Notes under the pieces: model-generated | What the model was told of the DNA's origin: nothing | Databases searched by the model: none | What the model saw: the letters and a program-made list of their open reading frames with translations, nothing else | Translations under genes and position numbers: made by a program | Sequence record: NC_054896.1 | Source: Escherichia phage tiwna | Strand: one strand, 5' to 3' | Length of the DNA stretch: 51,014 nucleotides | In this document: in pieces, positions 1 to 51,014 of the stretch | How positions within the stretch are numbered: position 1 is the first letter of the stretch | Layout of the letters: every line of letters begins with the position of its first letter

Positions 1-1
1 A

Positions 2-337
2 GCCTTGCGCGCTATTGGCCTGGACAACATTGTTTGCGCCTTTGACGATTCGCCGAACGTGGTTAAGCACTTCCGCAGATTGGGGATCACAACCTATCAG
101 GTCACGGAATACGACAAGCCACACGCTCACATACAATCTCACGGCGTGGAGTCAATAAAGATCACGAAGCGCGCCCGATTCGTTGGCAGCAAAGATAGCC
201 TTGTCAATGCCAGCTTTACCAGAGGAATAGCCTATGACGTTGTTTCTTATCATGACAAGAGTTTTATAGTTCATGATGATTCTGGATGCGCCTGGTCATT
301 CGATCATAGTGACGGCGATTTTGTTAATGCGGAGTAA
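2..337 (+). CDS. hypothetical protein, probably 5'-truncated at the window edge (no in-frame ATG)
   Basis: Open frame runs from the window start to a stop at 337; the next gene starts 7 nt later with an RBS. Confidence 0.3.
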   Translation, partial: ALRAIGLDNIVCAFDDSPNVVKHFRRLGITTYQVTEYDKPHAHIQSHGVESIKITKRARFVGSKDSLVNASFTRGIAYDVVSYHDKSFIVHDDSGCAWSFDHSDGDFVNAE

Positions 338-343
338 TTATAA

Positions 344-535
344 ATGGCTGACTTTATGCATCAAATGATTGTTGTATTTAAGGGCAGTGAAGATGAAGAG
401 GTTCGCGAATGCTTCACCATTGAGAAATCATACAGCGCATCTTTAACCAGTTTTGGCAACATATCTATGATTGATGATAATGGCGATCCGTGGATTTTTG
501 AAGATGATACGGATTGCTTTGAGATTAAAGAATAG
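344..535 (+). CDS. small acidic hypothetical protein (63 aa)
   Basis: ATG with upstream GGAG; D/E-rich product; its TAG stop is the first triplet of the conserved box at 533. Confidence 0.5.
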   Translation: MADFMHQMIVVFKGSEDEEVRECFTIEKSYSASLTSFGNISMIDDNGDPWIFEDDTDCFEIKE

Positions 536-550
536 CACTTTTTGCAAAAA
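533..550 (+). promoter_or_regulatory. conserved box (variant TTGCAAAAA) with -10 TATAGT at 570-575 in a hairpin loop
   Basis: TAGCACTTTTTGCAAAAA; hairpin gggcttgcggTATAGTaagccc. Confidence 0.5.
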
Positions 551-606
551 CAGATTATCGGGCTTGCGGTATAGTAAGCCCATCGACAACGAAAGAGGAA
601 GAGGCG

Positions 607-906
607 ATGTTAGTACGCAATGCGATCTATAAATTCACAAACGAGATGGGGGTTCACCTTTACCACGTAAACCATCAAGGCAACACCTCAATTGCGATGT
701 ATCGCGACGCTCGCGGGAAGTGTAGGCCTTCTCTTCGTGGCAGAATTTCTCCTGCGTTCTTCATGTTTAGATGGTATGCAACAGAACAAATCAACCATAA
801 CCATTGGAATAAAGTATTGATTGCAGGAGGCCGAATTGTTGCCAGTCACGTAGTCGATCCTTGCAAACTAACCAGCCGCCAGCTTCGCAAAATGGCGCGC
901 AAATAG
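607..906 (+). CDS. hypothetical protein (99 aa)
   Basis: RBS gaggaagagg before ATG; TAG stop embedded in the box at 904. Confidence 0.5.
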   Translation: MLVRNAIYKFTNEMGVHLYHVNHQGNTSIAMYRDARGKCRPSLRGRISPAFFMFRWYATEQINHNHWNKVLIAGGRIVASHVVDPCKLTSRQLRKMARK

Positions 907-921
907 CACTTTTTGTTAAAA
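904..921 (+). promoter_or_regulatory. conserved box with -10 TATAGT at 941-946 in a hairpin loop
   Basis: TAGCACTTTTTGTTAAAA; hairpin ggcctgcggTATAGTaggcc. Confidence 0.5.
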
Positions 922-977
922 TCAACTTTACGGCCTGCGGTATAGTAGGCCCATCAACAACAAACGAGGATTAAATC

Positions 978-1241
978 ATGGCTAACAAGATCGAATTTTT
1001 TAAAGCGGTAGACATTATCGACGGCGCGCCTAGCTTCTTCGCTATCCATTCTATTGACGGCAAGGATATTGGGTACAACGTTATCCGTCGAGATGGAATC
1101 TCAAAACTTAGTGACCTGGTAGGTCATGTTGTGTCAAACGGGAAGTGTGCATGGCCCGATTCGCCACGAGAGCCACGCCGCCGCGACATGGTAGAGCCTG
1201 TTCTGCTTTACACGCTGGTAGTAGAAGGAGAAAATAAATGA
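978..1241 (+). CDS. hypothetical protein (87 aa)
   Basis: RBS gagga before ATG; tight packing with the next gene. Confidence 0.5.
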   Translation: MANKIEFFKAVDIIDGAPSFFAIHSIDGKDIGYNVIRRDGISKLSDLVGHVVSNGKCAWPDSPREPRRRDMVEPVLLYTLVVEGENK

Positions 1242-1423
1242 TTTGGCTACTTGCTTTTTTGGTTGTTTTTCTTTACATTTCAGGCCTGTTTACGTTCCGA
1301 ACATTGGTGAAATATTCTGACGCGACAGACAAGGACGATAAAATAGTTCTCGCTTTCTGGTTTGTTTGGGTGTGGTTAGCAATTTACGAGATCATCAGAG
1401 ACAAACAGAAATTTGATTGGTGA
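1238..1423 (+). CDS. small membrane protein (61 aa)
   Basis: ATGA start/stop overlap with the upstream gene; hydrophobic stretch LLAFLVVFLYISGLF. Confidence 0.45.
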   Translation: MIWLLAFLVVFLYISGLFTFRTLVKYSDATDKDDKIVLAFWFVWVWLAIYEIIRDKQKFDW

Positions 1424-1479
1424 TTCTTGCTATGGCGCATTCATGCAGTGCGCCATGTTGAGAAAACCTAAAGGGGGAA

Positions 1480-1623
1480 ATGATGCGTAACTTTGAAAAA
1501 ATCGTTACCAAAAAGAAGCGTCGCGGATACGATGAGCATGTAGAGTTTGTGAACAAGCAACGCAAGAAGCGCCATAGGCGCGAAATGCTACATAATATCA
1601 ACTCACGCTACGGAGATCATTAA
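1480..1623 (+). CDS. small basic hypothetical protein (47 aa)
   Basis: Strong RBS aaggggg before ATGATG; K/R-rich; ends 3 nt before the kinase ATG. Below the 60-aa cutoff of the ORF track. Confidence 0.35.
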   Translation: MMRNFEKIVTKKKRRGYDEHVEFVNKQRKKRHRREMLHNINSRYGDH

Positions 1624-1625
1624 TC

Positions 1626-2216
1626 ATGAAACGAGACATTATTATCCTTAATGGGCCGCCTGGCTGTGGAAAGGACACTATTGCAGCTTACCTAACGGGC
1701 CATCGTTACCCAGCGGTCAAGGCGTCATTCAAACAGCCGATGTTCGATATTGCGTTTTCCATGCTGGGCGTGTACAGATACGATGAATTTATGGACCTGT
1801 ACAACGACCGAGAGCAAAAAGAAAAGCCTCAAGTTATCTTAGGCGGCAAGTCACCTCGACAATTCATGATCTGGATTAGCGAGGAGGTCATGAAGCCAGC
1901 ATTTGGGGAACAGTATTTCGGGCGTCGCATGGTTGAAGAGATTCACGAGATGTACCGAGATTTGACGGTTGTGATCAGTGATGGCGGATTCCCCGAAGAA
2001 ATCAAGCCGCTTGTTAAGGAAGGGCATGAAGTGCATATTTGCCGATTGCATCGCGACGGCTTCACGTTTGCTGGCGATTCGAGAGACTACATTGACCTGA
2101 GCGGTTATCACTATCGAATCCATCACTATGACTTCCAATTGCAGGACGGCAAGCCGGAAATGGCTGTAAACGAGATCGTCAATACGGTCAAATGGAAGCA
2201 CACACAGATTAAATAG
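1626..2216 (+). CDS. P-loop nucleotide kinase (dNMP kinase / polynucleotide kinase-like)
   Basis: N-terminal Walker A LNGPPGCGKDT; overall resemblance to phage dNMP/polynucleotide kinase N-termini; TAG stop inside the box at 2214. Confidence 0.5.
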   Translation: MKRDIIILNGPPGCGKDTIAAYLTGHRYPAVKASFKQPMFDIAFSMLGVYRYDEFMDLYNDREQKEKPQVILGGKSPRQFMIWISEEVMKPAFGEQYFGRRMVEEIHEMYRDLTVVISDGGFPEEIKPLVKEGHEVHICRLHRDGFTFAGDSRDYIDLSGYHYRIHHYDFQLQDGKPEMAVNEIVNTVKWKHTQIK

Positions 2217-2230
2217 CACGAATTGCTAAA
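2214..2230 (+). promoter_or_regulatory. conserved box (spacer variant CGAAT) with -10 TATAAT at 2251-2256
   Basis: TAGCACGAATTGCTAAA; half-sites TAGCA/TGCTA preserved despite the altered spacer. Confidence 0.5.
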
Positions 2231-2286
2231 CGCGGGGTTATCTGCCCCGCTATAATGCGCACATCAACAAGCAAGAGGAAATTACA

Positions 2287-2667
2287 ATGGTTAACATCCG
2301 AAAAATCCGCGTCGGCACTAAATTCTTAGTTACTTATGCAATTCCCGATAGCGGAATGAAGAAGGGCCAGATTGTTAAGGTTGATAGCAAAAGGTTCGGA
2401 ATCCCTGGTATCAATGGCTATCTAATCAATAAAGATCTTGGATTCGACGGCTTCGCTATCCGTGCGCTTGAGGGTATTGTTGCCACTCTTAAGCGAATCA
2501 CTAATCATCGCGGTTGTCCAATCAAGACGATTAAAGCGCCAATAAATTACGGCAAACTGGATAATCGTCGAATCCGCCGCCTGGCGCGTAACGCGTTAAA
2601 ATTCCGTGGCGTAGGCGATGATTTCTACTATGGATACAAGAGGATTGCGCGCAATGCTGGTAAATAA
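2287..2667 (+). CDS. hypothetical protein (126 aa)
   Basis: RBS aagagg before ATG; basic C-terminus. Confidence 0.5.
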   Translation: MVNIRKIRVGTKFLVTYAIPDSGMKKGQIVKVDSKRFGIPGINGYLINKDLGFDGFAIRALEGIVATLKRITNHRGCPIKTIKAPINYGKLDNRRIRRLARNALKFRGVGDDFYYGYKRIARNAGK

Positions 2668-2766
2668 CAATAACGCAACGAATCCTAAGCCACCTTTTGA
2701 TTTTCATTCCGCAATGATTGCGGTATTATCAATGCTACTTTTTCTTTATAGCATGAGGGCGCTACT

Positions 2767-3015
2767 ATGGTTTTTAACGCATTGAAACGACTGTTTAAGC
2801 CGGAATACCGGATCGTATTTTGCCGCGACTGTTCTACTTATCATGTGCAGCGACGCAGTTTAGGCGGCAATTGGCACTATGTTACAGACGACTTTTTCGG
2901 CATCATTGCCACTGAATTTAAGTATTACAGTGATGCTTATATGTACGTCAAGAATCGCCACCGCTTACGCAAGTGTCGTTTTTCCGTACTGATTCACGTT
3001 AATGATTGTTACTGA
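2767..3015 (+). CDS. hypothetical protein with Cys pairs (82 aa)
   Basis: RBS gaggg before ATG; CRDC...RKCR Cys pairs. Confidence 0.45.
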   Translation: MVFNALKRLFKPEYRIVFCRDCSTYHVQRRSLGGNWHYVTDDFFGIIATEFKYYSDAYMYVKNRHRLRKCRFSVLIHVNDCY

Positions 3016-3022
3016 GGTAAAA

Positions 3023-3205
3023 ATGAAAACTGGTATTATTGTTCTTTTCCTGATCCTTTTCGGCAGCCATTTAACCATTAACTATGAGGGCATTATGGCC
3101 TTTTGGGGCAACTTGATGGTGTTTGCCGCTGGTTCAATTACTGGCTACTCTGACGGGAAAAAGGACGGCGTTCGCAAGATGCTGATGGGGCTTAAACAAA
3201 AATAA
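3023..3205 (+). CDS. small membrane protein (60 aa)
   Basis: RBS gaggtaaaa before ATG; two hydrophobic segments. Confidence 0.45.
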   Translation: MKTGIIVLFLILFGSHLTINYEGIMAFWGNLMVFAAGSITGYSDGKKDGVRKMLMGLKQK

Positions 3206-3216
3206 GGGGATCTGAA

Positions 3217-3507
3217 ATGGCAAACAAAACTTACCGCAAACTACTGGTTAACGCTTTTGAAAACATCGCGCAGTGTAACAAGTGGAACGACTCTAAACAC
3301 TCGCCAGTCACAATGAAGCGCGCCGGATTCAAAAATGCTCGTTCATGGGCGCGAGCTTTCGCAGCTTGCTATATGCCGGATGGCGGACTAGGAGCGATGG
3401 ACGATTTTTTGATCAACATGATAGAGGAAGCGGCGCGAGAGGATCGACCGCTGACACAGCTAGATTTTGATGACTTCGCGCGCGATGAGCTTTACTATCT
3501 GAGCTAA
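3217..3507 (+). CDS. hypothetical protein (96 aa)
   Basis: RBS aagggg before ATG; stop immediately followed by the box at 3508. Confidence 0.5.
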   Translation: MANKTYRKLLVNAFENIAQCNKWNDSKHSPVTMKRAGFKNARSWARAFAACYMPDGGLGAMDDFLINMIEEAAREDRPLTQLDFDDFARDELYYLS

Positions 3508-3525
3508 TAGCACTTTTTGTTAAAA
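3508..3525 (+). promoter_or_regulatory. conserved box followed by a hairpin
   Basis: TAGCACTTTTTGTTAAAA; hairpin aaggggcatttgataaagtgccctt. Confidence 0.45.
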
Positions 3526-3582
3526 CTTCCGAAGGGGCATTTGATAAAGTGCCCTTATTGAAGCGAAACAGAGGAAAGCGCA

Positions 3583-3795
3583 ATGAAAATCAAAATCACC
3601 AAAATCGACACTATCAACGGAGACGGATCAATCACTCTTGAGCAATGCGGTTTGGTTGTTGGTGATGTGCTGGAAGTTGACGGACATTTCAGCGACGGAT
3701 CTTATTGTGTTATTGCGCCGCGTAACAGCGAGTTTATCAAGGCTGGCGACAATATTAGTGTTAACCATGACGAATGCGAGGTAGTAGAAGAATGA
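3583..3795 (+). CDS. small acidic hypothetical protein (70 aa)
   Basis: RBS gaggaaag before ATG; preceded by a box-plus-hairpin promoter module. Confidence 0.5.
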   Translation: MKIKITKIDTINGDGSITLEQCGLVVGDVLEVDGHFSDGSYCVIAPRNSEFIKAGDNISVNHDECEVVEE

Positions 3796-4055
3796 TCACG
3801 ATTAACCTGTCAGAGCAGCAAGCGCGCATTATGTTGTCGGCCTTCGGTTGGCGAGACAATGACGGTTTACAGGCCACAGTTAAAATTTATGAGCCAGTGG
3901 CGCGTGAAGTTTTCAGCCAGCTAGAACACGCATTTGATCCTGCTGGGACTGAGCAAGCGGAAACTGCCGCATGGTTCGGAGAGAACGGATACAGAGATCA
4001 GCAAGTCGAAAACTGGAAGCGCATAAACGAGACTATGGAGGAATCAGGTTTATGA
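3792..4055 (+). CDS. hypothetical protein (87 aa)
   Basis: ATGA overlap with the upstream stop; internal ATG preferred over the track's alternative start at 3774. Confidence 0.45.
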   Translation: MITINLSEQQARIMLSAFGWRDNDGLQATVKIYEPVAREVFSQLEHAFDPAGTEQAETAAWFGENGYRDQQVENWKRINETMEESGL

Positions 4056-4366
4056 TTTACATTCACTACTACCAAATCGGAACTAACGAGAACAAAAAAG
4101 AGCATCGTTTCATCCACGATGATTTGGACAAGGCAAAGGCCCAGCAACAGGTTTTAGGCGGAGTCATTCAGGCTTTTGAGCCTGTAGAAGATATTGAGTA
4201 CCGCGAGCATTTAAAAGATGTTGTTATTGATGAGATCTCTTGCTTGATTGATGATATGACAAATCACGGCCCTGGTTCCCCGTGGGAAGATGCAGGATCT
4301 GTAACGTGGGATAAGGCCAAAGTTAAGACGCTAAACAACTTTCGAGAGATTCTCGACGGTTTTTAA
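4052..4366 (+). CDS. hypothetical protein (104 aa)
   Basis: GGAGG 11 nt before ATG 4052; ATGA overlap with the upstream gene. Confidence 0.45.
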   Translation: MIYIHYYQIGTNENKKEHRFIHDDLDKAKAQQQVLGGVIQAFEPVEDIEYREHLKDVVIDEISCLIDDMTNHGPGSPWEDAGSVTWDKAKVKTLNNFREILDGF

Positions 4367-4436
4367 TTAAAAACGCATAGCCGTTAGAGCGCCTCAATCG
4401 CATTCTAACGAGCTATTTTTCTGGTAAGGTGATTTA

Positions 4437-4565
4437 ATGGATGAGTACAAACAACCTTCGCAGTGGTGCAAAGAGAAGCAAGAAGAGGCACTGGAGCGCG
4501 GAGATGTGGAAGAAGCTATGAACTATTTCAAACTTGCGGAAGAATGGAAGGGGAGAGGATACTGA
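4437..4565 (+). CDS. small hypothetical protein (42 aa)
   Basis: ATG after ggtgatttaatgg; fills the gap and is translationally coupled to 4565. Confidence 0.3.
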   Translation: MDEYKQPSQWCKEKQEEALERGDVEEAMNYFKLAEEWKGRGY

Positions 4566-4795
4566 TGTTCGGCATGAATGAGGCGCAATTCAACGCAGCT
4601 AAACGCCAGGCTAAAAAGTGCGGCGAGGCGATGAAAGCGGATGTGGAAAAGCGCGGGAAGTATGTTGATGAAGTAATGAAGGGCATCATTGCAGAACACT
4701 ACCAGCCAATCGCGCCAATGTTGACGATCACTCAATTCATTTGGCTATGTGGTTACTTGCGTGGACGTTGGGGGAACGCTTTCGACAGGGAATGA
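4565..4795 (+). CDS. hypothetical protein (76 aa)
   Basis: RBS ggggagagga before ATG; the track ORF at 4463 starts at a non-ATG codon upstream. Confidence 0.45.
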   Translation: MFGMNEAQFNAAKRQAKKCGEAMKADVEKRGKYVDEVMKGIIAEHYQPIAPMLTITQFIWLCGYLRGRWGNAFDRE

Positions 4796-4824
4796 TTGAC
4801 AACTCTTTCCTGATTGGTTAGCAT
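4796..4824 (+). promoter_or_regulatory. sigma70-like promoter (TTGACA-17-TAGCAT)
   Basis: Consensus -35 at 4796-4801, 17-bp spacer, TAnnnT -10 at 4819-4824, upstream of gene 4958. Confidence 0.4.
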
Positions 4825-4957
4825 GGCGTCGTTTACATAAGAGCGGCTTAGTCCGAACGCGTGACGCGATAGTCACACAACAACGGCGATATGCAGGAGG
4901 TTTTTGCAACGCAAAATAATCCATAAGACGTATCGCCTTTTTTAATGGAGATCCAAA

Positions 4958-5191
4958 ATGATTAAATACAAATTAACAGTTTCTTTCCGTGATACCGTTA
5001 TTCATCCTTTATACAATAGCTTTGTTAACAGCTTTACGGTAGAGGCGACAGAGGATCAGCTGGACGGTGACGAAACTTGCATTTCTATTGGAAATGTTGC
5101 CTACCCGATTCACAACATTACCAGCATTAAGCGTGAGGTTGTCGCTGATGAATTACAAAGTGAAGATGACGATCCGGCGAATGGGGCGTAA
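4958..5191 (+). CDS. hypothetical protein (77 aa)
   Basis: RBS ggag before ATG. Confidence 0.5.
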   Translation: MIKYKLTVSFRDTVIHPLYNSFVNSFTVEATEDQLDGDETCISIGNVAYPIHNITSIKREVVADELQSEDDDPANGA

Positions 5192-5329
5192 TTGCCAATC
5201 ATGCAAACAGGAATATGAATGCGTAGTTGATGCTCTTGATGAACTGGAAGCAGTAGCAAAAGCAAAAGAGCAATCGGGCGCTAATCCTGAAACACATCAA
5301 TTTTCAATTAACCTTGTGAGGGCTTTACA

Positions 5330-5554
5330 ATGATCGCATTATCTTTCTGCATTGGTTTTATCATGGCTATCATTATCTTTTCCGTTGTCATGCGCTTTGC
5401 TTATAAGTTCGTGATTAATAAAGGTTGGTACGCTTCTGCAATCTGGAGCGAAAAACAAAAGAAATGGCTTGTACGTGGTCAATACCTGATGATCGGTAGC
5501 AAGATCCTAAATTCCATTCGAGCCAAAGATGGGAAAGTAAAATATACAGCTTAA
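5330..5554 (+). CDS. small membrane protein (74 aa)
   Basis: Hydrophobic N-terminus ALSFCIGFIMAIIIFSVV; followed by a strong terminator. Confidence 0.45.
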   Translation: MIALSFCIGFIMAIIIFSVVMRFAYKFVINKGWYASAIWSEKQKKWLVRGQYLMIGSKILNSIRAKDGKVKYTA

Positions 5555-5560
5555 AAATCA

Positions 5561-5583
5561 CCCGCCGAACGGCGGGTTTTTTA
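5561..5583 (+). terminator. rho-independent terminator
   Basis: Hairpin cccgccgaacggcggg followed by a T-run. Confidence 0.7.
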
Positions 5584-5595
5584 TTGCCCGTTGTT

Positions 5596-5604
5596 TGGTA
5601 TAAT
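5596..5604 (+). promoter_or_regulatory. extended -10 promoter element (TGgTATAAT) upstream of terS
   Basis: TG at 5596-5597 and TATAAT at 5599-5604, about 28 nt before the terS RBS. Confidence 0.45.
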
Positions 5605-5632
5605 CAGGCATCTAACCAAAGGAGGATTAACA

Positions 5633-6160
5633 ATGGCTAAAAACGTTGAGCCTGCTGTAAAGGCATTAAATTTCAAAGAGTTATACAATAAAACTTATGG
5701 CGATATTGTTACGCTAAACAACCGCCACAAGTACACGCCGGAACAGGTTTTTGATATGGCGATCCGCTATTTCACTTGGGCCGAAGAGAATCACATCCAG
5801 GCGGCTGAAACTGCTTCCTTTCAGGGTGACGTGTACGAGAGCAGAGTTTACAAGCCTCGCGTTTTCACGGTTAACGGATTCAGCTTGTATCTCGGCGTGA
5901 CTGAGGCCGCCGTAAGCAAATGGCGTAAAGAGCCTGGATTCTGCGATGTGATGGAGTTTGTTGATAAAGTAATTTACGAGCAAAAATTCCAGCTTGCGGC
6001 AAATAACATGATTAATGCTGGATTTATCGGTAAAGAGATCGGAGTAGAGAAGCCAGCAACAGTGAGCGTTGAAGCGAGCGCGGCAGCTAATGAAAGCATT
6101 GACGCAGTAACTGCCGATGAGGTGAAAGAGGCTGTGATTGATATTCTGGAGCAACTTTAA
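5633..6160 (+). CDS. terS: terminase small subunit
   Basis: Position immediately upstream of and overlapping terL; RBS aaaggagg; size about 175 aa. Confidence 0.6.
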   Translation: MAKNVEPAVKALNFKELYNKTYGDIVTLNNRHKYTPEQVFDMAIRYFTWAEENHIQAAETASFQGDVYESRVYKPRVFTVNGFSLYLGVTEAAVSKWRKEPGFCDVMEFVDKVIYEQKFQLAANNMINAGFIGKEIGVEKPATVSVEASAAANESIDAVTADEVKEAVIDILEQL

Positions 6161-7728
6161 TGATCATATGGGAAGATTTGACGGCGGCGCAAAAGCGAGC
6201 CATTAAAGAAATCAGTGAGCATTCATTCGAAAAGATGATCAGAATCTGGTTCCAATTATTGCAGGGGCAAAAATTCCAGAGCAACTGGCATTTTAGCTTA
6301 TTGTGCAGTGAGGTAGAGAAGATCATCAATGGAGAGTCGCAGAATGTGATTTTCAACATTACGCCAGGTAGCGGCAAGACTGAGATTTTCTCGATCCACA
6401 TGCCACCCTACGCGTCATTGAAAAGCCGGAAAGTGAGAAACCTTAACCTTTCGTTTAGTGATGGCCTTGTCCAGCAAAACAGCAACCGGATAAAGGAGAT
6501 TATCGGTTCTCCTGAGTGGCAAGAGCTATGGCCTGGAAAACTGGCAAAGGCGAGCGCTAAAGATCTGATAGTCACCGAAGGCGGCAAGGTTAAATTGCAA
6601 GTTAACTCACGTTCTATTGGCGGCCAGGTAACAGGTTTGCGTGGCGGCTATATGGATGATGGTTTTACTGGTATGCTGGTTCTTGACGATCCAGACAAGC
6701 CGGATGATATGCTTTCTAAGGTCAAGCGCGAGGCTATTCACATGCGGTTAAAAAACACAGTGCGATCGCGTCGAATGAAAGACACCACGCCAATTGTTAT
6801 GGTGCAACAGCGACTACACGTTAATGATTCCACCTGGTTCATGCTTAATGGCGGGATGGGTGGTATTGAGTTTAAAGTCGTGAGCATTCCGGCGCTGGTT
6901 ACGAAAGAATACCGCGAAACGCTTCCTGATTGGTTGAAGCCTGAATTTGATCGTGATGTGCTGTCAAGTAAGCCAGTGATGATAGATGGCGTCGCTCATT
7001 ATTCATTTTGGCCTGCGAAGGAAAGCGCGGAGGAGTTGCTTGCATTGCGCAATGCAGATCCTTACACGTTCGCCAGCCAATACCAACAGCAACCAATCGC
7101 GCTTGGCGGGAACGTGTTTAAAACAGAGTGGTTCCAGTATTACGGAAGCGGCGAAAAGTGCGCACTACCAAAACCGGATCGCTTTGAATACACATTTATT
7201 ACTGGAGATACCGCGCAGAAGGCCGGAGAGCTTAACGACTATTCGGTTTTTTGTTATTGGGGGATGTATAAGAATCGCGTTTACTTCATTGATGGCATTC
7301 GCGGAAAGTGGGAAGCGCCGGATCTTGAATTAAATTTTATTGCCTTCGTTAACCAGTGCTGGAAGCGCAATAAGGAGTGTGGCAGCTTGCGACGTATCCA
7401 CATTGAGGATAAGGCCAGCGGCACGGGTTTGATTCAGGGGGCCAAAAAGAAGATCCCGATTGATATAAATCCCGTTCAGCGAAGCAATGACAAGGTGACG
7501 CGAGCAATGGACGCCGCGCCAGTAATGAGGGCCGGACGTGTGGCGCTGCCAGAAAATCACCCCATGCTGCCTGAGATACTGGCAGAGGTTGCAGCATTCA
7601 CTTTTGATGATTCTCATCCCCATGATGATATTGTCGATAATATAGTTGATGCTGTTAACGTCGAAATGAATTTGGCAGATGATCCGGTAGCAAGGATGAA
7701 AAAGCTGGCAGGTCTACGCAATAAATAG
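6160..7728 (+). CDS. terL: terminase large subunit
   Basis: Walker A TPGSGKTE in the N-terminal ATPase, acidic nuclease-type C-terminus, 522 aa, precedes portal. Confidence 0.8.
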   Translation: MIIWEDLTAAQKRAIKEISEHSFEKMIRIWFQLLQGQKFQSNWHFSLLCSEVEKIINGESQNVIFNITPGSGKTEIFSIHMPPYASLKSRKVRNLNLSFSDGLVQQNSNRIKEIIGSPEWQELWPGKLAKASAKDLIVTEGGKVKLQVNSRSIGGQVTGLRGGYMDDGFTGMLVLDDPDKPDDMLSKVKREAIHMRLKNTVRSRRMKDTTPIVMVQQRLHVNDSTWFMLNGGMGGIEFKVVSIPALVTKEYRETLPDWLKPEFDRDVLSSKPVMIDGVAHYSFWPAKESAEELLALRNADPYTFASQYQQQPIALGGNVFKTEWFQYYGSGEKCALPKPDRFEYTFITGDTAQKAGELNDYSVFCYWGMYKNRVYFIDGIRGKWEAPDLELNFIAFVNQCWKRNKECGSLRRIHIEDKASGTGLIQGAKKKIPIDINPVQRSNDKVTRAMDAAPVMRAGRVALPENHPMLPEILAEVAAFTFDDSHPHDDIVDNIVDAVNVEMNLADDPVARMKKLAGLRNK

Positions 7729-7743
7729 CACTAATTGCTAAAA
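7726..7743 (+). promoter_or_regulatory. conserved box (spacer variant CTAAT) after terL, with atypical spacing to TATAAT at 7749-7754
   Basis: TAGCACTAATTGCTAAAA; half-sites preserved. Confidence 0.4.
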
Positions 7744-7755
7744 AGTTATATAATC

Positions 7756-7782
7756 AAGGCTGGATTTTTCCAGCCTTTTTTA
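7756..7782 (+). terminator. rho-independent terminator after terL
   Basis: Hairpin ggctggatttttccagcc followed by a T-run. Confidence 0.6.
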
Positions 7783-7798
7783 TTATGGAGATTTGACT

Positions 7799-9091
7799 AT
7801 GAGCGAAAAAACAAGGCTAGTTAAGGCCGATGGATACAACGAGATTTTCAAGGGTAGCAAGGGCAATGGGCGTGTGGAGTTGCCTTTCTTTATGCAAGGG
7901 TTCGAATACACCACGCACGCTGATTTTTACATTCGCGACGGCCTAGCGAAACGAATCATCGACGTTGTTCCAGAAGAAATGGTGACACCTGGATTTAATA
8001 TTGATGGCGTGGAAGATGAGGAGAGTTTTAGATCTTTGTGGGATGAGAAGCGACTAAACGATAAAATCATTGATGCGCTTTGCTGGTCGCGTCTTTTTGG
8101 TGGCGCTGCAATCGTGGCAATCGTTCAGGATGGCAGGGCATTAAAGTCACCTGTAGCGCCTGGTGCAATCCTTGAAGATGTTCGCGTTTACGATCGCTTT
8201 CAGGTTCGCGTAGAAAAGCGAGAAACTAATCCACGCAAGGTACGATATGGTGAACCATTAATTTACACCATTGCACCTGGTGCCGACTTGCCAGAATACC
8301 AGGTTCACTATTCGCGAGTCTGTATCATCGACGGTGAGCGGCTACCGAATCAGCGACGTCAGTCAAATGATGGTTGGGGTGAGTCGATCTTGAATAAGCG
8401 ACTTGTTGAGGCCATTTGTGATTATAACTACTGCGAAAACTTAGCAACTCAATTGTTGCGACGTAAGCAACAGGCGGTATGGAAAGCTAAAGGTCTTGCT
8501 GATCTTTGTGATGATGATGATGGTGTTAACGCCGCACGTTTGCGCCTTGCTCAAGTTGATGATGAGGGTGGCGTAGGCCGTGCGATCGGCATTGATGCGG
8601 AAGATGAGGAATATGATGTTTTAAATTCTGATATTTCCGGCGTCGATTCATTCCTGGAAAAGAAGATGGATCGCATTGTATCGCTTTCCGGCATCCATGA
8701 AATCATCCTCAAAAATAAGAACGTTGGCGGTGTTAGCGCGAGCCAAAACACGGCGCTTGAAACCTTCTACAAGCTGATCGATCGAAAGCGAAAGGAAGAA
8801 TACAAACCAATCCTTGAATTTCTGATCCCGTTCCTGATTCAAGAGGAAGAATGGAGTATTCAGTTTGCGCCGTTAAGCGTTCCCAGCGAAAAGGACCAGG
8901 CCGAGATCTTGAACAAGAATATTGATTCTTTGAGCAAGGCTATTGACGGTCAATTCATGGATACAGAGGAGGCGCGCGACACATTGCGAGCCATTGCGCC
9001 TAACGTTAAACTAAAAGACGGCAATAACATTAAATTACCTGAGCAGGACGTAGAGCCGGAGCCAGGAACAACCGAGGGTAGCAATCAATGA
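7799..9091 (+). CDS. portal protein
   Basis: About 430 aa directly after terL; GGAG 8 nt before ATG 7799; acidic C-terminus. Confidence 0.7.
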   Translation: MSEKTRLVKADGYNEIFKGSKGNGRVELPFFMQGFEYTTHADFYIRDGLAKRIIDVVPEEMVTPGFNIDGVEDEESFRSLWDEKRLNDKIIDALCWSRLFGGAAIVAIVQDGRALKSPVAPGAILEDVRVYDRFQVRVEKRETNPRKVRYGEPLIYTIAPGADLPEYQVHYSRVCIIDGERLPNQRRQSNDGWGESILNKRLVEAICDYNYCENLATQLLRRKQQAVWKAKGLADLCDDDDGVNAARLRLAQVDDEGGVGRAIGIDAEDEEYDVLNSDISGVDSFLEKKMDRIVSLSGIHEIILKNKNVGGVSASQNTALETFYKLIDRKRKEEYKPILEFLIPFLIQEEEWSIQFAPLSVPSEKDQAEILNKNIDSLSKAIDGQFMDTEEARDTLRAIAPNVKLKDGNNIKLPEQDVEPEPGTTEGSNQ

Positions 9092-9843
9092 TAGTGAAAG
9101 GCGTCGTTAAACAATGGCGCTTTCCTGAAGCAAGCGAGCGGCAATTGCGCCGCTCAATTCAGGAGGCGATAAGGGATCTTGTTGTGCTGATGCGCAGCAA
9201 AACAAAGGAAATGAAATTTGACGCGGACACCGAAGAAATCAACGCCGCAGAGGATGAGATTAGTAGCTTCGCGTTAAAGCTAATAGCTGGCATTGCCGCA
9301 TCACTTCCGGCTGTCGGCCTTGCTGTTTATAAATTCAACGCAAAGCAATTTATTAACGTAGCGAAATCAACGGGAGGCAAGTCAAATTCCGCCGTTATCA
9401 TCCTTATGGCTATTGGGGCCAATGCTAATGAGAGTTGGTATAGGACGCTATACGGTCAATGGCATGACATGACGATCGCATCTCTTCAAAAACTATTTGG
9501 AAACATCGTGTCTGACTGGTCAACCAATATTAGATCGGCAAACTTTCGCGGAATGAGAGATAGTCAGGTTAATGAATTGGCTGGTAAGAGATTTGCAGTG
9601 TATAGCTCTTGGGGTAAGACAAGGGCTGAAAATATCATAGGTGCTTGGAATAGTAGACTCATGCGCCAGCGTCTTTATGATGCAAAAGTAACTCATTATT
9701 TTTGGCATGGTATGCTTGATGACAGAGAACGATTGCAGCATGTACAATGGGAGGGTAAGCGCATTGCGCTAGATTCTGAACATGATTTTCCTGGTGAGCC
9801 TTTCGGTTGTCGCTGTTGGGCCATACCAGATTGGAACAGTTAA
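9088..9843 (+). CDS. head morphogenesis protein (Mu F / SPP1 gp7-like)
   Basis: Position after portal; C-terminal CRCW motif; ATGA overlap with portal. Confidence 0.5.
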   Translation: MIVKGVVKQWRFPEASERQLRRSIQEAIRDLVVLMRSKTKEMKFDADTEEINAAEDEISSFALKLIAGIAASLPAVGLAVYKFNAKQFINVAKSTGGKSNSAVIILMAIGANANESWYRTLYGQWHDMTIASLQKLFGNIVSDWSTNIRSANFRGMRDSQVNELAGKRFAVYSSWGKTRAENIIGAWNSRLMRQRLYDAKVTHYFWHGMLDDRERLQHVQWEGKRIALDSEHDFPGEPFGCRCWAIPDWNS

Positions 9844-9853
9844 GAGGTGTTAA

Positions 9854-10969
9854 ATGAAGGCAAAACAAAGATTTGATAGCGCCAAAGTAAAGGCGCACTT
9901 TGATGATAACGGGTTTTTAGTTGATCGCCCTATCGTGGCGCGAATTGGTTTGCAAGTCTATCAGACTCCTTTCGGTGAGCGCAGAGAATTTCGTCCGGCG
10001 TCCGAAGTATTCAAGGCCGACTCGCTCGCCACCTTCGCAGGTAAGCCAGTCACGGTTGGTCACGTCACGGTAACGCCAGAAAACGCCGAAAAGGTTGTGG
10101 TTGGTTCTTGTGCTGGCGCTGGCGTGCCGAACGGGATCGGCGTAGAGGTTCCGTTAAGCATTTACTCAAAACGAGCAATCGAAAGCGCGAAGAAGCGAGA
10201 CACGGCGGAAATTTCGGTTGGTTATACATCGGTTGATATTGATAAACCAGGCTGGGGCAATAATAAAACTGGTGAGTACGTTTTCGATGAGGATGTTAGC
10301 GAAGACTGGAAACCTGATTCTCCTGATTGGGTTAAGTTTGATGCAATCCAGACTGAAATCAAGGTAAACCACATCGCGTTAGTTTTCAGAGGCCGTGCTG
10401 GTATCGCAAAATTAAACCTTGATAGTCAGCAAGATTTTCCGTATAGTGACGAAGTTATTAACAACAAAGAGGATCAAATCATGACTGTAAAAATTAAACT
10501 GGATGGCGCTGTAGAATTTGATGTTCCGAAAGCAGTTGCGGATCACATTGAATCACTGAAAGCTGATGCCAAAGCACAGAAAGAAAAGGCGGACGGCTTG
10601 GAAGCTGAGCGCGATGCGCTGCAATCCAAAGTAGATGGCATTCAGGATCAGATTGATACCGCAGTCAAGAAGGCCAAAGAAGATGCCGAGCAATATGCTC
10701 AATTAGTGGCAGACGCTAAAGAGTTAGGCATCAAGTGCGACGGTCTGGATGCGAAAGCAATCAAGGTTGCATACATCAAAGAAGTCATGGGCAATGACGT
10801 TTCCGATAAAACTGATGCCTATATCGAAACAGCTTTCGACATCGCCAAAAACTCTGATAAAATGGCGGCGCAGCGTAAGAGCATTAAAGGTGACTCTTTC
10901 GCGAATGAAAAGCAGGATGACGCAGGTTCTAAGCTGAATCCTAACGCTCGTTTTGAGAAACTGAAATAA
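9854..10969 (+). CDS. putative capsid scaffolding (possibly protease-scaffold) protein
   Basis: Long C-terminal coiled-coil-like region rich in A/K/E/D; located between head morphogenesis and capsid genes. Confidence 0.45.
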   Translation: MKAKQRFDSAKVKAHFDDNGFLVDRPIVARIGLQVYQTPFGERREFRPASEVFKADSLATFAGKPVTVGHVTVTPENAEKVVVGSCAGAGVPNGIGVEVPLSIYSKRAIESAKKRDTAEISVGYTSVDIDKPGWGNNKTGEYVFDEDVSEDWKPDSPDWVKFDAIQTEIKVNHIALVFRGRAGIAKLNLDSQQDFPYSDEVINNKEDQIMTVKIKLDGAVEFDVPKAVADHIESLKADAKAQKEKADGLEAERDALQSKVDGIQDQIDTAVKKAKEDAEQYAQLVADAKELGIKCDGLDAKAIKVAYIKEVMGNDVSDKTDAYIETAFDIAKNSDKMAAQRKSIKGDSFANEKQDDAGSKLNPNARFEKLK

Positions 10970-10981
10970 GGAGTAATTAAA

Positions 10982-11491
10982 ATGGCTAAAATTGGAGCAA
11001 GTTATTTTGACACTATGGCGCGTGCGCTTCCTGGTCAGGTATCCGATACTTCGGCATATAACATCGACGGCGCTTGCGTTCTTGACAAGGAAGACGGCAT
11101 CCCAATCCTGGTTGGCGTGGCTGTTAAGCTAAAAGGCGTTGACTCAATGGGTAATAAGCTGATCGACGCTATTTCTGGTGGTGGTGATGTTCCTTATGGC
11201 GTTGGCATCCGATCGCACTTTCAAACCACGGCTGATAATGGTCGAATGGTTTATGAGGCTGGCGGCGGAATCAACGTTATGACCGAGGGCCGCGTTTGGA
11301 TGATTGGCGATGATTCCGATAAGAGCAAAAAGCCATCTTATCGTGAGCCTGTAAAAATTGATGAAAACACTGGCAAGGTTAAAAGTGCTGGTGCTATCAA
11401 TACCAATTGGATTTACACGGGAGATAAAACCACATTTGGAACTGGCGAAGATGTGTTGACTTTGTTTGAAGTTCAGGTGTTCCCTGGTTAA
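10982..11491 (+). CDS. capsid accessory/decoration-like protein, paralog 1
   Basis: Shares blocks (YNIDG, INV/ILT..G.VW, W.FTGD) with the next gene; followed by its own terminator. Confidence 0.45.
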   Translation: MAKIGASYFDTMARALPGQVSDTSAYNIDGACVLDKEDGIPILVGVAVKLKGVDSMGNKLIDAISGGGDVPYGVGIRSHFQTTADNGRMVYEAGGGINVMTEGRVWMIGDDSDKSKKPSYREPVKIDENTGKVKSAGAINTNWIYTGDKTTFGTGEDVLTLFEVQVFPG

Positions 11492-11497
11492 AATGAT

Positions 11498-11523
11498 AGG
11501 CGCTCAATTGAGCGCCTTTTTTA
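11498..11523 (+). terminator. rho-independent terminator
   Basis: Hairpin ggcgctcaattgagcgcc followed by a T-run. Confidence 0.65.
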
Positions 11524-11542
11524 TTATGTAAGGAGAAATGAA

Positions 11543-12325
11543 ATGGCTAAAGATTATTCATCTGTTATGGGTCTTTCTTGCCCTGGTTGTTTGGTTGATT
11601 CTACTCGCTACAATATTGATGGCACTGGAGTTTGCGGATCTGAGTCGATCATTGCTGGCAAAGTTGTTTTCTTCAAAGAGAGGGTGGAAGGTTATAACAT
11701 ATTTGTTGATCATAAAGAGTATGATGCGGTTGTTGCTGGCGTCGCGCTAAGGAGCAACATAACAACAACGGTTAACGAGGAAGATGGGTATTCTGACTAC
11801 AAGGAAGGAGACTCCATCAACATTTTGACAAGAGGTGTCGTATGGTGTGTAACTCAAACAATTGACTCGCCACCTGAACATGGTGATCTTGTTTATGTTA
11901 ACAATGATGGCTTTGTAGCAAAGAGTGACGGGGATGAAATTGTTGATGGCTGGATTTTTACTGGTGATTTTTACAAGTTTGATGAAACAATCAATATCGT
12001 TGGAGTTAGAATCACTCCTTTGCATCACAGAAAATACCCACTAACAGCGGCAATAATTGAGGCAGATGGCGATTATGTTGAGGGAACGCCAACAAGAAAC
12101 AACGTTCAGCTTAAAGTAACCGTAGCTCCTGAGTGGGCAGATGATAAGACTGGTCAATGGGTAATAACAAATCCTCAAAGTCCAAAGGTGGCAACAATTA
12201 GCCAAACAGGTCTGGTTGTTCCTTCTGGAGTTGGGGGTAGTGTTAATGTTAACTGGACCGCAAATGACGGTTCGGGCGTTGCGGATCAGTTCGATATAGT
12301 TTTTGAGAAAACCGTAGGCGAATAA
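11543..12325 (+). CDS. capsid accessory protein, paralog 2, with C-terminal extension
   Basis: AGGAG 7 nt before ATG 11543 (the overlapping track ORF at 11538 is too close to the RBS); N-terminal half is paralogous to 10982. Confidence 0.45.
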   Translation: MAKDYSSVMGLSCPGCLVDSTRYNIDGTGVCGSESIIAGKVVFFKERVEGYNIFVDHKEYDAVVAGVALRSNITTTVNEEDGYSDYKEGDSINILTRGVVWCVTQTIDSPPEHGDLVYVNNDGFVAKSDGDEIVDGWIFTGDFYKFDETINIVGVRITPLHHRKYPLTAAIIEADGDYVEGTPTRNNVQLKVTVAPEWADDKTGQWVITNPQSPKVATISQTGLVVPSGVGGSVNVNWTANDGSGVADQFDIVFEKTVGE

Positions 12326-12351
12326 CTAATAGCATAAAAAAACATTGCACG

Positions 12352-12368
12352 TTTAACAAAAAGTGCTA
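12352..12368 (-). promoter_or_regulatory. conserved palindromic box, inverted copy inside the late operon
   Basis: TTTAACAAAAAGTGCTAT, directly upstream of a terminator-like hairpin and the major capsid RBS. Confidence 0.4.
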
Positions 12369-12374
12369 TCATCT

Positions 12375-12400
12375 AGGCCGTTACATTTAGCGGCCTTTTA
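12375..12400 (+). terminator. weak terminator/attenuator hairpin
   Basis: Hairpin ggccgttacatttagcggcc followed by a short T-run. Confidence 0.4.
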
Positions 12401-12413
12401 TGGAGGAAACAAA

Positions 12414-13385
12414 ATGGCTAAAAAATACGATGAATTAGATGCTACTATTGTAGCAAATCATTTACAGGTTCAGGGCGTTAAGGGTGATGCTTCTGATATG
12501 GGTATTTGGACCGCTCAAGAGCTACACAAGATCCGCTCAACCGCATACGAGAAAGAATATCCGGCAGGTTCCGCGCTTCGCGTATTCCCTGTAACAAACG
12601 AGCTTTCTGATACTGATAAGACTTTTGAGTATCAGACTTTTGACAAGGTTGGCTACGCGAAAATTATCGCCGACTACACCGACGATCTACCGACTGTGGA
12701 TGCGCTGATGACTTCTGAGTTTGGCAAAGTGTTCCGCCTGGGTAACGCTTATCTGATCTCCATTGATGAGATTAAAGCAGGTCAGCGAACTGGCAAGAGC
12801 CTGTCAACTCGCAAGGCTAACGCTGCGCAAAATGCGCATGATCAGATGATTAACTTCCTGGTGTTCAAAGGTTCCAAGCCTCATAAGATCGTTTCCGTTT
12901 TCGATCATCCTAACCTTACGAAAATTGCATCCAAAGGATGGATTAGCAATGACGGCAATACCAAGTTCCCGCAGGTAGCAAGCGATGAACTGGAGGCTGC
13001 AATCGAAACGATCGAGGAAGTGACCAAAGGTCAGCACCGCGCGACCAATATCCTGATCCCGCCGTCCATGCGCAAAGTCCTGACGGTTCGAATGGAAAAT
13101 ACCACTGAAAGTTATCTGGAATACTTCCAGAAGCAAAACGGCGGTATCACTATCGACTCTATCGCAGAGCTTGAGGATATTGACGGCAAAGGTACGAAAG
13201 GTTGCTTGGTTTACGAAAAAGATCCAATGAACATGAGCATTGAGATTCCAGAAGCGTTTAACATGCTTCCTGCGCAGCCAAAAGACCTACATTTCAAGGT
13301 TCCTTGCACTTCCAAGTGTACTGGCCTTACGATTTATCGTCCGTTTACGATGGTGCTCATTACCGGCTTGAAAAAAGCTGAGTAA
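12414..13385 (+). CDS. major capsid protein
   Basis: About 323 aa; strong RBS ggagg; followed by a strong terminator (high-expression structural gene); position in the head module. Confidence 0.6.
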   Translation: MAKKYDELDATIVANHLQVQGVKGDASDMGIWTAQELHKIRSTAYEKEYPAGSALRVFPVTNELSDTDKTFEYQTFDKVGYAKIIADYTDDLPTVDALMTSEFGKVFRLGNAYLISIDEIKAGQRTGKSLSTRKANAAQNAHDQMINFLVFKGSKPHKIVSVFDHPNLTKIASKGWISNDGNTKFPQVASDELEAAIETIEEVTKGQHRATNILIPPSMRKVLTVRMENTTESYLEYFQKQNGGITIDSIAELEDIDGKGTKGCLVYEKDPMNMSIEIPEAFNMLPAQPKDLHFKVPCTSKCTGLTIYRPFTMVLITGLKKAE

Positions 13386-13395
13386 TTAGATAACA

Positions 13396-13423
13396 TGGGG
13401 AGCCTTAAGGGTTCCCCTTTTTT
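13396..13423 (+). terminator. rho-independent terminator after the major capsid gene
   Basis: Hairpin ggggagccttaagggttcccc followed by a T-run. Confidence 0.7.
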
Positions 13424-13441
13424 ATTTATGGAGTGCATAAA

Positions 13442-13708
13442 ATGAGCAAAAATTTAAAACTTAAAGTAACTGGCGTTTGCATGATTATTATGGACGGTAA
13501 GCGTTATCATCCTGGTGATGAAATTGAAATTGAATCTGAACGCATTAATGATTCCGCAATTGAATACCTGATCGCTCGCGGTGATGTGGAAGTTAAAGAC
13601 AATTCCGAAATTAACGAGCAAATCAAGGCGAAAGCGGAGAAGAAGCGCAAAAAAGATCCTACCGAGGGTAAGAGCCGCAAAGAGCTAGAGGACGGCGGCG
13701 AATATTAA
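13442..13708 (+). CDS. hypothetical head-associated protein (88 aa)
   Basis: GGAG 8 nt before ATG 13442. Confidence 0.45.
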
Positions 13709-13754
13709 TAATTGGGGCGCTTATGCGCCCTTTGTCACATCTGGAGAAAACAAA

Positions 13755-14174
13755 ATGGTAGATGAATTTTACACAGACGCTGAAATCATGCAGCAAATCG
13801 TAAAGTTAGCGCCGCCAATGAAACAAGTTGATCCCGATTTAATTGTTGCATGGATTGAGCTTGCTAAAGAGTTTGTTTGTAAAAAGCGGTTTAAAAACTC
13901 ATACCCGAAAGCGGTTGCGCTTTACACTCTTCACCTTATGACCTTAGACGGGGCAATGAAACAGGAAGGTGAAAGCGTAGAAAGCTATTCCCGCCGCGTT
14001 GCCTCGTTCACTCTGACTGGTGAGTTTAGTCAGACGTTTGATCGAATTTCTTCCGATACAAGCGGAAAGCAGATCCGACAAACGCCGTGGGGAAAAATGT
14101 ACGAAGTGTTAAACCGTAAGCACGGTGGCGGTTTTGGTCTTGTAACTGGATTGCGCCGGAGATGTTGCCGATGA
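13755..14174 (+). CDS. putative head-tail connector protein
   Basis: RBS ggag; position between capsid and tail genes. Confidence 0.45.
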
Positions 14175-14545
14175 ATTACAATGAGATTGCAAGAATGGCT
14201 ACTGCTGGGATTAACTTTTTCAGCGACGCCAACGGAATGTTTAAGTGTATCACGCAGCAGGGAGGGGTTGAGATTATCGGAGGTGAGGAATTTATAAAGC
14301 CGGAGATTTCAGTGATGATAAAGGGGCTTGTTAGATCCCCAAGAGTTAGAGAGGTTGACGGTGAAACAATCCGAGTAACCGACAAGTTGGGGATATTCAC
14401 CAATGAAACTGAGATCAAAAATGGTTATCAGATTGAAATTGATGGCGATCGTTATGTTGTTGTTGAAGCAAGACCAGTCAGGCAGACTAACATCACGGCG
14501 GCTTATCGTCCGATATTAAGGAGGATTGCTGTGCATGGCGGATAA
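14171..14545 (+). CDS. putative head-tail joining protein
   Basis: GGAG 10 nt before ATG 14171; overlaps the upstream stop. Confidence 0.45.
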
Positions 14546-14978
14546 TTATAAGATCAGGGAATTTCACGGTGATATAAGCAGGTGGATTGATTCAGTAAGC
14601 AGCGGCCTTGTTGATTGCGTTGAAATGTTTGCGACAAACGTCCACGAGGATCTTGTAAATCGCTCGCCAGTTGATACGGGGCGATATAAAGCTAACTGGC
14701 AGATAACAGCAAACAAGCCGCCGCTATATGCGCTCAACCAATACGATCGCGATGGTAGTAAAACCATTGCAGAAGGCAAGCGAGCAATATATGCAATCAT
14801 GCGTGGCGGTGGCGCGGTGCGGTCAATCTATTTTTCAAACATGCTTATTTACGCCAACGCGCTTGAATACGGTCATTCAAAACAAGCGCCGTCCGGCGTA
14901 CTTGGAATCGTGGCGGTAAAGCTGCGATCTTATATGGCTAAGGCAATAAAGGATTCGAGGGCAAAAAATGCACTATGA
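14535..14978 (+). CDS. putative head-tail joining protein
   Basis: GGAGG before ATG 14535; overlaps the upstream gene end. Confidence 0.45.
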   Translation: MADNYKIREFHGDISRWIDSVSSGLVDCVEMFATNVHEDLVNRSPVDTGRYKANWQITANKPPLYALNQYDRDGSKTIAEGKRAIYAIMRGGGAVRSIYFSNMLIYANALEYGHSKQAPSGVLGIVAVKLRSYMAKAIKDSRAKNAL

Positions 14979-15369
14979 TTTAATGTTGGCGGCAAGAAAG
15001 GCGCTGGCGGCTGAATATGAATCACGATTCAAGATCTACTATGAAAACGTTGATTTTGTACCGCCTGGAGACGGTTCTATGTGGTTAAAATTTGACTACA
15101 TGGAAGCAGACACGGATCGCATATCTCTTGATAGAAAATGTGTTTCTTATATCGGCTTGGTTCAGGTTGGAATTGTCATTCCTCCTGGCGGTGGCACTGA
15201 TAACGCTCGTTTGCTGGCTAAAGAGATTGCGAGATTTTTCTATGATGGTAGAATGTTTGAAACTGGCTATATTAGCGAGGGAGCAAACGTCCACGCATTA
15301 CTAAAAAGTGAAACAGGTTGGTTCTTGCCGATCCGTTTCAGTGTTAGGCTTGATACAAAGGAGGAATAA
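14968..15369 (+). CDS. putative tail completion protein
   Basis: Position just upstream of the major tail gene; overlapping start. Confidence 0.4.
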   Translation: MHYDLMLAARKALAAEYESRFKIYYENVDFVPPGDGSMWLKFDYMEADTDRISLDRKCVSYIGLVQVGIVIPPGGGTDNARLLAKEIARFFYDGRMFETGYISEGANVHALLKSETGWFLPIRFSVRLDTKEE

Positions 15370-15371
15370 TC

Positions 15372-16034
15372 ATGCACTTGCCTAATGGTTCTCAAATTTT
15401 CATCGGCGTTAACATGGGTGAGCCAATTAGCGCTACTCAAATCAGCAATGCTGATAATCCTGTTTTTACAACCGAAAACACTCAAAGCATCAAAAAAGGC
15501 GCTTATGTTCTTATTGAAACATCTTCCTGGGGCAAACTTGTTAGTCGCGTGCTTCGAGTTAAGGAAGTATCAGATAATGTAAGTGTTACTCTTGAAGGTG
15601 TTAGCACTAAAGATACAAACGTATTTCCAGAAGGACAGAACACAGCGACTTTCCGAGAGGTTAAATCTTGGGTAGAGATTCCTTGCGTACAGGATCTTGC
15701 TCAGGACGGCGGCGAGCAACAGTATTACACTTATCAGTGTTTGGCTGATGACCAGGAGCAGCAGTTACCGACCTACAAGAGCGCAGTTTCTCTTACCTAC
15801 ACTTTCGCGCATGAATATGATAATCCGATTTATCCGATCTTGCGCGAGGCTGAGGAATCCGGCGACGTAACCGCTTTGCGTATGTACGTTCCGAAAGCTA
15901 AAGAGATGCGTTGCTGGGCTGGCGTATTGTCTTTTAATGACATTCCGCAAACCACTATGAACGAAATGGAAACTGTTTCCCTTTCCGTATCTCTGAAAGG
16001 TCGATTTACGTTCTTATCTTCCGACATCAATTAA
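15372..16034 (+). CDS. major tail protein
   Basis: Strong RBS aaggagg; 220 aa; followed by a strong terminator; precedes the chaperone and tape measure genes. Confidence 0.6.
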   Translation: MHLPNGSQIFIGVNMGEPISATQISNADNPVFTTENTQSIKKGAYVLIETSSWGKLVSRVLRVKEVSDNVSVTLEGVSTKDTNVFPEGQNTATFREVKSWVEIPCVQDLAQDGGEQQYYTYQCLADDQEQQLPTYKSAVSLTYTFAHEYDNPIYPILREAEESGDVTALRMYVPKAKEMRCWAGVLSFNDIPQTTMNEMETVSLSVSLKGRFTFLSSDIN

Positions 16035-16038
16035 AACA

Positions 16039-16061
16039 AGGGGCGTTGCGCCCCTTTTTTC
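16039..16061 (+). terminator. rho-independent terminator after the major tail gene
   Basis: Hairpin aggggcgttgcgcccct followed by T6. Confidence 0.7.
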
Positions 16062-16100
16062 ATTCCTGTAAAATCAATCTATCAAATAAATCAATTCCAC

Positions 16101-16119
16101 TTTTAACAAAAAGTGCTAT
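16101..16119 (-). promoter_or_regulatory. conserved palindromic box, inverted copy abutting the chaperone RBS
   Basis: TTTTAACAAAAAGTGCTAT immediately followed by AAGGAG and ATG 16134. Confidence 0.4.
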
Positions 16120-16133
16120 AAGGAGATCTTGAG

Positions 16134-16451
16134 ATGGCAAAGATGAAACTAACGTTAGGCCCACTGCCTGATTTTAAGCTACCTGTTTCTTTCGTGCTTC
16201 CAAATGGTGATGAGCAAGTTATTGTTTTCACAGTACGCCACAAGAAGGCAAGCGAGATTCACGAGCGATACACGGCAGAAAAGCCGATGAGTGACGTAGA
16301 AATGATCACCTTCCTTGCTTCCGGTTGGGATCTGGATGATGAATTTAATGAGGAGAACGTTGCTAAATTGCTGGATTATTACCCGTCTGCGTCATTATCG
16401 CTGACTGGTCATTATATGAAAGCGCTTGCGGGGCAGCGGGTAAAAAACTAA
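16134..16451 (+). CDS. tail assembly chaperone (lambda G-like)
   Basis: About 105 aa directly upstream of the tape measure gene; ends just past a slippery heptamer. Confidence 0.6.
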   Translation: MAKMKLTLGPLPDFKLPVSFVLPNGDEQVIVFTVRHKKASEIHERYTAEKPMSDVEMITFLASGWDLDDEFNEENVAKLLDYYPSASLSLTGHYMKALAGQRVKN

Positions 16452-16768
16452 AGCGGGCGGTTTACCTGTTTTACCTCAAGCCGCCAACTGACGCACAATT
16501 AGAGGCCGTCGGCCTATCCCGTTCAGACTACGAAGGGGAGGAGCCGCCGGAGGTAATTTTTGATGAATCAATGTTTCAATCTTGGGATCTGTTTTGCGCT
16601 ATGCAGACGCAATGGAGATCGACTAGCGGCAGCGTGTATGGGTTCGACTATAACGTTTTGCCTATGCTTTTTGACATTTACAAGATTGAGGATCGGGAAA
16701 TGGCGCTAAATGATTTGCGCATCATGGAACAAAAGGCGCTAGAAATGATTCATTCAAACAAAACATAA
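16134..16768 (+). CDS. tail assembly chaperone frameshift product (GT-like), via -1 frameshift near 16442-16448
   Basis: The -1 frame is open from 16403 to 16768 and overlaps the end of G; slippery A AAA AAC in the G frame. Confidence 0.5.
16442..16448 (+). other. programmed -1 ribosomal frameshift slippery heptamer A AAA AAC
   Basis: X XXY YYZ pattern in the zero frame, 3 nt before the G stop codon. Confidence 0.5.
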
Positions 16769-16790
16769 GCGCCGCAAGGCGCTTTTTTAA
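16768..16790 (+). terminator. rho-independent terminator between GT and the tape measure gene
   Basis: Hairpin agcgccgcaaggcgct followed by T6. Confidence 0.55.
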
Positions 16791-16807
16791 TATCTGGAGG
16801 TTTTAAA

Positions 16808-19489
16808 ATGGCTGAGAAATACGCTGGCCTAACGCTAGGCGTTGACGTGTCGCAGGTCAACAATGCTGTTAAATCATTGCAGCAATTCAAGAAGGCAAAC
16901 GACGACGCAAAAAAAAGCGTTAATGAATTTGTTGATTCTGAGGTTGTGGCGCGACAGCAAGCTAAACAGTTTGCCGAAGAACTGGCGCGCCAGAAAGCAG
17001 AATTTAAGAAAATCCAGGAGTCAATTGATCCCACCGCGTCAAAGATGGATAAGCTGCGAAAAGCAGCGACACAGCTTGATGCGCTATGGAAAAAGGGCGT
17101 TGTTCCTGATGAGACTTTTTTTGAGCTTGGGGCAATTCTTGAGACACAGCAAAACAAGCTGATCGCAACCAAAAAGGCGATGACAGAGGAAGGCCGCGCG
17201 GCGCTTGAGGAATCAAAGAACAAGGCGCGTGCAGCGGAAGAGGCTAAAAAATTCATCCAGGCTTTGCGTGAGCAGGAAGAAGCAGCCGGAAAAAGCAAGT
17301 CTGAATTGCTGGAAATGAAAGCGGCACAGCTTGGAGTTAGCCAGGAGGCGGCGCCTTACATCGCAAGACTGAAAGAGCAGGAAAAGCAGATCCAAAAACT
17401 TGGGATTTCTACAGGCCAATACAATCAAGCAATGAAGCTATTGCCAATGCAGATCACAGACGTGGTGACTTCACTTGCTTCTGGTATGCCCGTTTGGTTG
17501 GTAGCAATCCAGCAGGGTGGACAGATTAAGGATTCTTTTGGTGGCGCATCCAATGCTTTAAAAGCGTTGCTATCTTTCCTGAATCCGGTAAACGTGGCGT
17601 TTGGCTTGCTTTCCGGCACGCTGGCAATTGCTGCATATAATGCATACAAAACACAGACAGAGTTTGAGGCAATTAAAAAAACCGTTCAGGAAACAACTGG
17701 CTTGACTGGTGATTTTGCCGAAAAGATTGCTACCGGAATCCAGGAGCTTTCCGACAAGACAGGCGAAAGCGCCGAAGATCTGGCAAAGGCTTACATCACC
17801 ACGAAAGACGGCGCGAGCGAGGCGATTAAAAAACTGGTTGACGTTGGCATGACTTATGATGACGCAAAAAAGAAAGTCAACGAGTACAAAGGCGCATCTA
17901 GCTTTGTTGGCCTGAATAACGACATTGCAAACCACAAAAATAAAATCCTTGAGTTGGGCGAGTCGTGGTATGAAGTTTTGAAAGCGAAGCGTGATTACGC
18001 TTCCCCGTCCGGCGGCCTGTTAGGTAAAGAGCTTGGCTATGTTAATCCTATGCTTAAGTTTGCACTTAACACTTATGAAGACATTGGAAAGGTCGTAAAA
18101 GATGCGAATAAGGACATGGCGGAACGAGCGGAGCGAATCGACAAAGAAAACCTTGCCTTGAACAGAGTGAGAGCAGCGCAGGAGGCTTTAAACAAAGCCA
18201 TTGAGGATCAGAAGGGCGTGGCGCGTTCGGCTGATGAAGAACTGAAAAAGCGCGCGGCTGAAAACGTGGAGTTCAGACGCAAAGAGCTTGAGGAGATCAA
18301 GAAGCAGGAGCAGAAAAAGAAAGAGGCTAAAGGTGGAATAGTTCGCGGCCCTACTGAGCAGCTTGATAAAGAGTTGTACGTTTTAAAAGCGCAACTGGAA
18401 ACTCTTAAAGAGCATCGCACTGTTAACGATGTTATTTCTCGCCAGCGTAAATCTTTATGGAGCATCGAAAAGCAGATCGAGATCCTGGAGGGTGCGCAGA
18501 GCAAGCGTAAATTGACAGGAGCGGAACAGGCGCTACTAAACGAGCAAAAAGCCGTTCTTGAAATGGCAAGGCAAAAAGCGGAGCTAGGGGATCAGATTGT
18601 TTTGCAGGAGCGCAAAAACAAGCTGGAGCAAGATAGCATTAAGTTTATCCGTGAAACGCAGGCGGCTATTGATGTGCTTGGCCTTAAGCAACTTGGCTAC
18701 ACTGAAAAGCAGATCGAGCGTGAGCTAGAGTTACGCAAGCTGCGCACCGACTACGAGGCGCAAGGCGGAAGCGTTAGCGATGAAGTTTTTCAGCAAATGG
18801 AGGCGAAACTTAAGCAGTATTATCAGACACAGGATGAGGTTCAAGGCAACTGGTTGGCAGGAGCAAAAAACGCATGGGAGATGTTCGCGGAAGATGCAAA
18901 CAATGCCTATGGCAATGTTCAGCAGATCGCAAGCGAGGCGTTAAACGGCCTTACAAACCAATTAGCGAATTTTATCGCTACTGGCAAGGCAAACTTTAAA
19001 GACTTCTCGACGGCTATCATCAAAATGATTATTCAGATGATCACGAAAATGGTTGTCTTTAATGCGTTATCTGGCCTGATGGGTGGTCAAACCTGGACGA
19101 TGGGGAGCCTGCTTAAGAATATTGGCGGATTTGCTGGCGGTGGATACACTGGCGACGGCGGGAAGTATGAGCCAGCCGGAATTGTCCATAAAGGTGAATT
19201 TGTCATGACGAAGGAGGCGACGCAGCGTATCGGGGTAGGCAACTTGTACCGCATGATGCGAGGCTATGCTAACGGCGGCGTTGTTGGTAGTTCCGGCTAT
19301 ACTGGCGGTGGCGCTGTCACTGGTGGAGCACCTCAATTTAACATTGGTGGGATTGATGTTAGCATCAATAACGGCAGCGATCCGAAGGGCATCGAAACTG
19401 GCGTTAAGATGATCTTTACTGATATGATTAAACGTTCCTGTATGCAGGGCGGGGAGGTTTACGAATTTGTTATGAGCAAGCGAGGTTGA
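16808..19489 (+). CDS. tail tape measure protein
   Basis: 893 aa, extensive coiled-coil-like A/E/K/Q-rich sequence, Gly-rich C-terminus; strong RBS ggagg. Confidence 0.8.
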   Translation: MAEKYAGLTLGVDVSQVNNAVKSLQQFKKANDDAKKSVNEFVDSEVVARQQAKQFAEELARQKAEFKKIQESIDPTASKMDKLRKAATQLDALWKKGVVPDETFFELGAILETQQNKLIATKKAMTEEGRAALEESKNKARAAEEAKKFIQALREQEEAAGKSKSELLEMKAAQLGVSQEAAPYIARLKEQEKQIQKLGISTGQYNQAMKLLPMQITDVVTSLASGMPVWLVAIQQGGQIKDSFGGASNALKALLSFLNPVNVAFGLLSGTLAIAAYNAYKTQTEFEAIKKTVQETTGLTGDFAEKIATGIQELSDKTGESAEDLAKAYITTKDGASEAIKKLVDVGMTYDDAKKKVNEYKGASSFVGLNNDIANHKNKILELGESWYEVLKAKRDYASPSGGLLGKELGYVNPMLKFALNTYEDIGKVVKDANKDMAERAERIDKENLALNRVRAAQEALNKAIEDQKGVARSADEELKKRAAENVEFRRKELEEIKKQEQKKKEAKGGIVRGPTEQLDKELYVLKAQLETLKEHRTVNDVISRQRKSLWSIEKQIEILEGAQSKRKLTGAEQALLNEQKAVLEMARQKAELGDQIVLQERKNKLEQDSIKFIRETQAAIDVLGLKQLGYTEKQIERELELRKLRTDYEAQGGSVSDEVFQQMEAKLKQYYQTQDEVQGNWLAGAKNAWEMFAEDANNAYGNVQQIASEALNGLTNQLANFIATGKANFKDFSTAIIKMIIQMITKMVVFNALSGLMGGQTWTMGSLLKNIGGFAGGGYTGDGGKYEPAGIVHKGEFVMTKEATQRIGVGNLYRMMRGYANGGVVGSSGYTGGGAVTGGAPQFNIGGIDVSINNGSDPKGIETGVKMIFTDMIKRSCMQGGEVYEFVMSKRG

Positions 19490-19490
19490 T

Positions 19491-19842
19491 AATGAAGCTG
19501 GATCAGTTTAAGTGGTGTACGCAGGTTCAGAACGGCGGCGGGGCAATGACGTCATCGAATAACGATCGAGAGATTGCATTCGGTAACGGATACACACAGG
19601 TAGCATCTGGAGGTTTTAACACAATCCGGCGAGAGTTTAGCATTGTTTACGCTGGGCTTGATTACATAGATGTTGTCAAGTTCCTGAATGAGCACAGGCT
19701 AAAACCTTTCTTGTGGATCATGCCAGATGGAAGCCCTGGATTGTTTAGGGTGAAAAGCGGTAGCGTCGGGCTTACCCCATTGTCGCCAACCGTTCAGGAA
19801 GTAAAAGCCACTTTTACGGAACAATTTACATCAATGCAGTAA
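19491..19842 (+). CDS. minor tail protein (lambda M-like)
   Basis: About 117 aa immediately after the tape measure gene; lambda-like tail tip gene order. Confidence 0.5.
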
Positions 19843-19846
19843 TTTA

Positions 19847-19871
19847 AAGCCGCCTTTGTGCGGCTTTTTTC
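19847..19871 (+). terminator. rho-independent terminator
   Basis: Hairpin aagccgcctttgtgcggctt followed by a T-run. Confidence 0.65.
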
Positions 19872-19904
19872 TTGATGTTACAATGAGCAAAAAGGAGGTA
19901 GAAA

Positions 19905-20666
19905 ATGGCTAATAAAGAATCAGGTAGAGTTGAATTTGAGAACTGCCTACAAAGTTTGTACCCAGGCGAGATTATAACGCTTGTAGAGATTGACGGGACG
20001 AAGTTCGGGGCAAATATTTACCGATTTCACAATGAGAACATCTCTTATACTGCCGAAGAATTAATGCAAGCTCAGCAAACCGGAATCTTGCCGCCGAAAG
20101 ATATTATTTTCCAGGGTGAGGTTTACGGAGCGCGGCCTTTCGGTGTGAGCGGGATTAACTTCACAAGTAACGGCAGGGCAGATAAGCCTCAGCTTATAGT
20201 GTCAAACCTTGACAGCAGGGTTAGCGCCATGATCAGAAATTACAATGGCATGATGCAAGCAAAGGTGACTTTCTGGATTACGGCAAAGGAATTTATAGGA
20301 GAAGGCGGAGCAATCAAAGATGGCGCTTACAGAAAATTGGTTTATTACATTGAGCGCCCAAGCCAGTATAATAGAGAGGTGGCGAAATTTGATCTGACAT
20401 CGCCTTACGATATGGATGGATTAATGATCCCGCCGCGCATCACTCAAAGCGTTTGCTATTGGGCGCAAAGGGGGTGGTACAGGAGCGGAAAGGGTTGCTC
20501 TTATAACGGATCGGCAATGTTCGATAAAGACAATAAGCCAGTAACAGATCCATCACAAGACTATTGCGCCGGAACTGTAACGGCTTGCAAATTGAGGTTC
20601 GGTCAGCAAAACGAATTGGATTTCGGCGGTTGCGCGGTTGCTTCACTGCTACGGAGGAATCAATAA
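19905..20666 (+). CDS. minor tail protein (lambda L-like)
   Basis: 253 aa; C-terminal Cys cluster CYWAQ...GCSYNG...YCAG...ACK; strong RBS aaggagg. Confidence 0.6.
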   Translation: MANKESGRVEFENCLQSLYPGEIITLVEIDGTKFGANIYRFHNENISYTAEELMQAQQTGILPPKDIIFQGEVYGARPFGVSGINFTSNGRADKPQLIVSNLDSRVSAMIRNYNGMMQAKVTFWITAKEFIGEGGAIKDGAYRKLVYYIERPSQYNREVAKFDLTSPYDMDGLMIPPRITQSVCYWAQRGWYRSGKGCSYNGSAMFDKDNKPVTDPSQDYCAGTVTACKLRFGQQNELDFGGCAVASLLRRNQ

Positions 20667-21397
20667 TGATTAGTGCAAAAATTAAACTTGAAATAATGCA
20701 GCACGTTAAAGAGGAATACCCTAAAGAGGCTTGCGGCGTCATAACTCAAAAGTCACGGGTACAGAAATATCACCGCATAACCAACGTGCATGACGATCCA
20801 GAAAATCATTTTGAAATGGACGCTGTAGAATACGCTGAATCGCTCGACAAAGGCGAATTAATCGCGGTGGTGCATTCCCATTGCGGGGATGGTGCTAGTA
20901 CGATACCGAGCGCGCACGACTCATGTATGTGCGATGAAATGGGTGTGTCGTGGATTATAGTTTCATGGCCCGAAGGTGATATGAGAATTGTCGAGCCGCA
21001 GGAGAGGCCGCTTATCGGTCGCCCGTGGTCGCTTGGGTCGTTCGATTGCTGGGGTCTTATCATGGCGTGGCATAAACAGCACGGAATAGTATTGAATGAC
21101 TTCCGAAAGCCTTACGAGTGGTGGAAGTCAGAATATGGTGAAAATCTTTACCATGATAATTATTTGAAAGAGGGATTTGTTGAAACTAACGAGCCTCCAA
21201 AACCTGGTGATATGGTGATTATGCAGCTATCATCGCCAGTCTGGAATCATGCGGGGATTTATTTGGGTAACAATCAGCTATTACATCATGCGTTTGGAAA
21301 GCTATCTCGCATTGACTTGTATTCTGGATGGTATCAGGAGCACACTGTAAAAATTTGCCGACATAAGGATCTGAAATATGACATTGAAAGTAATTAA
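20666..21397 (+). CDS. tail tip assembly protein (lambda K-like; JAB/MPN plus NlpC/P60 domains)
   Basis: HSHCGDG...SAHD (JAMM-like) and CWGLIMAWHKQ (NlpC/P60 Cys); ATG 20666 overlaps the L stop; the track ORF at 20564 is an upstream extension. Confidence 0.65.
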   Translation: MISAKIKLEIMQHVKEEYPKEACGVITQKSRVQKYHRITNVHDDPENHFEMDAVEYAESLDKGELIAVVHSHCGDGASTIPSAHDSCMCDEMGVSWIIVSWPEGDMRIVEPQERPLIGRPWSLGSFDCWGLIMAWHKQHGIVLNDFRKPYEWWKSEYGENLYHDNYLKEGFVETNEPPKPGDMVIMQLSSPVWNHAGIYLGNNQLLHHAFGKLSRIDLYSGWYQEHTVKICRHKDLKYDIESN

Positions 21398-21974
21398 GCT
21401 ATCTGGTTCCCTGGGGCGTAGATTTGGCGTCTTTCACAAAATGGCGGTTGACTCATACCCCGAAGCAATACGCGCGCTATCTTCCCAGGTTGAAGGGTTC
21501 AAAGACTACATGCAAAGCGAAGTAGGATCGCGCATGAAGTATGCTGTATTCGTTGACGGTAAAAACGTTGGTCAGCATGATGAAAAATCATGGAAGTGCG
21601 CGCGAGAGGTTAGAATAATTCCCGTTCCAACTGGTTCTAAGTCCGGCGGCCTGTTCAATGTTGTTTTTGGCGCTGTAATTATGGCTACTGCGTTCATTAC
21701 TGGTGGTGCAAGCCTTGCGGCTATGGGCGCTTTTGCATCTTCCGCATTTATGATGGGTGGTGCTATCGCGCTGGGCGGTGTCATGCAAATGATTTCGCCG
21801 CAGCAGGGCGGAATGAAACTGCAAAGCCAATCAGCAGAAAACAGGCCTTCTTACGCTTTCGGCGGTGCAGTAAATACCACGGCGGCAGGTTATCCGGTTC
21901 CTTTGCCATATGGATATAGGACGGTAGGCGGCGCGATCTGGTCGGCTGGCAGCTACGCAGAAGATAAAGCATAA
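21378..21974 (+). CDS. tail assembly protein (lambda I-like)
   Basis: About 198 aa with a Gly/Ala-rich hydrophobic C-terminal half; position between K-like and J-like genes. Confidence 0.55.
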   Translation: MTLKVIKLSGSLGRRFGVFHKMAVDSYPEAIRALSSQVEGFKDYMQSEVGSRMKYAVFVDGKNVGQHDEKSWKCAREVRIIPVPTGSKSGGLFNVVFGAVIMATAFITGGASLAAMGAFASSAFMMGGAIALGGVMQMISPQQGGMKLQSQSAENRPSYAFGGAVNTTAAGYPVPLPYGYRTVGGAIWSAGSYAEDKA

Positions 21975-21980
21975 AAAAAT

Positions 21981-22004
21981 ACCCGCCTTGCGCGGGTTTT
22001 TTTG
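21981..22004 (+). terminator. rho-independent terminator
   Basis: Hairpin acccgccttgcgcgggt followed by T7. Confidence 0.7.
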
Positions 22005-22052
22005 TGCCTTTATAATGTGCAAACCAAGAAACAGCACAAAAGGTTAAAAGTC

Positions 22053-25000
22053 ATGGCTAAATATATGATAAGCGGCAGTAAGGGAGGCGGTCAAAAGCCC
22101 TACGTGCCAAAAGAGATGGAAGATAACCTGATCTCGATAAACAAGATTAAAGTTTTGCTGGCTGTATCTGATGGCGAGTGCGATCCAGATTTTACGTTGC
22201 GTGATCTTTATCTTGATGATGTTCCGGTTATTGCCAGCGATGGCACTGTTAACTACGAGGGAGTTACGGCTGAATATCGACCAGGTACGCAGACGCAAGA
22301 TTACATCCAGGGTTTTACTGACACATCAAGTGAGGTTACAGTTGCCAGAGATATTACCGGAGACAATCCTTATGTTATTTCTGTTACAAATAAAAACCTA
22401 TCTGCGGTAAGAATAAAGATCCTGATGCCAGTAGGCATTAAAACAGAGGATAATGGCGATCTTGTTGGCGTAAGGGTTGAGTATGCCGTAGATATGGCTG
22501 TTGATGGCGGTTCTTATAGCGAGGTTATGAGAGATGTAATTGACGGCAAGACAAGATCAGGATACGACCGCAGCAGAAGGATTGATCTTCCTAAGTTTGA
22601 TGAGCGCGTTTTAATCAGGGTTAAGCGACTTACTCCAGACAGCACATCTTCAAAGGTGACTGATAAAATCAAACTGCAAAGTTACGCTGAGGTTGTGGAT
22701 GCAAAATTCCGTTATCCTCTGACTGGCCTTGTATTTGTAGAATTTGACAGCGAATTGTTTCCTACACAAATCCCTAACATTTCTATAAAAAAGAAATGGA
22801 AGATTATTAATGTGCCAAGCAACTATGATCCAATATCAAGAGAATATCACGGGTCATGGGATGGGACTTTTAAGAAAGCGTGGTCAAATAATCCTGCATG
22901 GGTTCTTTATGATCTGGTGACGAATCAGCGTTATGGGCTTGACCAGCGAGAGTTAGGGATACAGATCGACAAGTGGAGCTTATACGAGGCAGGCGTTTAC
23001 TGTGATCAGAAAGTTCCAGACGGTAAGGGCGGTACAGAGCCTCGCTACCTATGCGATGTGGTGATTCAGAATCAAGTTGAGGCTTATCAGCTAATCCGTG
23101 ACATTTGCTCAATCTTTCGCGGAATGAGCTTTTGGAATGGTGAGAGCTTATCAATCGTGATTGATAAGCCGCGCGATCCATCATACGTGTTTACTAATGA
23201 AAACGTCATCAACGGTGATTTTCAGTACACAACCGCAAGCGAAAAAAGCATGTACACGCAATGTAATGTGACGTTTGACGACGAACAAAACATGTATCAA
23301 CAGGACGTCGAGGGGGTTTTTGATACTGAGGCGGCATTACGATTTGGATACAATCCAACAAGCATTACAGCGATCGGGTGTACACGCAGGAGCGAAGCGA
23401 ATCGTCGAGGTCGGTGGGTTTTGAAAACAAACCTTAGAAGCACTACTGTAAACTTTGCTACTGGACTGGAGGGGATGATTCCATCCATAGGTGATGTGAT
23501 TGCTATCGCTGATAATTTTCAGAGCAGCAATCTAACGTTAAATCTTTCGGGCCGAGTAATGGAAGTTTCAGGCTTGCAAGTTTTCGTTCCGTTTAAAGTT
23601 GATGCGCGTCCTGGTGATTTTATTATCATCAATAAGCCGGACGGCAAGCCAGTTAAGCGAACGATCTCAAAGGTGAGCGCGGACGGAAAAACCATTGAGT
23701 TAAATATTGGCTTTGGTTTTGATGTTAAGCCAGACACTGTTTTTGCGATTGACCGTACTGACCTTGCGTTGCAGCAATACGTTGTGACCACTATCAGCAA
23801 GGGAGATGACGAAAACGAGTTTACCTATTCAATCACGGCTGTGGAGTACGATCCGAACAAATACGACGAGATTGATTATGGCGTAAACATTGATGACAGG
23901 CCTACTTCAATTGTTCAGCCTGACGTGATGGCAGCGCCGGAGAATGTTCAGATCTCATCTTATTCTCGCGTCGTGCAGGGTGTTAGCGTTGAAACTATGG
24001 TTGTTTCATGGGATAAGATTCCTTACGCATCGCTTTATGAAATGCAGTGGCGAAAAGGTGATGGTAACTGGCTGAATACGCCGCAGACCGCTAACAAAGA
24101 GATAGAGGTAGAAGGAATTTATTCAGGCAACTACCAAGTAAGGGTGAGATCCGTTTCTGCAAGCGGTAACACTTCCCCGTGGTCAAAGATTGCAACAGCT
24201 ACCCTGACAGGTAAAGTTGGCGAGCCAGGAGCGCCGATTAATCTTACAGCTTCTGATAATGAAGTTTTTGGCATTCGTGTCAAATGGGGCATGCCGGAAG
24301 GATCTGGCGATACGGCTTACATTGAGCTTCACCAATCGCCAGATGGAACGGTGGAAAACTCAAGTTTGCTTACGCTGATTCCATATCCTCAATATGAGTA
24401 TTGGCATAGCACGTTACCAGCGGGTAAAGTTGTATGGTATAGAATCCGTAGCGTTGACAGGATCGGCAACGTTTCAGGCTGGACTGACTTTGTTCGTGGC
24501 ATGGCGTCAGATGATGTTGAATCTGTTTTAGGCGACATTCTTGACAAGATTTTTGATACCGAAGCTGGTCAAGAAATCAAAGAGAACGCCATAGACAGTG
24601 CCAACAAAATCAAAGACCAGGCGCAATCAATCATCCAGAACGCATTGGCAAATGATTCTGATGTTAGAGTTATGAGAAAGGAGAATGGGAAACGGAAAGC
24701 TGAATTTAGGCAATCTATACAGATGATTACTGATGAAACAGAGGCAAGGGTAACAGCGTTAACGCAATTAAAAGCAGAATTTGATGAGGAGATAACTAGC
24801 GAAGTAACAAGACTTGATCAGGCGATCGCAACAGAATCAGAAACGCGAGCAACAGCTATAGAGGAATTAAAATCACAGATTGGTGATGATATTCAGGGGC
24901 AGTTAACGAGAGTTGAGGAAGCGATTGCAAGCGAAACAGAAGCGCGCGTTTCTGCCGATACTGCATTAACGGCAAAGTTTGGTGATCTTGAGTCAGCACT

Positions 25001-25478
25001 TACTGAAAAACTTGATTCATGGGCTGGCGTTGATTCCGTTGGTGCTCAATATTCAATGAAGCTGGGCCTAACCTATAACGGTCAGCAGTACAGCGCCGGA
25101 ATGGTTATGCAGTTAACGCAATCACCGCAAGGATTAATATCACAGATTCTGTTTGACGCTAACAGATTCGCGATCATGACAAGTTCTAGCGGCGGGGTAT
25201 ATACGCTTCCTTTCGTGGTTGAGAATAACCAGGTTTTCATCAATAGCTTACTTGTGAAAGATGGTTCAATAACTAATGCTATGATTGGAAACTTTATTCA
25301 GTCAAACAATTTTGTTCAAAATCAGCAAGGTTGGAGGCTTGATAAAAACGGAATATTTGAAAACTACGGGTCAACTCCAGGAGAGGGAGCTACTAAATTC
25401 ACCAACGAAGGATTGAAGGTAAAAGATGCAAACGGAGTATTGAGGGTTGAAGTCGGAAGGATTACCGGAAGCTGGTAA
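22053..25478 (+). CDS. tail tip / host specificity protein (lambda J-like)
   Basis: About 1141 aa, position after K/I-like genes, coiled-coil segment near the C-terminus; true ATG at 22053 lies after the terminator, so the track start at 22002 is rejected. Confidence 0.75.
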   Translation: MAKYMISGSKGGGQKPYVPKEMEDNLISINKIKVLLAVSDGECDPDFTLRDLYLDDVPVIASDGTVNYEGVTAEYRPGTQTQDYIQGFTDTSSEVTVARDITGDNPYVISVTNKNLSAVRIKILMPVGIKTEDNGDLVGVRVEYAVDMAVDGGSYSEVMRDVIDGKTRSGYDRSRRIDLPKFDERVLIRVKRLTPDSTSSKVTDKIKLQSYAEVVDAKFRYPLTGLVFVEFDSELFPTQIPNISIKKKWKIINVPSNYDPISREYHGSWDGTFKKAWSNNPAWVLYDLVTNQRYGLDQRELGIQIDKWSLYEAGVYCDQKVPDGKGGTEPRYLCDVVIQNQVEAYQLIRDICSIFRGMSFWNGESLSIVIDKPRDPSYVFTNENVINGDFQYTTASEKSMYTQCNVTFDDEQNMYQQDVEGVFDTEAALRFGYNPTSITAIGCTRRSEANRRGRWVLKTNLRSTTVNFATGLEGMIPSIGDVIAIADNFQSSNLTLNLSGRVMEVSGLQVFVPFKVDARPGDFIIINKPDGKPVKRTISKVSADGKTIELNIGFGFDVKPDTVFAIDRTDLALQQYVVTTISKGDDENEFTYSITAVEYDPNKYDEIDYGVNIDDRPTSIVQPDVMAAPENVQISSYSRVVQGVSVETMVVSWDKIPYASLYEMQWRKGDGNWLNTPQTANKEIEVEGIYSGNYQVRVRSVSASGNTSPWSKIATATLTGKVGEPGAPINLTASDNEVFGIRVKWGMPEGSGDTAYIELHQSPDGTVENSSLLTLIPYPQYEYWHSTLPAGKVVWYRIRSVDRIGNVSGWTDFVRGMASDDVESVLGDILDKIFDTEAGQEIKENAIDSANKIKDQAQSIIQNALANDSDVRVMRKENGKRKAEFRQSIQMITDETEARVTALTQLKAEFDEEITSEVTRLDQAIATESETRATAIEELKSQIGDDIQGQLTRVEEAIASETEARVSADTALTAKFGDLESALTEKLDSWAGVDSVGAQYSMKLGLTYNGQQYSAGMVMQLTQSPQGLISQILFDANRFAIMTSSSGGVYTLPFVVENNQVFINSLLVKDGSITNAMIGNFIQSNNFVQNQQGWRLDKNGIFENYGSTPGEGATKFTNEGLKVKDANGVLRVEVGRITGSW

Positions 25479-25508
25479 AAAAAAGGGGGCATAGCCCCCT
25501 TTAATTTT
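25476..25508. terminator. bidirectional terminator between J (+) and the leftward cassette (-)
   Basis: Hairpin agggggcatagccccct flanked by an A-run and a T-rich stretch. Confidence 0.6.
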
Positions 25509-26121
25509 AATCATAGTGTGATGCATTTATAACCAAAACAGATGAGGCGGTGTAAATACCAACAGGTCCAGGGGTTTGTGCAACCTGCCTGGAAAAAGAG
25601 TAGATCCCGTTACCATACGCGGCAGCTTGAGACTCAAAAATCATAAATCCACCTAAAGCCGGATTAGGTACAGAGTTTAACGCTGTTAGTGATGGCATTA
25701 TTGCGCAAGGGTAGCCCAGGTTAACATCAAACGCGATCCCGCTCACACCAACTTGCTTTGCATCAAGCGGCCTCATTTTTCCATGATAAACCATTTCACC
25801 ATGAGCGTTATAAAACGCTATGCCGTGACTACCTGGAGGAGTCACCATGTTACTAAAAGCATAAACAATAACCTCCCCTTGATTATCAGATCTATCAATT
25901 CTTATTGCGTGCCTTCCACCATTGTTAAATTGCGTAAATGATATGTATGATTTAGCAGTCAATCTAACAAAGAAAAAACATACCCTATCAACAGGAATTG
26001 ACGAAGTAAAAACGGTTCCGGTATTAGCAGATATTACGGCCCGATCAATTAGATTAACTGGAGTGAAATCTGGACTTAACCATAACGATCCGTCTGATTT
26101 TTTTATACTCATCCCGTACAT
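25507..26121 (-). CDS. hypothetical Gly-rich protein (204 aa)
   Basis: GGGGG RBS before ATG 26121; shares a short motif (G.A.Y...G.E.V) with the upstream 92-aa gene. Confidence 0.5.
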   Translation of the reverse strand: MYGMSIKKSDGSLWLSPDFTPVNLIDRAVISANTGTVFTSSIPVDRVCFFFVRLTAKSYISFTQFNNGGRHAIRIDRSDNQGEVIVYAFSNMVTPPGSHGIAFYNAHGEMVYHGKMRPLDAKQVGVSGIAFDVNLGYPCAIMPSLTALNSVPNPALGGFMIFESQAAAYGNGIYSFSRQVAQTPGPVGIYTASSVLVINASHYD

Positions 26122-26123
26122 TA

Positions 26124-26402
26124 TCACCCCCAAAAAGTATATATATATCTTGAATCAGATCCAGAAAGCCCACTCCATGTAACGGTGTCGCCACTTACCC
26201 CTAAGTTTGGTGCTCCAGGGTCGCCACCACGCCAGGAATTCATGCCAACATATATTGCTTTCAATGATTTACCTGGCGGCCTGTTTTGGTAAGTCTTGCT
26301 ACCTGATGGCTGAGTGAATTTATCAAGGAAGAAAACAGGCGTTAAAAGTCCTGTAACTTCCCTTCCTCGATCGTCATATATTGCATAACCATATTGCGCC
26401 AT
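26124..26402 (-). CDS. hypothetical protein (92 aa)
   Basis: GAGGTG RBS; TAATG overlap with the lipoprotein gene. Confidence 0.5.
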   Translation of the reverse strand: MAQYGYAIYDDRGREVTGLLTPVFFLDKFTQPSGSKTYQNRPPGKSLKAIYVGMNSWRGGDPGAPNLGVSGDTVTWSGLSGSDSRYIYTFWG

Positions 26403-26671
26403 TAATTACACCTCAAATCAATAAATTTACTTTCATTTTGCCAACGGTTGATAAATTTAACTTCTTTATTGTCAACGCTCAACCTGTATTGCTTTTGGCT
26501 GAATCTGTTTTCGCGTACTGCATTAATTTTAACTTCATGGAATCCGTTAACAGGGAATGTTTTAACGTTAAATTTTGCCGTGCAGTCGATCTCATTGAAG
26601 TTGCCAGTAGGAGACGCTGCGCACCCGGTCAGAGCGGCTACGGTGGCGATAACTGCGATTATTTTTTTCAT
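26402..26671 (-). CDS. small lipoprotein, candidate Cor-like superinfection-exclusion protein
   Basis: Signal peptide with lipobox LTGC (MKKIIAVIATVAALTGC); AGGAG RBS; located downstream of the tail tip genes. Confidence 0.5.
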   Translation of the reverse strand: MKKIIAVIATVAALTGCAASPTGNFNEIDCTAKFNVKTFPVNGFHEVKINAVRENRFSQKQYRLSVDNKEVKFINRWQNESKFIDLRCN

Positions 26672-26727
26672 CTTCAATACTCCTTAGTTGTCGTTGTCTG
26701 TAACTATACACGATCCGACAAGCGGCG

Positions 26728-26744
26728 TTTAGCAAAAAGTGCTA
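26728..26744 (-). promoter_or_regulatory. conserved palindromic box (minus orientation) with -10 at 26703-26708
   Basis: TAGCACTTTTTGCTAAA on the minus strand, 19 bp from TATAGT, upstream of the lipoprotein operon. Confidence 0.5.
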
Positions 26745-26854
26745 CTTGTTATTTTTTGTTTTTCGGTGTTATCGAATTTAAGACGGCGTAAATTTAGCGC
26801 AAATTTTAGCCAACATAAGGGCAATAAACAATCAATAAAATAGATATATACATA

Positions 26855-27060
26855 TAAAATCAATAGTTTATTTATTTATGTATGTATATTTGTTTTTTCT
26901 TGTTATCTGTGTTTCTTGTGGTTTTGGTTGTTTGTGGTGATTTTTCTTTCTGAGTATCTGTATGTGCCATCATTCATGTGTATGTATATAATCCGGCGTA
27001 TCTGAGAGAACAAGGGAACAAGAAAAATAACACATATTAATCATTGACTTACGTTTCAAA
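26855..27060. repeat. GT-rich strand-biased noncoding region A, homologous to 47395-47660
   Basis: Shared blocks ttatttatttat, ttgttatct, gtatctgtatgtg and gggaacaagaaaaa; top strand almost devoid of C over about 80 bp. Confidence 0.5.
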
Positions 27061-27114
27061 TTTGTTTTATTGCAATCTAAGAACGTTTAGAAAACAGAAA
27101 AAACAAAACAACTA

Positions 27115-27142
27115 TTGACTAAATCAACCAAATGGCTACAAT
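27115..27142 (+). promoter_or_regulatory. sigma70-like promoter (TTGACT-16-TACAAT) for the recombination module
   Basis: -35 at 27115-27120 and -10 at 27137-27142, about 30 nt before the exonuclease RBS. Confidence 0.5.
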
Positions 27143-27172
27143 GCACACACAAAGCAACAAGGAGCATCAAAG

Positions 27173-28228
27173 ATGAGTGATTTTAACGCCTACACTAGCG
27201 AAGAAATGAGCAATGAGCTTTATCATGATCCTAACGCGTGGACGGCTGAATACGTCAGCGGTTCCAGCTTGGCGGAGATTTACAGCACTTGCCCGGCGTA
27301 CTGGAAGTACAAGCCTCGCCAGGAAACTAAGGCACTTGTTTTCGGTACGCAGTCGCATACCAATTTTGAAAGCAAGGAGTTATTCGAAAAAACATATCGC
27401 CGCGCACCGTCGCAGGATGACTTTAAAGATCTGATCACAAGCCAAACGGCGTTGGCTTCAAAGCTGAAATCTTTTAGCCTGAAAGGCACGACGGGTAAGC
27501 AGTATCCAGAATTGCTGGAAATGCTGTACAAGTGCGGTGAGGATCTCAATGTATGGTGGCTTATCGAAATGATGGCAGAATGCCAGGCCGCAGCGGACGG
27601 AGTGCAGTTAATCGACGCGAAAGACTATGATGCCTGTGTAGCGATGCGGAGCGTACTTGAGGCAATACCTGAGCATAATGCTTGCATGAATAGCCCAACC
27701 GCGCAGCGTGAAATGTCAATATTCGGGATCATCAATGGCGTAAAAGTTAAAGTGCGTCTTGATCACGTTGACGTAAACAAGGATGTAAAGGCCACAATCA
27801 TTAACGGTTACGACGAAAAAGGCCGACCGATTTATGAAGAAGTCATCTATCCAGAAGCTGTGATTATCACTGACTATAAAACAACGGTTAGCGCAAATCC
27901 GGTTGACTTCCAGCGCCTGGCTTACAATCACGGCTATTATCTAAAAATGGCTTTGCAGCATGATTTATTTAAAAAGGCGTATCCAGACGATGAAAGGCCA
28001 GTAATTGTGAGATTGCTTGCTCAGGAGAAGAAAGAGCCTTACTTGCCGCTCGCATTCCGCATGAACATTGAGCAATTGAAGATCGGGCGTATCCAGTACA
28101 TGAGCGTGATCAACAAGTTCAACGTTTGCCAACAGTTAGATGAATGGCCTTCGTATGCAAACGGACAACCAGAAATTGATCTTGATACTCCTGATTGGGT
28201 TCGTGCTCAATTCAGGCAGTATCTATGA
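27173..28228 (+). CDS. PD-(D/E)XK family exonuclease (RecE/RecB-like)
   Basis: Motif VIITDYKT typical of the PD-(D/E)XK D..K core; position upstream of annealase and SSB; AGGAG RBS. Confidence 0.6.
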   Translation: MSDFNAYTSEEMSNELYHDPNAWTAEYVSGSSLAEIYSTCPAYWKYKPRQETKALVFGTQSHTNFESKELFEKTYRRAPSQDDFKDLITSQTALASKLKSFSLKGTTGKQYPELLEMLYKCGEDLNVWWLIEMMAECQAAADGVQLIDAKDYDACVAMRSVLEAIPEHNACMNSPTAQREMSIFGIINGVKVKVRLDHVDVNKDVKATIINGYDEKGRPIYEEVIYPEAVIITDYKTTVSANPVDFQRLAYNHGYYLKMALQHDLFKKAYPDDERPVIVRLLAQEKKEPYLPLAFRMNIEQLKIGRIQYMSVINKFNVCQQLDEWPSYANGQPEIDLDTPDWVRAQFRQYL

Positions 28229-28303
28229 CAAACCAAACAAATAGCTAAACTTTTATAATGGTTGGTGATATAATTCGCCAACCAGATAACGGGAGAATGA
28301 GAA

Positions 28304-28561
28304 ATGACAGATAAAGACAATGCCACATTATTGCATTTAGAACGATTCATTGATCGAGTAACCATTGCAATGAAAGAATTTATTAAGCCGATGAACATTA
28401 AAGAGTCGGAAGAAATGAAGACTTACATCAAGGACGTGGTTGCATCCATTGACAACGTTATCCTTGTTGCAACGATGAGCAAGGGAAACAAAGAGCGCGA
28501 GAGGTTGGTTGCTGAATCAACAGAAGAATTTATTAAAATGCTTGAAAGCGAGAAGGAATAA
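28304..28561 (+). CDS. hypothetical protein (85 aa)
   Basis: RBS gggag before ATG. Confidence 0.45.
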   Translation: MTDKDNATLLHLERFIDRVTIAMKEFIKPMNIKESEEMKTYIKDVVASIDNVILVATMSKGNKERERLVAESTEEFIKMLESEKE

Positions 28562-29218
<657 letters not shown>

Positions 29219-29261
29219 TAAACGGGGCGCTTGCGCCCCTTTTGTCATAGGAGAAAACAAA

Positions 29262-29714
29262 ATGCACGTTATTACAGGTGAGATCCGAAAAGAGCCAAAA
29301 GTAAAGCAAATGCCTAACGGCAGCACGCTATATGTTGTTGAGCTTTCCGAACGATATAAAGACCGTGAAGGCAATTGGCAGTATACAAACTATGTATTTT
29401 TCTTTAACGCGAAAACAGATGGCCTGAATGGTTGGTATGCTGAGGCGTTCCAGGTAGGCAAGGTTATTTCTGTTTCCTGCGATACCTTGCGAGTTGAAAC
29501 GCGAGAATACAACGGAAAGATTTACAGCACCGTGCAGCCTGGCGGATTTGCAAACTTGCTATTTAGCCAGCGTGGGGAAAGCCAGCAACAATATCAACAG
29601 CGAACGCAAGGAGGCTGGGGGCAACCACAACAGCAACAGCAACAAAATACTCAACAGCAGCCGCAGCAAAGCAATCAGCCGCCGATTGACTTTGATGATG
29701 ACATCCCTTTCTGA
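29262..29714 (+). CDS. ssb: single-stranded DNA-binding protein
   Basis: Q/G-rich linker and acidic tail ending DFDDDIPF (SSB hallmark); ATG 29262 follows a hairpin and AGGAG. Confidence 0.8.
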   Translation: MHVITGEIRKEPKVKQMPNGSTLYVVELSERYKDREGNWQYTNYVFFFNAKTDGLNGWYAEAFQVGKVISVSCDTLRVETREYNGKIYSTVQPGGFANLLFSQRGESQQQYQQRTQGGWGQPQQQQQQNTQQQPQQSNQPPIDFDDDIPF

Positions 29715-29719
29715 TAACA

Positions 29720-29750
29720 AAAAGCCCCGCATATGCGGGGCATATTTTAT
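29720..29750. terminator. bidirectional terminator between ssb (+) and the tail fibre gene (-)
   Basis: Hairpin gccccgcatatgcggggc with flanking A- and T-runs. Confidence 0.65.
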
Positions 29751-31879
29751 TTATCACTTAACTTTGAAATTAAATTTCTAATTTCGTTAATTTCTGATTT
29801 TAACATTTCTATTTCCTCTTGCTGTTTTTTTATTAATTCCTCTTGTCTATCTGAGTCAGAGATCATCTCATTTATAGCATTTACAAGCAATGCAGTAACG
29901 CCGCTATAACTTACACCCAAGTAATCAGAGTCTGATATTTTGTAAACAGCCTCCGGTAAAACATTTTGCACATCTTGAGCTATTACCCCAGCCTCCTCCG
30001 AATATATAGAATATTCATCTTCATAAAGATTACTGCGCTTAAAGTAAGTGTAACCCTTGATTGACTTCACTTTTTCTCTAGCGCCCTTAATCTCCTTCAA
30101 GTTTGCTTTCAGTCTAATATCTGACGTGCTGACCCATTGAACACATGAGGCGTAACCAGCATCATTAAATCCGAAAATCGCACCCCTTACATTAAAATGA
30201 GCCGCGCAACCTCCACTGCTATATCTGACAACATCAAGACCAGCAACCCATTCATAACCCCACCGAACGGCCTTAAAGATGCTTGAGGCTGCATCATCTG
30301 TTGGCAACTCAACAAGAAGACCAGACGCTCTATCCCTCCAGTCAGTAAAAGCACCTCCATATACTTGACCGCCAATTAGAGCATTGCCTCCGCCAATTCT
30401 AGATCCTGAAACTCTAATGCCATTTGCGTTATTATCAATAGGCCATATGGTTAAAAGACCGTTAAGGTGAGCTTGATATGCCTCCCATGTAAAAACATTT
30501 CTACCGTTTGCGAATGTCTGTAATATGCCGTCCCCACCTTGCTTAAACCCGGTGTCGCTATCACCTATAACTAACGAATTAGACCCAAGTGAATTTATAA
30601 TGCCTCTACCAATTGTTATTGTATTGTAATTTATGGCGTTTCCGCTTTCGTCAAATTGATAATAGTTTGTATCTCCACCTTCTCTTGTTACCTGTATTGT
30701 TGCTTTAGCTGTACCACCTATAATTTCATTGTAGACCCTTGAGTATGAAAGCTGCACACCTTCTGCGTTCTTGTTTCTAAGGTAAAGAATGCCTGATGCT
30801 TCTCCGTTGTTGTTATCAAGATTTACCCCCAAGAATACAGGGATATGATTTGTCGCAAGCCCTAAATTGTGCCTTACTCCATCGGGAGTTGTTGCGCCTG
30901 TACCGCCAGCGCCAATAGAAAGCGCATATGTAGCGTTATCACTATTACTTGCAACTCTCCATTCTCCATTGTTAGCAATCCTCAATTCATAGCTTGCTTG
31001 CGGATTAGCGAAGCTGTTGTAATCGCCAGGCGTTGAATGAGAAGCCGGATCATTGCTAATTACCGCTTGAACCTGCAACACTTTTCTTGCTTCAGCCTTA
31101 TCAGTAAGATCATTAAGGTTTTGATCCTTATGGAGAATATTTTCAGGATTTACTTGTTGCGCCCATTGCATAGCCTCATCTCTTGCAGATTCAGCGGCTG
31201 ATTTTGCACTTTCAGCATAATTCTTGGCATTGTCAGCCTCATTTTTAGCATTAATTGCGCCATCTCTAGCTGATTCAGCCTCTGATTTAATGCTTGTAAC
31301 CTCAACAACTGCAGAGTCCTTTATTTGCTGAGTCTGATCTTTAATTGATTGAGCCTCGTTTTTTATGGCGTTAGTTTCGCTTACTGCGTCATCTTTGATC
31401 TTCTGAGTTTCAGCTAGGGCAGAATCCTTTATCTGTTGAGTGTCATTTTTTAATTGCTCAGTGGCTGCGCGATCTGTTGCTACTTGTTGCGCAGACTCCT
31501 TAACTTGATTCACCAGATCCTTTAAGCCATCCAAATCAAAATCTTTAAAAAACTCTATTGCTTCTGCAATTTCTGTTTCCTTGCTCTGGTAATAACGCAA
31601 AGTTTCCGCTACATCCTGCGCAAGCCCGTCAACCGTTAACGAGTCATGAAGCAAGATCAGGTAATTTGTTTGCTGAACTACTTCACCGCCAGTAGTAATG
31701 GCGCGAATGCTTGTATCGCTAATCACCTCTGTGATCACGGCAGCTTGCAAAGGTTGAGTAAGAAAGAAAATAGTTGCACCTGGGCGAATCAATGTTAATT
31801 GCTCGCGCCATTTTGTTTCGTAACCAGTAACATAACCTTGAGCGTCCATCGACGCTTGGCCTTGTCTGTAAATCGCCAT
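29747..31879 (-). CDS. tail fibre protein with C-terminal intramolecular chaperone (S74-type) domain
   Basis: C-terminal SDIRLK motif and following about 110 aa resemble self-cleaving chaperone domains; coiled-coil Q/K-rich region; GGAGG RBS before ATG 31879. Confidence 0.65.
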
Positions 31880-31897
31880 TTGTAAAATCCTCCTAAA

Positions 31898-31914
31898 TAG
31901 CACTTTTTGCTAAT
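31898..31914 (+). promoter_or_regulatory. conserved palindromic box (perfect palindrome TAGCA-N5-TGCTA) abutting the tail fibre RBS
   Basis: TAGCACTTTTTGCTAAT; lies between the primase terminator and the tail fibre RBS. Confidence 0.4.
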
Positions 31915-31943
31915 GACAATGCAGATAATAGCATTTTCAAATG

Positions 31944-31970
31944 CAAAAAAAAACCCCGCATAAGCGGGGC
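31944..31970 (-). terminator. rho-independent terminator after the primase-like gene
   Basis: Hairpin ccccgcataagcgggg with a T-run on the minus strand. Confidence 0.65.
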
Positions 31971-31985
31971 AATACTAGCGGAGTT

Positions 31986-32915
31986 TTATAGCAGTGATTC
32001 GGGCTTGTATAGTTTTCTTTCTACGCCCTGTTTAAAATTATCGTTAACAGGCATCATTATGTCAAGACCTCTTTCCTCTGCCGCGATTATCACATCACGA
32101 TCATCTTTCCGGCAGATTACGCGCATTCTTCTTTCTCCTTTATATCTATGCGCAACCATTTCAAGATTTGAAGGAGTAAAGCAAGCCCACACTTCTTGAC
32201 CAGTTGATAAATGAACATGCTGGGAATCAACCCAATCAAGGCACAAATAGATCGTCTTATCTGTGCTACCTGTTTTAACAACAGATCCGCGCGTGTAGTC
32301 GCGAGCTAAAAACCAATCCTTTCCATCCTCATCAATGAAAAGCACGTTACACATTTCATCATCAAGCCCGTCATCATGCACCAAGTGACAAGGTAGCGCG
32401 TGAATGTATCGACCATCCTTGACGCCGCAATCATAATGACAACCTTCCGGCGGATATATCCCCTCATAAACGCTTAAAGGTGTGCGATCGAATTTTAATG
32501 TTTTTGCCATCACTTTTTCGCAGCATTCATGACTTGCCTGTTTCCCGAACGAGTAACCAGAAGAACGCGAAGCGCGCTTGTTTGCTCTGATCCTGTAATC
32601 CTGCGGCACTTTTCCGAGGAAGCGGCCCAAAATGTTGATGGCCTCGCTGTAAGGTTCGCCAGTTAATTTCATTAACCAACCGATCCCCGTGTCGTTACCG
32701 CATACGTTGCAGATCGCGCCGCCGTCGCCCTCTTCATTTAGCTTATCAGTCCATCTAAAACGATCCTTACCGCCGCAGTGTGGGCAAGGCTGATGCTTTT
32801 TGTTGAAAACATCGCTATGCAGTCCGCAAATGCTTTGTAGTGCTTCACGCCATAACCCCTTCATATATGGCAAAACATCTTCTTTCTGATAGGTCATAAA
32901 GTTTTCAGTATTCAT
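31986..32915 (-). CDS. DNA primase-like zinc-binding protein
   Basis: CPHCGG-x18-CNVCGN zinc-ribbon pair; ATG 32915 follows a terminator, so the track's upstream extension is rejected; adjacent to the helicase. Confidence 0.45.
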   Translation of the reverse strand: MNTENFMTYQKEDVLPYMKGLWREALQSICGLHSDVFNKKHQPCPHCGGKDRFRWTDKLNEEGDGGAICNVCGNDTGIGWLMKLTGEPYSEAINILGRFLGKVPQDYRIRANKRASRSSGYSFGKQASHECCEKVMAKTLKFDRTPLSVYEGIYPPEGCHYDCGVKDGRYIHALPCHLVHDDGLDDEMCNVLFIDEDGKDWFLARDYTRGSVVKTGSTDKTIYLCLDWVDSQHVHLSTGQEVWACFTPSNLEMVAHRYKGERRMRVICRKDDRDVIIAAEERGLDIMMPVNDNFKQGVERKLYKPESLL

Positions 32916-32925
32916 GGCAAACCTC

Positions 32926-32963
32926 AATAAAAAAGCCCAGCAAATATTATCATTTCGCTGGGC
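32926..32963 (-). terminator. rho-independent terminator after the HTH gene
   Basis: Hairpin gcccagc...gctgggc with a T-run on the minus strand. Confidence 0.55.
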
Positions 32964-32970
32964 CTTATCA

Positions 32971-33447
32971 TTAGCTATTCGTGCTGTTATCACCTTTGTA
33001 GAATCTTCCGCCTGGTTCGTAGTCTGAATTTTTGACTACGCGCAACATTTCGTATTTGTCGCAACGGGTAGTAAGAGGCTTGCCGTTAGAATCAAACCGC
33101 AGATCTGGACGACAAAACGAGGCGCGGTATCCTTTGCATCCATTATATTTGTAGTCGTTATGCACCTTTTGTGCTCCAGCGGCTGAAATCATACCACGCT
33201 TTCGCCACTGGTTAACGACTTGCTGAGATACGCGCAGACGTCGAGCCATAGCAGGAACACCGCCGTAATACTCGATCAGAATGTCAAGGCGAGATTTTAG
33301 GCTTGCTTTTACCTCATCTCGCAGGATAAGAAATCCGGTTCGGTGTTTTCGTGGCTTTTTGTCTTTACCTCGTCGCGTTCCGTTGTTACCGTTAATAGTG
33401 CGCTTGTCGATCTCACCCGTAGACACTGCAATTCGTGCATCTTTCAT
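32971..33447 (-). CDS. putative DNA-binding protein (HTH)
   Basis: Candidate HTH segment AMARRLRVSQQVVNQWRKRG; basic N-terminus; divergent from the helicase gene. Confidence 0.45.
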   Translation of the reverse strand: MKDARIAVSTGEIDKRTINGNNGTRRGKDKKPRKHRTGFLILRDEVKASLKSRLDILIEYYGGVPAMARRLRVSQQVVNQWRKRGMISAAGAQKVHNDYKYNGCKGYRASFCRPDLRFDSNGKPLTTRCDKYEMLRVVKNSDYEPGGRFYKGDNSTNS

Positions 33448-33459
33448 CTAGTCACCTCA

Positions 33460-33477
33460 TAGCATTTTTTGTTAAAA
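33460..33477 (+). promoter_or_regulatory. conserved box with -10 TATTAT at 33497-33502, in the divergent region between the HTH and helicase genes
   Basis: TAGCATTTTTTGTTAAAA with the 19-bp spacing to the -10. Confidence 0.5.
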
Positions 33478-33534
33478 CAGTTTATTGTAATGAGTCTATT
33501 ATATACTCCAAATGGCATTTTTTAAAGGTTTAAG

Positions 33535-35532
33535 ATGATTCCAAATATCGAAAAACAAATATCAGCGTTAGGCGAGGCAGTAATAAAAAGCATCCAAGAG
33601 CGATTCACTGTTGGCAATATAGTGCCTTATCCTTATCAGTGCGTTGCGTATGCCGAGATCGCAAAGCGCATGAAAAACTATGAGCATCCTTTCTTCGTTA
33701 AGGCTTCTGTGTCGGCTGGCAAAACTTTGATGTTTGCGATGGTTGCTGCGCAATGCCGCAAAATGGGATTGAAAATGATGGTCCTTGCTCGCCAGGCTGA
33801 AATTGTTGATCAGGATTCGGAAGAGATCAGCAATCTTGGCGTGCCAAACTCAATCTATTGCGCCGGACTGAAAACAAAAAGCGCATACTTTCCGATCGTA
33901 GTCGGTTCTGAGGGCACTGTAGTAAACGGATTGTTTAAGTCGTTAGGTGATTATGTTCCGCACGTTATCGGTATTGATGAATGTCACCAGGTGGATTGGG
34001 AGGATCTCGCCGACGCGATAGAAAATAATGAATCTTACCAGCAGATGACCACTAAGAAGGATTTGCCTGTACTGATTGGAGAAGAACAGCAATTTGATTC
34101 CAATGGCGATCCAATGTTCGGAACAGGGCGCGCACAGTACACCGTAATAATCATGGAAATGATGCGCAGGTGTCGCGAGGCATACGGGCACGAATTGCGA
34201 ATATTCGGTATGACTGGATCTGAATTTCGCGGCGTGGTTCCAATACTGGTTGAAGATAAGAACAAAAAGGGATTCTGGCGTGAGCAGGTGACTAACATAG
34301 ACACAAACTACTTAATCAAATTCGGTTCGGTAGTGCCAACAAATTTCGGCGACGTAGGCGACCTGGGGTATGACCTTTCAGAGTTCGAAGCCAGTAGCGA
34401 GGATGGCGTTTCAGACTTTGACGCTAAAACATTGCGCAAGATGGAAGAAAAAATCCATCAAGACGCAACAATGACACAGAAAATCATGGCTAAAGTCCAT
34501 GAGATATGCAAAGACAGGAACGGAGTTTTAGTTACATGCGCAGGGGAAAGGCACTGCAAGGAGGCCGCCGCCGCACTGCCGCCAGGCGTTGAATACAGGA
34601 TCATAACTGGCAAGACTGGAGATAATCAGCGTAAAGAGTGGCTAAGGGAGGCATACGAGGGAAAAGTAAAATACATCTTCCAGGTACAGGCGCTTACCAC
34701 TGGCGTTAACGTTCCGTTTTGGGATACTTCGGTAATACTGAGAAAGATAGGATCTCTAACATTGCTTATCCAGCTTTTGGGGCGCGGTATGCGACTGCTT
34801 AAGCAATGGCACATTGAGCAGGGATTCAAGAAAAAAGACCATCTTGTATTGGATTTTGCCGGTACTATGGATGAGTTAGGGGATTTGTATTTCGATCCAA
34901 TCCTTGAGCAAGCGCAATTCCAAAAGAGATTTACAAACGGGAAAGAGCCTAAGACTTGTCCGATATGTGGAACGCTAAACAGCTTTTACGCTCGCCGATG
35001 TATGCACGTAGACGATAACGGGAAGAGATGCGAGCATTTTTGGACTTACAGAATTTGCGAGGACCAGGTAGATCCGAGAACGAAAAAGATAATCAAGCGC
35101 GGTTGCGGAACAAAAAACGACGTAGTGGCGAGAGTTTGCCGTTGTTGCGATATTTCTCTTGTCGATCCTAACGAGAAGTTAAGCGGCAAGCACTACACCA
35201 AAAACGATTGGTGCAACGTTAAATCTTTCCGCGTTGATATGACGAAAAACCAGAAAGGAATTGTTTTTTGCTATGAGCTTGAGGCCAACGGCGACACGTT
35301 CAAGGCATACGAAAGATTTTTCCCTGAGTCAGAAAGCAACATTTGCCGGACGATATGGAGAAAAATAGCATTGCAGTACATACCGGATCGCAAGATTGCT
35401 GGTATGGTGGCGAGCTATAGAAATGCGCGTAAAATAATGTCATACGCTCATCACATCATGCCTCCTGTACGCGTAACGCATCGCAAAAACGGCAAAGGTG
35501 AGGATAACATTGCAAAACGGGAGTTTGTTTAA
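33535..35532 (+). CDS. superfamily 2 DNA helicase
   Basis: Walker A SAGKTLM, DExH box GIDECHQ, C-terminal Cys-rich zinc-ribbon-like segments; 665 aa. Confidence 0.7.
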   Translation: MIPNIEKQISALGEAVIKSIQERFTVGNIVPYPYQCVAYAEIAKRMKNYEHPFFVKASVSAGKTLMFAMVAAQCRKMGLKMMVLARQAEIVDQDSEEISNLGVPNSIYCAGLKTKSAYFPIVVGSEGTVVNGLFKSLGDYVPHVIGIDECHQVDWEDLADAIENNESYQQMTTKKDLPVLIGEEQQFDSNGDPMFGTGRAQYTVIIMEMMRRCREAYGHELRIFGMTGSEFRGVVPILVEDKNKKGFWREQVTNIDTNYLIKFGSVVPTNFGDVGDLGYDLSEFEASSEDGVSDFDAKTLRKMEEKIHQDATMTQKIMAKVHEICKDRNGVLVTCAGERHCKEAAAALPPGVEYRIITGKTGDNQRKEWLREAYEGKVKYIFQVQALTTGVNVPFWDTSVILRKIGSLTLLIQLLGRGMRLLKQWHIEQGFKKKDHLVLDFAGTMDELGDLYFDPILEQAQFQKRFTNGKEPKTCPICGTLNSFYARRCMHVDDNGKRCEHFWTYRICEDQVDPRTKKIIKRGCGTKNDVVARVCRCCDISLVDPNEKLSGKHYTKNDWCNVKSFRVDMTKNQKGIVFCYELEANGDTFKAYERFFPESESNICRTIWRKIALQYIPDRKIAGMVASYRNARKIMSYAHHIMPPVRVTHRKNGKGEDNIAKREFV

Positions 35533-35951
35533 TGGCTATAACTGATAAAGGCGATTATCTTGAGTTTTACGAAAGGGATCCAACCGACACGAGAAGGGAA
35601 GTTAATCACCAGATAGATAGTTTTCAGTGGTTGACTTATGCTCATCCTTATTTGCTGGCGTGGCATACGGTAAACGAGAATGAGAAGTCTAAAGCAACGG
35701 CGATGATTGATCAGCAGTCCGGCTTGGTTAAGGGAGTAAGCGATTTCATCATCCTGATTGGTTTAAACGGAAAATACCCCTTTGCAGCGATTGAGATCAA
35801 ACGAGTGAATAAATCAGGCAAGGGGAAAGCATCACCAGTCAGCGATGAACAAAAGGCTTTTTTGCGTCGCGTTCGCAGCTTAGGAGGATTCGCTGCGGTA
35901 GCCTACGGATTCAATCAGTTTAAGTTGGCTATTGAATACATGCTTAAATAG
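35532..35951 (+). CDS. VRR-NUC domain nuclease
   Basis: Motifs AIEIKR (E.K) and QKAFLRRVRSLGG typical of VRR-NUC; ATG overlaps the helicase stop. Confidence 0.5.
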   Translation: MAITDKGDYLEFYERDPTDTRREVNHQIDSFQWLTYAHPYLLAWHTVNENEKSKATAMIDQQSGLVKGVSDFIILIGLNGKYPFAAIEIKRVNKSGKGKASPVSDEQKAFLRRVRSLGGFAAVAYGFNQFKLAIEYMLK

Positions 35952-35966
35952 CACTTTTTGTTAAAA
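35949..35966 (+). promoter_or_regulatory. conserved box with -10 CATAAT at 35986-35991
   Basis: TAGCACTTTTTGTTAAAA; TAG is the stop codon of the upstream gene. Confidence 0.5.
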
Positions 35967-36031
35967 CTGGCGCGATGGATTGCGCCATAATTCAATAACG
36001 CGAGATGGCTTTTAATAGCGGAGAAATGAAA

Positions 36032-36757
36032 ATGGCTAAAGATATTTTAGATAAAGACACCCATGACGCATTCGTTAGCTTTGAGCAGTTGGAGAGAGAA
36101 ACGTTTATAGGGAATGCCCTTGCAACTGGAGGCCATTACCAGGCAGTAAAGCCAAATCAATATTATAAGGTAAGTGGCAACCGATACGCTGGAAGCACCA
36201 CGCCGGACGTTGTGCGCGATATGTGGAGTACGCCTCAAGAGATCGTGGAGTGGATGGAATCAGAATTTGGTGAATACGATCTCGACGCGGCAGCAAGCCA
36301 GGAAAACGCAGTTTGCGAGAAGTTCTATAGCAAGGAGACAAACTGCTTAAAGCGTTGGTGGGGTAGCAACAAGCACGTATGGCTTAACCCGCCGTACAGC
36401 AACCCAACTCCATTTATCAAGAAAGCAATTGAGCAAATGGAGCACAACAACCAAATTGATGTTTTGTTGCCAGCAGACAACTCTACAGCATGGTTTTATG
36501 AGGCGCAGAAAAACGCGGCTGAAATCATCTGGATCACTGGTGAGGTTTACGAAGAGGGTGGAGTAGAATACTCCCGCACCGGAAGAATCGCCTTTGTGTC
36601 TGGATTGACTGGCGAGCCTGTGCAGGGCAACAACAAGGGAAGCGTGATTTTTGTCATGCGCAAACTTAAAGAAGGCGAGGAGCAGAAAACGCGATACGTT
36701 AAGATCAGCGATATTTGCCCTTCTGTAACCGAACGTCGCGCACGCAAACGGAGCTAA
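36032..36757 (+). CDS. dam: DNA N6-adenine methyltransferase (phage Dam-like)
   Basis: DLDAAAS and NPPY motifs; GGAG 9 nt before ATG 36032 (alternative ATG at 36005). Confidence 0.65.
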   Translation: MAKDILDKDTHDAFVSFEQLERETFIGNALATGGHYQAVKPNQYYKVSGNRYAGSTTPDVVRDMWSTPQEIVEWMESEFGEYDLDAAASQENAVCEKFYSKETNCLKRWWGSNKHVWLNPPYSNPTPFIKKAIEQMEHNNQIDVLLPADNSTAWFYEAQKNAAEIIWITGEVYEEGGVEYSRTGRIAFVSGLTGEPVQGNNKGSVIFVMRKLKEGEEQKTRYVKISDICPSVTERRARKRS

Positions 36758-36761
36758 CACG

Positions 36762-37019
36762 ATGGAAAAAGAGAGAAGCGTTTATTTAAATGAAACTGGC
36801 GAGTGGTTGTTATTTCGCGCTATGGTGTGCGATGCACTTGATAAAAACCCTAACGTGAAAAAGATGATTGATTGCGATCCGTGGGAATTTTCAAGCGCAT
36901 TAGATATGAGCTTTGAGGAGACAAGAAAACTCCCGCTTGAAAAATGGCACGAACAAATCAGAAATGACATGCAAGAGTTTGTCGATTCGTGGAATTTTCA
37001 GCACGGAATGATCCACTAA
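36762..37019 (+). CDS. hypothetical protein (85 aa)
   Basis: RBS ggag before ATG. Confidence 0.45.
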   Translation: MEKERSVYLNETGEWLLFRAMVCDALDKNPNVKKMIDCDPWEFSSALDMSFEETRKLPLEKWHEQIRNDMQEFVDSWNFQHGMIH

Positions 37020-37065
37020 TAGCACTTTTTGTTAAAACGCCCGGCCTAGTGTCGGGCATAATTAT
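37020..37065 (+). promoter_or_regulatory. conserved box plus hairpin plus -10 CATAAT; left arm of the ~46-bp inverted repeat
   Basis: TAGCACTTTTTGTTAAAAcgcccggcctagtgtcgggCATAAT, nearly identical to the reverse complement of 40234-40279. Confidence 0.55.
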
Positions 37066-37094
37066 TTCAACGAAGCAAGCATGAGGAAATAAAA

Positions 37095-37274
37095 ATGGTG
37101 GTATTCGATAAACGCGCTTTTAATCTTGCCCAAGAAGTAGCAAAAGGTTCAGTGGATGGCGGTTCAAAGGAAGGATTCCAGTTTGATTGGGAGATCGCAA
37201 TGTTTTTACTGAAAGTTGCATACGGTCACGCACCAATTGAACAAGCGGAGGCATATTATAAGCATGAAGGTTGA
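37095..37274 (+). CDS. small hypothetical protein (59 aa)
   Basis: RBS gaggaaat before ATG; below the ORF-track cutoff. Confidence 0.35.
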   Translation: MVVFDKRAFNLAQEVAKGSVDGGSKEGFQFDWEIAMFLLKVAYGHAPIEQAEAYYKHEG

Positions 37275-37506
37275 GCAAGGAAGAGATGCGGTATGGAATC
37301 ACGCTAAAAAATGCGGTATTGCCGACGATATAAAGAAGATCGCGCAATACTTTGATATTGCAGATGTGAGCATAATTAGCGGCGACAAGATGACTTTCCT
37401 CAAGGAAAGGCCGCGAAAAATGGTAAGAGTTCCAGCAGTTCCAACAAAAATTGATTTCAAAGAGGCAATGGCTAAAATCCGAGAGCCTCGCAAATATTAT
37501 AAATGA
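37264..37506 (+). CDS. hypothetical protein (80 aa)
   Basis: Internal ATG of track ORF 37216; overlaps the upstream small ORF. Confidence 0.4.
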   Translation: MKVEQGRDAVWNHAKKCGIADDIKKIAQYFDIADVSIISGDKMTFLKERPRKMVRVPAVPTKIDFKEAMAKIREPRKYYK

Positions 37507-37600
37507 GGATAGTTATCATGTGGCGCTTGTTTGTTCTACCGTTACCCGTTATCATCGCTGTTACAGTTATGTACCATATAGTGATGAGATAGGTAGCAGA

Positions 37601-38716
37601 ATGAAAAATGTAAAAATTACAGATGAGCAATTCAAGATCGAACGGGCGGCAGGTAAGACATATAAACAGATCGCTCAAGAGTACGGAATGAATGTGAGAA
37701 GCGTCGAGCGTCGCGCGGCGCGTCTTGCAAAGCAAGGACAGTTATCGACCATCGGAGCGCCTGGTTTTGGTGTTCATGGTGAGTCAGTAATGACTGACAA
37801 AGAAGGAAATATAATCCTCAAGTGGACCAAAACCAGCAAGGATAAAGAGCAATTAGAGGCATTGATGCGCGCAGCAATGGAGGCATTTAGCGAGGAAGTG
37901 CCGCGATTAGATCCAGTTCCATTGCAGGAGCGTAACTATAATGAAACGCTTTCATTGTATCCGATCTTTGACATGCACTTAGGAGCTATGGCCCATAAGC
38001 ACGAATGCGGCGAAAATTGGGATACTGCGACGGCAGAGCGCGTTATGAATAACTTTATCGACTATGCTTTGATGTGCGCACCGGACAGCGAAAAGGCTGT
38101 TATCCTGATTGGTGGCGATATGCTGCATAGCGACGGCCTGGAGGCGGTGACACCTGCAAGCGGTCACGTACTTGATCAAGATAGCCGATATGCAAAATTG
38201 GTTTACGTTGCAATCCGTGCAATGCGTCGCGCAATTAATAAAATGCTGTTAAAGCATAAACATGTTGAGGTCCAGATCGTAGAGGGGAATCACGACCAAT
38301 CAGGAATGATTTGGCTACGCGCAGCAATGGCGGCAGCATATGAGAACGAGCCGCGCGTTTACGTTGATGTTTCTCCTCGCGTTGTTCACCACACGCAATA
38401 CGGAAAAACTTTCCTTGCGTACCATCACGGGCACACAGTGCGTAAACCGGAGACTTTGCTAATGATGTGCGCGTCAGATTGGCGGGAGGACTTCGGAAAC
38501 TCAAAAACGATGTATGCGCACGTAGGGCACTGGCATCACCAGACCGTGACAGAAACGTCGCTTGGCATCGTGGAGGTGCATAGCACCCTGGCGGCAAAAG
38601 ACGCATACGCCGCGCGAGGTGGCTGGAGATCTCGACGCCGTGCAGCGGTTATCATTTACGACAAAGAGCATGGAGAAGTCGGGCGATTTGTTCACTATCC
38701 AGAAATGATGAATTGA
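37601..38716 (+). CDS. calcineurin-like metallophosphoesterase with N-terminal HTH-like segment
   Basis: Motifs DMH, GGDMLH, GNHD, HHGH and GHWHH in canonical order; N-terminal KTYKQIAQEYGMNVRSVERRAARL; start could instead be upstream at 37451. Confidence 0.5.
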   Translation: MKNVKITDEQFKIERAAGKTYKQIAQEYGMNVRSVERRAARLAKQGQLSTIGAPGFGVHGESVMTDKEGNIILKWTKTSKDKEQLEALMRAAMEAFSEEVPRLDPVPLQERNYNETLSLYPIFDMHLGAMAHKHECGENWDTATAERVMNNFIDYALMCAPDSEKAVILIGGDMLHSDGLEAVTPASGHVLDQDSRYAKLVYVAIRAMRRAINKMLLKHKHVEVQIVEGNHDQSGMIWLRAAMAAAYENEPRVYVDVSPRVVHHTQYGKTFLAYHHGHTVRKPETLLMMCASDWREDFGNSKTMYAHVGHWHHQTVTETSLGIVEVHSTLAAKDAYAARGGWRSRRRAAVIIYDKEHGEVGRFVHYPEMMN

Positions 38717-38762
38717 TGAATTTTTATTTAAATCAATGACAAATTAAATCAAAAACTTGCAA

Positions 38763-38791
38763 AGGGGCGGCGTTTGTCGCCTCTTTTTTTT
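38763..38791 (+). terminator. rho-independent terminator
   Basis: Imperfect hairpin ggggcggcg...cgcctc followed by T8. Confidence 0.5.
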
Positions 38792-38861
38792 GTTTAATTC
38801 TTTATCATGTGCGTTTATCATGCGGTCAATATATTGACTTTAATTAATATGGAGAATAAAA

Positions 38862-39077
38862 ATGAAAGATTTTATTAACGCAGCTACCGCCGGATCTGGC
38901 GGTTCATCTATCGCAAGCGCCGCTACAGGGCAGTTAACCATTGCTATTGCCAGCTTTGTTTTAATGGCTGCATTCGGTGCATGGGGCGCTTACCTTCGCT
39001 GGCGTGATAGTAAAAAATTCCACGAGGCGATCGAAAAAGGTGATATTCAAAAAGCTATTGAGATCAGGGGCAAGTAA
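38862..39077 (+). CDS. holin (possibly pinholin-type)
   Basis: 71 aa with a Gly/Ala/Ser-rich first hydrophobic segment, a second TM and charged C-terminus; immediately upstream of the endolysin. Confidence 0.6.
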
Positions 39078-39568
39078 TGAGCATAAAGAACAGGGTAGCG
39101 GCTGCGGCCTTTGGCGTTGCGGTTGCCTTGACTTCTCCACTTCTTGAAGAGATCGAAGGGGTAAGATACAAGCCATACAAAGATATTGCGGGGGTATGGA
39201 CGGTTTGCGCAGGAATCACCGGACCCGATGTTATCCTGGGGAAAACGTACACTAAAAAAGAGTGTGATGCTTTGTTGGCTAAGCATATCCAGGTTGCTAA
39301 AAAGGAAGTTGACAAGCAAGTTAAGGTTGACATTCCTGATAGTATGCGTGCAGCAATGTACTCATTCACTTACAATGCAGGTGTGGGAGCTTTCAGAAAT
39401 TCAACAATGCTGAAACTCATCAATCAGGGGAAATTAAAAGATGCTTGCGATCAGCTTTATCGTTGGACGTATTACCATAACCCCAAAACAGGAAAGCGCG
39501 AGAAGTCTAAAGGCTTACTTAACAGGCGCAAGGTCGAACACAAATATTGCACAATGGATCTGAAATGA
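39077..39568 (+). CDS. SAR endolysin (lysozyme, E-x8-D-x5-T type)
   Basis: N-terminal weakly hydrophobic [12 protein letters not shown] signal-anchor-release-like segment followed by a catalytic E..D..T spacing ([16 protein letters not shown]). Confidence 0.7.
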
Positions 39569-39960
39569 TGAAGAAATTTTTACTTACACCAATCGCAATG
39601 GCGGTGATCTTGTCTGGATGTTCAAGCGTTACGCCACTGACCGGATTAATCGGCAGTAAGCCGGAAATCACAGCACAGGCTGGCGCGGAGAACGTGAAGC
39701 AGACAGTTGGCATTACAGAAAAGCATGACGCCAGCACAAAACAGAAAACCACAATAAAGGAATCTGCGGTTGACAAGGTTGACACGTCCAGCAAGAAGGA
39801 TTTCACAACATCAACCATTCAGGCCAATACCATCAAGGCAGACAAAATTCAGGTCGTGCAGGGTAATAACGGCAGATGGTACGATCCAATAATCATATGC
39901 GTGGTTGTGTTAATTGTGCTGATTTGTCTTTACTGGAGAGAAAAGAAAAAGGAGGCTTAA
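39565..39960 (+). CDS. unimolecular spanin (lipoprotein with C-terminal TMD)
   Basis: Lipobox ILSGC at the N-terminus and C-terminal [18 protein letters not shown], as in the T1-type u-spanin; the track start is TTG, real ATG at 39565. Confidence 0.6.
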
Positions 39961-39976
39961 TGCCTCCTTTATTTTT
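39945..39976. terminator. bidirectional terminator
   Basis: Hairpin aggaggcttaatgcctcct with flanking A- and T-runs, overlapping the spanin stop. Confidence 0.55.
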
Positions 39977-40199
39977 ATGCGTCGGGCCACATATGAGTTT
40001 CGTTTGTTGGCTTGTTCGATTCTTCGTACTGCCTTACTTCAATGCTGCAAGTGTCGCCGTACAGTTCTGCAATCTTGCGCTCATTTTCAACAGCCGATTG
40101 CTCACTCCATCCAAAATCCCTGTCATAAATTGTCGGGATTTCAGCAGAAGATCCGTTGTCATGATTATATACGCGAACTACTAAAAACTTGCTGGACAT
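39975..40199 (-). CDS. hypothetical protein (74 aa)
   Basis: First gene downstream of the minus-strand promoter module at 40236-40279. Confidence 0.45.
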   Translation of the reverse strand: MSSKFLVVRVYNHDNGSSAEIPTIYDRDFGWSEQSAVENERKIAELYGDTCSIEVRQYEESNKPTNETHMWPDA

Positions 40200-40233
40200 A
40201 ATTTTACCTTTTGGTTGTTTCGTTTCGATGAAA

Positions 40234-40279
40234 CAAATATACCCGACACTAGGCCGGGCGTTTTAACAAAAAATGCTAT
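40234..40279 (-). promoter_or_regulatory. conserved box plus hairpin plus -10; right arm of the ~46-bp inverted repeat
   Basis: Reverse complement reads ATAGCATTTTTTGTTAAAAcgcccggcctagtgtcgggTATATT. Confidence 0.55.
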
Positions 40280-40470
40280 TCCATACGCTTTACCGTAACC
40301 AGTAATACACCATCATCATTGCATAAAACATGTTCAGTGGTGCTAAAAGCGCGCATATCTGAATAAAGTAGCGTAAGTAAAGCATGAATAAAATCCTCAT
40401 GTGATATTGAATTTACGGCGCAGTGCTTCAAGATCTTGTCTATTAGCTTTTGCCTGGAACAATTCATCAT
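40276..40470 (-). CDS. hypothetical protein (64 aa)
   Basis: GGGGAG RBS; stop codon is the TAG of the box; overlaps the upstream gene by 74 nt out of frame. Confidence 0.4.
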   Translation of the reverse strand: MMNCSRQKLIDKILKHCAVNSISHEDFIHALLTLLYSDMRAFSTTEHVLCNDDGVLLVTVKRME

Positions 40471-40792
40471 CGCCCATCTCCCCTATTCTCGCCATATCCC
40501 TGATCCAGTCGTTGCGCATACCATCCAGGCTATACAATTCGAATCCGAAAGGCCGCTTTGACGATCCTTTGGACCAGTATTTACCGCAGACCCCATCTAT
40601 ATAGCCAGCCGTCATCATTCTTGCGCAAAATTCCTTAGATGCAAGGCTGGCGAACATTCGCGGCGTAAGTCCGGCGGCCCGTGCGAGCCGCTCACATTCT
40701 CTATGCTGATAGATAAATTTGGCTATGTGCTGCCTGTTAAACCAGTCGTATGACTCACACCATTTATACAGATCAAGCAAAAACATAATCAT
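40397..40792 (-). CDS. hypothetical protein (131 aa)
   Basis: ATGA coupling to the upstream ATPase gene. Confidence 0.45.
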   Translation of the reverse strand: MIMFLLDLYKWCESYDWFNRQHIAKFIYQHRECERLARAAGLTPRMFASLASKEFCARMMTAGYIDGVCGKYWSKGSSKRPFGFELYSLDGMRNDWIRDMARIGEMGDDELFQAKANRQDLEALRRKFNIT

Positions 40793-42369
40793 CCCAGCAG
40801 TATTGGATTGACAAAAATAACACCATTAATAACACAAACATAATTTCTTTCTTCCAGCATTGGCAGCAAGTGCCCTTCTATCCTCTTCATTACGCCAGCT
40901 TGACCAACGAAAGGTTTTACCTTTCTCGCTGATTCGTACAGGGCGCGAATATTCAGAATCCCTTTATTAGCCTTGCCGTGTCTAGTGATCAATTCAATCA
41001 ATTTGCCCATTTCAGCATCATCACCAGCATAACCAGAAGCATTGGCGGCGCTAATGTATGTTTTGCTCAATTCCTGAAACATGATCAGCGCCTCTTGCAT
41101 TGTTTCCACGTCGATCTCTTTCGACTTCTGCTGGTATCCAGCAGGATTAAACCAGTTGCGGATAACATGCAGGACGGAAGCAAGCCTGATCACCTGTTTA
41201 TCCATTTTACCCAGCGCACCGCGTAACATTGTATGAGAATACTTTCCGCCGTCTGCAAGATGCGGTTCCATATCCTGGCGAGCAATGTTGAGCACTCGCA
41301 TAGCTGAACGGCTTATTTTCAGCGATATATTTGATTCGCTCATGATGTTATGCACCAATTGATAATATTGGGCCTTCAATTCAGGATCCACCGCCTCATA
41401 GGTAGAATCACCATTTTCATCAATGAATGAGCGACGGCCTAAGAATGATTCCTCACGGACCAACAAAAAGCGCTCACTCACACCGATACCGCGCGATCCA
41501 GCGTCCATGATTCCGCTTATCGTTTCATCCTGGGCTATAACGCTCATACATCCAAGCGCGCGAAAACTCATGTTATTGTCAGCATTAGCACGGGCGATTG
41601 ATACGTGACCATTATCCCACGCCTTAAGCACTAGCTCGCTGTTAGTCTTCCTTTCGCTATTGGCATAGGTCAAGCCTAACAGGCTGTTAATACTTGTTGC
41701 TTCGTCAGATATTACGGCAAAGTTACCTTGCTTGTTGTTGATTTTCGCCAAGCCTTCTGGAGTTGTATCTGAAACAGGGAAAGTTATATCACACATTTTT
41801 TCCAGCTTCTCCTCCAGATCCTCTTTTTCCTGGTATAGAGATTCCATATCAGCGCCTGATCTTTCGCTTTTCATCTCCTTTGCAAGACCTGCCAACTTTG
41901 CCTGTATTTTCTTTCTTTCCTTGCGGCGTTGCTCGTTGATCTTCTCAACTTCCGCAATCATCGGAGCAATAGCCATGCTGTTGATCGCAGATTTACCAGT
42001 TGACGGCGGCTGGCTTGTAACGACGTAAAGCGCAGTCGGCTGATCGGTCCCGTGATAGTCAACCGTAAAGCGTCCAAGCATGGCGGCAGAAATGCAGCCG
42101 ATAAAGTGCATGTAAGCCGATGATTCAGGGAATTGAACGGATCGCGCAATGCTGCGTGATAACTTTCCGACAACATCAATATCATTACCAAGAGAAATTA
42201 CGGGGTAGCGATCGTGACCGCTATTTACATCCTTCACGTCGCCCCAAAAGCTGGACGACTGGCGATAGCCGTTAGCCTGAATTGATACGCGAACTGGTGA
42301 AAGGTTCTGGCTTTCAGCCATAGCGATTATTTGCTGTGGAGTTAATTTGTTCGTTTCTAATGAAAACAT
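40789..42369 (-). CDS. P-loop NTPase of unknown function (526 aa)
   Basis: Walker A SQPPSTGKSAI and Walker B-like FAVISDEA; GGAG RBS; first gene after the promoter box at 42423. Confidence 0.5.
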   Translation of the reverse strand: MFSLETNKLTPQQIIAMAESQNLSPVRVSIQANGYRQSSSFWGDVKDVNSGHDRYPVISLGNDIDVVGKLSRSIARSVQFPESSAYMHFIGCISAAMLGRFTVDYHGTDQPTALYVVTSQPPSTGKSAINSMAIAPMIAEVEKINEQRRKERKKIQAKLAGLAKEMKSERSGADMESLYQEKEDLEEKLEKMCDITFPVSDTTPEGLAKINNKQGNFAVISDEATSINSLLGLTYANSERKTNSELVLKAWDNGHVSIARANADNNMSFRALGCMSVIAQDETISGIMDAGSRGIGVSERFLLVREESFLGRRSFIDENGDSTYEAVDPELKAQYYQLVHNIMSESNISLKISRSAMRVLNIARQDMEPHLADGGKYSHTMLRGALGKMDKQVIRLASVLHVIRNWFNPAGYQQKSKEIDVETMQEALIMFQELSKTYISAANASGYAGDDAEMGKLIELITRHGKANKGILNIRALYESARKVKPFVGQAGVMKRIEGHLLPMLEERNYVCVINGVIFVNPILLG

Positions 42370-42422
42370 TCGTTAGCTTCTCCTTTGTGGGCCGTAAATT
42401 TTAACGGCCCAATACTACCCCG

Positions 42423-42441
42423 TTTTGTCAAAAAGTGCTAT
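42423..42441 (-). promoter_or_regulatory. conserved box (variant TTGACAAAA), minus orientation
   Basis: TAGCACTTTTTGACAAAA on the minus strand; TAG is the stop of gene 42438..42659. Confidence 0.5.
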
Positions 42442-42659
42442 TTGATCCGCTCTATTGCAACCAGAAGTCGATCAGGCTGGCGGTCGCTGTAGCATTCTCC
42501 TGTAATCCCATCCTTAAACGTAAAGTAAAGCGCCTTATGATATGAAAAACCAATCAGCCAACCTACCGCCGTTTTTTTGATGGGCCTGACTATATCGCCA
42601 GGCTTGAAAGTCTTTGTGGTAGAATGCGTTACTTTGTAACGGTTTTCACTGTTTATCAC
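42438..42659 (-). CDS. hypothetical protein (73 aa)
   Basis: ATGA coupling with the upstream gene. Confidence 0.45.
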   Translation of the reverse strand: MINSENRYKVTHSTTKTFKPGDIVRPIKKTAVGWLIGFSYHKALYFTFKDGITGECYSDRQPDRLLVAIERIK

Positions 42660-43042
42660 AGATATTTACCCTCAAAAAGATAACAGCCGCCAGCAGAGAA
42701 TCCGACCTCTTCACGGTACAGGTTCCAGCGGTCGCCGCACTCATCAAAAACATAACCCGCAACGCTTCCAAGCGGTCGCCCTTTCTCGATCTGGTATCGC
42801 TTGCCCTGCTTAAAGTGCTTTTTGCACGGCATGTTATGATCTACAAACGTGCAAAGAACGGTTTTTGTGTTAATGGCGCGGTAATCATCTCGGTTTGCTG
42901 GAAGCCAGCGGCTACCCTTAACAAGCGTCTTAACCTGGAACTCTTCCACCTCGATCACATCATCACTTCCTGCAATCTTCTGATAAACCGTTTTAAAACG
43001 GCCTTTCATCAATACGTTGGTTTCATTACAGATAACATTCAT
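42656..43042 (-). CDS. hypothetical protein (128 aa)
   Basis: GGAG RBS; downstream of the box at 43097. Confidence 0.45.
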   Translation of the reverse strand: MNVICNETNVLMKGRFKTVYQKIAGSDDVIEVEEFQVKTLVKGSRWLPANRDDYRAINTKTVLCTFVDHNMPCKKHFKQGKRYQIEKGRPLGSVAGYVFDECGDRWNLYREEVGFSAGGCYLFEGKYL

Positions 43043-43096
43043 GATCAGATCTCCTTTGTTTGTTCGATGTGATTATGCCAGGTTTTTACACCTGGC

Positions 43097-43115
43097 TTTT
43101 AACAAAAAGTGCTAT
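43097..43115 (-). promoter_or_regulatory. conserved box, minus orientation, with -10 at 43062-43067
   Basis: TAGCACTTTTTGTTAAAA, hairpin gccaggtgtaaaaacctggc, then CATAAT. Confidence 0.5.
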
Positions 43116-43822
43116 TTTGAGTTTGACTCAAAGACGGCGCGAGCAAAGCCGCGCGGAGTGAGGGAGCGGATCATCTTTGTGCGCGATGACTTACCGCCAG
43201 TTTTGGCCCAGCCTGGATTATCTTTGTCTTCCTCTTTCGGCAGGATTAAAGCGCGCGGAGGAATAACAAAGCCGTTGCCAGTCCAGAGGCACGTTTTCTT
43301 AAAATAGCGATCCCGTGCCGGAATAATATCAGGGAAGTCGGGATGTTTATCATCTTCCGGCAGATAGCCAGCGTAATCGCACGGATGGAACGTATAATCA
43401 GGCTTTCGCCATAACGTTGACAACTTGCCAACCGGATTTTCGATCATGTAAGGAACACCGAAATAATCAGCTATATCAGCCGCGATTCTGCAAGTGTCGG
43501 CGGCCTCATCCTGGAACGATGGATTCTCAAGGCGTTTTTTGGCCCAATGGCGAGATCCGCTATTTGCAAGGTCAGTGCATGGTGGGAAGGCCATAATAAA
43601 ATCAGGATTGCCCCACTCATTATTGATTGCCTTAACATAAAAAGCATCATCAATCCAGGCGTTAACGTATTCGATATTCTCATGCTGTATGCGCACTGAC
43701 TGGTAATCACCGTGATCGCCACCGTCAGCATTAAAGCAAATGCACTTATAGCCATTATCAGCCCAATCTTTAACGGCTTTACCAGATCCATCAAATAGGG
43801 AGAATATTAAACCTTTATACAT
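43112..43822 (-). CDS. small DNA C5-cytosine methyltransferase-like protein
   Basis: Motif I-like LFDGSG, motif IV-like FPPC, motif VI-like IENP in the expected order; GAGG RBS before ATG 43822. Confidence 0.4.
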   Translation of the reverse strand: MYKGLIFSLFDGSGKAVKDWADNGYKCICFNADGGDHGDYQSVRIQHENIEYVNAWIDDAFYVKAINNEWGNPDFIMAFPPCTDLANSGSRHWAKKRLENPSFQDEAADTCRIAADIADYFGVPYMIENPVGKLSTLWRKPDYTFHPCDYAGYLPEDDKHPDFPDIIPARDRYFKKTCLWTGNGFVIPPRALILPKEEDKDNPGWAKTGGKSSRTKMIRSLTPRGFARAVFESNSK

Positions 43823-43832
43823 CGTCATTACC

Positions 43833-44057
43833 TCAAAACGGAAAACAGCGCGGACAACTAGGATCGAAATCGCATCCACAATCATTAACAATCATATTGG
43901 GATCTGCAAATATTGCGCTTGATTCAAGATCCATATCCATATCACCTAAAGCCTCATCAAGAGTCTTAATTTTATATGCCACTTCAAGCGCCGCCTCTTT
44001 ATTTAGTCCGGCATCTTCTGCCATTTGAAGGCGCTCAAAAAAACCGTCCTGACTCAT
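43833..44057 (-). CDS. hypothetical protein with Cys-rich C-terminus (74 aa)
   Basis: C-terminal CGCDFDPSCPRC; acidic N-terminal half. Confidence 0.45.
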   Translation of the reverse strand: MSQDGFFERLQMAEDAGLNKEAALEVAYKIKTLDEALGDMDMDLESSAIFADPNMIVNDCGCDFDPSCPRCFPF

Positions 44058-44171
44058 CGCATAACTCCCTTAATAACAGCCAAGATAATAGCCAGGCCAG
44101 CAGCAGTAACCAAAAATCCAACCGCGCCAATAATCGAATAAAAAAAGAAATCAATAGCTTTATCTATCATT
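44055..44171 (-). CDS. small membrane peptide (38 aa)
   Basis: GAGGTG RBS; single TM IIGAVGFLVTAAGLAIILAVI; ATGA coupling to the downstream gene; below the ORF-track cutoff. Confidence 0.35.
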
Positions 44172-44212
44172 TTTCACCTCATTTAAAAGGCGGCAAAACG
44201 CCGCCAGATTAA

Positions 44213-44440
44213 TTAAAGAGCGCGCCAACTTTGAATATAGAAAGCGTTTTCTTCCAGCAATTCTTTTACCTGATCTTTATTGTATTTGCGCACCTTACCG
44301 CCTGGATGGATACCAATAAGATAGCCGCCTTTGCCCTCGGTGATAGTGATTTGGCTAATTCCGCAGGACTTATCAAGTTTTACAGCCACGCGGTGATGAG
44401 CGTCAATAGTTGCCATAATGTTTAAAACTTTTGCTTTCAT
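44213..44440 (-). CDS. hypothetical protein (75 aa)
   Basis: GAGGAT RBS. Confidence 0.45.
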   Translation of the reverse strand: MKAKVLNIMATIDAHHRVAVKLDKSCGISQITITEGKGGYLIGIHPGGKVRKYNKDQVKELLEENAFYIQSWRAL

Positions 44441-44548
44441 TTAAATATCCTCAATTGAAATATGAATGACGTGGCGCTCTTTTTCCGTCGCCGCCGTAAT
44501 GGTCATTTGCAACCGCCACCATCCAAGCGCTTTTGAAAATAAATAGCC

Positions 44549-44761
44549 TCATTTCTTATTTTTCAGCTTAAATTTATGACCTGGAACACCAGCGCCAATA
44601 TACCCATCGTTGTATTCCATTAAATAAAGGTGAAGACCATTATCTGAAATTACATGAGGATCTTCTTTGAGATTTCCCATTAGTGTATATTCTTTTCCGC
44701 GCGTAAATTTCCAAATTGAGTTATAAGTTTCTACGCATTTAAGTTTTAATTGCTTTGCCAT
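44549..44761 (-). CDS. hypothetical protein (70 aa)
   Basis: ATG overlaps the upstream stop. Confidence 0.45.
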   Translation of the reverse strand: MAKQLKLKCVETYNSIWKFTRGKEYTLMGNLKEDPHVISDNGLHLYLMEYNDGYIGAGVPGHKFKLKNKK

Positions 44762-45042
44762 TATGCGATCCCAGTTACGTTAAAACTTACAGCCTTTGTT
44801 GCGCTAAATACATAAGCATCAACAGCGCCGCCAAATACACGAATTTTACCCTGGCCGTACTGCGCATTCATATTTCGCCAAACCGTTCTATTAGAGCAGA
44901 ATGCGCTACCAGTCTTAATAAGCGTATCCATCTCTTTTCTTAGATCGCGATAGTCAAGCCAGAATCTAAAGGCACGCTGTTTAATTCGCGCCGCCTTGAT
45001 TTTTTCTCTTGCGCTATTGAAATCATTCTTTTCGTATGCCAT
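44761..45042 (-). CDS. hypothetical protein (93 aa)
   Basis: ATG overlaps the upstream stop. Confidence 0.45.
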   Translation of the reverse strand: MAYEKNDFNSAREKIKAARIKQRAFRFWLDYRDLRKEMDTLIKTGSAFCSNRTVWRNMNAQYGQGKIRVFGGAVDAYVFSATKAVSFNVTGIA

Positions 45043-45239
45043 TAAATGATCTCCATGTATGTTTCAAAGCCATTTAACTTGAACAGGCCGTTTTCACATT
45101 TGCGCACGTTCCAAGTTAGCCCTGAGTGGTACGCCTCCATATCATCAAGGTCAATGGTGATTTCAGCGCCTTTCTTAAACAAACCTTTTTCGTGAGACTT
45201 GTCGCGCTTAACAACTTTAACATCAACCTGATTTTCCAT
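45042..45239 (-). CDS. hypothetical protein (65 aa)
   Basis: GAGGA RBS before the internal ATG (MENQ...) of track ORF 45042..45290. Confidence 0.45.
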   Translation of the reverse strand: MENQVDVKVVKRDKSHEKGLFKKGAEITIDLDDMEAYHSGLTWNVRKCENGLFKLNGFETYMEII

Positions 45240-45295
45240 CTTTAAATCCTCGCTTGTTTTCGATGGGTGTAATATACCATTCAGGCGCACATCGT

Positions 45296-45314
45296 TTTTA
45301 ACAAAAAGTGCTAT
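45296..45314 (-). promoter_or_regulatory. conserved box, minus orientation, with -10 at 45271-45276
   Basis: TAGCACTTTTTGTTAAAA then 19 bp then TATATT. Confidence 0.5.
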
Positions 45315-45601
45315 TCAACAACTTTTCCAGTTAAAGAGATAAGTTGCCTTGTAATCTTGTGGCGGCGATACTTACGCGCAACAACAGGAAGGCTTTCACC
45401 GCTTTGATGACCAAAACAGATCGGCAATTCACCTTCAAGCGAACGGAAGCCGCCAAATTCAAGATCCCGCACTGGCTTAGCGCGCCAGGCTTCAATAAAT
45501 CCGCGCTCGTCACGAGTGATATAGCGGTATATATTTGGGAGGGGCAATTGTATCCCCTCAAAATCCACTGTGTCGGTGTAGCTGTAAAACTTAGAACTCA
45601 T
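45311..45601 (-). CDS. hypothetical protein (96 aa)
   Basis: GGAG RBS before the internal ATG (MSSKFY...); stop codon is the TAG of the box. Confidence 0.45.
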   Translation of the reverse strand: MSSKFYSYTDTVDFEGIQLPLPNIYRYITRDERGFIEAWRAKPVRDLEFGGFRSLEGELPICFGHQSGESLPVVARKYRRHKITRQLISLTGKVVE

Positions 45602-45744
45602 AGTCAACAACTCCAAACTCGTTAACGATTTGCGCCTTGTAGAATCCGCCATTTTTCGCTAGGTTGTAACAAGCGGCTACGGTTTCAAATTCGCGCGCTT
45701 CCGGCTGGCTGTTTTCATGTTCCCAGGTAATCAGAGTAACCATT
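45589..45744 (-). CDS. small hypothetical protein (51 aa)
   Basis: ATG about 58 nt downstream of the box at 45802; ATGA coupling to the next gene; below the ORF-track cutoff. Confidence 0.3.
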
Positions 45745-45801
45745 TTCAAATCCTCGCATTCGTTGTCGATGCGTGTAATGTACAGGAATGCGAGGATTGA
45801 G

Positions 45802-45820
45802 TTTTAACAAAAAGTGCTAT
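45802..45820 (-). promoter_or_regulatory. conserved box, minus orientation, with -10 at 45777-45782
   Basis: TAGCACTTTTTGTTAAAA then 19 bp then TACATT. Confidence 0.5.
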
Positions 45821-46084
45821 TTAGTCCAGGAATTCGATTTCACGCTCTCCAGTTAACGGATCCACAAGCCAGAATCCGAGCGGTTCGCCGTGAACACCGC
45901 CATAGAATCCAAGCGCCGTCAGATCTTCACCTTTAACGAATACCAGGTTTCCGCTACGGCTTACGTGAGACACGTTAACGATAACCGGAAATGTGCGATC
46001 CTTAAATGCAGGCCGCAGGGCGTAACATCCGTTGTTGAGCAAACGTGCTTTGCGCTTAACTGGAATAGGTGCATTAATTTTCAT
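45821..46084 (-). CDS. hypothetical protein (87 aa)
   Basis: Strong RBS aaggag; stop abuts the box. Confidence 0.5.
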   Translation of the reverse strand: MKINAPIPVKRKARLLNNGCYALRPAFKDRTFPVIVNVSHVSRSGNLVFVKGEDLTALGFYGGVHGEPLGFWLVDPLTGEREIEFLD

Positions 46085-46232
46085 GGTTATTACTCCTTAT
46101 CGTAAAGATTTAAAGACGTATAGTTTATTGCGGTAACTATATATCCGCATTGTTATTTCTCGCAGTGCAATATATTCCTTCCTGTTTTCCGGCAGACTGG
46201 CGAGCAACAACAGGCAGTATTTATAAGCGCGG

Positions 46233-46520
46233 TCAAGATTTCTTTCCGTGCCCCTGCAATATCCCTTGTTGCGCCTGGAGCGGTACAGCCATAACAATTT
46301 CTTGAACATTTCGGATACGCCCATACAGATCACAAACTTCGTTGATAAAACAGCGTTGAGACTCTTTATCCTGCTTCTCAGACATCGCACGGCACTCATA
46401 GCGGTGATTATGCACGATGACAACAACCATATTTTCAGGTGCTGACGGGTGACGCGCTGACGCGTCGCAGATTGAAACATCCATACCCATCTCATGTGCT
46501 TTCTTGATCACATCCAACAT
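46233..46520 (-). CDS. hypothetical protein (95 aa)
   Basis: AGGAG RBS before the internal ATG (MLDVIKK...). Confidence 0.4.
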   Translation of the reverse strand: MLDVIKKAHEMGMDVSICDASARHPSAPENMVVVIVHNHRYECRAMSEKQDKESQRCFINEVCDLYGRIRNVQEIVMAVPLQAQQGILQGHGKKS

Positions 46521-46774
46521 TTTTTCTTCTCCTGCAATAAGCAAACATCATTGATAAAATCAGCACGGCCCTTAATGTTGCTGATGTGGAACGTCTTTTC
46601 AGCGTACAGGCCATCACCTTCAATAACGATCATTACGCGAGTCGGTTTATTCACGGGCGCACACGAAAAGAGTGGTCGCGCCGGAAGAAATTTAGTAGCC
46701 ACATCCAGGTTAGCCCTGGCGGCCCTGCAAAATGCCTCCGCCAGATCCAAATCATTTTCGGTAATCACCGCCAT
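46508..46774 (-). CDS. hypothetical protein (88 aa)
   Basis: ATG overlaps the upstream stop. Confidence 0.45.
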   Translation of the reverse strand: MAVITENDLDLAEAFCRAARANLDVATKFLPARPLFSCAPVNKPTRVMIVIEGDGLYAEKTFHISNIKGRADFINDVCLLQEKKKCWM

Positions 46775-47046
46775 TACTTCTTGATCTCCTCACTGATAAA
46801 TTTCAGCACCTGACGTAAGAAAACCTCGTTGTTGATAGTCGCTGGCAATTCTTCTTTCACTTCTTGCGGCAGATAGATATTGCCGTGCCAGGTCAAGCAA
46901 TCGTAGTTGATACGATAAGAGCAAAGCCACTCGCAATCGTTATCTGCTTCCCAAATGCAGAGTTGCAGAACATCGCCAAAATCCTCAACAGTCAGATCCA
47001 GACCGTGACGCTTAGCGAAGTTGAAAGTGGTTTTGCTGATGTTCAT
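46774..47046 (-). CDS. hypothetical protein (90 aa); first gene of the leftward early cluster
   Basis: GGAG RBS; directly downstream of the promoter box at 47106. Confidence 0.5.
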   Translation of the reverse strand: MNISKTTFNFAKRHGLDLTVEDFGDVLQLCIWEADNDCEWLCSYRINYDCLTWHGNIYLPQEVKEELPATINNEVFLRQVLKFISEEIKK

Positions 47047-47105
47047 TGCTATCTCCTGAGCGGTTCGTTTTGATGTGTGTAATGTACCCGATCAGGTGGC
47101 CTGAG

Positions 47106-47124
47106 TTTTAACAAAAAGTGCTAT
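47106..47124 (-). promoter_or_regulatory. conserved box, minus orientation, with -10 at 47081-47086
   Basis: TAGCACTTTTTGTTAAAA then 19 bp then TACATT. Confidence 0.5.
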
Positions 47125-47394
47125 TTGACGGTTAGCGCCAGGATTGTGATCGAAATAATCAAAAGTAATCATTCGTAATCAAATCACGTCAAAATGATGA
47201 TTGCCTTTGCAAATTTGATGAGAAAAGCAATCACGTTTAATCATTGGTTGCAGGGGAGATAGTGAAACCTTCCCCTCTCGCCTCAATTTTCCGCCTGGCT
47301 GTCAGTGGTTGTTATGTTCCGTTCCCGCCTGTTCTTTTGTTGACCTTCCGCAAAATACGATAACAAAAAATAACAAACAATACCTATATAATAC

Positions 47395-47660
47395 ATTGAA
47401 AAATAAGGATTATTTATTTATATGTATCTATATATTCTCTTTTGTTATCTTGGTTATTGTGGTATTTGGTGGGGTATATAGTTTTTGTGTATCTGTATGT
47501 GTGTATGGGTATGTAGGGGCATATATATCTATATGGCACTTTCCGCGAGAAAACTTCGATAACAGGCAATGATAACATTGATTTATAAGGAAAAATAACG
47601 CCTATATTGTTATTGTGCCACCATGTAAAATTGATAAAACACGCGGGAACAAGAAAAAAC
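47395..47660. repeat. GT-rich strand-biased noncoding region B, homologous to 26855-27060
   Basis: Shared blocks ttatttatttat, ttgttatct, gtatctgtatgtg and gggaacaagaaaaa; G-runs ggtgggg and gtagggg. Confidence 0.5.
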
Positions 47661-47662
47661 AG

Positions 47663-47691
47663 TTGACACATTAAATAGCATTATTGATAAT
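47663..47691 (+). promoter_or_regulatory. near-consensus sigma70 promoter (TTGACA-17-GATAAT)
   Basis: -35 at 47663-47668 and -10 at 47686-47691, about 28 nt before the AGGAGG RBS of gene 47720. Confidence 0.6.
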
Positions 47692-47719
47692 GCCCACACC
47701 TAACAACCAGGAGGCAGAA

Positions 47720-48184
47720 ATGAGCGAGCAATCATTCACTGACACGCTGCGCCGTGCCGCTATTATGCTGGCTAATGGCGAGGAAGAGACGATCAAGATT
47801 CCTGACGCGTATTTGCAGGTCCACATGTTCGGCAAGAAGTCGGCAAGCAATCCGGCGGCCTACATTCGCCAGATCATGAGTCGAGTGCCAGAAGTCGCCG
47901 AGCGGGGGCGCGTATCCGTTACCCGTGGCGTTTACGGGCCGGAAGATGAAAACTTCGGTAGCACTTTCTACGAGGTGCGGATTGTTGAAGGCCGTCGCAA
48001 GGTTTACAACAAAGAGGCACTGGAAAGGGCAGTACGCCAGGCTAAGCGCAAGGTTGCAGAGGCGATCATTGATATGTCACCCAACCTGGCAAACTATGCG
48101 CCGGAAGAGTACGAAACATTATCAAAGGCCGTCGCTGACTTTCACGCGATGATCAAAAAAACTTTCCTGGAGGATGAGCAATGA
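47720..48184 (+). CDS. hypothetical protein (154 aa), likely immediate-early
   Basis: Consensus promoter plus AGGAGG RBS; internal ATG of track ORF 47684. Confidence 0.55.
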   Translation: MSEQSFTDTLRRAAIMLANGEEETIKIPDAYLQVHMFGKKSASNPAAYIRQIMSRVPEVAERGRVSVTRGVYGPEDENFGSTFYEVRIVEGRRKVYNKEALERAVRQAKRKVAEAIIDMSPNLANYAPEEYETLSKAVADFHAMIKKTFLEDEQ

Positions 48185-48441
48185 AAAAGGCATTAATCGG
48201 CGTTTTGGTGGCAATGGCATTCCTGACCGGATGCGAAAAGGCATCAGAATCAACGGTTGTCGTAGGCGTGGAGTCAGATTTCAAAGTCGGCCGCCTGTTC
48301 ACTGTTGACGGATGCACAGCATACAGATTCTATGATAACGGTCGCGCGATCTATTACACCAATTGCAAGGGCGCAACGGATAGCACGTACAACAGCGGAA
48401 AGAACGTAATGCACCAGCAAGTCACAACAGATATTAAATAG
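48181..48441 (+). CDS. small lipoprotein (86 aa)
   Basis: Signal peptide with lipobox LTGC (MKKALIGVLVAMAFLTGC); ATGA coupling. Confidence 0.5.
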   Translation: MKKALIGVLVAMAFLTGCEKASESTVVVGVESDFKVGRLFTVDGCTAYRFYDNGRAIYYTNCKGATDSTYNSGKNVMHQQVTTDIK

Positions 48442-48456
48442 CACTTTTTGTTAAAA
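48439..48456 (+). promoter_or_regulatory. conserved box with -10 CATAAT at 48476-48481
   Basis: TAGCACTTTTTGTTAAAA, hairpin gccaggcgcaaagcctggc, then CATAAT. Confidence 0.5.
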
Positions 48457-48513
48457 CGCCAGGCGCAAAGCCTGGCATAATAGCCTCATCGAAACGAGAT
48501 TGAGGAAACAAAA

Positions 48514-48699
48514 ATGGCACGTCGCATCACCAAAGACCTTAAAGTTCTTAACAAAGAAAACGTAGTTAAAATCCTGGTTATCTGGGGCTACAACGAAGAA
48601 ACAGCAAAGCAGAAGGTAGAGGCAGGTTATGACCTGGCTGTAAAAGCAATGCCAAACGACGACGCCAAAGGCATTGCAAACTATGTAGCTTTCTTTTAA
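48514..48699 (+). CDS. hypothetical protein (61 aa)
   Basis: RBS gagga before ATG. Confidence 0.45.
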   Translation: MARRITKDLKVLNKENVVKILVIWGYNEETAKQKVEAGYDLAVKAMPNDDAKGIANYVAFF

Positions 48700-48714
48700 T
48701 TAGCAGGTGAATAA

Positions 48715-48900
48715 ATGAAAACGAAATTAGTCCATAAATCAGAAATCAAGATCGGCGATACTGTGATTCACAACGGAGAGCTTAGAACGGTTGACAAAGA
48801 GTCAATAAGCCACGATGAATTTGTGGGGATTTTGTTGTTCGGTGACTCTTATCGTCTTGGTTACAAGATGGTTGAGCTTGTGGAAGAGGTAAAATTCTAA
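48715..48900 (+). CDS. hypothetical protein (61 aa)
   Basis: RBS aggtg before ATG; stop abuts the box at 48902. Confidence 0.45.
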   Translation: MKTKLVHKSEIKIGDTVIHNGELRTVDKESISHDEFVGILLFGDSYRLGYKMVELVEEVKF

Positions 48901-48901
48901 A

Positions 48902-48918
48902 TAGCACTTTTGTTAAAA
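48902..48918 (+). promoter_or_regulatory. conserved box (one T shorter) with -10 CATAAT at 48938-48943
   Basis: TAGCACTTTTGTTAAAA then 19 bp then CATAAT. Confidence 0.5.
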
Positions 48919-48998
48919 CTCAAAGACGACAACCAGGCATAATAAATCACATAGGGCGGCACGGCGTCGCCCAGTAAAATCAATCAGGAGAAAGCACC

Positions 48999-49889
48999 AT
49001 GTTAAAACTTACTGACATTAAATTCCCGATCACCTTCGAATCTCGCGGAGTTGGTCATTTCATGTTTACCGACGAGAAGACATGCACTAAGTTTAACGAA
49101 TACGGAAGTCCAAACGCTTCAACAATGGAGATTGAACACTTCATTGAAGCGCACAATAAACACTACAACTCACTCAGAGACTACGGTTACGCAATGCTAG
49201 GCTACACCTGTTTCCACTACAAGCCATATAAAGGCCAGGTGTTGCCAGTGCGCTCACCGGAACGCGTAGAGATTCCGATGGTCGAGATGAAAACCTGCGA
49301 CTATAAAAAATTGTGGCGCTTAAGTGTGGACAATATCAAGTATCCGATCACGTTCCGCTACGCTGGTAATTTAACGATTCGCTACACATCGCGCGACAAT
49401 GGCGTTTATAGCGGTGGTCAGAAATCAGAGCTTAAGGTGGATTTCTTTGTTAATGGTCATAATAAATACAATCCGCACAATGAAAAAGATAAGATTTACT
49501 ATGTGGAAGACATTACAAAACACTTGTTTGGAGAAACTCCATTCGGCGGCGGAAAGACGTCAATTCAAAAAATAATTGGCGAGGAGATCCACAAAGCGGC
49601 TGCCGAAATGAAAGCGCCTGGAGGCTGGCGTATTGATAAGAGCGCCTTTGCAAATCAAGAAATCGTAACGCAGGGCGCGATTGAAGATATGCCAGTTGCA
49701 GCCACGCTAAAAGGAGTCCGGCTTGATGATGGTGTGTGGTTTGAAGTAACGGCTACACCAAAGACGATCGAGATTCATGATGACGTTGTTATTCTTCTGC
49801 TTCACTACGGCGGCTATAAAAACCGGACGGTTGCAGGTGAGATCAGCATCAAGCGCGGAACGATGGTTAAGTGGAAGGTGAAGATTTGA
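48999..49889 (+). CDS. hypothetical protein with an internal tandem repeat (296 aa)
   Basis: RBS aggag; repeated segment IKFPITFESRG / IKYPITFRYAG. Confidence 0.5.
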   Translation: MLKLTDIKFPITFESRGVGHFMFTDEKTCTKFNEYGSPNASTMEIEHFIEAHNKHYNSLRDYGYAMLGYTCFHYKPYKGQVLPVRSPERVEIPMVEMKTCDYKKLWRLSVDNIKYPITFRYAGNLTIRYTSRDNGVYSGGQKSELKVDFFVNGHNKYNPHNEKDKIYYVEDITKHLFGETPFGGGKTSIQKIIGEEIHKAAAEMKAPGGWRIDKSAFANQEIVTQGAIEDMPVAATLKGVRLDDGVWFEVTATPKTIEIHDDVVILLLHYGGYKNRTVAGEISIKRGTMVKWKVKI

Positions 49890-49965
49890 GTTTGTTCACT
49901 GCGGCGCACGTCGCCGCATGGATCGGATTGTTTGCCTACCTGTTTAGCTTTTATTGAGGTGAGAG

Positions 49966-50118
49966 ATGGCTACATGGATTCTACTGATTCTTATGATTGA
50001 TGGCGGCGTTGACCATATCGAAATGAATAGCCAGCAATCTTGCATTGAGGCACGAGAGCAGATCAAGAACAACAACAGGTTTTATGCGTACACTCACACG
50101 CTATGTATTAAGAAATAG
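49966..50118 (+). CDS. small membrane peptide (50 aa)
   Basis: RBS gaggtgagag; hydrophobic N-terminus; TAG stop is the first triplet of the box at 50116; below the ORF-track cutoff. Confidence 0.35.
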   Translation: MATWILLILMIDGGVDHIEMNSQQSCIEAREQIKNNNRFYAYTHTLCIKK

Positions 50119-50133
50119 CACTTTTTGTTAAAA
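50116..50133 (+). promoter_or_regulatory. conserved box with -10 TATAAT at 50152-50157
   Basis: TAGCACTTTTTGTTAAAA then 18 bp then TATAAT. Confidence 0.5.
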
Positions 50134-50187
50134 CTCAAATGTGGGGCCAGGTATAATGGCCTCACTTTCAACGAAGGAGATAAAACG

Positions 50188-50418
50188 ATGTACATTAAAA
50201 AGAAGATGAAATGCGTTTCCGTTAACTATGCTTGCTCTGGCATGTTCAAGCCTGGCGAAATCTATACGGCGCAAAAACTGAAATCATCAACCGGATCTTT
50301 TTACGTGAGCAATAGTAAGGGGCATCGCATGTTCCTGAACGGCGGCGAAGGCACTAAGGTTATGGCACACGCTATGGTAATGGCTGAATTTGAGGAAGTG
50401 AAAGATGAAAACAAATAA
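50188..50418 (+). CDS. hypothetical protein (76 aa)
   Basis: RBS aaggag before ATG 50188; internal start of track ORF 50125. Confidence 0.45.
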   Translation: MYIKKKMKCVSVNYACSGMFKPGEIYTAQKLKSSTGSFYVSNSKGHRMFLNGGEGTKVMAHAMVMAEFEEVKDENK

Positions 50419-50626
50419 GCGCGTCAAGCACAGGTTTACTGATAACCACGGCGACGCGATTGATGTATACAAGTTCGGCGATCGCGTGTTTATTGATGGC
50501 ACGTTTGAAGGTGGGCGTAGGCCGGATTTTAGGTCGATACTTACCGTTGACCAAGTGCGCAAGCTGGCAGATAAGTTAAATGATCTGGCAGATGAAATAG
50601 AATACAAGCAAATCCATTTTAATTGA
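50405..50626 (+). CDS. hypothetical protein (73 aa)
   Basis: Overlapping start; compact arrangement. Confidence 0.45.
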   Translation: MKTNKRVKHRFTDNHGDAIDVYKFGDRVFIDGTFEGGRRPDFRSILTVDQVRKLADKLNDLADEIEYKQIHFN

Positions 50627-50637
50627 TAGGTTTGATA

Positions 50638-51014
50638 ATGAAAAAATACACTTTCGAACTGTGGGGCAAGAAGTACGAATTAATGACCAGCAAGCCGATT
50701 GTTATCGTTGATCTGGACGGCACACTATCGGACGGATCGCATCGTTTGCATTTGCTGCCAACTGAAAACTTGCACCTTACGGAATCGTGGCGCGAGTTTA
50801 ACAGGGCCGCCGCCGGAGATTCACCAATTAAAAGCACTATCGCGGTTATTAACGGTTTATGGGTGTCGGGATTTGCCATCGTCATCTTGACCGGACGCAG
50901 CGACGAGGTGCGCTATGAAACCTGCAAATGGTTGAATGAGAACGGCGTGAAGTTTGACGAAATCATTATGCGCCGCCAGGAGGACAACCGAAAGGATACG
51001 GTTATTAAAGAAGA
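50638..51014 (+). CDS. HAD-family phosphatase (polynucleotide 3'-phosphatase-like), 3'-truncated at the window edge
   Basis: HAD motif I IVIVDLDGTL, followed by ILTGRSDE and RRQEDNRKDTVIKE, resembling the phosphatase domain of phage polynucleotide kinase/phosphatase. Confidence 0.5.
   Translation, partial: MKKYTFELWGKKYELMTSKPIVIVDLDGTLSDGSHRLHLLPTENLHLTESWREFNRAAAGDSPIKSTIAVINGLWVSGFAIVILTGRSDEVRYETCKWLNENGVKFDEIIMRRQEDNRKDTVIKE

What the first reader, a model, noticed from the sequence alone, without database searches (positions are those of the whole stretch)
16403..16768. Programmed -1 frameshift in the tail assembly chaperone (G/GT-like) at A AAA AAC
The G-like gene (16134..16451) ends 3 nt after a canonical slippery heptamer A AAA AAC (16442-16448). 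The -1 frame is open from 16403 and continues to 16768, so a -1 slip yields a roughly 210-aa fusion. This is the conserved G/GT arrangement upstream of tape measure genes; the track lists only the 65-aa ATG-initiated tail of this frame (16571..16768). A terminator hairpin (16768-16790) sits between GT and the tape measure gene.
Basis: partly seen in the sequence, partly recalled or inferred. Interest (0 to 1): 0.55.

Follow-up and report, generated by a model that had tools for sequence, protein, structure and literature searches.

The report
T1-like phage tail chaperone frameshift
This is the ordinary lambda G/GT-type -1 ribosomal frameshift that makes a long and a short tail assembly chaperone; here it sits in a T1-like coliphage, is very well supported by comparison with relatives, and is already annotated in some related phages.

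Summary
A 105-codon tail assembly chaperone gene (16134..16451, Pfam Phage_TAC_4) ends with A_AAA_AAC (16442-16448) in the correct phase, followed directly by TAA. The -1 frame then stays open for 106 codons, to 16768. One coordinate is wrong: that frame opens at 16367, not 16403.

In 36 of 36 intact relatives, with G identity down to 52%, the string AAAAAAC-TAA-A never varies. The three codons that build the heptamer are the only synonymous sites in G that never vary. The 41 codons between the slip site and the ATG at 16571 evolve like protein. They contain no ATG, GTG or TTG, and no conserved ribosome binding site precedes that ATG. Distant prophage homologues keep A_AAA_AAC, and one relative has A_AAG at the same place.

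The window is a Warwickvirus-like phage (Drexlerviridae). The same frameshift is annotated or described for Stevie, OzMSK, Skenny and U136B, but not for the closest relatives or RefSeq T1. The downstream hairpin is not conserved. Reporter data in E. coli suggest an efficiency below 1% for this heptamer. This is a known feature, so interest is low.

The parts
15372..16034 (+). Major tail (tube) protein gene, the upstream neighbour and the inferred client of the T segment
   Evidence: PF08813 Phage_tail_3, E=6e-63; annotated as major tail protein in relatives
16038..16056 (+). Terminator-like hairpin plus T run between the tail tube gene and the chaperone gene
   Evidence: Pattern scan; annotated as a terminator at the same place in T1, Stevie and Sip
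16120..16125 (+). Shine-Dalgarno AAGGAG, 8 nt upstream of the G start codon
   Evidence: Sequence; anti-SD duplex -9.3 kcal/mol at normal spacing
16134..16451 (+). G-like tail assembly (tape measure) chaperone gene, 105 aa, zero frame
   Evidence: ORF list; PF08748 Phage_TAC_4 E=3.9e-31 over residues 1-105; PHROG 17368/569
16442..16448 (+). Slippery heptamer A_AAA_AAC in X_XXY_YYZ phase (codons AAA 16443-5 and AAC 16446-8)
   Evidence: Sequence; invariant in 36/36 intact relatives; its three third-codon positions are the only invariant synonymous sites in G
16449..16451 (+). Zero-frame stop TAA directly after the heptamer
   Evidence: Sequence; invariant TAA in 36/36 Drexlerviridae relatives although TGA would be silent in both frames; one codon further downstream in most prophage homologues
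16448..16768 (+). T-like segment: 106 codons in the -1 frame (LKRAVYLF...HSNKT) plus stop. The frame itself is open from 16367
   Evidence: Translation; PF08809 DUF1799 at residues 23-101; PHROG 17368 positions 109-211; coding-type substitution pattern
16134..16768 (+). Predicted GT-like fusion product, 211 aa, made by a -1 slip at 16442-16448
   Evidence: Inference; joined CDS annotated in Stevie and OzMSK
16456..16485 (+). Possible stimulatory hairpin (8 bp, 14-nt loop), 7 nt after the heptamer; status uncertain
   Evidence: MFE -13.2 kcal/mol but z=-1.3; 87% of cells paired in relatives, one compensatory pair, broken in the more divergent relatives, including Braunvirinae, Kyungwonvirus CS01 and three IMG/VR contigs; not predicted by RNAalifold
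16571..16573 (+). ATG (Met42 of the T segment), the start of the 65-aa ORF called by gene finders; probably an internal Met
   Evidence: Met is invariant, but the GGAGG is 17 nt upstream and is absent in many relatives; annotated T starts differ between records
16767..16790 (+). Terminator-like hairpin plus T run between T and the tape measure gene
   Evidence: Pattern scan; annotated as a terminator in T1, Stevie and Sip
16808..19489 (+). Tape measure protein gene (893 aa), the downstream neighbour and the inferred client of G
   Evidence: PF06791 and PF09718

Best explanation
The region encodes the two tail assembly (tape measure) chaperones of a T1-like siphovirus, made from one mRNA by a programmed -1 ribosomal frameshift.

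Ribosomes start at ATG 16134 behind a strong AAGGAG. Most read GTA AAA AAC and stop at UAA 16449-51, which gives the 105-aa G-like chaperone. A small fraction slip back one base on A_AAA_AAC (16442-16448), with tRNA-Lys in the P site and tRNA-Asn in the A site re-pairing on AAA AAA. They continue in the -1 frame with CUA AAG CGG... to UAA 16766-68, which gives a 211-aa GT-like protein.

By analogy with lambda (inferred, not shown here), G and the G part of GT coat the tape measure protein. The T part recruits the tail tube protein. Neither chaperone ends up in the virion, and a fixed low GT:G ratio is what matters.

The heptamer is a weak one in E. coli, so the GT fraction is probably about 1% or less unless the adjacent stop or the local hairpin raises it.

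Shown: the anatomy, the family assignments, selection on the heptamer, and protein-coding constraint on the stretch that has no start codon. Inferred: the slip itself, its rate, and the roles of G and T.
For: - Anatomy.
- Gene order is tail tube (PF08813), TAC (PF08748), DUF1799, tape measure (PF06791/PF09718).
- PHROG 17368 (213 positions) matches G at 1-107 and the -1 extension at 109-211, so it is a family of fused proteins.
- AAAAAAC-TAA-A is invariant in 36/36 intact relatives from Tempevirinae, Tunavirinae, Braunvirinae and Kyungwonvirus, with G identity down to 52%.
- In a 36-sequence G alignment the only invariant third-codon positions are Trp65, one single-sequence insertion column, and the three consecutive codons GTA/GCA-AAA-AAC.
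- C16448T and A16450G would be silent in both frames, yet neither occurs.
- The 41 codons between the slip site and ATG 16571 differ between relatives at codon positions 1/2/3 by 0.165/0.103/0.452. The rest of T gives 0.199/0.103/0.451. The peptide LKRAVYL is invariant from the first post-slip codon.
- That stretch has no ATG/GTG/TTG. The SD-like GGAGG lies 17 nt from ATG 16571 and is absent in many relatives.
- Prophage homologues in Proteus, Providencia, Arsenophonus and Phlomobacter (T identity 36-44%) keep GAA AAA AAC and the -1 relation. One relative (L040) has GCA AAG CCC TAA, which places the A_AAG tetramer at the same spot.
- A joined CDS is annotated in Citrobacter phage Stevie and Escherichia phage OzMSK. 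A 210-aa 'tape measure chaperone' exists for Klebsiella phage Solomon.
- The frameshift is mentioned in PMC4319613, PMC6763657 and PMC8104045.
- A_AAA_AAC is a proven -1 site in E. coli IS1 (PMC4066793).
Against: - There is no direct evidence for the product. I found no experimental demonstration of GT in any T1-like phage in the papers searched.
- The heptamer is weak in E. coli reporters: 0.16% without a stimulator, 0.19% with the IS911 stimulators and 0.74% with the IS3 pseudoknot, against a background of about 0.04-0.07% (PMC4066793 supplement).
- No conserved stimulator was found. The hairpin at 16456-16485 is not significant on its own (z=-1.3) and is broken in the more divergent relatives. 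No conserved upstream SD-like element is present.
- The T segment is not detectably related by sequence to lambda gpT; only DUF1799 is hit. Its role is therefore assigned by position and analogy.
- Met42 is invariant, so an additional free T product cannot be excluded.
Confidence: 0.9

Rival explanations
1. T is a separate small gene translated on its own from ATG 16571 (65 aa), as most database records annotate it. There is no frameshift, and the open frame upstream of the ATG is incidental.
For: - Gene finders and 13 of the 15 inspected records call a separate short ORF or none at all.
- Met42 is invariant in relatives.
- The window has a strong GGAGG upstream of it.
- The OzMSK record notes an 'independent RBS'.
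Against: - The 41 codons upstream of that ATG are conserved as protein as strongly as the rest.
- The DUF1799 and PHROG 680/17368 matches extend upstream of the ATG.
- The GGAGG is 17 nt from the ATG, against 5-8 nt for real starts nearby, and it is missing in T1, SRT8, CS01 and the Braunvirinae.
- Annotated starts differ from record to record, giving 55 to 103 aa.
- This reading does not explain the invariant heptamer at synonymous sites.
Confidence: 0.03
2. The frame change is made at the RNA level. RNA polymerase stutters on the A6 run and adds one A to a fraction of transcripts, and normal translation of those gives the fusion.
For: - The site is a homopolymeric A run: A6 in the window, A7 in the prophage homologues.
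- Insertion of one A gives the same fusion, with junction VKK-LKR.
- Sequence analysis alone cannot tell the two routes apart.
Against: - From my own knowledge, not tested here: productive transcriptional slippage in bacteria generally needs runs of about 8-9 or more.
- The same A6C site in IS1 is treated in the literature as ribosomal frameshifting (PMC4066793).
- Relative L040 has only AAA within GCA AAG but keeps the -1 arrangement with the classical ribosomal A_AAG motif.
- The C at the end of the heptamer is invariant although T would be silent in both frames. That fits a codon-anticodon rule better than a run-length rule.
Confidence: 0.04
3. It is a chance arrangement or a decayed gene: a frameshift mutation or sequencing error split a single chaperone gene, and the heptamer is coincidental.
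For: - AAAAAAC occurs at chance frequency in the window.
- Two database relatives (Shigella phage 2019SD1 and Salmonella phage 36) do show indels at this run.
Against: - The same two-frame arrangement occurs in 36 independent genomes and in distant prophages.
- G always ends at, or one codon after, the heptamer.
- The two odd records carry several other frame breaks in conserved coding sequence, which is typical of homopolymer errors.
Confidence: 0.01

Closest known systems
Tape measure chaperone frameshift of T1-like phages (Drexlerviridae), as annotated in Citrobacter phage Stevie (KM236241), Escherichia phage OzMSK (PQ659294) and Klebsiella phage Solomon, and described for Skenny and U136B
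   Same: - Orthologous genes: G identity 52-69%.
- Identical AAAAAAC-TAA-A site and the same -1 extension of 104-107 codons.
- The same flanking terminators and neighbouring genes (PMC4319613, PMC6763657, PMC8104045).
   Different: - Nothing of substance differs.
- The window's closest relatives (Warwickvirus, 96-98% nt identity) and RefSeq T1 simply do not carry the joined annotation.
Bacteriophage lambda G/GT (Levin, Hendrix and Casjens 1993; Xu, Hendrix and Duda 2004, 2013, 2014)
   Same: - Position between the tail tube and tape measure genes.
- A short chaperone plus a -1 frameshift-extended form, with the slip near the 3' end of G.
- No downstream structure is known to be required.
- A low-level fixed ratio (lambda about 30:1, PMC5009743).
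   Different: - The heptamer is A_AAA_AAC, not G_GGA_AAG.
- The Pfam families differ: Phage_TAC_4 and DUF1799 are the only hits, and no lambda G or T family appears.
- The zero-frame stop abuts the heptamer.
- Efficiency is probably lower.
- No experimental data exist for this family.
IS1 insA-insB' transposase frameshift
   Same: The same heptamer, A_AAA_AAC, in the same host. It is a proven low-level -1 frameshift with no established stimulator (PMC4066793).
   Different: It involves unrelated proteins and a different purpose (transposase dosage).
E. coli dnaX and IS911/IS3-type stimulated -1 frameshifts
   Same: An A-rich heptamer decoded by tRNA-Lys, and a possible hairpin 7 nt downstream.
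   Different: - Those use A_AAA_AAG with an upstream SD and a strong downstream structure, and reach tens of percent.
- Here the last base is C, there is no conserved SD, and the hairpin is neither significant nor conserved.

Membership tests
Phage G/GT-type tail assembly chaperone frameshift (Xu, Hendrix and Duda 2004) | Two ORFs located between the major tail protein gene and the tape measure protein gene | tested here: met
   PF08813 at 15372..16034 and PF06791/PF09718 at 16808..19489, with the two ORFs in between
Phage G/GT-type tail assembly chaperone frameshift (Xu, Hendrix and Duda 2004) | The downstream ORF overlaps the end of the upstream ORF in the -1 frame and lacks its own start codon near its 5' end | tested here: met
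   The -1 frame is open over 16367..16768 and overlaps G by 82 nt. The first ATG/GTG/TTG is at 16571
Phage G/GT-type tail assembly chaperone frameshift (Xu, Hendrix and Duda 2004) | A slippery sequence of the X_XXY_YYZ type, in phase, within the overlap | tested here: met
   A_AAA_AAC at 16442-16448, formed by the last two sense codons of G
Phage G/GT-type tail assembly chaperone frameshift (Xu, Hendrix and Duda 2004) | The arrangement and the slip site are conserved in relatives beyond what protein coding requires | tested here: met
   36/36 intact relatives are invariant. The only invariant synonymous sites in G are the heptamer's. Distant prophages keep it, and L040 has A_AAG instead
Phage G/GT-type tail assembly chaperone frameshift (Xu, Hendrix and Duda 2004) | The region downstream of the slip site is translated (protein-level constraint) | tested here: met
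   Codon-position differences are 0.165/0.103/0.452 in the 41 codons with no start codon. T is more conserved than G (81% against 71% column identity)
Phage G/GT-type tail assembly chaperone frameshift (Xu, Hendrix and Duda 2004) | Both G and GT proteins are made, at a fixed low ratio, and both are needed for tail assembly | not testable with these tools
   This needs western blot or mass spectrometry and genetics. No report for T1-like phages was found
Tail assembly chaperone protein family (Pfam Phage_TAC_4, PF08748) | Sequence match above the curated threshold | tested here: met
   108.3 bits against a cut-off of 21.1, over residues 1-105
Tail assembly chaperone fold (spiral TAC fold) | Predicted structure matches solved TAC structures | tested here: inconclusive
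   The single-sequence AlphaFold model of G has pLDDT 41.7 and is unusable. No PDB relative was found by sequence
DUF1799 (PF08809), the T-like segment of this lineage | Sequence match above the curated threshold | tested here: met
   48 bits against a cut-off of 26, over residues 23-101 of the -1 extension
Lambda gpT domain family | Detectable sequence or fold similarity to lambda T | tested here: not met
   The Pfam scan returns only DUF1799. The T model (pLDDT 67) matches only its own sequence relatives in BFVD, and there is no PDB hit. T is 'T-like' by position and analogy only
Stimulated -1 frameshift signals (dnaX/IS911/IS3 type) | A conserved downstream hairpin or pseudoknot 5-8 nt after the heptamer | tested here: inconclusive
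   A hairpin lies at 16456-16485 after a 7-nt spacer, at -13.2 kcal/mol but z=-1.3. 87% of cells are paired, there is one compensatory pair, and it is broken in divergent lineages. RNAalifold predicts no consensus
Stimulated -1 frameshift signals (dnaX/IS911/IS3 type) | A conserved upstream Shine-Dalgarno-like element | tested here: not met
   The G-rich codons upstream vary freely at wobble positions (alignment A1 columns 17-29)

The most novel reading that the evidence does not exclude
The invariant pairing of a deliberately weak heptamer (A_AAA_AAC, although A_AAA_AAG is far more shift-prone in E. coli) with an abutting UAA stop may be a distinct 'shifty stop' signal. TGA would be silent in both frames, yet it never occurs in 36 Drexlerviridae. 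On this reading, slow termination rather than an RNA structure sets the GT:G ratio, possibly coupling it to release-factor activity or growth state. A second possibility is that the invariant Met42 also yields a free T protein.
Probability: 0.1. Interest if true: 0.3.

Novelty: already known. Interest (0 to 1): 0.12.

Why it matters
Mainly for annotation. Most Drexlerviridae records, including RefSeq T1 and the window's closest relatives, list G and a truncated, inconsistently started 'T' ORF, or no T at all, instead of G plus a joined 211-aa GT product. PHROG labels both as 'tail length tape measure protein'.

Correct annotation gives the right protein for tail-assembly studies and for work on defence systems that sense tail assembly chaperones.

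Biologically it adds nothing new in kind. It is one more conserved instance of the G/GT rule, and it uses the same weak heptamer as IS1.

Tried and rejected
- The heptamer count in the window is at chance level, so the motif alone carries no weight.
- Downstream hairpin 16456-16485: not significant against shuffles, only one compensatory pair and broken in divergent relatives, and not predicted as a consensus. I list it as a possibility only.
- Upstream SD-like stimulator: not conserved.
- Independent start at ATG 16571: the SD spacing is 17 nt and the SD is not conserved.
- Rfam: nothing in the frameshift region. The only hits are sub-threshold and lie on the terminator at 16028-16111.
- PDB sequence searches with G and T profiles found nothing meaningful.
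- The word-indexed protein search with the fusion returned only three T-type proteins.
The G model was unusable (pLDDT 41.7). The T model was moderate (pLDDT 67), and its fold search returned only sequence relatives.
- Two relatives that seemed to lack the site (Shigella phage 2019SD1 and Salmonella phage 36) have A5 plus several other frame breaks, and I judge them to be sequencing errors.
- A second end-of-ORF heptamer in the window (A_AAT_TTC at about 29772) lies in a spurious ORF over the end of the SSB gene.
- The text of Xu et al. 2004 is not held in the paper library, so I could not check whether T1 was in their table.

Full report
**What the window is.** The 1.4 kb around the finding is 96-98% identical to Warwickvirus phages (Drexlerviridae, Tempevirinae) such as FritzSarasin, JLBYU07 and tunus (taxonomy). 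The window therefore comes from a T1-like virulent coliphage. The local gene order is as follows:
- tail tube protein, 15372..16034 (PF08813)
- a terminator-like hairpin, 16038-16056
- a 105-codon ORF, 16134..16451 (PF08748 Phage_TAC_4, E=4e-31)
- a -1 frame ORF ending at 16768
- a second terminator-like hairpin, 16767-16784, plus a T run
- the tape measure gene, 16808..19489 (PF06791 and PF09718)

**Check of the observation.**
- The last codons of the chaperone gene are GTA AAA AAC TAA (16440-16451).
- A_AAA_AAC at 16442-16448 is therefore in the X_XXY_YYZ phase, and the stop abuts it.
- The -1 frame reads ...GAAGKK LKRAVYLFYLKPP... and runs to the TAA at 16766-16768.
- A slip gives 105 + 106 = 211 aa.
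The frame opens at 16367, after a TAA at 16364-16366. This changes nothing.
- The first ATG/GTG/TTG in that frame is at 16571.
- The heptamer alone is not informative: 25 copies in the window against 21 +/- 4 expected.
- The informative parts are its phase, its position, and the 106-codon open frame. The median -1 extension behind in-frame heptamers in this window is 8 codons, and the few longer ones lie in spurious ORFs over real genes.

**Comparative evidence.** I collected the homologous region from 15 annotated phage records and 23 IMG/VR contigs.
- 36 of 38 distinct regions are intact. All 36 carry the identical string AAAAAAC-TAA-A and a -1 extension of 104-107 codons, with G protein identity down to 52%. 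They cover Tempevirinae, Tunavirinae (T1, Shfl1, SRT8), Braunvirinae and Kyungwonvirus.
- This 11-column run is the longest invariant stretch in the 100-column alignment around the site.
- In a codon alignment of G, every third-codon position varies except four columns: Trp65, one single-sequence insertion column, and the three consecutive codons GTA/GCA, AAA and AAC that build the heptamer. The first of these is a four-fold degenerate site that stays A even when the codon changes from Val to Ala.
- C16448T and A16450G would be silent in both frames, and neither occurs.
- The two exceptions (Shigella phage 2019SD1 and Salmonella phage 36) have A5 instead of A6 together with several other frame breaks in conserved coding sequence. 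I read them as homopolymer sequencing errors.

**Is the stretch upstream of ATG 16571 translated?**
- The 41 codons between the slip site and that ATG differ between relatives by 0.165/0.103/0.452 per site at codon positions 1/2/3. The remainder of T gives almost the same values, 0.199/0.103/0.451, and G gives 0.247/0.175/0.525.
- The peptide LKRAVYL is invariant from the very first post-slip codon.
- The DUF1799 match begins at residue 23 of the extension, 19 codons upstream of Met42.
- PHROG 17368 has 213 positions. G covers 1-107 and the extension covers 109-211, so it is a family of fused proteins.
- The SD-like GGAGG in the window ends 17 nt before ATG 16571, whereas real starts nearby have 5-8 nt. 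It is also absent in T1, Shfl1, SRT8, CS01 and the Braunvirinae.
- Annotated starts for 'T' range from 55 to 103 aa between records, and two records omit T altogether.
- Independent initiation as the sole route is therefore very unlikely. An additional free T product from the invariant Met42 cannot be excluded.

**Distant relatives.**
- A scan of bacterial genomes with the T profile found prophage homologues in Proteus, Providencia, Arsenophonus and Phlomobacter, with T identity of 36-44%.
- There G ends ...CGC GAA AAA AAC TCC TAA/TAG (or AAC TAA). A_AAA_AAC and the -1 relation are kept, the stop usually lies one codon later, and the downstream sequence is unrelated.
- One contig (L040) has GCA AAG CCC TAA. 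The heptamer is gone, but A_AAG, the classical -1 tetramer of E. coli, sits at the same place and T is still in the -1 frame.
- This replacement argues for a ribosomal mechanism and against polymerase stuttering.

**Stimulators.**
- A hairpin (16456-16463 paired with 16478-16485) starts 7 nt after the heptamer and folds at -13.2 kcal/mol. However, 23 of 200 shuffles fold as well.
- In relatives 87% of cells pair. There is one compensatory pair (in two sequences). The stem is broken in the more divergent relatives, including the Braunvirinae, Kyungwonvirus CS01 and three IMG/VR contigs (L031, L034, L036).
- RNAalifold does not predict it.
- Its arms encode the conserved residues R-A-V and K-P-P, so coding constraint can explain most of it.
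- No conserved upstream SD-like element exists, and Rfam has nothing here.

**Expected efficiency.**
- In E. coli reporters AAAAAAC gave 0.16% without a stimulator, 0.19% with the IS911 stimulators and 0.74% with the IS3 pseudoknot. AAAAAAG gave 0.29%, 4.3% and 39%. Background was about 0.04-0.07% (PMC4066793 supplement and text).
- The same heptamer is the proven site of IS1, with no established stimulator.
- Lambda needs about 30 G per GT (PMC5009743).
- A GT fraction of about 1% or less is my inference. The abutting UAA could raise it ('shifty stop', cited in PMC5009743), but that is untested.

**Mechanism.** The full account is given under the best explanation. In short, most ribosomes make the 105-aa G-like chaperone, and a small fraction slip -1 on A_AAA_AAC and make a 211-aa GT-like protein.
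- A tandem slip predicts the junction ...QRVKN-LKRAV....
- The two flanking terminators, annotated in T1, Stevie and Sip, probably step expression down from tube protein to chaperones to tape measure. This is also inference.

**Comparison with what is known.**
- The kind is the G/GT frameshift of long-tailed phages, and all sequence-level criteria for it are met.
- The proteins belong to Phage_TAC_4 and DUF1799, not to the lambda G and T families. The T segment is 'T-like' by position and analogy only.
- Structure tests did not help. The G model has pLDDT 41.7. The T model has pLDDT 67 and matches only its own sequence relatives, among them a 210-aa 'tape measure chaperone' of Klebsiella phage Solomon.
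- Within the same virus family the frameshift is already annotated as a joined CDS in Stevie and OzMSK. It is mentioned in the genome announcements of Stevie, Skenny and U136B.
- 13 of the 15 records I inspected, including RefSeq T1 and all close Warwickvirus relatives, do not annotate it.

**Verdict.** Novelty is 'already known': an orthologous, identically placed site is annotated and published for T1-like phages, although I found no experimental proof for this family. Interest is low. The value lies in correct annotation and in a very clean comparative signature of selection on a slippery heptamer.

Noticed in passing
L022 (Shigella phage 2019SD1, NC_049820) and L038 (Salmonella phage 36, KR296690), at the slip site: Both deposited records have A5 instead of A6 at the slippery run, plus several other frame breaks inside the conserved G and T coding sequence. 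These look like homopolymer sequencing errors, not loss of the frameshift.
   Followed up: partly
L040:1460-1510 (contig in a Fibrobacter MAG, Braunvirinae-like phage sequence): G ends GCA AAG CCC TAA. The A_AAA_AAC heptamer is replaced by the A_AAG tetramer at the same place, and T is still in the -1 frame. This is a natural swap of one slippery motif for another.
   Followed up: partly
L041-L048 (prophages of Proteus, Providencia, Arsenophonus and Phlomobacter): Distant homologues (T identity 36-44%) keep GAA AAA AAC, a run of seven A. The zero-frame stop is one codon further on (TCC TAA/TAG) and the downstream sequence is unrelated, so neither the abutting stop nor the hairpin is universal.
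   Followed up: partly
window 16038-16056 and 16767-16790: Intrinsic-terminator-like hairpins bracket the chaperone cassette. One follows the tail tube gene and one precedes the tape measure gene. Both are annotated as terminators in T1, Stevie and Sip, which suggests stepwise attenuation of expression along the tail operon.
   Followed up: partly
window 16028-16111, minus strand: A sub-threshold Rfam match to the Salmonella sRNA family STnc50 (35 bits against a gathering score of 55, E=5e-4) overlaps the terminator hairpin. It is most likely a hairpin-driven chance match.
   Followed up: no
window 16571 (Met42 of the T segment) and 16549-16553 (GGAGG): Met42 is invariant in all relatives, and the window has a strong SD-like GGAGG, but 17 nt upstream. 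A minor free T product cannot be excluded.
   Followed up: partly
window 29494..29781: An ORF ending exactly on A_AAT_TTC with a 43-codon -1 extension. It is a spurious ORF overlapping the end of the SSB-like gene (29211..29714) and the convergent tail fibre gene, so I rejected it.
   Followed up: yes
Database annotation (PHROG 17368/569/680; RefSeq T1 ST39/ST40): Both chaperone ORFs are labelled 'tail length tape measure protein' in PHROGs and in PGAP-style RefSeq records. The T ORF start differs from record to record, giving 55 to 103 aa. These are systematic mis-annotations.
   Followed up: partly

What the first reader, a model, noticed from the sequence alone, without database searches (positions are those of the whole stretch)
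25507..26744. Leftward three-gene cassette (lipoprotein plus two related Gly-rich proteins) inserted between the tail tip and recombination modules
An operon on the opposite strand, with its own box promoter (26728-26744), encodes a lipobox lipoprotein (MKKIIAVIATVAALTGC), a 92-aa protein and a 204-aa protein. The latter two share a short motif (YGYAIYDDRGREVTG versus HGIAFYNAHGEMVYHG). The position downstream of the receptor-binding tail genes is where T1-like and lambdoid phages carry cor-type superinfection-exclusion lipoproteins, but the two downstream genes have no assignable function. This could be a multi-component exclusion or receptor-masking system.
Basis: partly seen in the sequence, partly recalled or inferred. 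Interest (0 to 1): 0.65.

Follow-up and report, generated by a model that had tools for sequence, protein, structure and literature searches.

The report
Phage BtuB receptor-binding and exclusion cassette
This three-gene cassette is the already-described host-recognition locus of T1-like coliphages: two small tail-tip proteins that most likely bind the vitamin-B12 transporter BtuB, plus a lipoprotein that probably blocks that receptor in infected cells. It is not a three-part exclusion system.

Summary
Three translationally coupled minus-strand genes (lipoprotein 26402-26671, 92 aa 26124-26402, 204 aa 25507-26121) lie between a repeated phage "box" motif and a bidirectional terminator shared with gene J.

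The window is a Warwickvirus (Drexlerviridae). The cassette is 98-99.5% identical to that of phages FritzSarasin/Bas04, JK16 and Kalemo, whose terminal receptor was shown experimentally to be BtuB. This locus downstream of J is the published "bona fide RBP locus plus superinfection-exclusion gene".

- **The 92-aa protein.** It is the obligate neighbour of the 204-aa gene. It sits next to T1 gp31 as gp32, and it is fused to a 204-aa-like protein in other phages. The pair follows a J-type tail-tip domain even in Stx podophages that lack the lipoprotein.
- **The lipoprotein.** It is Cor-like only in its signal peptide and cysteine pattern. A BtuB-blocking role is inferred by analogy.

The locus is already known and interest is modest. 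New here are the unification of two RBP families and a repeat-module architecture.

The parts
26728..26744 (-). Conserved phage 'box' motif TAGCACTTTTTGCTAAA upstream of the cassette; a putative promoter element
   Evidence: 20 copies in the window within 3 mismatches, against 0.36 expected. Copies are oriented with the downstream genes and are generally followed about 20 nt later by a -10-like hexamer. Promoter activity is inferred.
26703..26708 (-). -10-like hexamer TATAGT, 19 nt downstream of the box
   Evidence: Read from the sequence. The same spacing is seen at most other box copies. The generic sigma-70 scan did not call it.
26402..26671 (-). 89-aa prolipoprotein. Signal peptide plus lipobox LTGC, Ala at +2, and mature Cys30 and Cys88. 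Putative BtuB-directed superinfection-exclusion factor.
   Evidence: ORF and sequence. Pfam LPAM_1 matched below threshold. phrog_1119 (Cor) matched at 1.6e-7, but the mature part alone gives no Cor match. BLASTP to T1 Cor aligns only residues 1-34. Homologues occur only in phages that carry the same type of pair. Function is inferred by analogy with Cor, Llp and Rtp45.
26124..26402 (-). 92-aa protein of family phrog_557 (T1 gp32 / N15 gp22 type). One module made of a beta-hairpin and a six-strand sandwich. Proposed partner or adaptor of the receptor-binding protein.
   Evidence: phrog_557 at 4e-20. T1 gp32 and Stx2-II C21 fall in the same family. Natural fusions to 204-aa-like proteins exist. 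AF2 model has pLDDT 74.5. No signal peptide or TM segment.
25507..26121 (-). 204-aa protein of family phrog_425 (T1 gp31 / N15 gp23 type). Two beta-sandwich modules. Proposed BtuB-binding receptor-binding protein at the tip of J.
25482..25502 (.). Bidirectional intrinsic terminator between the convergent J gene and the cassette
   Evidence: 9-bp stem with 6 GC pairs, scored on both strands, with a T-run on the minus strand. The only Rfam match (Bp1_162 sRNA, 25477-25522) is far below its gathering score.
22053..25478 (+). J-like central tail fibre (1141 aa). It ends in a PF09327 tail-tip domain plus the tail ...KVKDANGVLRVEVGRITGSW, the presumed docking site for the 92/204-aa pair.
   Evidence: Pfam PF24801, PF13550 and PF09327 (residues 983-1114). 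phrog_31 and phrog_496. The C-terminal tail is shared with T1 and JenP2, which carry the same pair family, and differs in Oekolampad and in the fusion-type phages. Docking is inferred.

Best explanation
The cassette is the BtuB allele of the variable host-recognition locus that T1-like and related small siphophages carry directly downstream of gene J. It encodes two functions in one operon.

**(1) Receptor binding.** The 204-aa protein is the receptor-binding protein. It is made in the cytoplasm and attached non-covalently to the distal end of the trimeric J fibre. It binds the extracellular face of the TonB-dependent vitamin-B12 transporter BtuB, which triggers irreversible adsorption and DNA ejection. 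The 92-aa protein is its obligate partner. It is a third copy of the same hairpin-plus-beta-sandwich module and most likely forms part of the same tip complex, as an adaptor or co-receptor-binding subunit.

**(2) Exclusion.** The lipoprotein is exported, lipidated and sorted to the inner leaflet of the outer membrane. There it most likely binds BtuB from the periplasmic side and makes it unusable for this and other BtuB-dependent phages. That would give superinfection exclusion and protect progeny from adsorbing to cell debris.

**What is shown and what is inferred.**
- Shown here: gene structure, family membership, synteny, fold homology to a proven RBP, and near-identity to phages with genetically proven BtuB dependence.
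- Inferred: physical binding of the 204-aa protein to BtuB, the presence of both small proteins in the virion, the role of the 92-aa protein, and the target and activity of the lipoprotein.
For: **Identity and receptor**
- The window is 98-99.5% identical across the cassette to Warwickviruses Kalemo, NorthRox and FritzSarasin/Bas04.
- Bas04's terminal receptor is BtuB (BASEL S5 table). Its RB-TnSeq hits are btuB, sdaC and dcrB.
- JK16 and the 50,469-bp Warwickvirus 'Kameto' are also BtuB phages.
- JLBYU19 carries this cassette at 96% identity. [quoted passage not shown]

**Locus concept**
- Published work matches alleles of this locus to receptors and places cognate exclusion genes there.

**The 204-aa protein as RBP**
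- Profile-profile comparison with the LptD-RBP family gives E 7.6e-7 at 92% probability.
- Oekolampad's locus has the same layout: J on the plus strand, then the RBP and exclusion lipoprotein on the minus strand.
- Conserved N-terminal hairpin and core segments (1-25, 86-120, 196-204) contrast with a hypervariable segment at 144-195.

**A tail protein, not an envelope protein**
- Neither small protein has a signal peptide or TM segment.
- In T1 the pair is co-transcribed with J.
- The pair follows a PF09327 tip domain in JenP2, in Stx2-II and in IMG/VR phages.

**The 92-aa protein as partner**
- Gene order is constant. Natural 92+204 fusions exist: hhalign 95% and 99.5% probability, and both PHROGs match one protein.
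- The module repeat signal is E 1e-5 to 2e-4. The strand pattern matches that of the N-domain of the 204-aa protein.

**The lipoprotein**
- It has a classical lipobox.
- It holds the same first-gene position as Rtp45 and the Oekolampad exclusion protein. Rtp45's structure on LptDE shows periplasmic-face receptor blocking.
- Its identity across phages falls in step with that of the pair.
Against: - No direct evidence exists for binding to BtuB or for virion incorporation of either small protein.
- The T1 cryo-EM study could not resolve J residues 821-1172 and does not mention gp31 or gp32.
- In the Stx2 podophage Sp5, in-frame deletions of the homologues ORF72 (92 aa) and ORF73 (205 aa) did not abolish plaque formation or lysogeny on K-12. 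The pair is therefore not universally essential for infection.
- The published AlphaFold3 RBP-BtuB model for Bas04 has only ipTM 0.47, against 0.82 for Bas06. I could not establish from the supplement which gene those authors modelled.
- The same preprint reports receptor-associated sequence features in the C-terminal tip of J itself.
- The lipoprotein's mature domain shows no detectable sequence similarity to Cor, Llp or Rtp45.
- RBP and exclusion genes share one promoter here, which leaves their timing unexplained.
Confidence: 0.75

Rival explanations
1. All three proteins form a multi-component superinfection-exclusion or receptor-masking system. This is the first reader's proposal, and the KanT1 paper makes the same suggestion for the homologous T1 cassette.
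For: - The three genes form one translationally coupled operon headed by the lipoprotein.
- The KanT1 authors found no structural hits and assumed a role related to exclusion.
- Sp5 homologues are dispensable for infection.
Against: - Neither small protein has a signal peptide or TM segment, so the PHROG labels have no sequence basis.
- In T1 the pair sits in the tail operon and only cor is divergent.
- The pair occurs without any lipoprotein in JenP2 and in Stx phages.
- The fold and profile match a proven RBP.
- The hypervariable region tracks receptor class.
Confidence: 0.06
2. The 92- and 204-aa proteins are non-structural assembly factors or chaperones for the distal end of J, and J's own C-terminal domain binds BtuB.
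For: - Receptor-predictive k-mers map to the C-terminal tip of J.
- In TolC, LamB and NupG phages J itself carries the specificity.
- Sp5 ORF72 and ORF73 are non-essential.
- The locus proteins were not seen in the T1 cryo-EM map, and the locus protein of SH6 (a different family) was absent from its virion mass spectrometry.
Against: - The closest structural relative, RBP-Oeko, binds its receptor directly as a purified protein.
- Stable full-length fusions of the two proteins in other phages argue for a structural unit rather than a removable chaperone.
- The J C-terminal tail is nearly the same in the BtuB phage (window) and the FhuA phage (T1). It therefore follows the type of locus protein, not the receptor.
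- The strongest variability lies inside the 204-aa protein.
Confidence: 0.1
3. The 204-aa and 92-aa proteins are the RBP complex, but the lipoprotein is not a BtuB blocker. It might target another envelope component such as DcrB or SdaC, or have an unrelated role.
For: - The mature domain has no detectable homology to Cor, Llp or Rtp45.
- Bas04 also needs DcrB and SdaC, which offer alternative exclusion targets.
- JenP2 and Stx phages manage without such a lipoprotein.
Against: - It holds the same position and order as the characterised Rtp45 and as T1 cor.
- Its Cys pattern and the 'CTA' motif resemble T1 Cor.
- It co-varies with the pair across phages.
- The KanT1 authors detected a Cor-like protein in a BtuB-using Tempevirinae phage.
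Confidence: 0.09

Closest known systems
BtuB allele of the 'bona fide RBP locus' downstream of gpJ in Drexlerviridae (BASEL phage FritzSarasin/Bas04, genes bas04_0023 to bas04_0025; also JK16 and Kalemo)
   Same: The three genes, their order and their strand are the same. Nucleotide identity is 98-99.5%, and the 204-aa protein is 99.5% identical. The receptor of these phages is BtuB by genetics.
   Different: Essentially nothing; this is the same cassette. The published work assigns the locus to BtuB by correlation and AlphaFold3. It does not show biochemically which protein binds.
Oekolampad (Bas18) RBP bas18_0025 plus exclusion lipoprotein bas18_0026, and Rtp44/Rtp45 (PDB 9RPT; LptDE receptor)
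   Different: The Oekolampad RBP is a single 321-aa chain (phrog_1265), where the window has 92 + 204 aa in two genes (phrog_557 + phrog_425). The receptor is LptD, not BtuB. The lipoproteins share no detectable sequence similarity (phrog_4281 versus none).
T1 gp32 / gp31 / Cor cassette (also N15 gp22-gp23-cor, HK022, phi80, ES18), associated with FhuA
   Same: The two PHROG families are the same, matched at full length, and the gene order small-then-large is the same. The conserved hairpin motif recurs three times. J ends in the same ...LRVxxGRxTGSW tail. A small lipoprotein is adjacent.
   Different: Pairwise identity is only about 24-31% over partial alignments. In T1 the pair is co-directional with J and only cor is inverted. 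The receptor is FhuA. T1 Cor is a true phrog_1119 member (3e-30), whereas the window lipoprotein matches only through its signal peptide.
T5 pb5 / Llp (FhuA) and T5-like BtuB phages
   Same: The functional logic is the same: a separate monomeric RBP at the tip of a trimeric central fibre, plus an early lipoprotein that inactivates the same TonB-dependent receptor from the periplasmic side.
Sp5/933W Stx-phage ORF72-ORF73 (ECs1234/ECs1235; Stx2-II C21/C22)
   Same: Identity is 44-51% to the two window proteins, with the same lengths and order. The pair lies directly behind a protein carrying the PF09327 J-tip domain.
   Different: The host is a short-tailed phage. There is no lipoprotein, and lom follows instead. 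In-frame deletions are viable on K-12.

Membership tests
Drexlerviridae-type RBP/exclusion locus downstream of gpJ, BtuB allele | Lies immediately downstream of a J-like central fibre gene that lacks its own receptor-binding C-terminal extension | tested here: met
   J spans 22053-25478 and ends about 27 aa after its PF09327 domain. The cassette starts 29 nt later on the other strand.
Drexlerviridae-type RBP/exclusion locus downstream of gpJ, BtuB allele | The allele matches that of phages with an experimentally determined BtuB requirement | tested here: met
   98-99.5% nucleotide identity to Bas04, JK16 and Kalemo. BtuB dependence is documented.
Drexlerviridae-type RBP/exclusion locus downstream of gpJ, BtuB allele | The encoded RBP physically binds BtuB and is present in the virion | not testable with these tools
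   Needs biochemistry, cryo-EM or virion proteomics. The only published support is AlphaFold3 models (ipTM 0.47 for Bas04, 0.82 for Bas06).
phrog_557 + phrog_425 pair (T1 gp32/gp31, N15 gp22/gp23) | Full-length HMM match of both proteins, in the order small then large | tested here: met
   The 92-aa protein matches phrog_557 at 4e-20 (residues 3-92) and the 204-aa protein matches phrog_425 at 4e-49 (residues 1-204). T1 and Stx2-II members were scored the same way.
LptD-type RBP family (Oekolampad RBP / Rtp44; phrog_1265; PDB 9RPT chain C) | Shared fold with the solved RBP | tested here: met
LptD-type RBP family (Oekolampad RBP / Rtp44; phrog_1265; PDB 9RPT chain C) | Sequence-family membership: full-length match to phrog_1265 as a single chain of about 320 aa | tested here: not met
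   Only a local match was found: phrog_1265 at E 0.007 over residues 75-120, and hhalign over 69 columns at E 7.6e-7. The window protein is split into two genes. This indicates remote homology, not membership.
Cor superinfection-exclusion lipoprotein (phrog_1119) | Signal peptide II with lipobox, and a small mature domain | tested here: met
   MKKIIAVIATVAALTG|C with a 72-aa mature part.
Cor superinfection-exclusion lipoprotein (phrog_1119) | Sequence similarity of the mature domain to Cor | tested here: not met
   The mature sequence alone gives no phrog_1119 match at E<=10. BLASTP to T1 Cor aligns only residues 1-34. A shared Cys pattern (a 'CTA' Cys early in the mature part and a Cys 2 residues from the C-terminus) is visible in the sequences, but it is weak evidence.
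Cor superinfection-exclusion lipoprotein (phrog_1119) | Blocks FhuA | not testable with these tools
   Relatives of this phage use BtuB, not FhuA, so a different target is expected.
T5 Llp / Rtp45 exclusion lipoproteins (solved structures) | Sequence or fold similarity to Llp or Rtp45 | tested here: not met
   phmmer against all PDB chains found no match at E<=1.
   The highest 19-residue Kyte-Doolittle hydropathy is 0.55 for the 92-aa protein and 1.28 for the 204-aa protein, and neither has an N-terminal hydrophobic segment.

The most novel reading that the evidence does not exclude
The separately encoded receptor-binding proteins of T1-like, lambdoid FhuA-dependent, Dhillonvirus, Nonagvirus and even Stx podophages may form one ancient superfamily. 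It would be built from three copies of a 'beta-hairpin plus six-strand sandwich' module. The module would come as one chain (LptD type, about 320 aa; fused type, about 315 aa) or split 1+2 (92 aa + 204 aa, as in this window and in T1).

The three modules would form a pseudo-threefold cap. Its three conserved hairpins (consensus YG-h-x-h-x-[DN]-x-x-G) would dock onto the three C-terminal hairpins of the J trimer (...KVKDANGVLRVEVG...). This would adapt a threefold fibre to a monomeric barrel receptor.

If correct, this would identify the long-unassigned FhuA-binding protein of phage T1 as gp31/gp32. It would also contradict the current description of these RBP families as unrelated.
Probability: 0.35. 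Interest if true: 0.55.

Novelty: already known. Interest (0 to 1): 0.3.

Why it matters
The locus determines which outer-membrane protein the phage uses, and so sets its host range, its cross-resistance patterns in phage cocktails, and which bacterial mutants escape. Here those would be btuB mutants, which also lose vitamin-B12 uptake and colicin E sensitivity.

The cassette is compact and portable, which makes it a practical module for retargeting small siphophages. The lipoprotein is a candidate reagent for switching BtuB off from inside the cell.

For this window nothing new needs to be claimed, because near-identical cassettes are already assigned to BtuB in the literature. Two by-products may be useful to the field:
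- Evidence that the phrog_425 (FhuA/BtuB-type) and phrog_1265 (LptD-type) RBPs are homologous.
- Evidence that the 92-aa and 204-aa proteins form one unit, shown by natural fusions.

Both bear on a current disagreement. One 2026 paper treats the T1-type pair as exclusion-related, while others treat the locus proteins as RBPs and describe the four RBP families as unrelated.

Tried and rejected
- **Pfam.** No family matched the 92- or 204-aa proteins.
- **PDB sequence search.** phmmer of all three proteins against PDB sequences found nothing usable.
- **Pairwise BLASTP.** The 92-aa versus 204-aa comparison was not significant. The relation appears only at profile level.
- **Comparison with T1.** Pairwise BLASTP to T1 gp32 and gp31 was marginal. 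The PHROG HMMs were needed to show family membership.
- **Cor membership of the lipoprotein.** Rejected as a demonstrated membership after re-scanning the mature domain alone.
- **Single-sequence hhalign.** The Oekolampad RBP alone against the fusion family or the 204-aa family gave nothing convincing. Building a 7-member profile made the match significant.
- **Fold search for the 92-aa model.** Foldseek against the PDB returned only non-significant small beta-sandwich hits.
- **Generic sigma-70 scan.** It did not call a promoter in front of the cassette.
- **Rfam.** No RNA family in 25300-27300 reached threshold.
- **Virion evidence.** The T1 cryo-EM study did not resolve the distal J region. 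SH6 virion mass spectrometry did not include its locus protein, which belongs to a different family. The Rtp genome paper (PMC1367250) is not held.
- **Which gene was modelled as the RBP.** I could not determine from the preprint's supplement which gene number its authors modelled.
- **Other readings considered and rejected.** A spanin or lysis role for the lipoprotein was set aside from the gene map alone: it lies between the tail and recombination genes, not in a lysis-type cluster (no lysis genes were identified in the window here). YD-repeat/Rhs relatedness of the hairpin motif was a resemblance from memory only and is not supported by any search.
Full report
**What is there.**
The region holds three minus-strand genes packed head to tail.
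- An 89-aa prolipoprotein at 26402-26671 begins MKKIIAVIATVAALTG|C and has an AAGGAG ribosome-binding site 8 nt upstream.
- A 92-aa protein at 26124-26402 has a start codon that shares one base with the lipoprotein stop.
- A 204-aa protein at 25507-26121 starts 2 nt after the 92-aa stop.

A 9-bp-stem hairpin at 25482-25502 scores as an intrinsic terminator on both strands. It separates the cassette from the convergent J gene, which ends at 25478.

The 17-nt 'box' at 26728-26744 is one of 20 copies in the window within 3 mismatches, against 0.36 expected by chance. Copies are generally followed about 20 nt later by a -10-like hexamer; here it is TATAGT at 26703-26708. A generic sigma-70 scan does not call it a promoter, so promoter function is an inference from its recurrence in front of genes. 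Rfam finds no family match above threshold in the region.

**Where the window comes from.**
The cassette and its flanks are 99.5% identical to phages Kalemo and NorthRox and 98.1% identical to FritzSarasin (BASEL Bas04). These are Warwickviruses (Drexlerviridae, Tempevirinae) of E. coli. The flanking genes are a J-like central tail fibre and a RecE-type exonuclease, an Erf-type annealing protein and an SSB.

**What the literature already says about this locus.**
- The BASEL paper (PMC8594841) describes the locus directly downstream of gpJ in Drexlerviridae, Dhillonvirus, Nonagvirus and Seuratvirus as the 'bona fide RBP locus'. [quoted passage not shown]
- Its S5 table gives BtuB as the terminal receptor of Bas04.
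- A 2026 preprint (10.64898/2026.04.02.716166) confirms this with genome-wide screens. The Bas04 hits are btuB, sdaC and dcrB. JK16 and a 50,469-bp Warwickvirus 'Kameto' are also BtuB phages. Kameto has the same length and genus as Kalemo, so it is probably the same phage, but I did not verify this.
[quoted passage not shown] One of them, JLBYU19, carries this cassette at 96% identity.
- In contrast, the 2026 KanT1 paper (PMC13164509) found no structural hits for the homologous T1 pair and assumed that it acts in superinfection exclusion.

**The two non-lipoprotein genes are tail genes, not envelope genes.**
- Neither protein has a signal peptide or a membrane-spanning segment. The highest 19-residue hydropathy is 0.55 and 1.28. 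The PHROG labels 'outer membrane protein' (phrog_557, 4e-20) and 'membrane associated protein' (phrog_425, 4e-49) therefore have no sequence basis.
- T1 gp32 and gp31 belong to the same two families at full length. In T1 they lie on the same strand as J, directly behind it, and only cor is on the opposite strand.
- In Nonagvirus JenP2 the pair lies behind J with no lipoprotein.
- The pair also occurs at 44-51% identity in short-tailed Stx-converting phages (933W, Sp5, Stx2-II). There it is co-directional with the tail genes and lies directly behind a 422-aa protein. That 422-aa protein carries the PF09327 tail-tip domain found at the end of J.
- The conserved unit is thus [J-type tip domain] + [about 92 aa] + [about 204 aa]. 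The lipoprotein is an add-on restricted to a subset of siphophages.

**The 204-aa protein is a homologue of a proven receptor-binding protein.**
With a 65-sequence alignment, AlphaFold2 gives a confident all-beta, two-domain model (pLDDT 89.7, pTM 0.84). Only the first 20 residues have low confidence.

At sequence level the match is weak for single sequences. A 7-member profile of LptD-type RBPs against a 73-member profile of the 204-aa family gives 92% probability and E 7.6e-7 over 69 columns.

Oekolampad's locus has the same architecture as the window: J on the plus strand, then the exclusion lipoprotein followed by the RBP on the minus strand. For that system, purified RBP binds the extracellular face of the receptor. 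The related lipoprotein Rtp45 binds the periplasmic face and prevents RBP binding.

Within the 204-aa family, segments 1-25, 86-120 and 196-204 are conserved. Residues 144-195 fall to 12-13% identity between the BtuB-associated proteins and the JenP/Stx-type proteins. This is the pattern expected for a scaffold carrying a specificity surface.

**The 92-aa protein belongs to the same unit.**
- A full HMM search of 1.84 billion representative proteins found 126 relatives of the 204-aa family. They include a set of proteins of about 315 aa.
- The first ~78 residues of these proteins match the 92-aa family (95% probability, E 2.7e-8). Residues ~100-310 match the 204-aa family (99.5%, E 1.2e-22). 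Both PHROGs hit the same protein.
- These fusion genes sit directly behind J in 40-50 kb viral contigs. At least one has a Cor-family lipoprotein on the opposite strand.
It opens the 92-aa protein, opens the 204-aa protein, and starts the second domain of the 204-aa protein. It is also present in the T1, Stx and JenP2 homologues.
- Profile comparisons of the three segments give E 1.3e-5, 6.9e-6 and 2.2e-4 over 44-50 columns.
- The 92-aa model (pLDDT 74.5) has a hairpin followed by six strands, at almost the same positions as the N-domain of the 204-aa model.
- I read this as three copies of one module, split 1+2. This is moderately supported, not proven.

**The lipoprotein.**
It has a textbook lipobox and an Ala at +2. 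By established Lol-sorting rules that implies the inner leaflet of the outer membrane. Two further cysteines lie early in the mature part and two residues from the C-terminus, as in T1 Cor.

Its match to the Cor family (phrog_1119, 1.6e-7) disappears when the signal peptide is removed. BLASTP to T1 Cor covers only residues 1-34. There is no sequence match to Llp or Rtp45 in the PDB.

Its homologues occur only in phages with the same type of pair, and identity falls in step with the pair. I therefore assign it as a receptor-specific exclusion lipoprotein, most likely acting on BtuB. The assignment rests on position and analogy only, and I do not file it as a Cor family member.

**Evidence against, and open points.**
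- Nobody has shown the 92- or 204-aa proteins in virions or bound to BtuB.
- The T1 cryo-EM structure could not resolve J beyond residue 820 and does not mention gp31 or gp32.
- In the Stx2 phage Sp5, in-frame deletions of ORF72 (92 aa) and ORF73 (205 aa) were not among the nine genes essential for plaques and lysogeny on K-12. In that podophage the pair is therefore dispensable, perhaps as an auxiliary receptor binder.
- The published AlphaFold3 RBP-BtuB model for Bas04 is weak (ipTM 0.47), while Bas06 scores 0.82. I could not determine which gene was modelled.
- Receptor-associated sequence features also map to the tip of J. However, the extreme C-terminus of J (...LRVxxGRxTGSW) is shared between the window (BtuB), T1 (FhuA) and JenP2. 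It differs in Oekolampad and the fusion-type phages. It therefore follows the type of locus protein rather than the receptor, as expected for a docking site (small sample).
- Why an RBP needed late and an exclusion protein needed early share one promoter here is unexplained.

**Verdict.**
The finding is real but ordinary. It is the already-described BtuB host-recognition and exclusion locus of Warwickviruses, nearly identical to that of Bas04.

Modest added value comes from three results:
- The fold and profile link between the phrog_425 and phrog_1265 RBP families.
- The natural 92+204 fusions.
- The three-module architecture.

Together these suggest a testable model: a pseudo-threefold cap on the J trimer.

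Noticed in passing
window 533-549, 904-920, 2214-2230, 3508-3524, 7726-7742, 12352-12368(-), 16102-16118(-), 26728-26744(-), 31898-31914, 33460-33476, 35949-35965, 37020-37036, 40262-40278(-), 42424-42440(-), 43098-43114(-), 45297-45313(-), 45803-45819(-), 47107-47123(-), 48439-48455, 50116-50132: A 17-nt motif TAGCACTTTTTG(T/C)TAAA occurs 20 times (0.36 expected). It is generally followed about 20 nt later by a -10-like hexamer and then a purine-rich leader. The -35-like TTGTTA is too far from the -10 for a standard sigma-70 promoter. In many copies the spacer contains a GC-rich inverted repeat. Two copies (12352, 16102) point leftward inside the rightward structural-gene block, where no long minus-strand ORF exists.
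   Followed up: partly
window 26745-27172: An AT-rich ~430-bp divergent intergenic region lies between the cassette and the exonuclease VIII gene. It holds many short direct and inverted repeats and two sigma-70-like sites on the plus strand (26964-26992 and 27115-27142). The Kalemo record annotates three tiny ORFs (29-44 aa) here, which look spurious.
   Followed up: partly
L003 (Stx2 converting phage II) 6714-7618; homologues in 933W, VT2-Sakai/Sp5 and about 100 other Stx phage records: The 92-aa/204-aa pair is conserved at 44-51% identity in short-tailed Shiga-toxin phages. It lies between a 422-aa protein with a J-tip (PF09327) domain and lom. Published in-frame deletions (Sp5 ORF72, ORF73) are viable, so its role there is unknown.
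   Followed up: partly
L033 6001-6954 and 6960-7211(-); L027 6001-6966; 80 IMG/VR loci L006-L085: Natural fusions of the 92-aa-like and 204-aa-like proteins (about 315 aa) are encoded with a start overlapping the J stop in 40-50 kb viral contigs. L033 has a true Cor-family lipoprotein (phrog_1119, 2.9e-11) convergent right behind the fusion gene.
   Followed up: yes
window 25416-25475 (J C-terminus) compared with L005, L004, L003, L086: J ends in KVKDANGVLRVEVGRITGSW. This tail is nearly identical in T1 and JenP2 and has the same h-x-h-x-D-x-x-G-x-h-x-h character as the hairpin motif that opens the 92-aa and 204-aa proteins. It differs in Oekolampad and in the fusion-type phages.
   Followed up: partly
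phage records MG065643, MG065649, MG065657, MG065663, MG065681 ('Campylobacter phage'); OQ221563 ('Acinetobacter phage NJ01'): Records labelled as Campylobacter or Acinetobacter phages carry T1-like or Dhillonvirus coliphage host-recognition genes at 51-91% identity. The host labels look doubtful.
   Followed up: no
literature: supplement of 10.64898/2026.04.02.716166: Besides btuB, Bas04 and Bas06 need the inner-membrane/periplasmic proteins SdaC and DcrB. This suggests a post-adsorption entry requirement specific to this phage group, which the cassette does not explain.
   Followed up: no
window 29747-31903 (-): A 718-aa ORF lies on the minus strand downstream of the recombination genes. It corresponds to the lateral tail fibre gene of Bas04 and Kalemo, so host-recognition genes flank the recombination module on both sides.
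   Followed up: no

What the first reader, a model, noticed from the sequence alone, without database searches (positions are those of the whole stretch)
26855..27145. Homologous GT-rich noncoding hub A at a divergent-transcription switch point (candidate origin or early control region)
About 430 bp of noncoding DNA separates the leftward lipoprotein operon from the rightward recombination module. It contains a T/G-only tract nearly devoid of C (about 26880-26965), TGTATGTAT repeats, an IHF-like site (AATCAAtagtTTA near 26858), and a strong sigma70 promoter (27115-27142). It shares ordered sequence blocks with a second region at 47395-47660. Two copies of one noncoding module about 20 kb apart in a compact genome suggest a shared function such as a replication origin, host-factor binding, or a non-B DNA structure.
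Basis: seen in the sequence. Interest (0 to 1): 0.65.

Follow-up and report, generated by a model that had tools for sequence, protein, structure and literature searches.

The report
Twin DNA-unwinding modules in T1-like phage
This T1-like coliphage carries two homologous, non-coding copies of a module (the easiest-to-melt DNA in the genome next to a G/T-only tract whose single strands cannot fold), each upstream of a strong early promoter; this is the best candidate so far for the unknown replication origins of T1-like phages, but it could instead be an early-promoter control region.

Summary
The window is a Warwickvirus (Drexlerviridae), 99.5% identical to phage NorthRox. A module of about 180 bp occurs exactly twice, at 26819-27000 and 47362-47540. 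The alignment scores z = 12-21 against dinucleotide shuffles. The same two-copy layout is found in Hanrivervirus and Tlsvirus, and in degenerate form in T1.

It is not a protein gene, a structured RNA, phased-A-tract curved DNA, Chi or a DnaA-box cluster, and it is not the known 21-nt ATAGCAC repeat.

Three properties stand out:
- The TA-rich left part of each copy is one of the two least stable duplex segments of the whole genome, in all four genomes tested.
- In this phage the G/T tracts are the only 100-nt windows whose two single strands have no predicted structure.
- Within the genus the tract evolves about ten times slower than synonymous sites.

Each copy lies 150-300 bp upstream of a near-consensus sigma-70 promoter, among short AACA-core boxes. 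Hub B also holds the position equivalent to the mapped pac end of TLS and T1. The phage encodes a primase and an MCM-like helicase with a C-terminal winged helix.

Best reading: paired unwinding and loading modules, that is, candidate origins comparable to SPP1 oriL/oriR (confidence 0.4). The main rival is a supercoil-sensitive control region for the early promoters (0.33).

The parts
26727..26745 (-). ATAGCAC-type 21-nt repeat, the leftward promoter-associated element of the cor/lipoprotein operon. It marks the left boundary of hub A and is not part of the module.
   Evidence: Motif scan. The repeat family is described in TLS (PMC11447400).
26747..26772 (-). Two TGTTAT boxes (26747-26752 and 26767-26772) within an A-rich box (AACAAAAAATAACA on the minus strand).
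   Evidence: ATAACA/TGTTAT occurs 11 times in the hubs against 1.1 expected.
26819..27000 (+). Module copy A (the whole homologous unit).
   Evidence: nhmmer E = 4e-33. 96-100% identical in 63 Warwickvirus records. Forms an island of conservation in the footprint.
26835..26890 (.). TA-rich core, the least stable duplex of the whole window (DUE-like). It contains the chance-level IHF core match at 26858-26870 and an imperfect A-rich/T-rich dyad.
   Evidence: Nearest-neighbour stability in 40-bp windows: minimum at 26835, -0.935 kcal/mol per step against -1.364 +/- 0.100. Inverted repeat 26827-26859 / 26872-26904, not above composition-matched shuffles. IHF test.
26866..26966 (+). G/T tract A (62 T, 22 G, 11 A, 6 C). 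Both single strands are predicted to have no structure. Contains one inverted box, TGTTAT, at 26901-26906.
   Evidence: Divergence within the genus is 0.010 against 0.097 at third codon positions of exo.
26977..26992 (.). Right TA/TG border (TGTGTATGTATATAAT), followed by the conserved CCGGCGTA.
   Evidence: Divergence 0.000 in four Warwickvirus genomes.
27008..27032 (+). Right-flank boxes: GAACAAG twice, plus ATAACA.
27092..27142 (+). A-rich box (27092-27106) and a near-consensus sigma-70 promoter, TTGACT-16-TACAAT (27115-27142), for exoVIII-Erf-SSB.
   Evidence: Strongly conserved across genera.
47106..47124 (-). ATAGCAC-type repeat, the leftward promoter-associated element of the early/helicase operon. 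It marks the left boundary of hub B.
47140..47280 (.). pac-equivalent segment: a cluster of TAATCA/AATCAC/TGATGATT boxes (47156-47243) and a hairpin (47253-47275). Position 1 of the TLS and haarsle records, and the start of the T1 terminal repeat, map to this part of hub B.
   Evidence: TLS has a HindIII site at 5876, matching the published pac-to-HindIII distance of about 5882 bp.
47310..47375 (.). Left boxes of hub B: TGTTAT/TGTTC (47310-47334), then ATAACA twice (47360-47375).
   Evidence: Direct repeat with the right flank, z = 3.5.
47362..47540 (+). Module copy B (the whole homologous unit).
   Evidence: nhmmer E = 7e-32. Pairwise alignment.
47385..47435 (.). TATATAAT (47385-47392) and the TA-rich core, the second least stable duplex of the window.
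   Evidence: 40-bp minimum at 47395, -0.963. The TATAAT-like hexamer is conserved in most modules of three subfamilies.
47410..47520 (+). G/T tract B (58 T, 28 G, 19 A, 6 C). Both single strands are predicted to have no structure. Contains one inverted box, TGTTAT, at 47443-47448.
47558..47577 (+). Right-flank boxes: GATAACA twice.
47648..47691 (+). A-rich box AACAAGAAAAAACA (47648-47661) and a near-consensus sigma-70 promoter, TTGACA-17-GATAAT (47663-47691), for the rightward early genes.
47720..48184 (+). First gene downstream of hub B, a DUF7174 protein of unknown function. It is exchanged together with hub B as a cassette.
   Evidence: Only 23% identical to its counterpart in Jahat (same genus) but 60% identical to that of haarsle (another genus).
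40789..42369 (-). Candidate trans factor: an MCM-like AAA+ helicase (DUF3987) with a C-terminal winged helix.
31986..33447 (-). Candidate trans factors: a zinc-ribbon primase (31986-32993) and a Cro/YdaS-like helix-turn-helix protein (32971-33447).

Best explanation
Each hub contains a cis-acting DNA-unwinding module, and the pair most likely serve as the phage's replication origins (ori-like sites).

Proposed mechanism:
1. After circularisation, the DNA becomes negatively supercoiled. The adjacent near-consensus sigma-70 promoter transcribes away from the module and adds to this; in this phage the divergent leftward promoter does too. (Inferred.)
2. This stress opens the TA-rich core, which is the least stable duplex in the genome. 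(The stability is shown; the opening is inferred.)
3. The bubble spreads into the adjoining ~100-bp G/T tract. Its separated strands (G/T-only and A/C-only) cannot pair with themselves, so they stay single-stranded. (The lack of structure is shown for this phage; the spreading is inferred.)
4. This offers a loading platform for the phage's MCM-like helicase, zinc-ribbon primase and SSB. These are positioned by a protein bound to the short AACA-core boxes flanking the core. Candidates are the helicase's own winged helix, the Cro-like helix-turn-helix protein, or DUF7174. (Inferred.)

Shown here: homology of the two copies, two copies per genome, the stability and structure properties, purifying selection, and the nature of the helicase. 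Every functional step is inferred.
For: - Copy number: exactly two homologous copies per genome in three Tempevirinae genera, with weak hits at the same two loci in T1.
- Duplex stability: the two least stable 40-bp and 100-bp duplex windows of the whole genome are the two hubs, in the window, TLS, haarsle and T1.
- Single strands: the G/T tracts are the only 100-nt windows with a predicted ssDNA folding energy of 0.0 on both strands, against a genome value of -9.3 +/- 3.4.
- Selection: the tract plus its right border diverges 0.000-0.010 within the genus, against 0.097 at synonymous-like sites. Neighbouring non-coding DNA diverges 0.07-0.11.
- Repeats: short AACA-core boxes are enriched in the hubs and differ by lineage (ATAACA 11 against 1.1 expected; GTTACA in T1; GTGAAC in TLS). 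Internal and cross-hub k-mer repeats are in excess, z = 3-11.
- Replication proteins: the phage encodes a primase and an MCM-like helicase with an ORC/Cdc6-like winged helix. No origin is known for T1-like phages (PMC7718038; PMC11447400).
- Not a gene or RNA: no conserved ORF, no stable RNA fold and no Rfam match.
Against: - There are no functional data of any kind.
- The boxes are 6-8-mers, not regular 17-22-bp iterons. Their excess is partly a composition effect.
- Hub A and hub B boxes do not clearly co-vary within genomes.
- Dyad symmetry around the core is significant in only 4 of 8 hubs.
- The structure-free single-strand property is strong here but only partial in TLS and haarsle and weak in T1.
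- AT-rich, easily melted DNA is also typical upstream of strong promoters.
- The module keeps a fixed orientation and distance relative to the downstream promoter. That fits a promoter-linked role at least as well.
- GC skew only follows gene orientation.
Confidence: 0.4

Rival explanations
1. The module is an upstream control region of the two immediate-early host-type promoters, with no role in replication. It would act as a supercoil-sensitive, easily melted sink (a stress-induced duplex destabilisation site, as in the IHF-dependent activation of ilvPG). It would also act as a landing pad for a phage regulator (the Cro-like helix-turn-helix protein or DUF7174) and/or host nucleoid proteins. 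Together these would tune or shut off early transcription.
For: - Each module lies at a conserved distance (about -150 to -300) and in a conserved orientation upstream of a near-consensus sigma-70 promoter.
- Only about three such intergenic promoters are reported in TLS.
- In TLS, hub A keeps the module without a divergent partner, so the module travels with the rightward promoter.
- Boxes run right up to the -35 (47648-47661; 27092-27106).
- The phage encodes a Cro/YdaS-like protein.
- Hub B and its first downstream gene are exchanged as one cassette, like an immunity or operator module.
Against: - The module lies outside the range of UP elements.
- T-tracts show no helical phasing.
- The IHF match is at chance level.
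- Near-perfect conservation of 135 bp at -150 to -300 and selection for structure-free single strands are not expected of a simple upstream activating region.
Confidence: 0.33
2. The conserved TATAAT-like hexamer at the left edge is an activator-dependent promoter. It has no -35, and a box lies 11-13 bp upstream, as in T4 middle promoters. It would read rightward and give either an unstructured U/G-rich leader for the downstream operon, or an RNA that primes replication as at T4 oriF/oriG.
For: - The TATAAT-like hexamer is conserved in most modules of three subfamilies.
- An AACA box ends 11-13 nt upstream of it.
- The easily melted DNA lies immediately downstream.
Against: - There is no -35 and no extended -10.
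- Hub A of this phage and of haarsle has only TATACA/TATAAA there.
- The RNA would be U-rich, giving weak rU:dA hybrids.
- The RNA folds are no better than shuffles (z = -0.7 and -0.5).
- No transcript data exist in the searchable literature.
Confidence: 0.08
3. The module is an accessory site for packaging or recombination. It could be a pacR-like bend or wrapping region for the small terminase next to pac, with hub A as a secondary site. Alternatively it could be a G/T-rich hotspot for strand-annealing proteins.
For: - The mapped pac end of TLS and the start of the T1 terminal repeat lie in hub B, about 110-250 bp left of the module.
- Hub A abuts the exoVIII-Erf-SSB operon.
- From my own knowledge, not tested here: G/T-rich ssDNA is a preferred RecA substrate.
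Against: - Hub A has no cluster of pac-type TAATCA boxes, and no second packaging start is documented.
- Hub B is not next to recombination genes.
- There is no Chi or Chi-like site in either hub.
Confidence: 0.07
4. The tracts encode small hydrophobic peptides, for example MYVYLFFLVICVSCGFGCLW from 26878 and MYLYILFCYLGYCGIWWGI from 47421.
For: - ATG-initiated ORFs of 13-29 codons beginning M-Y-(L/V/I) exist in 7 of 13 modules examined.
- NorthRox annotators called small CDSs here.
Against: - There is no start codon, or only a 3-5-codon ORF, in haarsle A and B, TLS A and B, and L132/L133.
- There is no convincing ribosome-binding site.
- All six frames are open because the composition lacks stop codons.
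- No peptide is conserved.
- The NorthRox CDSs are on the opposite strand.
Confidence: 0.03
5. The module is a functionless AT-rich spacer or mosaic junction, left over from duplication of a promoter cassette.
For: Hub B is a boundary of cassette exchange.
Against: - It is kept as a pair at the same two loci across subfamilies.
- Within the genus it evolves ten times slower than synonymous sites.
- Its extreme physical properties recur in four genomes.
Confidence: 0.04

Closest known systems
Bacillus phage SPP1 oriL / oriR
   Same: Two homologous cis regions in one roughly 45-50 kb lytic pac-type siphovirus genome, kilobases apart. Each combines short repeats with an AT-rich unwinding element, and one lies in a long intergenic region with transcription signals (PMC6316719).
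   Different: - SPP1 repeats are defined binding sites of a known origin-binding protein (gp38), and the helicase is DnaB-type with a loader.
- Here no initiator is known, the boxes are shorter and irregular, and the helicase is MCM-like.
- The long G/T-only tract has no SPP1 counterpart.
- Function is proven for SPP1 and untested here.
Satellite phage P4 ori / crr (from my own knowledge; not verified in the library)
   Same: Two separated cis regions carrying the same short repeats, both needed for replication by a primase-helicase that binds them through a C-terminal winged-helix domain. T1-type primases are annotated as similar to the P4 alpha family.
   Different: - In this phage the primase and helicase are separate proteins.
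- The helicase shows no sequence match to any solved structure, including the P4 alpha domain. By fold it is MCM-like.
- No octamer iteron arrays are present.
Phage T4 oriF/oriG and the phage T7 primary origin (from my own knowledge)
   Same: A promoter combined with an adjacent AT-rich unwinding element, with initiation coupled to transcription.
   Different: - In those origins the unwinding element is downstream of the promoter and the transcript primes synthesis.
- Here the strong promoter points away from the module.
- The only candidate inward promoter is a -10-like hexamer without a -35. RNA made from it would form weak U-rich hybrids.
Upstream stress-induced duplex destabilisation sites and UP elements of strong bacterial promoters, such as ilvPG UAS1 with IHF or rrn P1 (from my own knowledge)
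   Same: Easily melted AT-rich DNA upstream of a strong promoter, and A-rich boxes next to the -35.
   Different: - The module lies at -150 to -300.
- It is 180 bp long.
- It is strand-skewed (G+T 0.78-0.83) and nearly invariant within the genus.
- IHF involvement is not supported.
The 21-nt ATAGCACnnnTTGnTAAAA repeats of T1-like phages (PMC11447400)
   Same: A repeated non-coding element of the same phage family with unknown function. One copy borders each hub.
   Different: It is a different sequence, with 23 copies in the window against 2 for the module. It lies next to almost every operon, and it is not part of the module.

Membership tests
Replication origin of the repeats-plus-DUE type (SPP1 oriL/oriR, lambda ori) | AT-rich DNA unwinding element of low duplex stability | tested here: met
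   The two hubs are the two least stable 40-bp and 100-bp windows in all four genomes.
Replication origin of the repeats-plus-DUE type (SPP1 oriL/oriR, lambda ori) | Array of repeated initiator-binding sites (iterons) next to the DUE | tested here: inconclusive
   AACA-core 6-8-mers are enriched in the hubs and differ by lineage, with an excess of k-mer repeats. They are short and irregular, there is no clear hub A / hub B co-variation, and dyad symmetry holds in only 4 of 8 hubs.
Replication origin of the repeats-plus-DUE type (SPP1 oriL/oriR, lambda ori) | Cognate origin-binding protein encoded by the phage | tested here: inconclusive
   Candidates exist: the winged helix of the MCM-like helicase, the Cro-like helix-turn-helix protein and DUF7174. 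Binding cannot be tested here.
Replication origin of the repeats-plus-DUE type (SPP1 oriL/oriR, lambda ori) | Initiation of DNA synthesis at the site (marker-frequency peak, ori-dependent plasmid replication) | not testable with these tools
   No read-depth or experimental data are available. GC skew only follows gene orientation.
Host DnaA-dependent origin (oriC-like) | Cluster of DnaA boxes (TTATNCACA) | tested here: not met
   One 1-mismatch site per hub. The window total of 39 is below the shuffle expectation of 51.8.
T4 oriF/oriG-type origin (activator-dependent promoter with a downstream DUE) | Promoter with a -10 but no -35 and an activator box near -30, reading into the DUE | tested here: inconclusive
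   The TATAAT-like hexamer with an AACA box 11-13 nt upstream is conserved in most modules. It is absent as TATAAT in hub A of this phage. There are no transcript data.
Sigma-70 UP element / upstream activating region | A/T-rich element at about -40 to -60 contacting RNA polymerase | tested here: not met
   This is met only by the separate A-rich boxes at 27092-27106 and 47648-47661. The module itself lies at about -150 to -300.
Intrinsically curved DNA (phased A/T tracts) | A/T tracts repeated at about 10-11 bp | tested here: not met
   No spectral peak at 10-11 bp across 12 modules; values are below the shuffle controls.
IHF binding site | Match to WATCAANNNNTTR that is above chance and conserved | tested here: not met
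   One match in hub A. The window has 5 against 3.75 expected. Hub B has none, and the site is degenerate in several genera.
Structured non-coding RNA | Fold more stable than shuffles, or a match to an RNA family | tested here: not met
   Fold z-scores are -0.68, -0.48 and +0.14. Rfam finds nothing at gathering threshold, and nothing meaningful at E <= 1.
Small protein gene | ORF with a start codon and frame conserved among relatives | tested here: not met
   All frames are open because of the composition. The start codon is missing in 6 of 13 modules, and no peptide is conserved.
pac site of T1-like phages | Coincides with the mapped packaging end | tested here: not met
   Position 1 of TLS and the T1 terminal repeat map to the left part of hub B (window about 47140-47280), outside the module. 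Hub A has no equivalent.
Chi / RecBCD hotspot | GCTGGTGG | tested here: not met
   The window has no exact Chi site and neither hub has a 1-mismatch site.
ATAGCAC 21-nt repeat family of T1-like phages | aaATAGCACnnnTTGnTAAAA consensus | tested here: not met
   Copies lie at 26727-26745 and 47106-47124, outside the module.

The most novel reading that the evidence does not exclude
The two modules are the long-sought replication origins of T1-like phages, and they work by a logic closer to archaeal, eukaryotic and SF3-helicase viral origins than to lambda or oriC. Inverted AACA boxes would flank the genome's weakest duplex. They would position an MCM-like helicase, through its ORC/Cdc6-like winged helix, for loading onto a strand-skewed, structure-free G/T platform. 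Opening would be driven by the supercoiling output of the adjacent immediate-early promoter.
Probability: 0.2. Interest if true: 0.75.

Novelty: new variant of a known kind. Interest (0 to 1): 0.55.

Why it matters
T1 is one of the seven classical T phages, and Drexlerviridae are among the commonest coliphages isolated. They contaminate fermentations and are also candidates for therapy. Even so, papers on the family state that no origin of replication has been found (PMC7718038, PMC11447400), and the temporal control of transcription is unknown.

A conserved pair of cis modules with extreme and measurable physical properties gives a concrete target that can be deleted. That makes both questions directly testable. 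If the modules are origins, they would also be a tractable bacterial-virus model for how an MCM-like helicase is loaded, and useful parts for engineering or rebooting these phages. If they are only promoter-control regions, the finding is still a useful annotation: it removes spurious small CDSs from the hubs and locates the early promoters and the pac-proximal region.

Tried and rejected
- Collection scan with the pattern TTATTTATTN{18,28}TTGTTATCT. It returned only chance AT-rich matches in unrelated viruses and was useless.
- Protein coding. Rejected.
- Structured RNA or a known RNA family. Rejected. I did not run a covariation analysis, because the G/T tract aligns poorly between genera and the folds were no better than shuffles.
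- Phased A-tract curvature. Rejected.
- IHF site as a defining feature. At chance level.
- DnaA boxes and Chi. Absent.
- GC skew as an origin indicator. It only mirrors gene orientation.
- Homology of the Cro-like protein or the helicase to the P4 alpha origin-binding domain by sequence. None found.
- Single-sequence AlphaFold model of the helicase. pLDDT was 38 and the model was unusable; the run was repeated with an alignment.
- Concerted evolution of hub A and hub B boxes within genomes. No diagonal signal.
- Direct repeats flanking the core. Significant in hub B (z = 3.5) but not in hub A.
- Dyad symmetry around the weakest point. Significant in only 4 of 8 hubs.
- Copies in E. coli genomes or plasmids, such as satellites borrowing the element. 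None found.
- DUF7174 against solved structures. Nothing found.
- Literature on T1-like transcription start sites, origins or this module. Nothing describes it. The T1 genome paper of 2004 is not held, so an earlier mention there cannot be excluded. One search for a P4 iteron sequence returned only primer lists.

Full report
**What the window is.** The 51-kb window is a complete or nearly complete genome of a T1-like siphovirus. The hub A region is 99.5% identical to Escherichia phage NorthRox (Drexlerviridae, Tempevirinae, Warwickvirus), and 93 phage records match it. Hub A (26672-27172, 501 bp) separates the leftward cor/outer-membrane-protein operon from the rightward exoVIII-Erf-SSB operon. 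Hub B (47047-47719, 673 bp) separates the leftward early operon, which ends with the helicase, from the rightward block of small early genes that runs on to the terminase.

**Checking the observation.** The similarity between the hubs is well above chance. Local alignment of the cores scores 68, against 23.3 +/- 3.7 for dinucleotide-preserving shuffles. The whole intergenic regions score 82 against 23.3 +/- 2.8. The repeat finder links the two regions independently, as families D8 and D18. A profile built from modules of several genera hits the window exactly twice, at 26819-27000 and 47362-47540 (E about 1e-32). It likewise hits haarsle (Hanrivervirus) and TLS (Tlsvirus) exactly twice each, always upstream of recE and in the gap between the divergent early operons. 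T1 gives only weak hits, but at the same two places. The G/T tracts are the two highest G+T peaks of the window, 0.83 and 0.78 against 0.50 +/- 0.06.

**What it is not.**
- Not a protein gene. All six frames are open, simply because the composition lacks stop codons. The ATG that starts a hydrophobic "MY(L/V)Y..." ORF is missing or followed by an early stop in 6 of 13 modules, there is no convincing ribosome-binding site, and no peptide is conserved. The small CDSs annotated there in NorthRox are over-calls.
- Not a structured RNA. Either strand folds no better than shuffles (z = -0.68, -0.48, +0.14), and Rfam gives nothing.
- Not phased-A-tract curved DNA.
- Not a cluster of DnaA boxes or a Chi site.
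- Not the known 21-nt ATAGCAC repeat, which only borders each hub (PMC11447400).
- The IHF core match at 26858 is one of five in the window against 3.75 expected. Hub B has none.
- Nothing similar exists in 5,426 E. coli genomes or 72,556 plasmids.

**Anatomy.** Alignment across genera gives a common order:
1. an A-rich AACA box or boxes;
2. a TATAAT-like hexamer;
3. a TA-rich core of about 50 bp with the conserved TTATTTATTTATATGTATCTAT;
4. a G/T tract of about 100 bp with an inverted box near its start;
5. a TA/TG border and CCGGCG/CCGC;
6. more AACA boxes;
7. an A-rich box;
8. a near-consensus sigma-70 promoter (27115-27142 and 47663-47691).

The boxes differ by lineage: ATAACA in this phage and haarsle (11 and 13 in the hubs against about 1.2 expected), GTGAAC/GAACAA in TLS, and GTTACA/TAACAC in T1. 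The hubs contain more internal and shared k-mers than shuffles (z = 3-11), although local composition contributes to that. In TLS, hub A lies between two rightward genes. The module therefore travels with the rightward promoter, not with a divergent switch.

**Physical properties.** With nearest-neighbour parameters, the two least stable 40-bp and 100-bp duplex windows of the entire genome are the two hubs in all four genomes examined, including T1. In the window the minima lie at 26835 and 47395, more than 4 sd from the mean. This is the most general property of the element. With DNA folding parameters, the 100-nt windows at 26861-26960 and 47421-47520 are the only ones in the window whose plus and minus strands both have a predicted folding energy of 0.0 kcal/mol. 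The genome values are -9.3 +/- 3.4 and -8.6 +/- 3.3. A G/T-only strand and its A/C-only complement have almost nothing to pair with. This second property is partly shared by TLS (ranks 1 and 5) and haarsle (hub A rank 2, hub B not in the top 8), and is weak in T1. It is therefore an elaboration within Tempevirinae rather than a feature of the whole family.

**Selection.** Among four other Warwickvirus genomes, the G/T tract and its right border diverge by 0.010 and 0.000. Third codon positions of exoVIII diverge by 0.097, and the adjacent non-coding DNA by 0.07-0.11. The 201-bp core is 96-100% identical in 63 records. Against Jahat and haarsle the tract diverges by 0.29, compared with 0.48 at third positions. 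The sequence is therefore constrained, not just the composition. Hub B, in contrast, comes in variants: 14 records are at least 95% identical and the rest 60-90%. It is exchanged together with its first downstream gene, a DUF7174 protein that is 23% identical between two phages of the same genus but 60% identical to the haarsle protein.

**Context.** Position 1 of the T1 record is the start of the 2.8-kb terminal repeat. Position 1 of TLS is the deduced pac sequence AGATTT, and the HindIII site at 5876 fits the published distance of about 5,882 bp from pac to HindIII. Both positions lie in the left part of hub B. The equivalent stretch in the window is about 47140-47280, which has TAATCA boxes and a hairpin and lies about 110 bp left of the module. 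Hub B is therefore a composite of pac, the module and an early promoter. Hub A has the module and a promoter only.

**Interpretation.** The module looks like DNA selected to open and to stay open. The process that most obviously needs this, and for which the phage brings its own helicase and primase but no known site, is initiation of replication. A two-copy arrangement with repeats plus an AT-rich unwinding element has a documented precedent in SPP1 oriL/oriR. From my own knowledge, P4 ori/crr is another. I therefore rank [quoted passage not shown] first, at 0.4.

The main rival (0.33) is that the same physical properties serve to control the two immediate-early promoters. It is favoured by the fixed orientation and distance to the promoter, by boxes reaching the -35, by the Cro-like protein, and by the cassette behaviour of hub B. 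Weaker alternatives are:
- an activator-dependent promoter with a U-rich leader or primer RNA (0.08);
- a packaging or recombination accessory site (0.07);
- a functionless spacer (0.04);
- small peptide genes (0.03).

Several supporting details turned out weak and are reported as such. Hub A and hub B boxes show no clear co-variation within genomes. Flanking direct repeats are significant only in hub B. Dyad symmetry is significant in only half of the hubs.

**Verdict.** The element is real, conserved, undescribed in the accessible literature and physically distinctive, but its function is inferred only. I class it as a new variant of a known kind (an origin or control region with an unwinding element) and score interest at 0.55.

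Noticed in passing
window 47140-47280: The left part of hub B carries a cluster of TAATCA/AATCAC/TGATGATT boxes and a hairpin (47253-47275). This is the position that corresponds to base 1 of the TLS and haarsle records and to the start of the T1 terminal repeat, so it is the probable pac region of this phage.
   Followed up: partly
window, 23 sites, e.g. 532-550, 35948-35966, 47106-47124; odd ones at 12351-12369 and 16101-16119: The known ATAGCACnnnTTGnTAAAA repeat occurs 23 times (up to 3 mismatches). It is usually followed by a GC-rich hairpin and a CATAAT-like hexamer. Two copies lie on the minus strand inside the rightward late operon, contrary to the 'always in the direction of transcription' rule reported for TLS.
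   Followed up: no
[not shown]
   Followed up: partly
window 47720-48184 (+) and L174 49168-49629: The first gene after hub B (DUF7174, phrog_4841) holds that position in all genera. It is only 23% identical between two Warwickviruses yet 60% identical to the Hanrivervirus version. Hub B and this gene move as one cassette.
   Followed up: partly
L001 (NorthRox) 20771-21101 and 41266-41759, equal to window 26729-27059 and about 47178-47671: Six small 'hypothetical protein' CDSs are annotated on the minus strand inside the two hubs. They are not conserved and are almost certainly gene-caller artefacts caused by stop-poor composition.
   Followed up: yes
window 32065-32037 (-) and 29163-29192 (+): Two further 11-of-12 sigma-70 consensus matches lie inside coding DNA. 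One is in the 3' end of the primase gene and reads toward the tail-fibre gene. The other is at the end of erf, upstream of ssb.
   Followed up: no
MN158217.1 (phage BEC3) base 1 = window 26883; MK552105.1 (Jahat) last base = left edge of the hub B module: Some deposited genomes of this genus begin or end inside the modules. This suggests that assemblies or authors break the circular map there, and it may reflect repeat-induced or low-coverage breaks.
   Followed up: no
window 26124-26671 compared with Jahat and haarsle: The cor-like and outer-membrane-protein genes left of hub A are only 3-4% divergent from Jahat and haarsle, while the adjacent hub and the exo gene are 24-40% divergent. This points to a recent horizontal exchange of the superinfection-exclusion cassette, ending at hub A.
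   Followed up: no

Follow-up and report, generated by a model that had tools for sequence, protein, structure and literature searches.

A compact cytosine-5 DNA methyltransferase and a T1-type Dam, both solitary, in the coliphage tiwna

Introduction

Phage T1 encodes a Dam-type N6-adenine DNA methyltransferase (ST20; PF05869/TIGR01712), the GATC specificity of which was reportedly established by Auer and Schweiger in 1984 and by Schneider-Scherzer and coworkers in 1990. In T1 this enzyme stands alone, without a compact cytosine enzyme. Canonical C5-cytosine methyltransferases, such as E. coli Dcm, M.HhaI and M.HaeIII, belong to PF00145.

The closest described system for a compact cytosine enzyme is that of K42, a KarlJaspers-like phage, in which a 711 bp dcm gene raises 5-methylcytosine (5mC) on the msDNA of retron Ec86 and triggers the retron (bioRxiv 10.1101/2023.08.16.553469; published as Wang et al., Cell Rep 2024;43:114857, as cited in PMC12640716). 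When the K42 enzyme was expressed, 5mC was detected on msDNA by LC-MS against a 5mC standard, and this signal was lost in a C82A/E128A/K175A/K176A mutant. Retron defence required the CCTGG of the msDNA; four escaper mutants all carried changes in the 711 bp dcm gene or its upstream region, and in two retron-escape mutants the altered base lies 9 bp ahead of the dcm start. In dcm+ MG1655 carrying an empty vector, the msDNA had only low 5mC. The recognition sequence of the K42 enzyme was assumed from that of E. coli Dcm, with msDNA mutagenesis as the only support (bioRxiv 10.1101/2023.08.16.553469).

The window analysed here is the whole stretch of 51,014 nucleotides of Escherichia phage tiwna (NC_054896.1), a T1-like virulent coliphage of the genus Warwickvirus (Drexlerviridae, Tempevirinae). 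Its region 36032–43822 is 99% identical to vB_Eco_Sip and FritzSarasin/Bas04. Both methyltransferases described below are already known: dozens of Drexlerviridae genomes that are nearly identical list them as Dam and Dcm-like.

Results

The Dam gene and its neighbour

The Dam-type protein matched PF05869 at 1.1e-61 (207.9 bits, cut-off 28.1), TIGR01712 at 1.2e-53 (181 bits, cut-off 97.05) and the PADLOC 'orphan methyltransferase' model PDLC03721 at 2.7e-104, and is 100% identical to tonijn gp28. The catalytic (D/N)PPY is present as NPPY, and upstream of it lies DLDAAAS, which from knowledge of the family was taken to be the AdoMet-binding motif (Table 1). The start at 36032 is supported by the GGAG that precedes it, and the corresponding 726 bp form is annotated in the related records FritzSarasin and tonijn; an alternative in-frame ATG at 36005, giving a 250-residue protein, has no usable Shine–Dalgarno sequence. 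The protein is the orthologue of T1 Dam: the two share 66% identity over 218 residues, both motifs and the same place after the helicase and VRR-NUC genes, and differ in the N-terminal ∼23 residues, which are unrelated. Judged by this similarity, the tiwna enzyme most likely methylates the adenine of GATC at N6, with AdoMet as the methyl donor.

The VRR-NUC gene, which stops 80 bp short of Dam on its upstream side, abuts the helicase gene, with one base (35532) in common. The order helicase–VRR-NUC–Dam is kept in T1, in which the VRR-NUC homologue is 69% identical, and a PADLOC search with the VRR-NUC protein gave no match; as a candidate for the cognate endonuclease of Dam it was rejected on the grounds of its junction with the helicase gene, the order kept in T1 and the PADLOC result.

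The compact cytosine-5 gene and its surroundings

The ATG start adopted for the compact gene is preceded by a GAGG that shares bases with the stop codon of the gene upstream. A TTG start at 43891 (259 residues, from the mechanical ORF list) was discarded: it overlaps the upstream gene, and both the RefSeq record of tonijn and the K42 paper use 711 bp. When placed on the KarlJaspers sequence, the K42 escape position would fall inside the same GAGG.

ST7 and ST6 adjoin in T1, and no homologue of the compact gene was found there. To judge from this gene order, the compact gene of tiwna is a single-gene insertion exactly between the ST7 and ST6 homologues. Since the homologues of these 128- and 74-residue proteins are present in T1, which has no such gene, they are not partners of the compact gene. 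The 128-residue protein corresponds to phrog_2684, the function of which is not known, and searches of Pfam and PADLOC with it gave no match.

The phage carries two solitary (orphan) DNA methyltransferases of different classes, one of Dam type and one a compact cytosine-5 enzyme. This had been proposed in an earlier note on the same DNA and is borne out by the family matches, the motifs and the neighbouring genes; both genes and the five motifs quoted there were located in the sequence and its translation as described. That no cognate endonuclease is apparent, as the note also had it, still holds: the flanking ORFs encode 59–139 residues and only the VRR-NUC protein among them gave a Pfam or PADLOC match above threshold, no restriction-enzyme domains were detected by Pfam or PADLOC among these neighbours, and none of the closest annotated genomes lists a restriction enzyme.

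Table 1. Positions of the genes, ribosome-binding sites and protein motifs in the window.
Feature	Position	Strand	Remarks
VRR-NUC nuclease gene	35532..35951	+	PF08774 at 4.8e-10; directly upstream of Dam
GGAG Shine–Dalgarno sequence (Dam)	36020..36023	+	8 nt before ATG 36032; read directly from the sequence
Phage Dam-type N6-adenine DNA methyltransferase gene	36032..36757	+	241 residues; ATG at 36032, stop at 36757
Dam DLDAAAS motif, residues 83–89	36278..36298	+	From translation; same in T1 Dam
Dam NPPY, catalytic motif IV, residues 119–122	36386..36397	+	From translation; same in T1 Dam
Downstream neighbour of compact gene, T1 ST7 homologue (128 residues)	42656..43042	-	tblastn 60% identity at T1 46624-46848
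Compact C5-cytosine DNA methyltransferase gene ('Dcm-like')	43112..43822	-	236 residues, 711 bp; ATG 43822, stop 43112
Motif IX-like C-terminus (IRSLTPRGFARAV; canonical IRKLTPRECWRLQ)	43115..43186	-	Compared by eye with the canonical alignment; beyond the reach of hhalign
Short segment, residues 183–212, at canonical target-recognition domain position	43187..43276	-	10-residue block with pLDDT 65-86
Family-specific conserved stretch, residues 146–176 (HPCDYAGYLPEDDKHPDFPDIIPARDRYFKK)	43295..43387	-	Ends in degenerate motif VIII Y173-x-K175-x-T177
Motif VI IENP with Glu128 (E128-N129-P130)	43433..43444	-	E128 and N129 nearly invariant, P130 invariant; aligned to canonical LENV
Motif IV FPPC, catalytic Cys82 (P81-C82)	43577..43588	-	C82 invariant in 69 diverse members; aligned to canonical GFPCQ
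Motif I FDGSG (F-x-G-x-G, AdoMet binding; F10-D-G12-S-G14)	43781..43795	-	Invariant in 50 close homologues; aligned to canonical FAGIGG
GAGG Shine–Dalgarno sequence (compact gene)	43831..43834	-	8 nt before ATG 43822; overlaps stop codon of upstream gene
Upstream neighbour of compact gene, T1 ST6 homologue (74 residues)	43833..44057	-	tblastn 51% identity at T1 47124-47327

Motifs, fold and family of the compact enzyme

The compact protein matched phrog_757 'DNA methyltransferase' at 4e-85, a value that, like those of the Dam matches, chance would not produce, and had no match in NCBIfam or Pfam (no PF00145 at E ≤ 1), its similarity to canonical C5 enzymes lying below the thresholds of the Pfam and PDB searches. 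Among 69 diverse members of its family, PF00145 was the only Pfam family matched by more than one; the matches were weak, came from six members and had a best E of 0.0039, below the gathering score. A profile of the compact family aligned with canonical Dcm-type enzymes over motifs I–VI (hhalign E 3.7e-5), with motifs I, IV and VI collinear; the third residue of motif VI is Pro in the compact enzyme and Val in the canonical ENV.

Compared with canonical enzymes, the protein has an additional conserved 30-residue coil ahead of motif VIII, the stretch 146–176, which is mostly coil in the structure model and is not aligned to canonical enzymes by hhalign. In and around this stretch P147 and Y173 are invariant in the family and F145, D171, K175 and T177 nearly so; it may have a role in DNA recognition. 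The Y173-x-K175-x-T177 and the following CLWTG were placed by eye, outside the reach of hhalign, at the canonical Q-x-R-x-R and VFIIG, and if this placement is right both arginines of motif VIII are replaced. The segment 183–212 shows the lowest confidence in the C-terminal half of the model. The IRSLTPRGFAR near the C-terminus, with its RSLTPR, resembles motif IX of canonical enzymes, and its R219 and P223 vary hardly at all across the family. The protein ends eight residues past this part and no clear motif X (GN-S-V) was seen; the C-terminal 'ESNSK' might or might not represent a vestige of it.

The predicted fold is that of a C5-methyltransferase, with DNMT3A/B as the nearest structures. 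The catalytic domains of DNMT3A and DNMT3B are 12–18% identical to the compact enzyme and, unlike it, belong to eukaryotic, multi-domain, oligomeric, CpG-specific proteins; the likeness probably reflects a common small recognition domain rather than close kinship. Members of the compact family have about 210–260 residues across about 1,200 clusters (50% identity) and 1,526 phage records, and compactness is a trait of the family. The 236-residue enzyme belongs to this family, a large group of phage C5-cytosine methyltransferases that are very compact and highly diverged, and is about 100–240 residues shorter than the canonical enzymes.

Comparison with the K42 and KarlJaspers enzymes

The Dcm of KarlJaspers (Bas06) is 89% identical to the tiwna protein without gaps and 100% identical over residues 121–191; nearly all of the 25 substitutions lie in 23–75 and 112–116, between the conserved motifs. 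The K42 enzyme has the same length as that of tiwna (711 bp, 236 residues), and the residues assigned to its active site, C82, E128, K175 and K176, are all found in the tiwna protein. K42 and KarlJaspers share the gene neighbourhood and the GAGG with tiwna and belong to a different genus (Hanrivervirus, as opposed to Warwickvirus). By analogy, the compact enzyme of tiwna is expected to make 5mC, probably in CCWGG.

From the shortness of the protein the earlier note had suggested a minimal target-recognition domain or a different activity. The first suggestion gains support from the distance that separates the strand resembling motif VIII from the helix resembling motif IX, which is about 36 residues compared with about 110 in E. 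coli Dcm; the second does not, given the 5mC detected by LC-MS for K42 and the 89% identity to KarlJaspers Dcm. What the note had missed is that such an enzyme is a known liability, being a trigger of retron Ec86/Eco1.

Site statistics

Of the 64 palindromic hexamers 22 are absent from the genome, compared with 2.4% of the non-palindromic hexamers. GATC, with 311 sites, occurs at 1.61× and CCWGG at 1.78× the zero-order expectation, the latter being the third highest of the 32 pentamer quasi-palindromes; the two most depleted are relatives of CCWGG, namely CCSGG (0.09×) and GGWCC (0.20×). GATC and CCWGG are exempt from the otherwise very strong palindrome avoidance of this genome. T1, which has no cytosine enzyme, is likewise not depleted of CCWGG (1.17×), and the exemption of this site could therefore reflect host Dcm or weak EcoRII-type selection. 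The outcome is a clean division of labour, with most restriction sites subject to avoidance and GATC and CCWGG left abundant.

Discussion

The preferred explanation, to which a probability of roughly 0.8 is assigned, is that the two orphan methyltransferases modify the phage DNA (m6A in GATC, and 5mC) and block restriction, at a cost imposed by the retron. Gene identity, motifs, fold, solitary status and site statistics were obtained from tiwna itself. Conventionally, dual self-methylation would be read as anti-restriction, and this would fit these statistics, given the putative GATC and CCWGG specificities of the tiwna proteins. The compact enzyme would keep the catalytic half of the fold, with AdoMet binding by motif I, the Pro-Cys nucleophile of motif IV and the Glu of motif VI, and would combine it with a reduced motif VIII, a target-recognition segment cut to about 36 residues and, at the end, a motif IX-like helix. 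The substrate of both enzymes would be the phage DNA as it replicates in the cell, and the progeny DNA would carry m6A and 5mC regardless of the Dam/Dcm status or capacity of the host. These marks would block GATC- and CCWGG-specific restriction enzymes, and all other restriction sites would be handled by the different strategy of genome-wide palindrome avoidance. As a cost, the cytosine enzyme would methylate the stem-loop of the Ec86/Eco1 msDNA and set off abortive infection; 5mC formation and retron triggering would carry over to tiwna from the literature on its close relatives.

The low msDNA 5mC in dcm+ MG1655 implies that the phage enzyme differs somehow from host Dcm, be it in access, substrate form or site. 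One way in which this might come about, less probable yet deserving consideration, is that the compact family does not simply copy Dcm and reads DNA through the coil 146–176 instead of a canonical target-recognition domain; the substrate or site may then differ from that of host Dcm and might be a hairpin, partly single-stranded DNA or another cytosine. This would explain why msDNA 5mC is low in dcm+ empty-vector cells and high with the K42 enzyme.

It is quite unlikely that the methyltransferases work in DNA processes of the phage itself and not in the evasion of restriction. Marking of replicated DNA, control of pac-site cleavage and headful packaging (in the way that Dam methylation acts at the pac of phage P1), the timing of expression and escape from host mismatch repair could all be envisaged. 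Such a role would suit the position of Dam inside a replication/recombination block (helicase, VRR-NUC nuclease and exonuclease) with an order conserved in T1, the 1.6-fold excess of GATC over base composition, and the BASEL study, in which the restriction resistance of Drexlerviridae was not simply related to their methyltransferase genes, a result that also counts against the anti-restriction reading. The compact enzyme, however, is dispensable, as T1 lacks the gene and plaques are still formed by K42 mutants with a deletion or a frameshift (bioRxiv 10.1101/2023.08.16.553469), and its patchy occurrence as a single-gene insertion looks like that of an accessory counter-defence gene.

Use of the C5 fold for a reaction other than plain 5mC formation, such as transfer of a larger group (for example a carboxymethyl taken from carboxy-SAM) or action on RNA or single-stranded DNA, is very unlikely. 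The missing Pfam and NCBIfam matches, the apparent Y-x-K-x-T in place of Q-x-R-x-R, the lack of a clear motif X and the substrate that the relative is known to modify in vivo, an msDNA stem-loop apparently little methylated by host Dcm, could be read in this way, but the methyl-transfer motifs I, IV and VI are intact and conserved and the 5mC made by the K42 enzyme on msDNA was identified by LC-MS and lost in the active-site mutant.

Hardly any credence is given to one enzyme being the modification half of a phage restriction–modification system with an unrecognized endonuclease, for although a PD-(D/E)xK-type VRR-NUC gene lies close upstream of Dam and the ORFs flanking the compact gene, including that of the 128-residue protein, have no known function, the VRR-NUC gene is joined to the helicase gene and its product is unmatched in PADLOC, T1 has counterparts of both genes next to the compact one, Dam fits an orphan-methyltransferase model, and a GATC cutter facing 311 sites would demand complete protection during lytic growth.

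As a discovery the gene pair carries little weight: both genes are already annotated in near-identical phages, the Dam of T1 is a classic, and for the compact enzyme a close relative is on record as a 5mC-forming trigger of Ec86. The residual interest lies in the true recognition sequence and in how so small a protein reads DNA. The compact family is very common in phages yet invisible to Pfam and NCBIfam, and annotation pipelines consequently miss its members or name them inconsistently. One member occurs as a fusion with a D12 N6-adenine methyltransferase, and in an E. coli lambdoid prophage a PF05869 Dam gene and a compact Dcm-like gene lie two genes apart.

Identification of the two methyltransferase genes

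The two methyltransferase genes and their motifs (see table) were located by sequence and translation where the earlier note had placed them, and they are indeed of different classes. Dam, the phage N6-adenine methyltransferase, was assigned to PF05869 (207.9 bits, cut-off 28.1) and to TIGR01712 'phage N-6-adenine-methyltransferase' (181 bits, cut-off 97), and matched the PADLOC 'orphan methyltransferase' model at 2.7e-104; the compact enzyme, a C5-like methyltransferase, carries C5 motifs I, IV and VI. The 7.9 kb stretch 36005-43891 shares 99.0% identity with Escherichia phages vB_Eco_Sip and FritzSarasin (Bas04) and 96-99% with many further Drexlerviridae (Tempevirinae, genus Warwickvirus). 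Near-identical records name both genes, for example as 'Dam-like N6-adenine methyltransferase' and 'Dcm-like C5 cytosine methyltransferase', so that both are already annotated in a well-sampled group of T1-like phages. The pair is already known, and a close relative of the compact enzyme has been characterized (see below).

Coordinates of the methyltransferase genes and their motifs
Feature	Position	Strand	Length or basis
Dam gene	36032 (ATG)-36757 (stop)	+	241 aa
DLDAAAS motif	Dam residues 83-89	+	translation
NPPY motif	Dam residues 119-122	+	translation
Compact enzyme gene	43822 (ATG)-43112 (stop)	-	236 aa
FDGSG motif	compact enzyme residues 10-14	-	translation
FPPC motif	compact enzyme residues 79-82	-	translation
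IENP motif	compact enzyme residues 127-130	-	translation

The Dam start is preceded by GGAG 8 nt 5' of the ATG, and the 726 bp form is annotated in relatives; no comparable ribosome-binding site was found upstream of the alternative in-frame ATG at 36005. The T1 Dam gene product is 66% identical to the window Dam over 218 residues with both motifs identical, and T1 has the same helicase-VRR-NUC-Dam gene order. T1 Dam is known to be specific for GATC. A search of the available literature for a Drexlerviridae methylome returned nothing usable.

For the compact enzyme, the GAGG found 8 nt 5' of the ATG overlaps the preceding gene's stop codon. A 259 aa form starting at TTG 43891, obtained by mechanical ORF calling, was rejected since it overlaps the upstream gene and since both RefSeq and the K42 paper (discussed below) use another form.

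The compact enzyme family

The compact enzyme matched no Pfam or NCBIfam family; it matched phrog_757 'DNA methyltransferase' at 3.6e-85. Its relatives comprise 3,035 clusters at 90% identity (word-indexed search) or 1,191 clusters at 50% identity (exhaustive search, E <= 1e-3) and occur in 1,526 of 50,697 phage records; E. coli Dcm as query retrieved 557 phage records at E <= 1e-10, which permits a rough comparison only, as the thresholds differ. The earlier note had considered the protein unusually short for a complete C5 methyltransferase. Its 236 residues bear this out, without pointing to a truncation: family members are ~210-260 aa long throughout, and the compact size is a trait of the family.

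Searches of the PDB sequences with the enzyme or with a profile of 69 diverse family members gave nothing significant (DNMT3B, the one weak match of the enzyme itself, E = 0.58 over motifs I-IV; DNMT2, 0.45; HaeIII, 0.78), and the C-terminal 73 residues gave a single spurious match. Among Pfam families, PF00145 alone was matched by more than one member; its matches came from six of the 69 and fell below threshold (best E = 0.0039). Alignment of the family profile to the single E. coli Dcm sequence with hhalign had a probability of 0.5%, yet still placed PPC opposite PCQ and ENP opposite ENV; owing to this low probability a canonical alignment of eight sequences, E. coli Dcm plus seven phage homologues, was built. 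Against it the family profile aligned with E = 3.7e-5 and 71% probability over 117 columns, covering motifs I-VI only and pairing FDGSG with FAGIGG, FPPCTDLANSG with GFPCQxFSxAG and IENP with LENV. The C-terminal half of the family gave no hhalign alignment to the canonical enzymes. IRSLTPRGFAR was judged by eye to resemble motif IX of the canonical enzymes (IRKLTPRECWR), and Y173-x-K175-x-T177-CLWTG to stand where Q-x-R-x-R-VFIIG is expected; no motif X (GN-S-V) was visible. Residues C82, P130, P147, Y173 and P188 are invariant among the 69 members, and P80, G89, E128, N129, D171, K175, T177, W180, R219 and P223 are nearly so.

Residue 31, at the end of strand 2 in what we take to be the place of the motif II ribose-binding acidic residue, is an Asn that is invariant in the enterobacterial-phage clade; in the wider family this position is a nearly invariant Asp. 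A natural fusion was also encountered, the 563 aa protein P0233, the N-terminal part of which belongs to the compact family (query residues 1-193 matched) and residues 303-546 of which form a D12-class N6-adenine DNA methyltransferase (PF02086, 2.5e-48).

Predicted structure and target recognition

An AlphaFold2 model of the compact enzyme (50-sequence alignment) had a mean pLDDT of 89.8 and a pTM of 0.89. Foldseek matched it to the catalytic domains of DNMT3A/B with E values of 4e-8 to 1e-6; in the structure comparison generic Rossmann-fold proteins score 10-11, aligning just 122-163 residues. In the model only ~36 residues are predicted between a motif VIII-like strand (177-182) and a motif IX-like helix (213-220), where E. 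coli Dcm has ~110, so the target-recognition domain would be minimal, as the earlier note had proposed. This stretch includes the lower-confidence blocks of the model (pLDDT 65-86). Residues 146-176, which precede motif VIII, are conserved and mostly coil in the model, and no canonical counterpart was found for them by hhalign.

The K42 relative and retron Ec86

Mutants of K42, a KarlJaspers-like Drexlerviridae phage, have been selected for escape from retron Ec86 (preprint 10.1101/2023.08.16.553469; published, according to its citation in PMC12640716, as Wang et al., Cell Rep 2024). In that preprint, all four of the four escapers are changed in the 711 bp dcm gene or its upstream region, and expression of K42 dcm is toxic only when the retron is present. 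By LC-MS, 5mC on the retron DNA (msDNA) is high when the wild-type enzyme is expressed and low for the C82A/E128A/K175A/K176A mutant or the empty vector, and defence is lost when CCTGG in the msDNA is altered (10.1101/2023.08.16.553469).

The window protein and the KarlJaspers (Bas06) Dcm share 89% identity without gaps, rising to 100% over residues 121-191, and C82, E128, K175 and K176 occupy the same positions in the window protein as in the K42 enzyme. The earlier note had allowed that the short protein might have a different activity; given the 5mC formed by the K42 enzyme, the shared active-site residues and this level of identity, an activity other than methyl transfer is unlikely. The position 9 bp upstream of the dcm start, at which two of the K42 escapers have a base change, falls, in the KarlJaspers sequence, within a sense-strand GAGG Shine-Dalgarno element, which would independently support the short 236 aa frame. 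Since msDNA from dcm+ MG1655 cells with the empty vector has only low 5mC (10.1101/2023.08.16.553469), access, substrate form or exact site would have to set the phage enzyme apart from host Dcm. In hosts with retron Ec86 the compact enzyme would be a liability.

Absence of a partner endonuclease

That no cognate endonuclease is apparent was borne out: the ORFs around both methyltransferase genes (59-139 aa) contain no restriction-enzyme domain by Pfam or PADLOC, and the annotation of the near-identical tonijn genome lists no restriction enzyme. The compact gene lacks a homologue in T1 (tblastn, best E = 0.89), and the adjacent T1 genes ST7 and ST6 match window positions 42656-43042 and 43833-44057, respectively (tblastn). 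As both neighbours are adjacent in T1 and the compact gene is missing there, the latter is a one-gene insertion that came without a partner. The 128 aa and 74 aa neighbours were rejected as partners because both are present in T1, which is without the enzyme. The VRR-NUC gene upstream of Dam was likewise rejected as a cognate endonuclease: it abuts the helicase gene with one base in common, an arrangement kept in T1.

The pairing of Dam with a compact C5 enzyme recurs in an unrelated phage lineage, as a lambdoid prophage of E. coli GCA_053566455.1 (positions 4494-6747 of the locus examined) has both. Its compact Dcm-like gene, the 248 aa product of which is 60% identical to the window protein, is two genes away from a short PF05869 Dam (179 aa); the pair sits in a nin-type region (NinG, RusA, antiterminator).

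Restriction sites and function

Site counts were compared with a zero-order expectation. GATC occurs 311 times (1.61x) and CCWGG 123 times (1.78x, the third highest of 32 pentamer quasi-palindromes); CCSGG, with five sites (0.09x), and GGWCC, with 14 (0.20x), are the most and second most depleted of the 32. Among palindromic hexamers 22 of 64 are absent (median 0.18x), and among non-palindromic hexamers 2.4% (median 0.89x). There are two EcoRI sites and none for EcoRV or EcoKI. Palindrome avoidance is extreme across 1-51014 and milder in T1, where 11 of 64 palindromic hexamers are absent. FritzSarasin is among the few restriction-resistant Drexlerviridae in the BASEL study, and palindrome avoidance rather than methylation may underlie this resistance.

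The earlier note had suggested dual self-methylation as anti-restriction. This is how such genes are conventionally interpreted, and the site statistics agree with it; two sites could be handled by methylation and the remaining sites by avoidance. T1, which has no cytosine enzyme and would be expected to avoid CCWGG if one were needed, has these sites at 1.17x, an outcome that does not discriminate. Among Drexlerviridae, BASEL saw no straightforward correspondence between carrying methyltransferase genes and resisting restriction. Given this result, the lack of CCWGG depletion in T1 and the presence of Dam and Dcm in the usual hosts themselves, anti-restriction is a role that we infer.

Transcription signals and other nearby genes

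A promoter and terminator scan around both methyltransferase genes gave no more hits than shuffled sequence. An 18 nt GC-rich hairpin, GCCCGGCCTAGTGTCGGG, occurs twice in opposite orientation, at 37039-37056 (+) and 40242-40259 (-), and both copies scored as terminator-like, following the small ORF 36762-37019 and the ORF 40276-40470, respectively. A bidirectional terminator-like hairpin at 39948-39970 (AAAGGAGGC...GCCTCCTTT, T-runs being present on either strand) lies where the lysis genes of the plus strand and the early genes of the minus strand converge. The ORF 37451-38716 (+) was identified as a 'DNA repair exonuclease/phosphoesterase' (phrog_704, 1e-148), in the N-terminal part of which residues 67-91 weakly match a sigma-70 region-4-like helix-turn-helix; its start differs between records, so that the FritzSarasin product has 372 aa and that of tonijn 398 aa.
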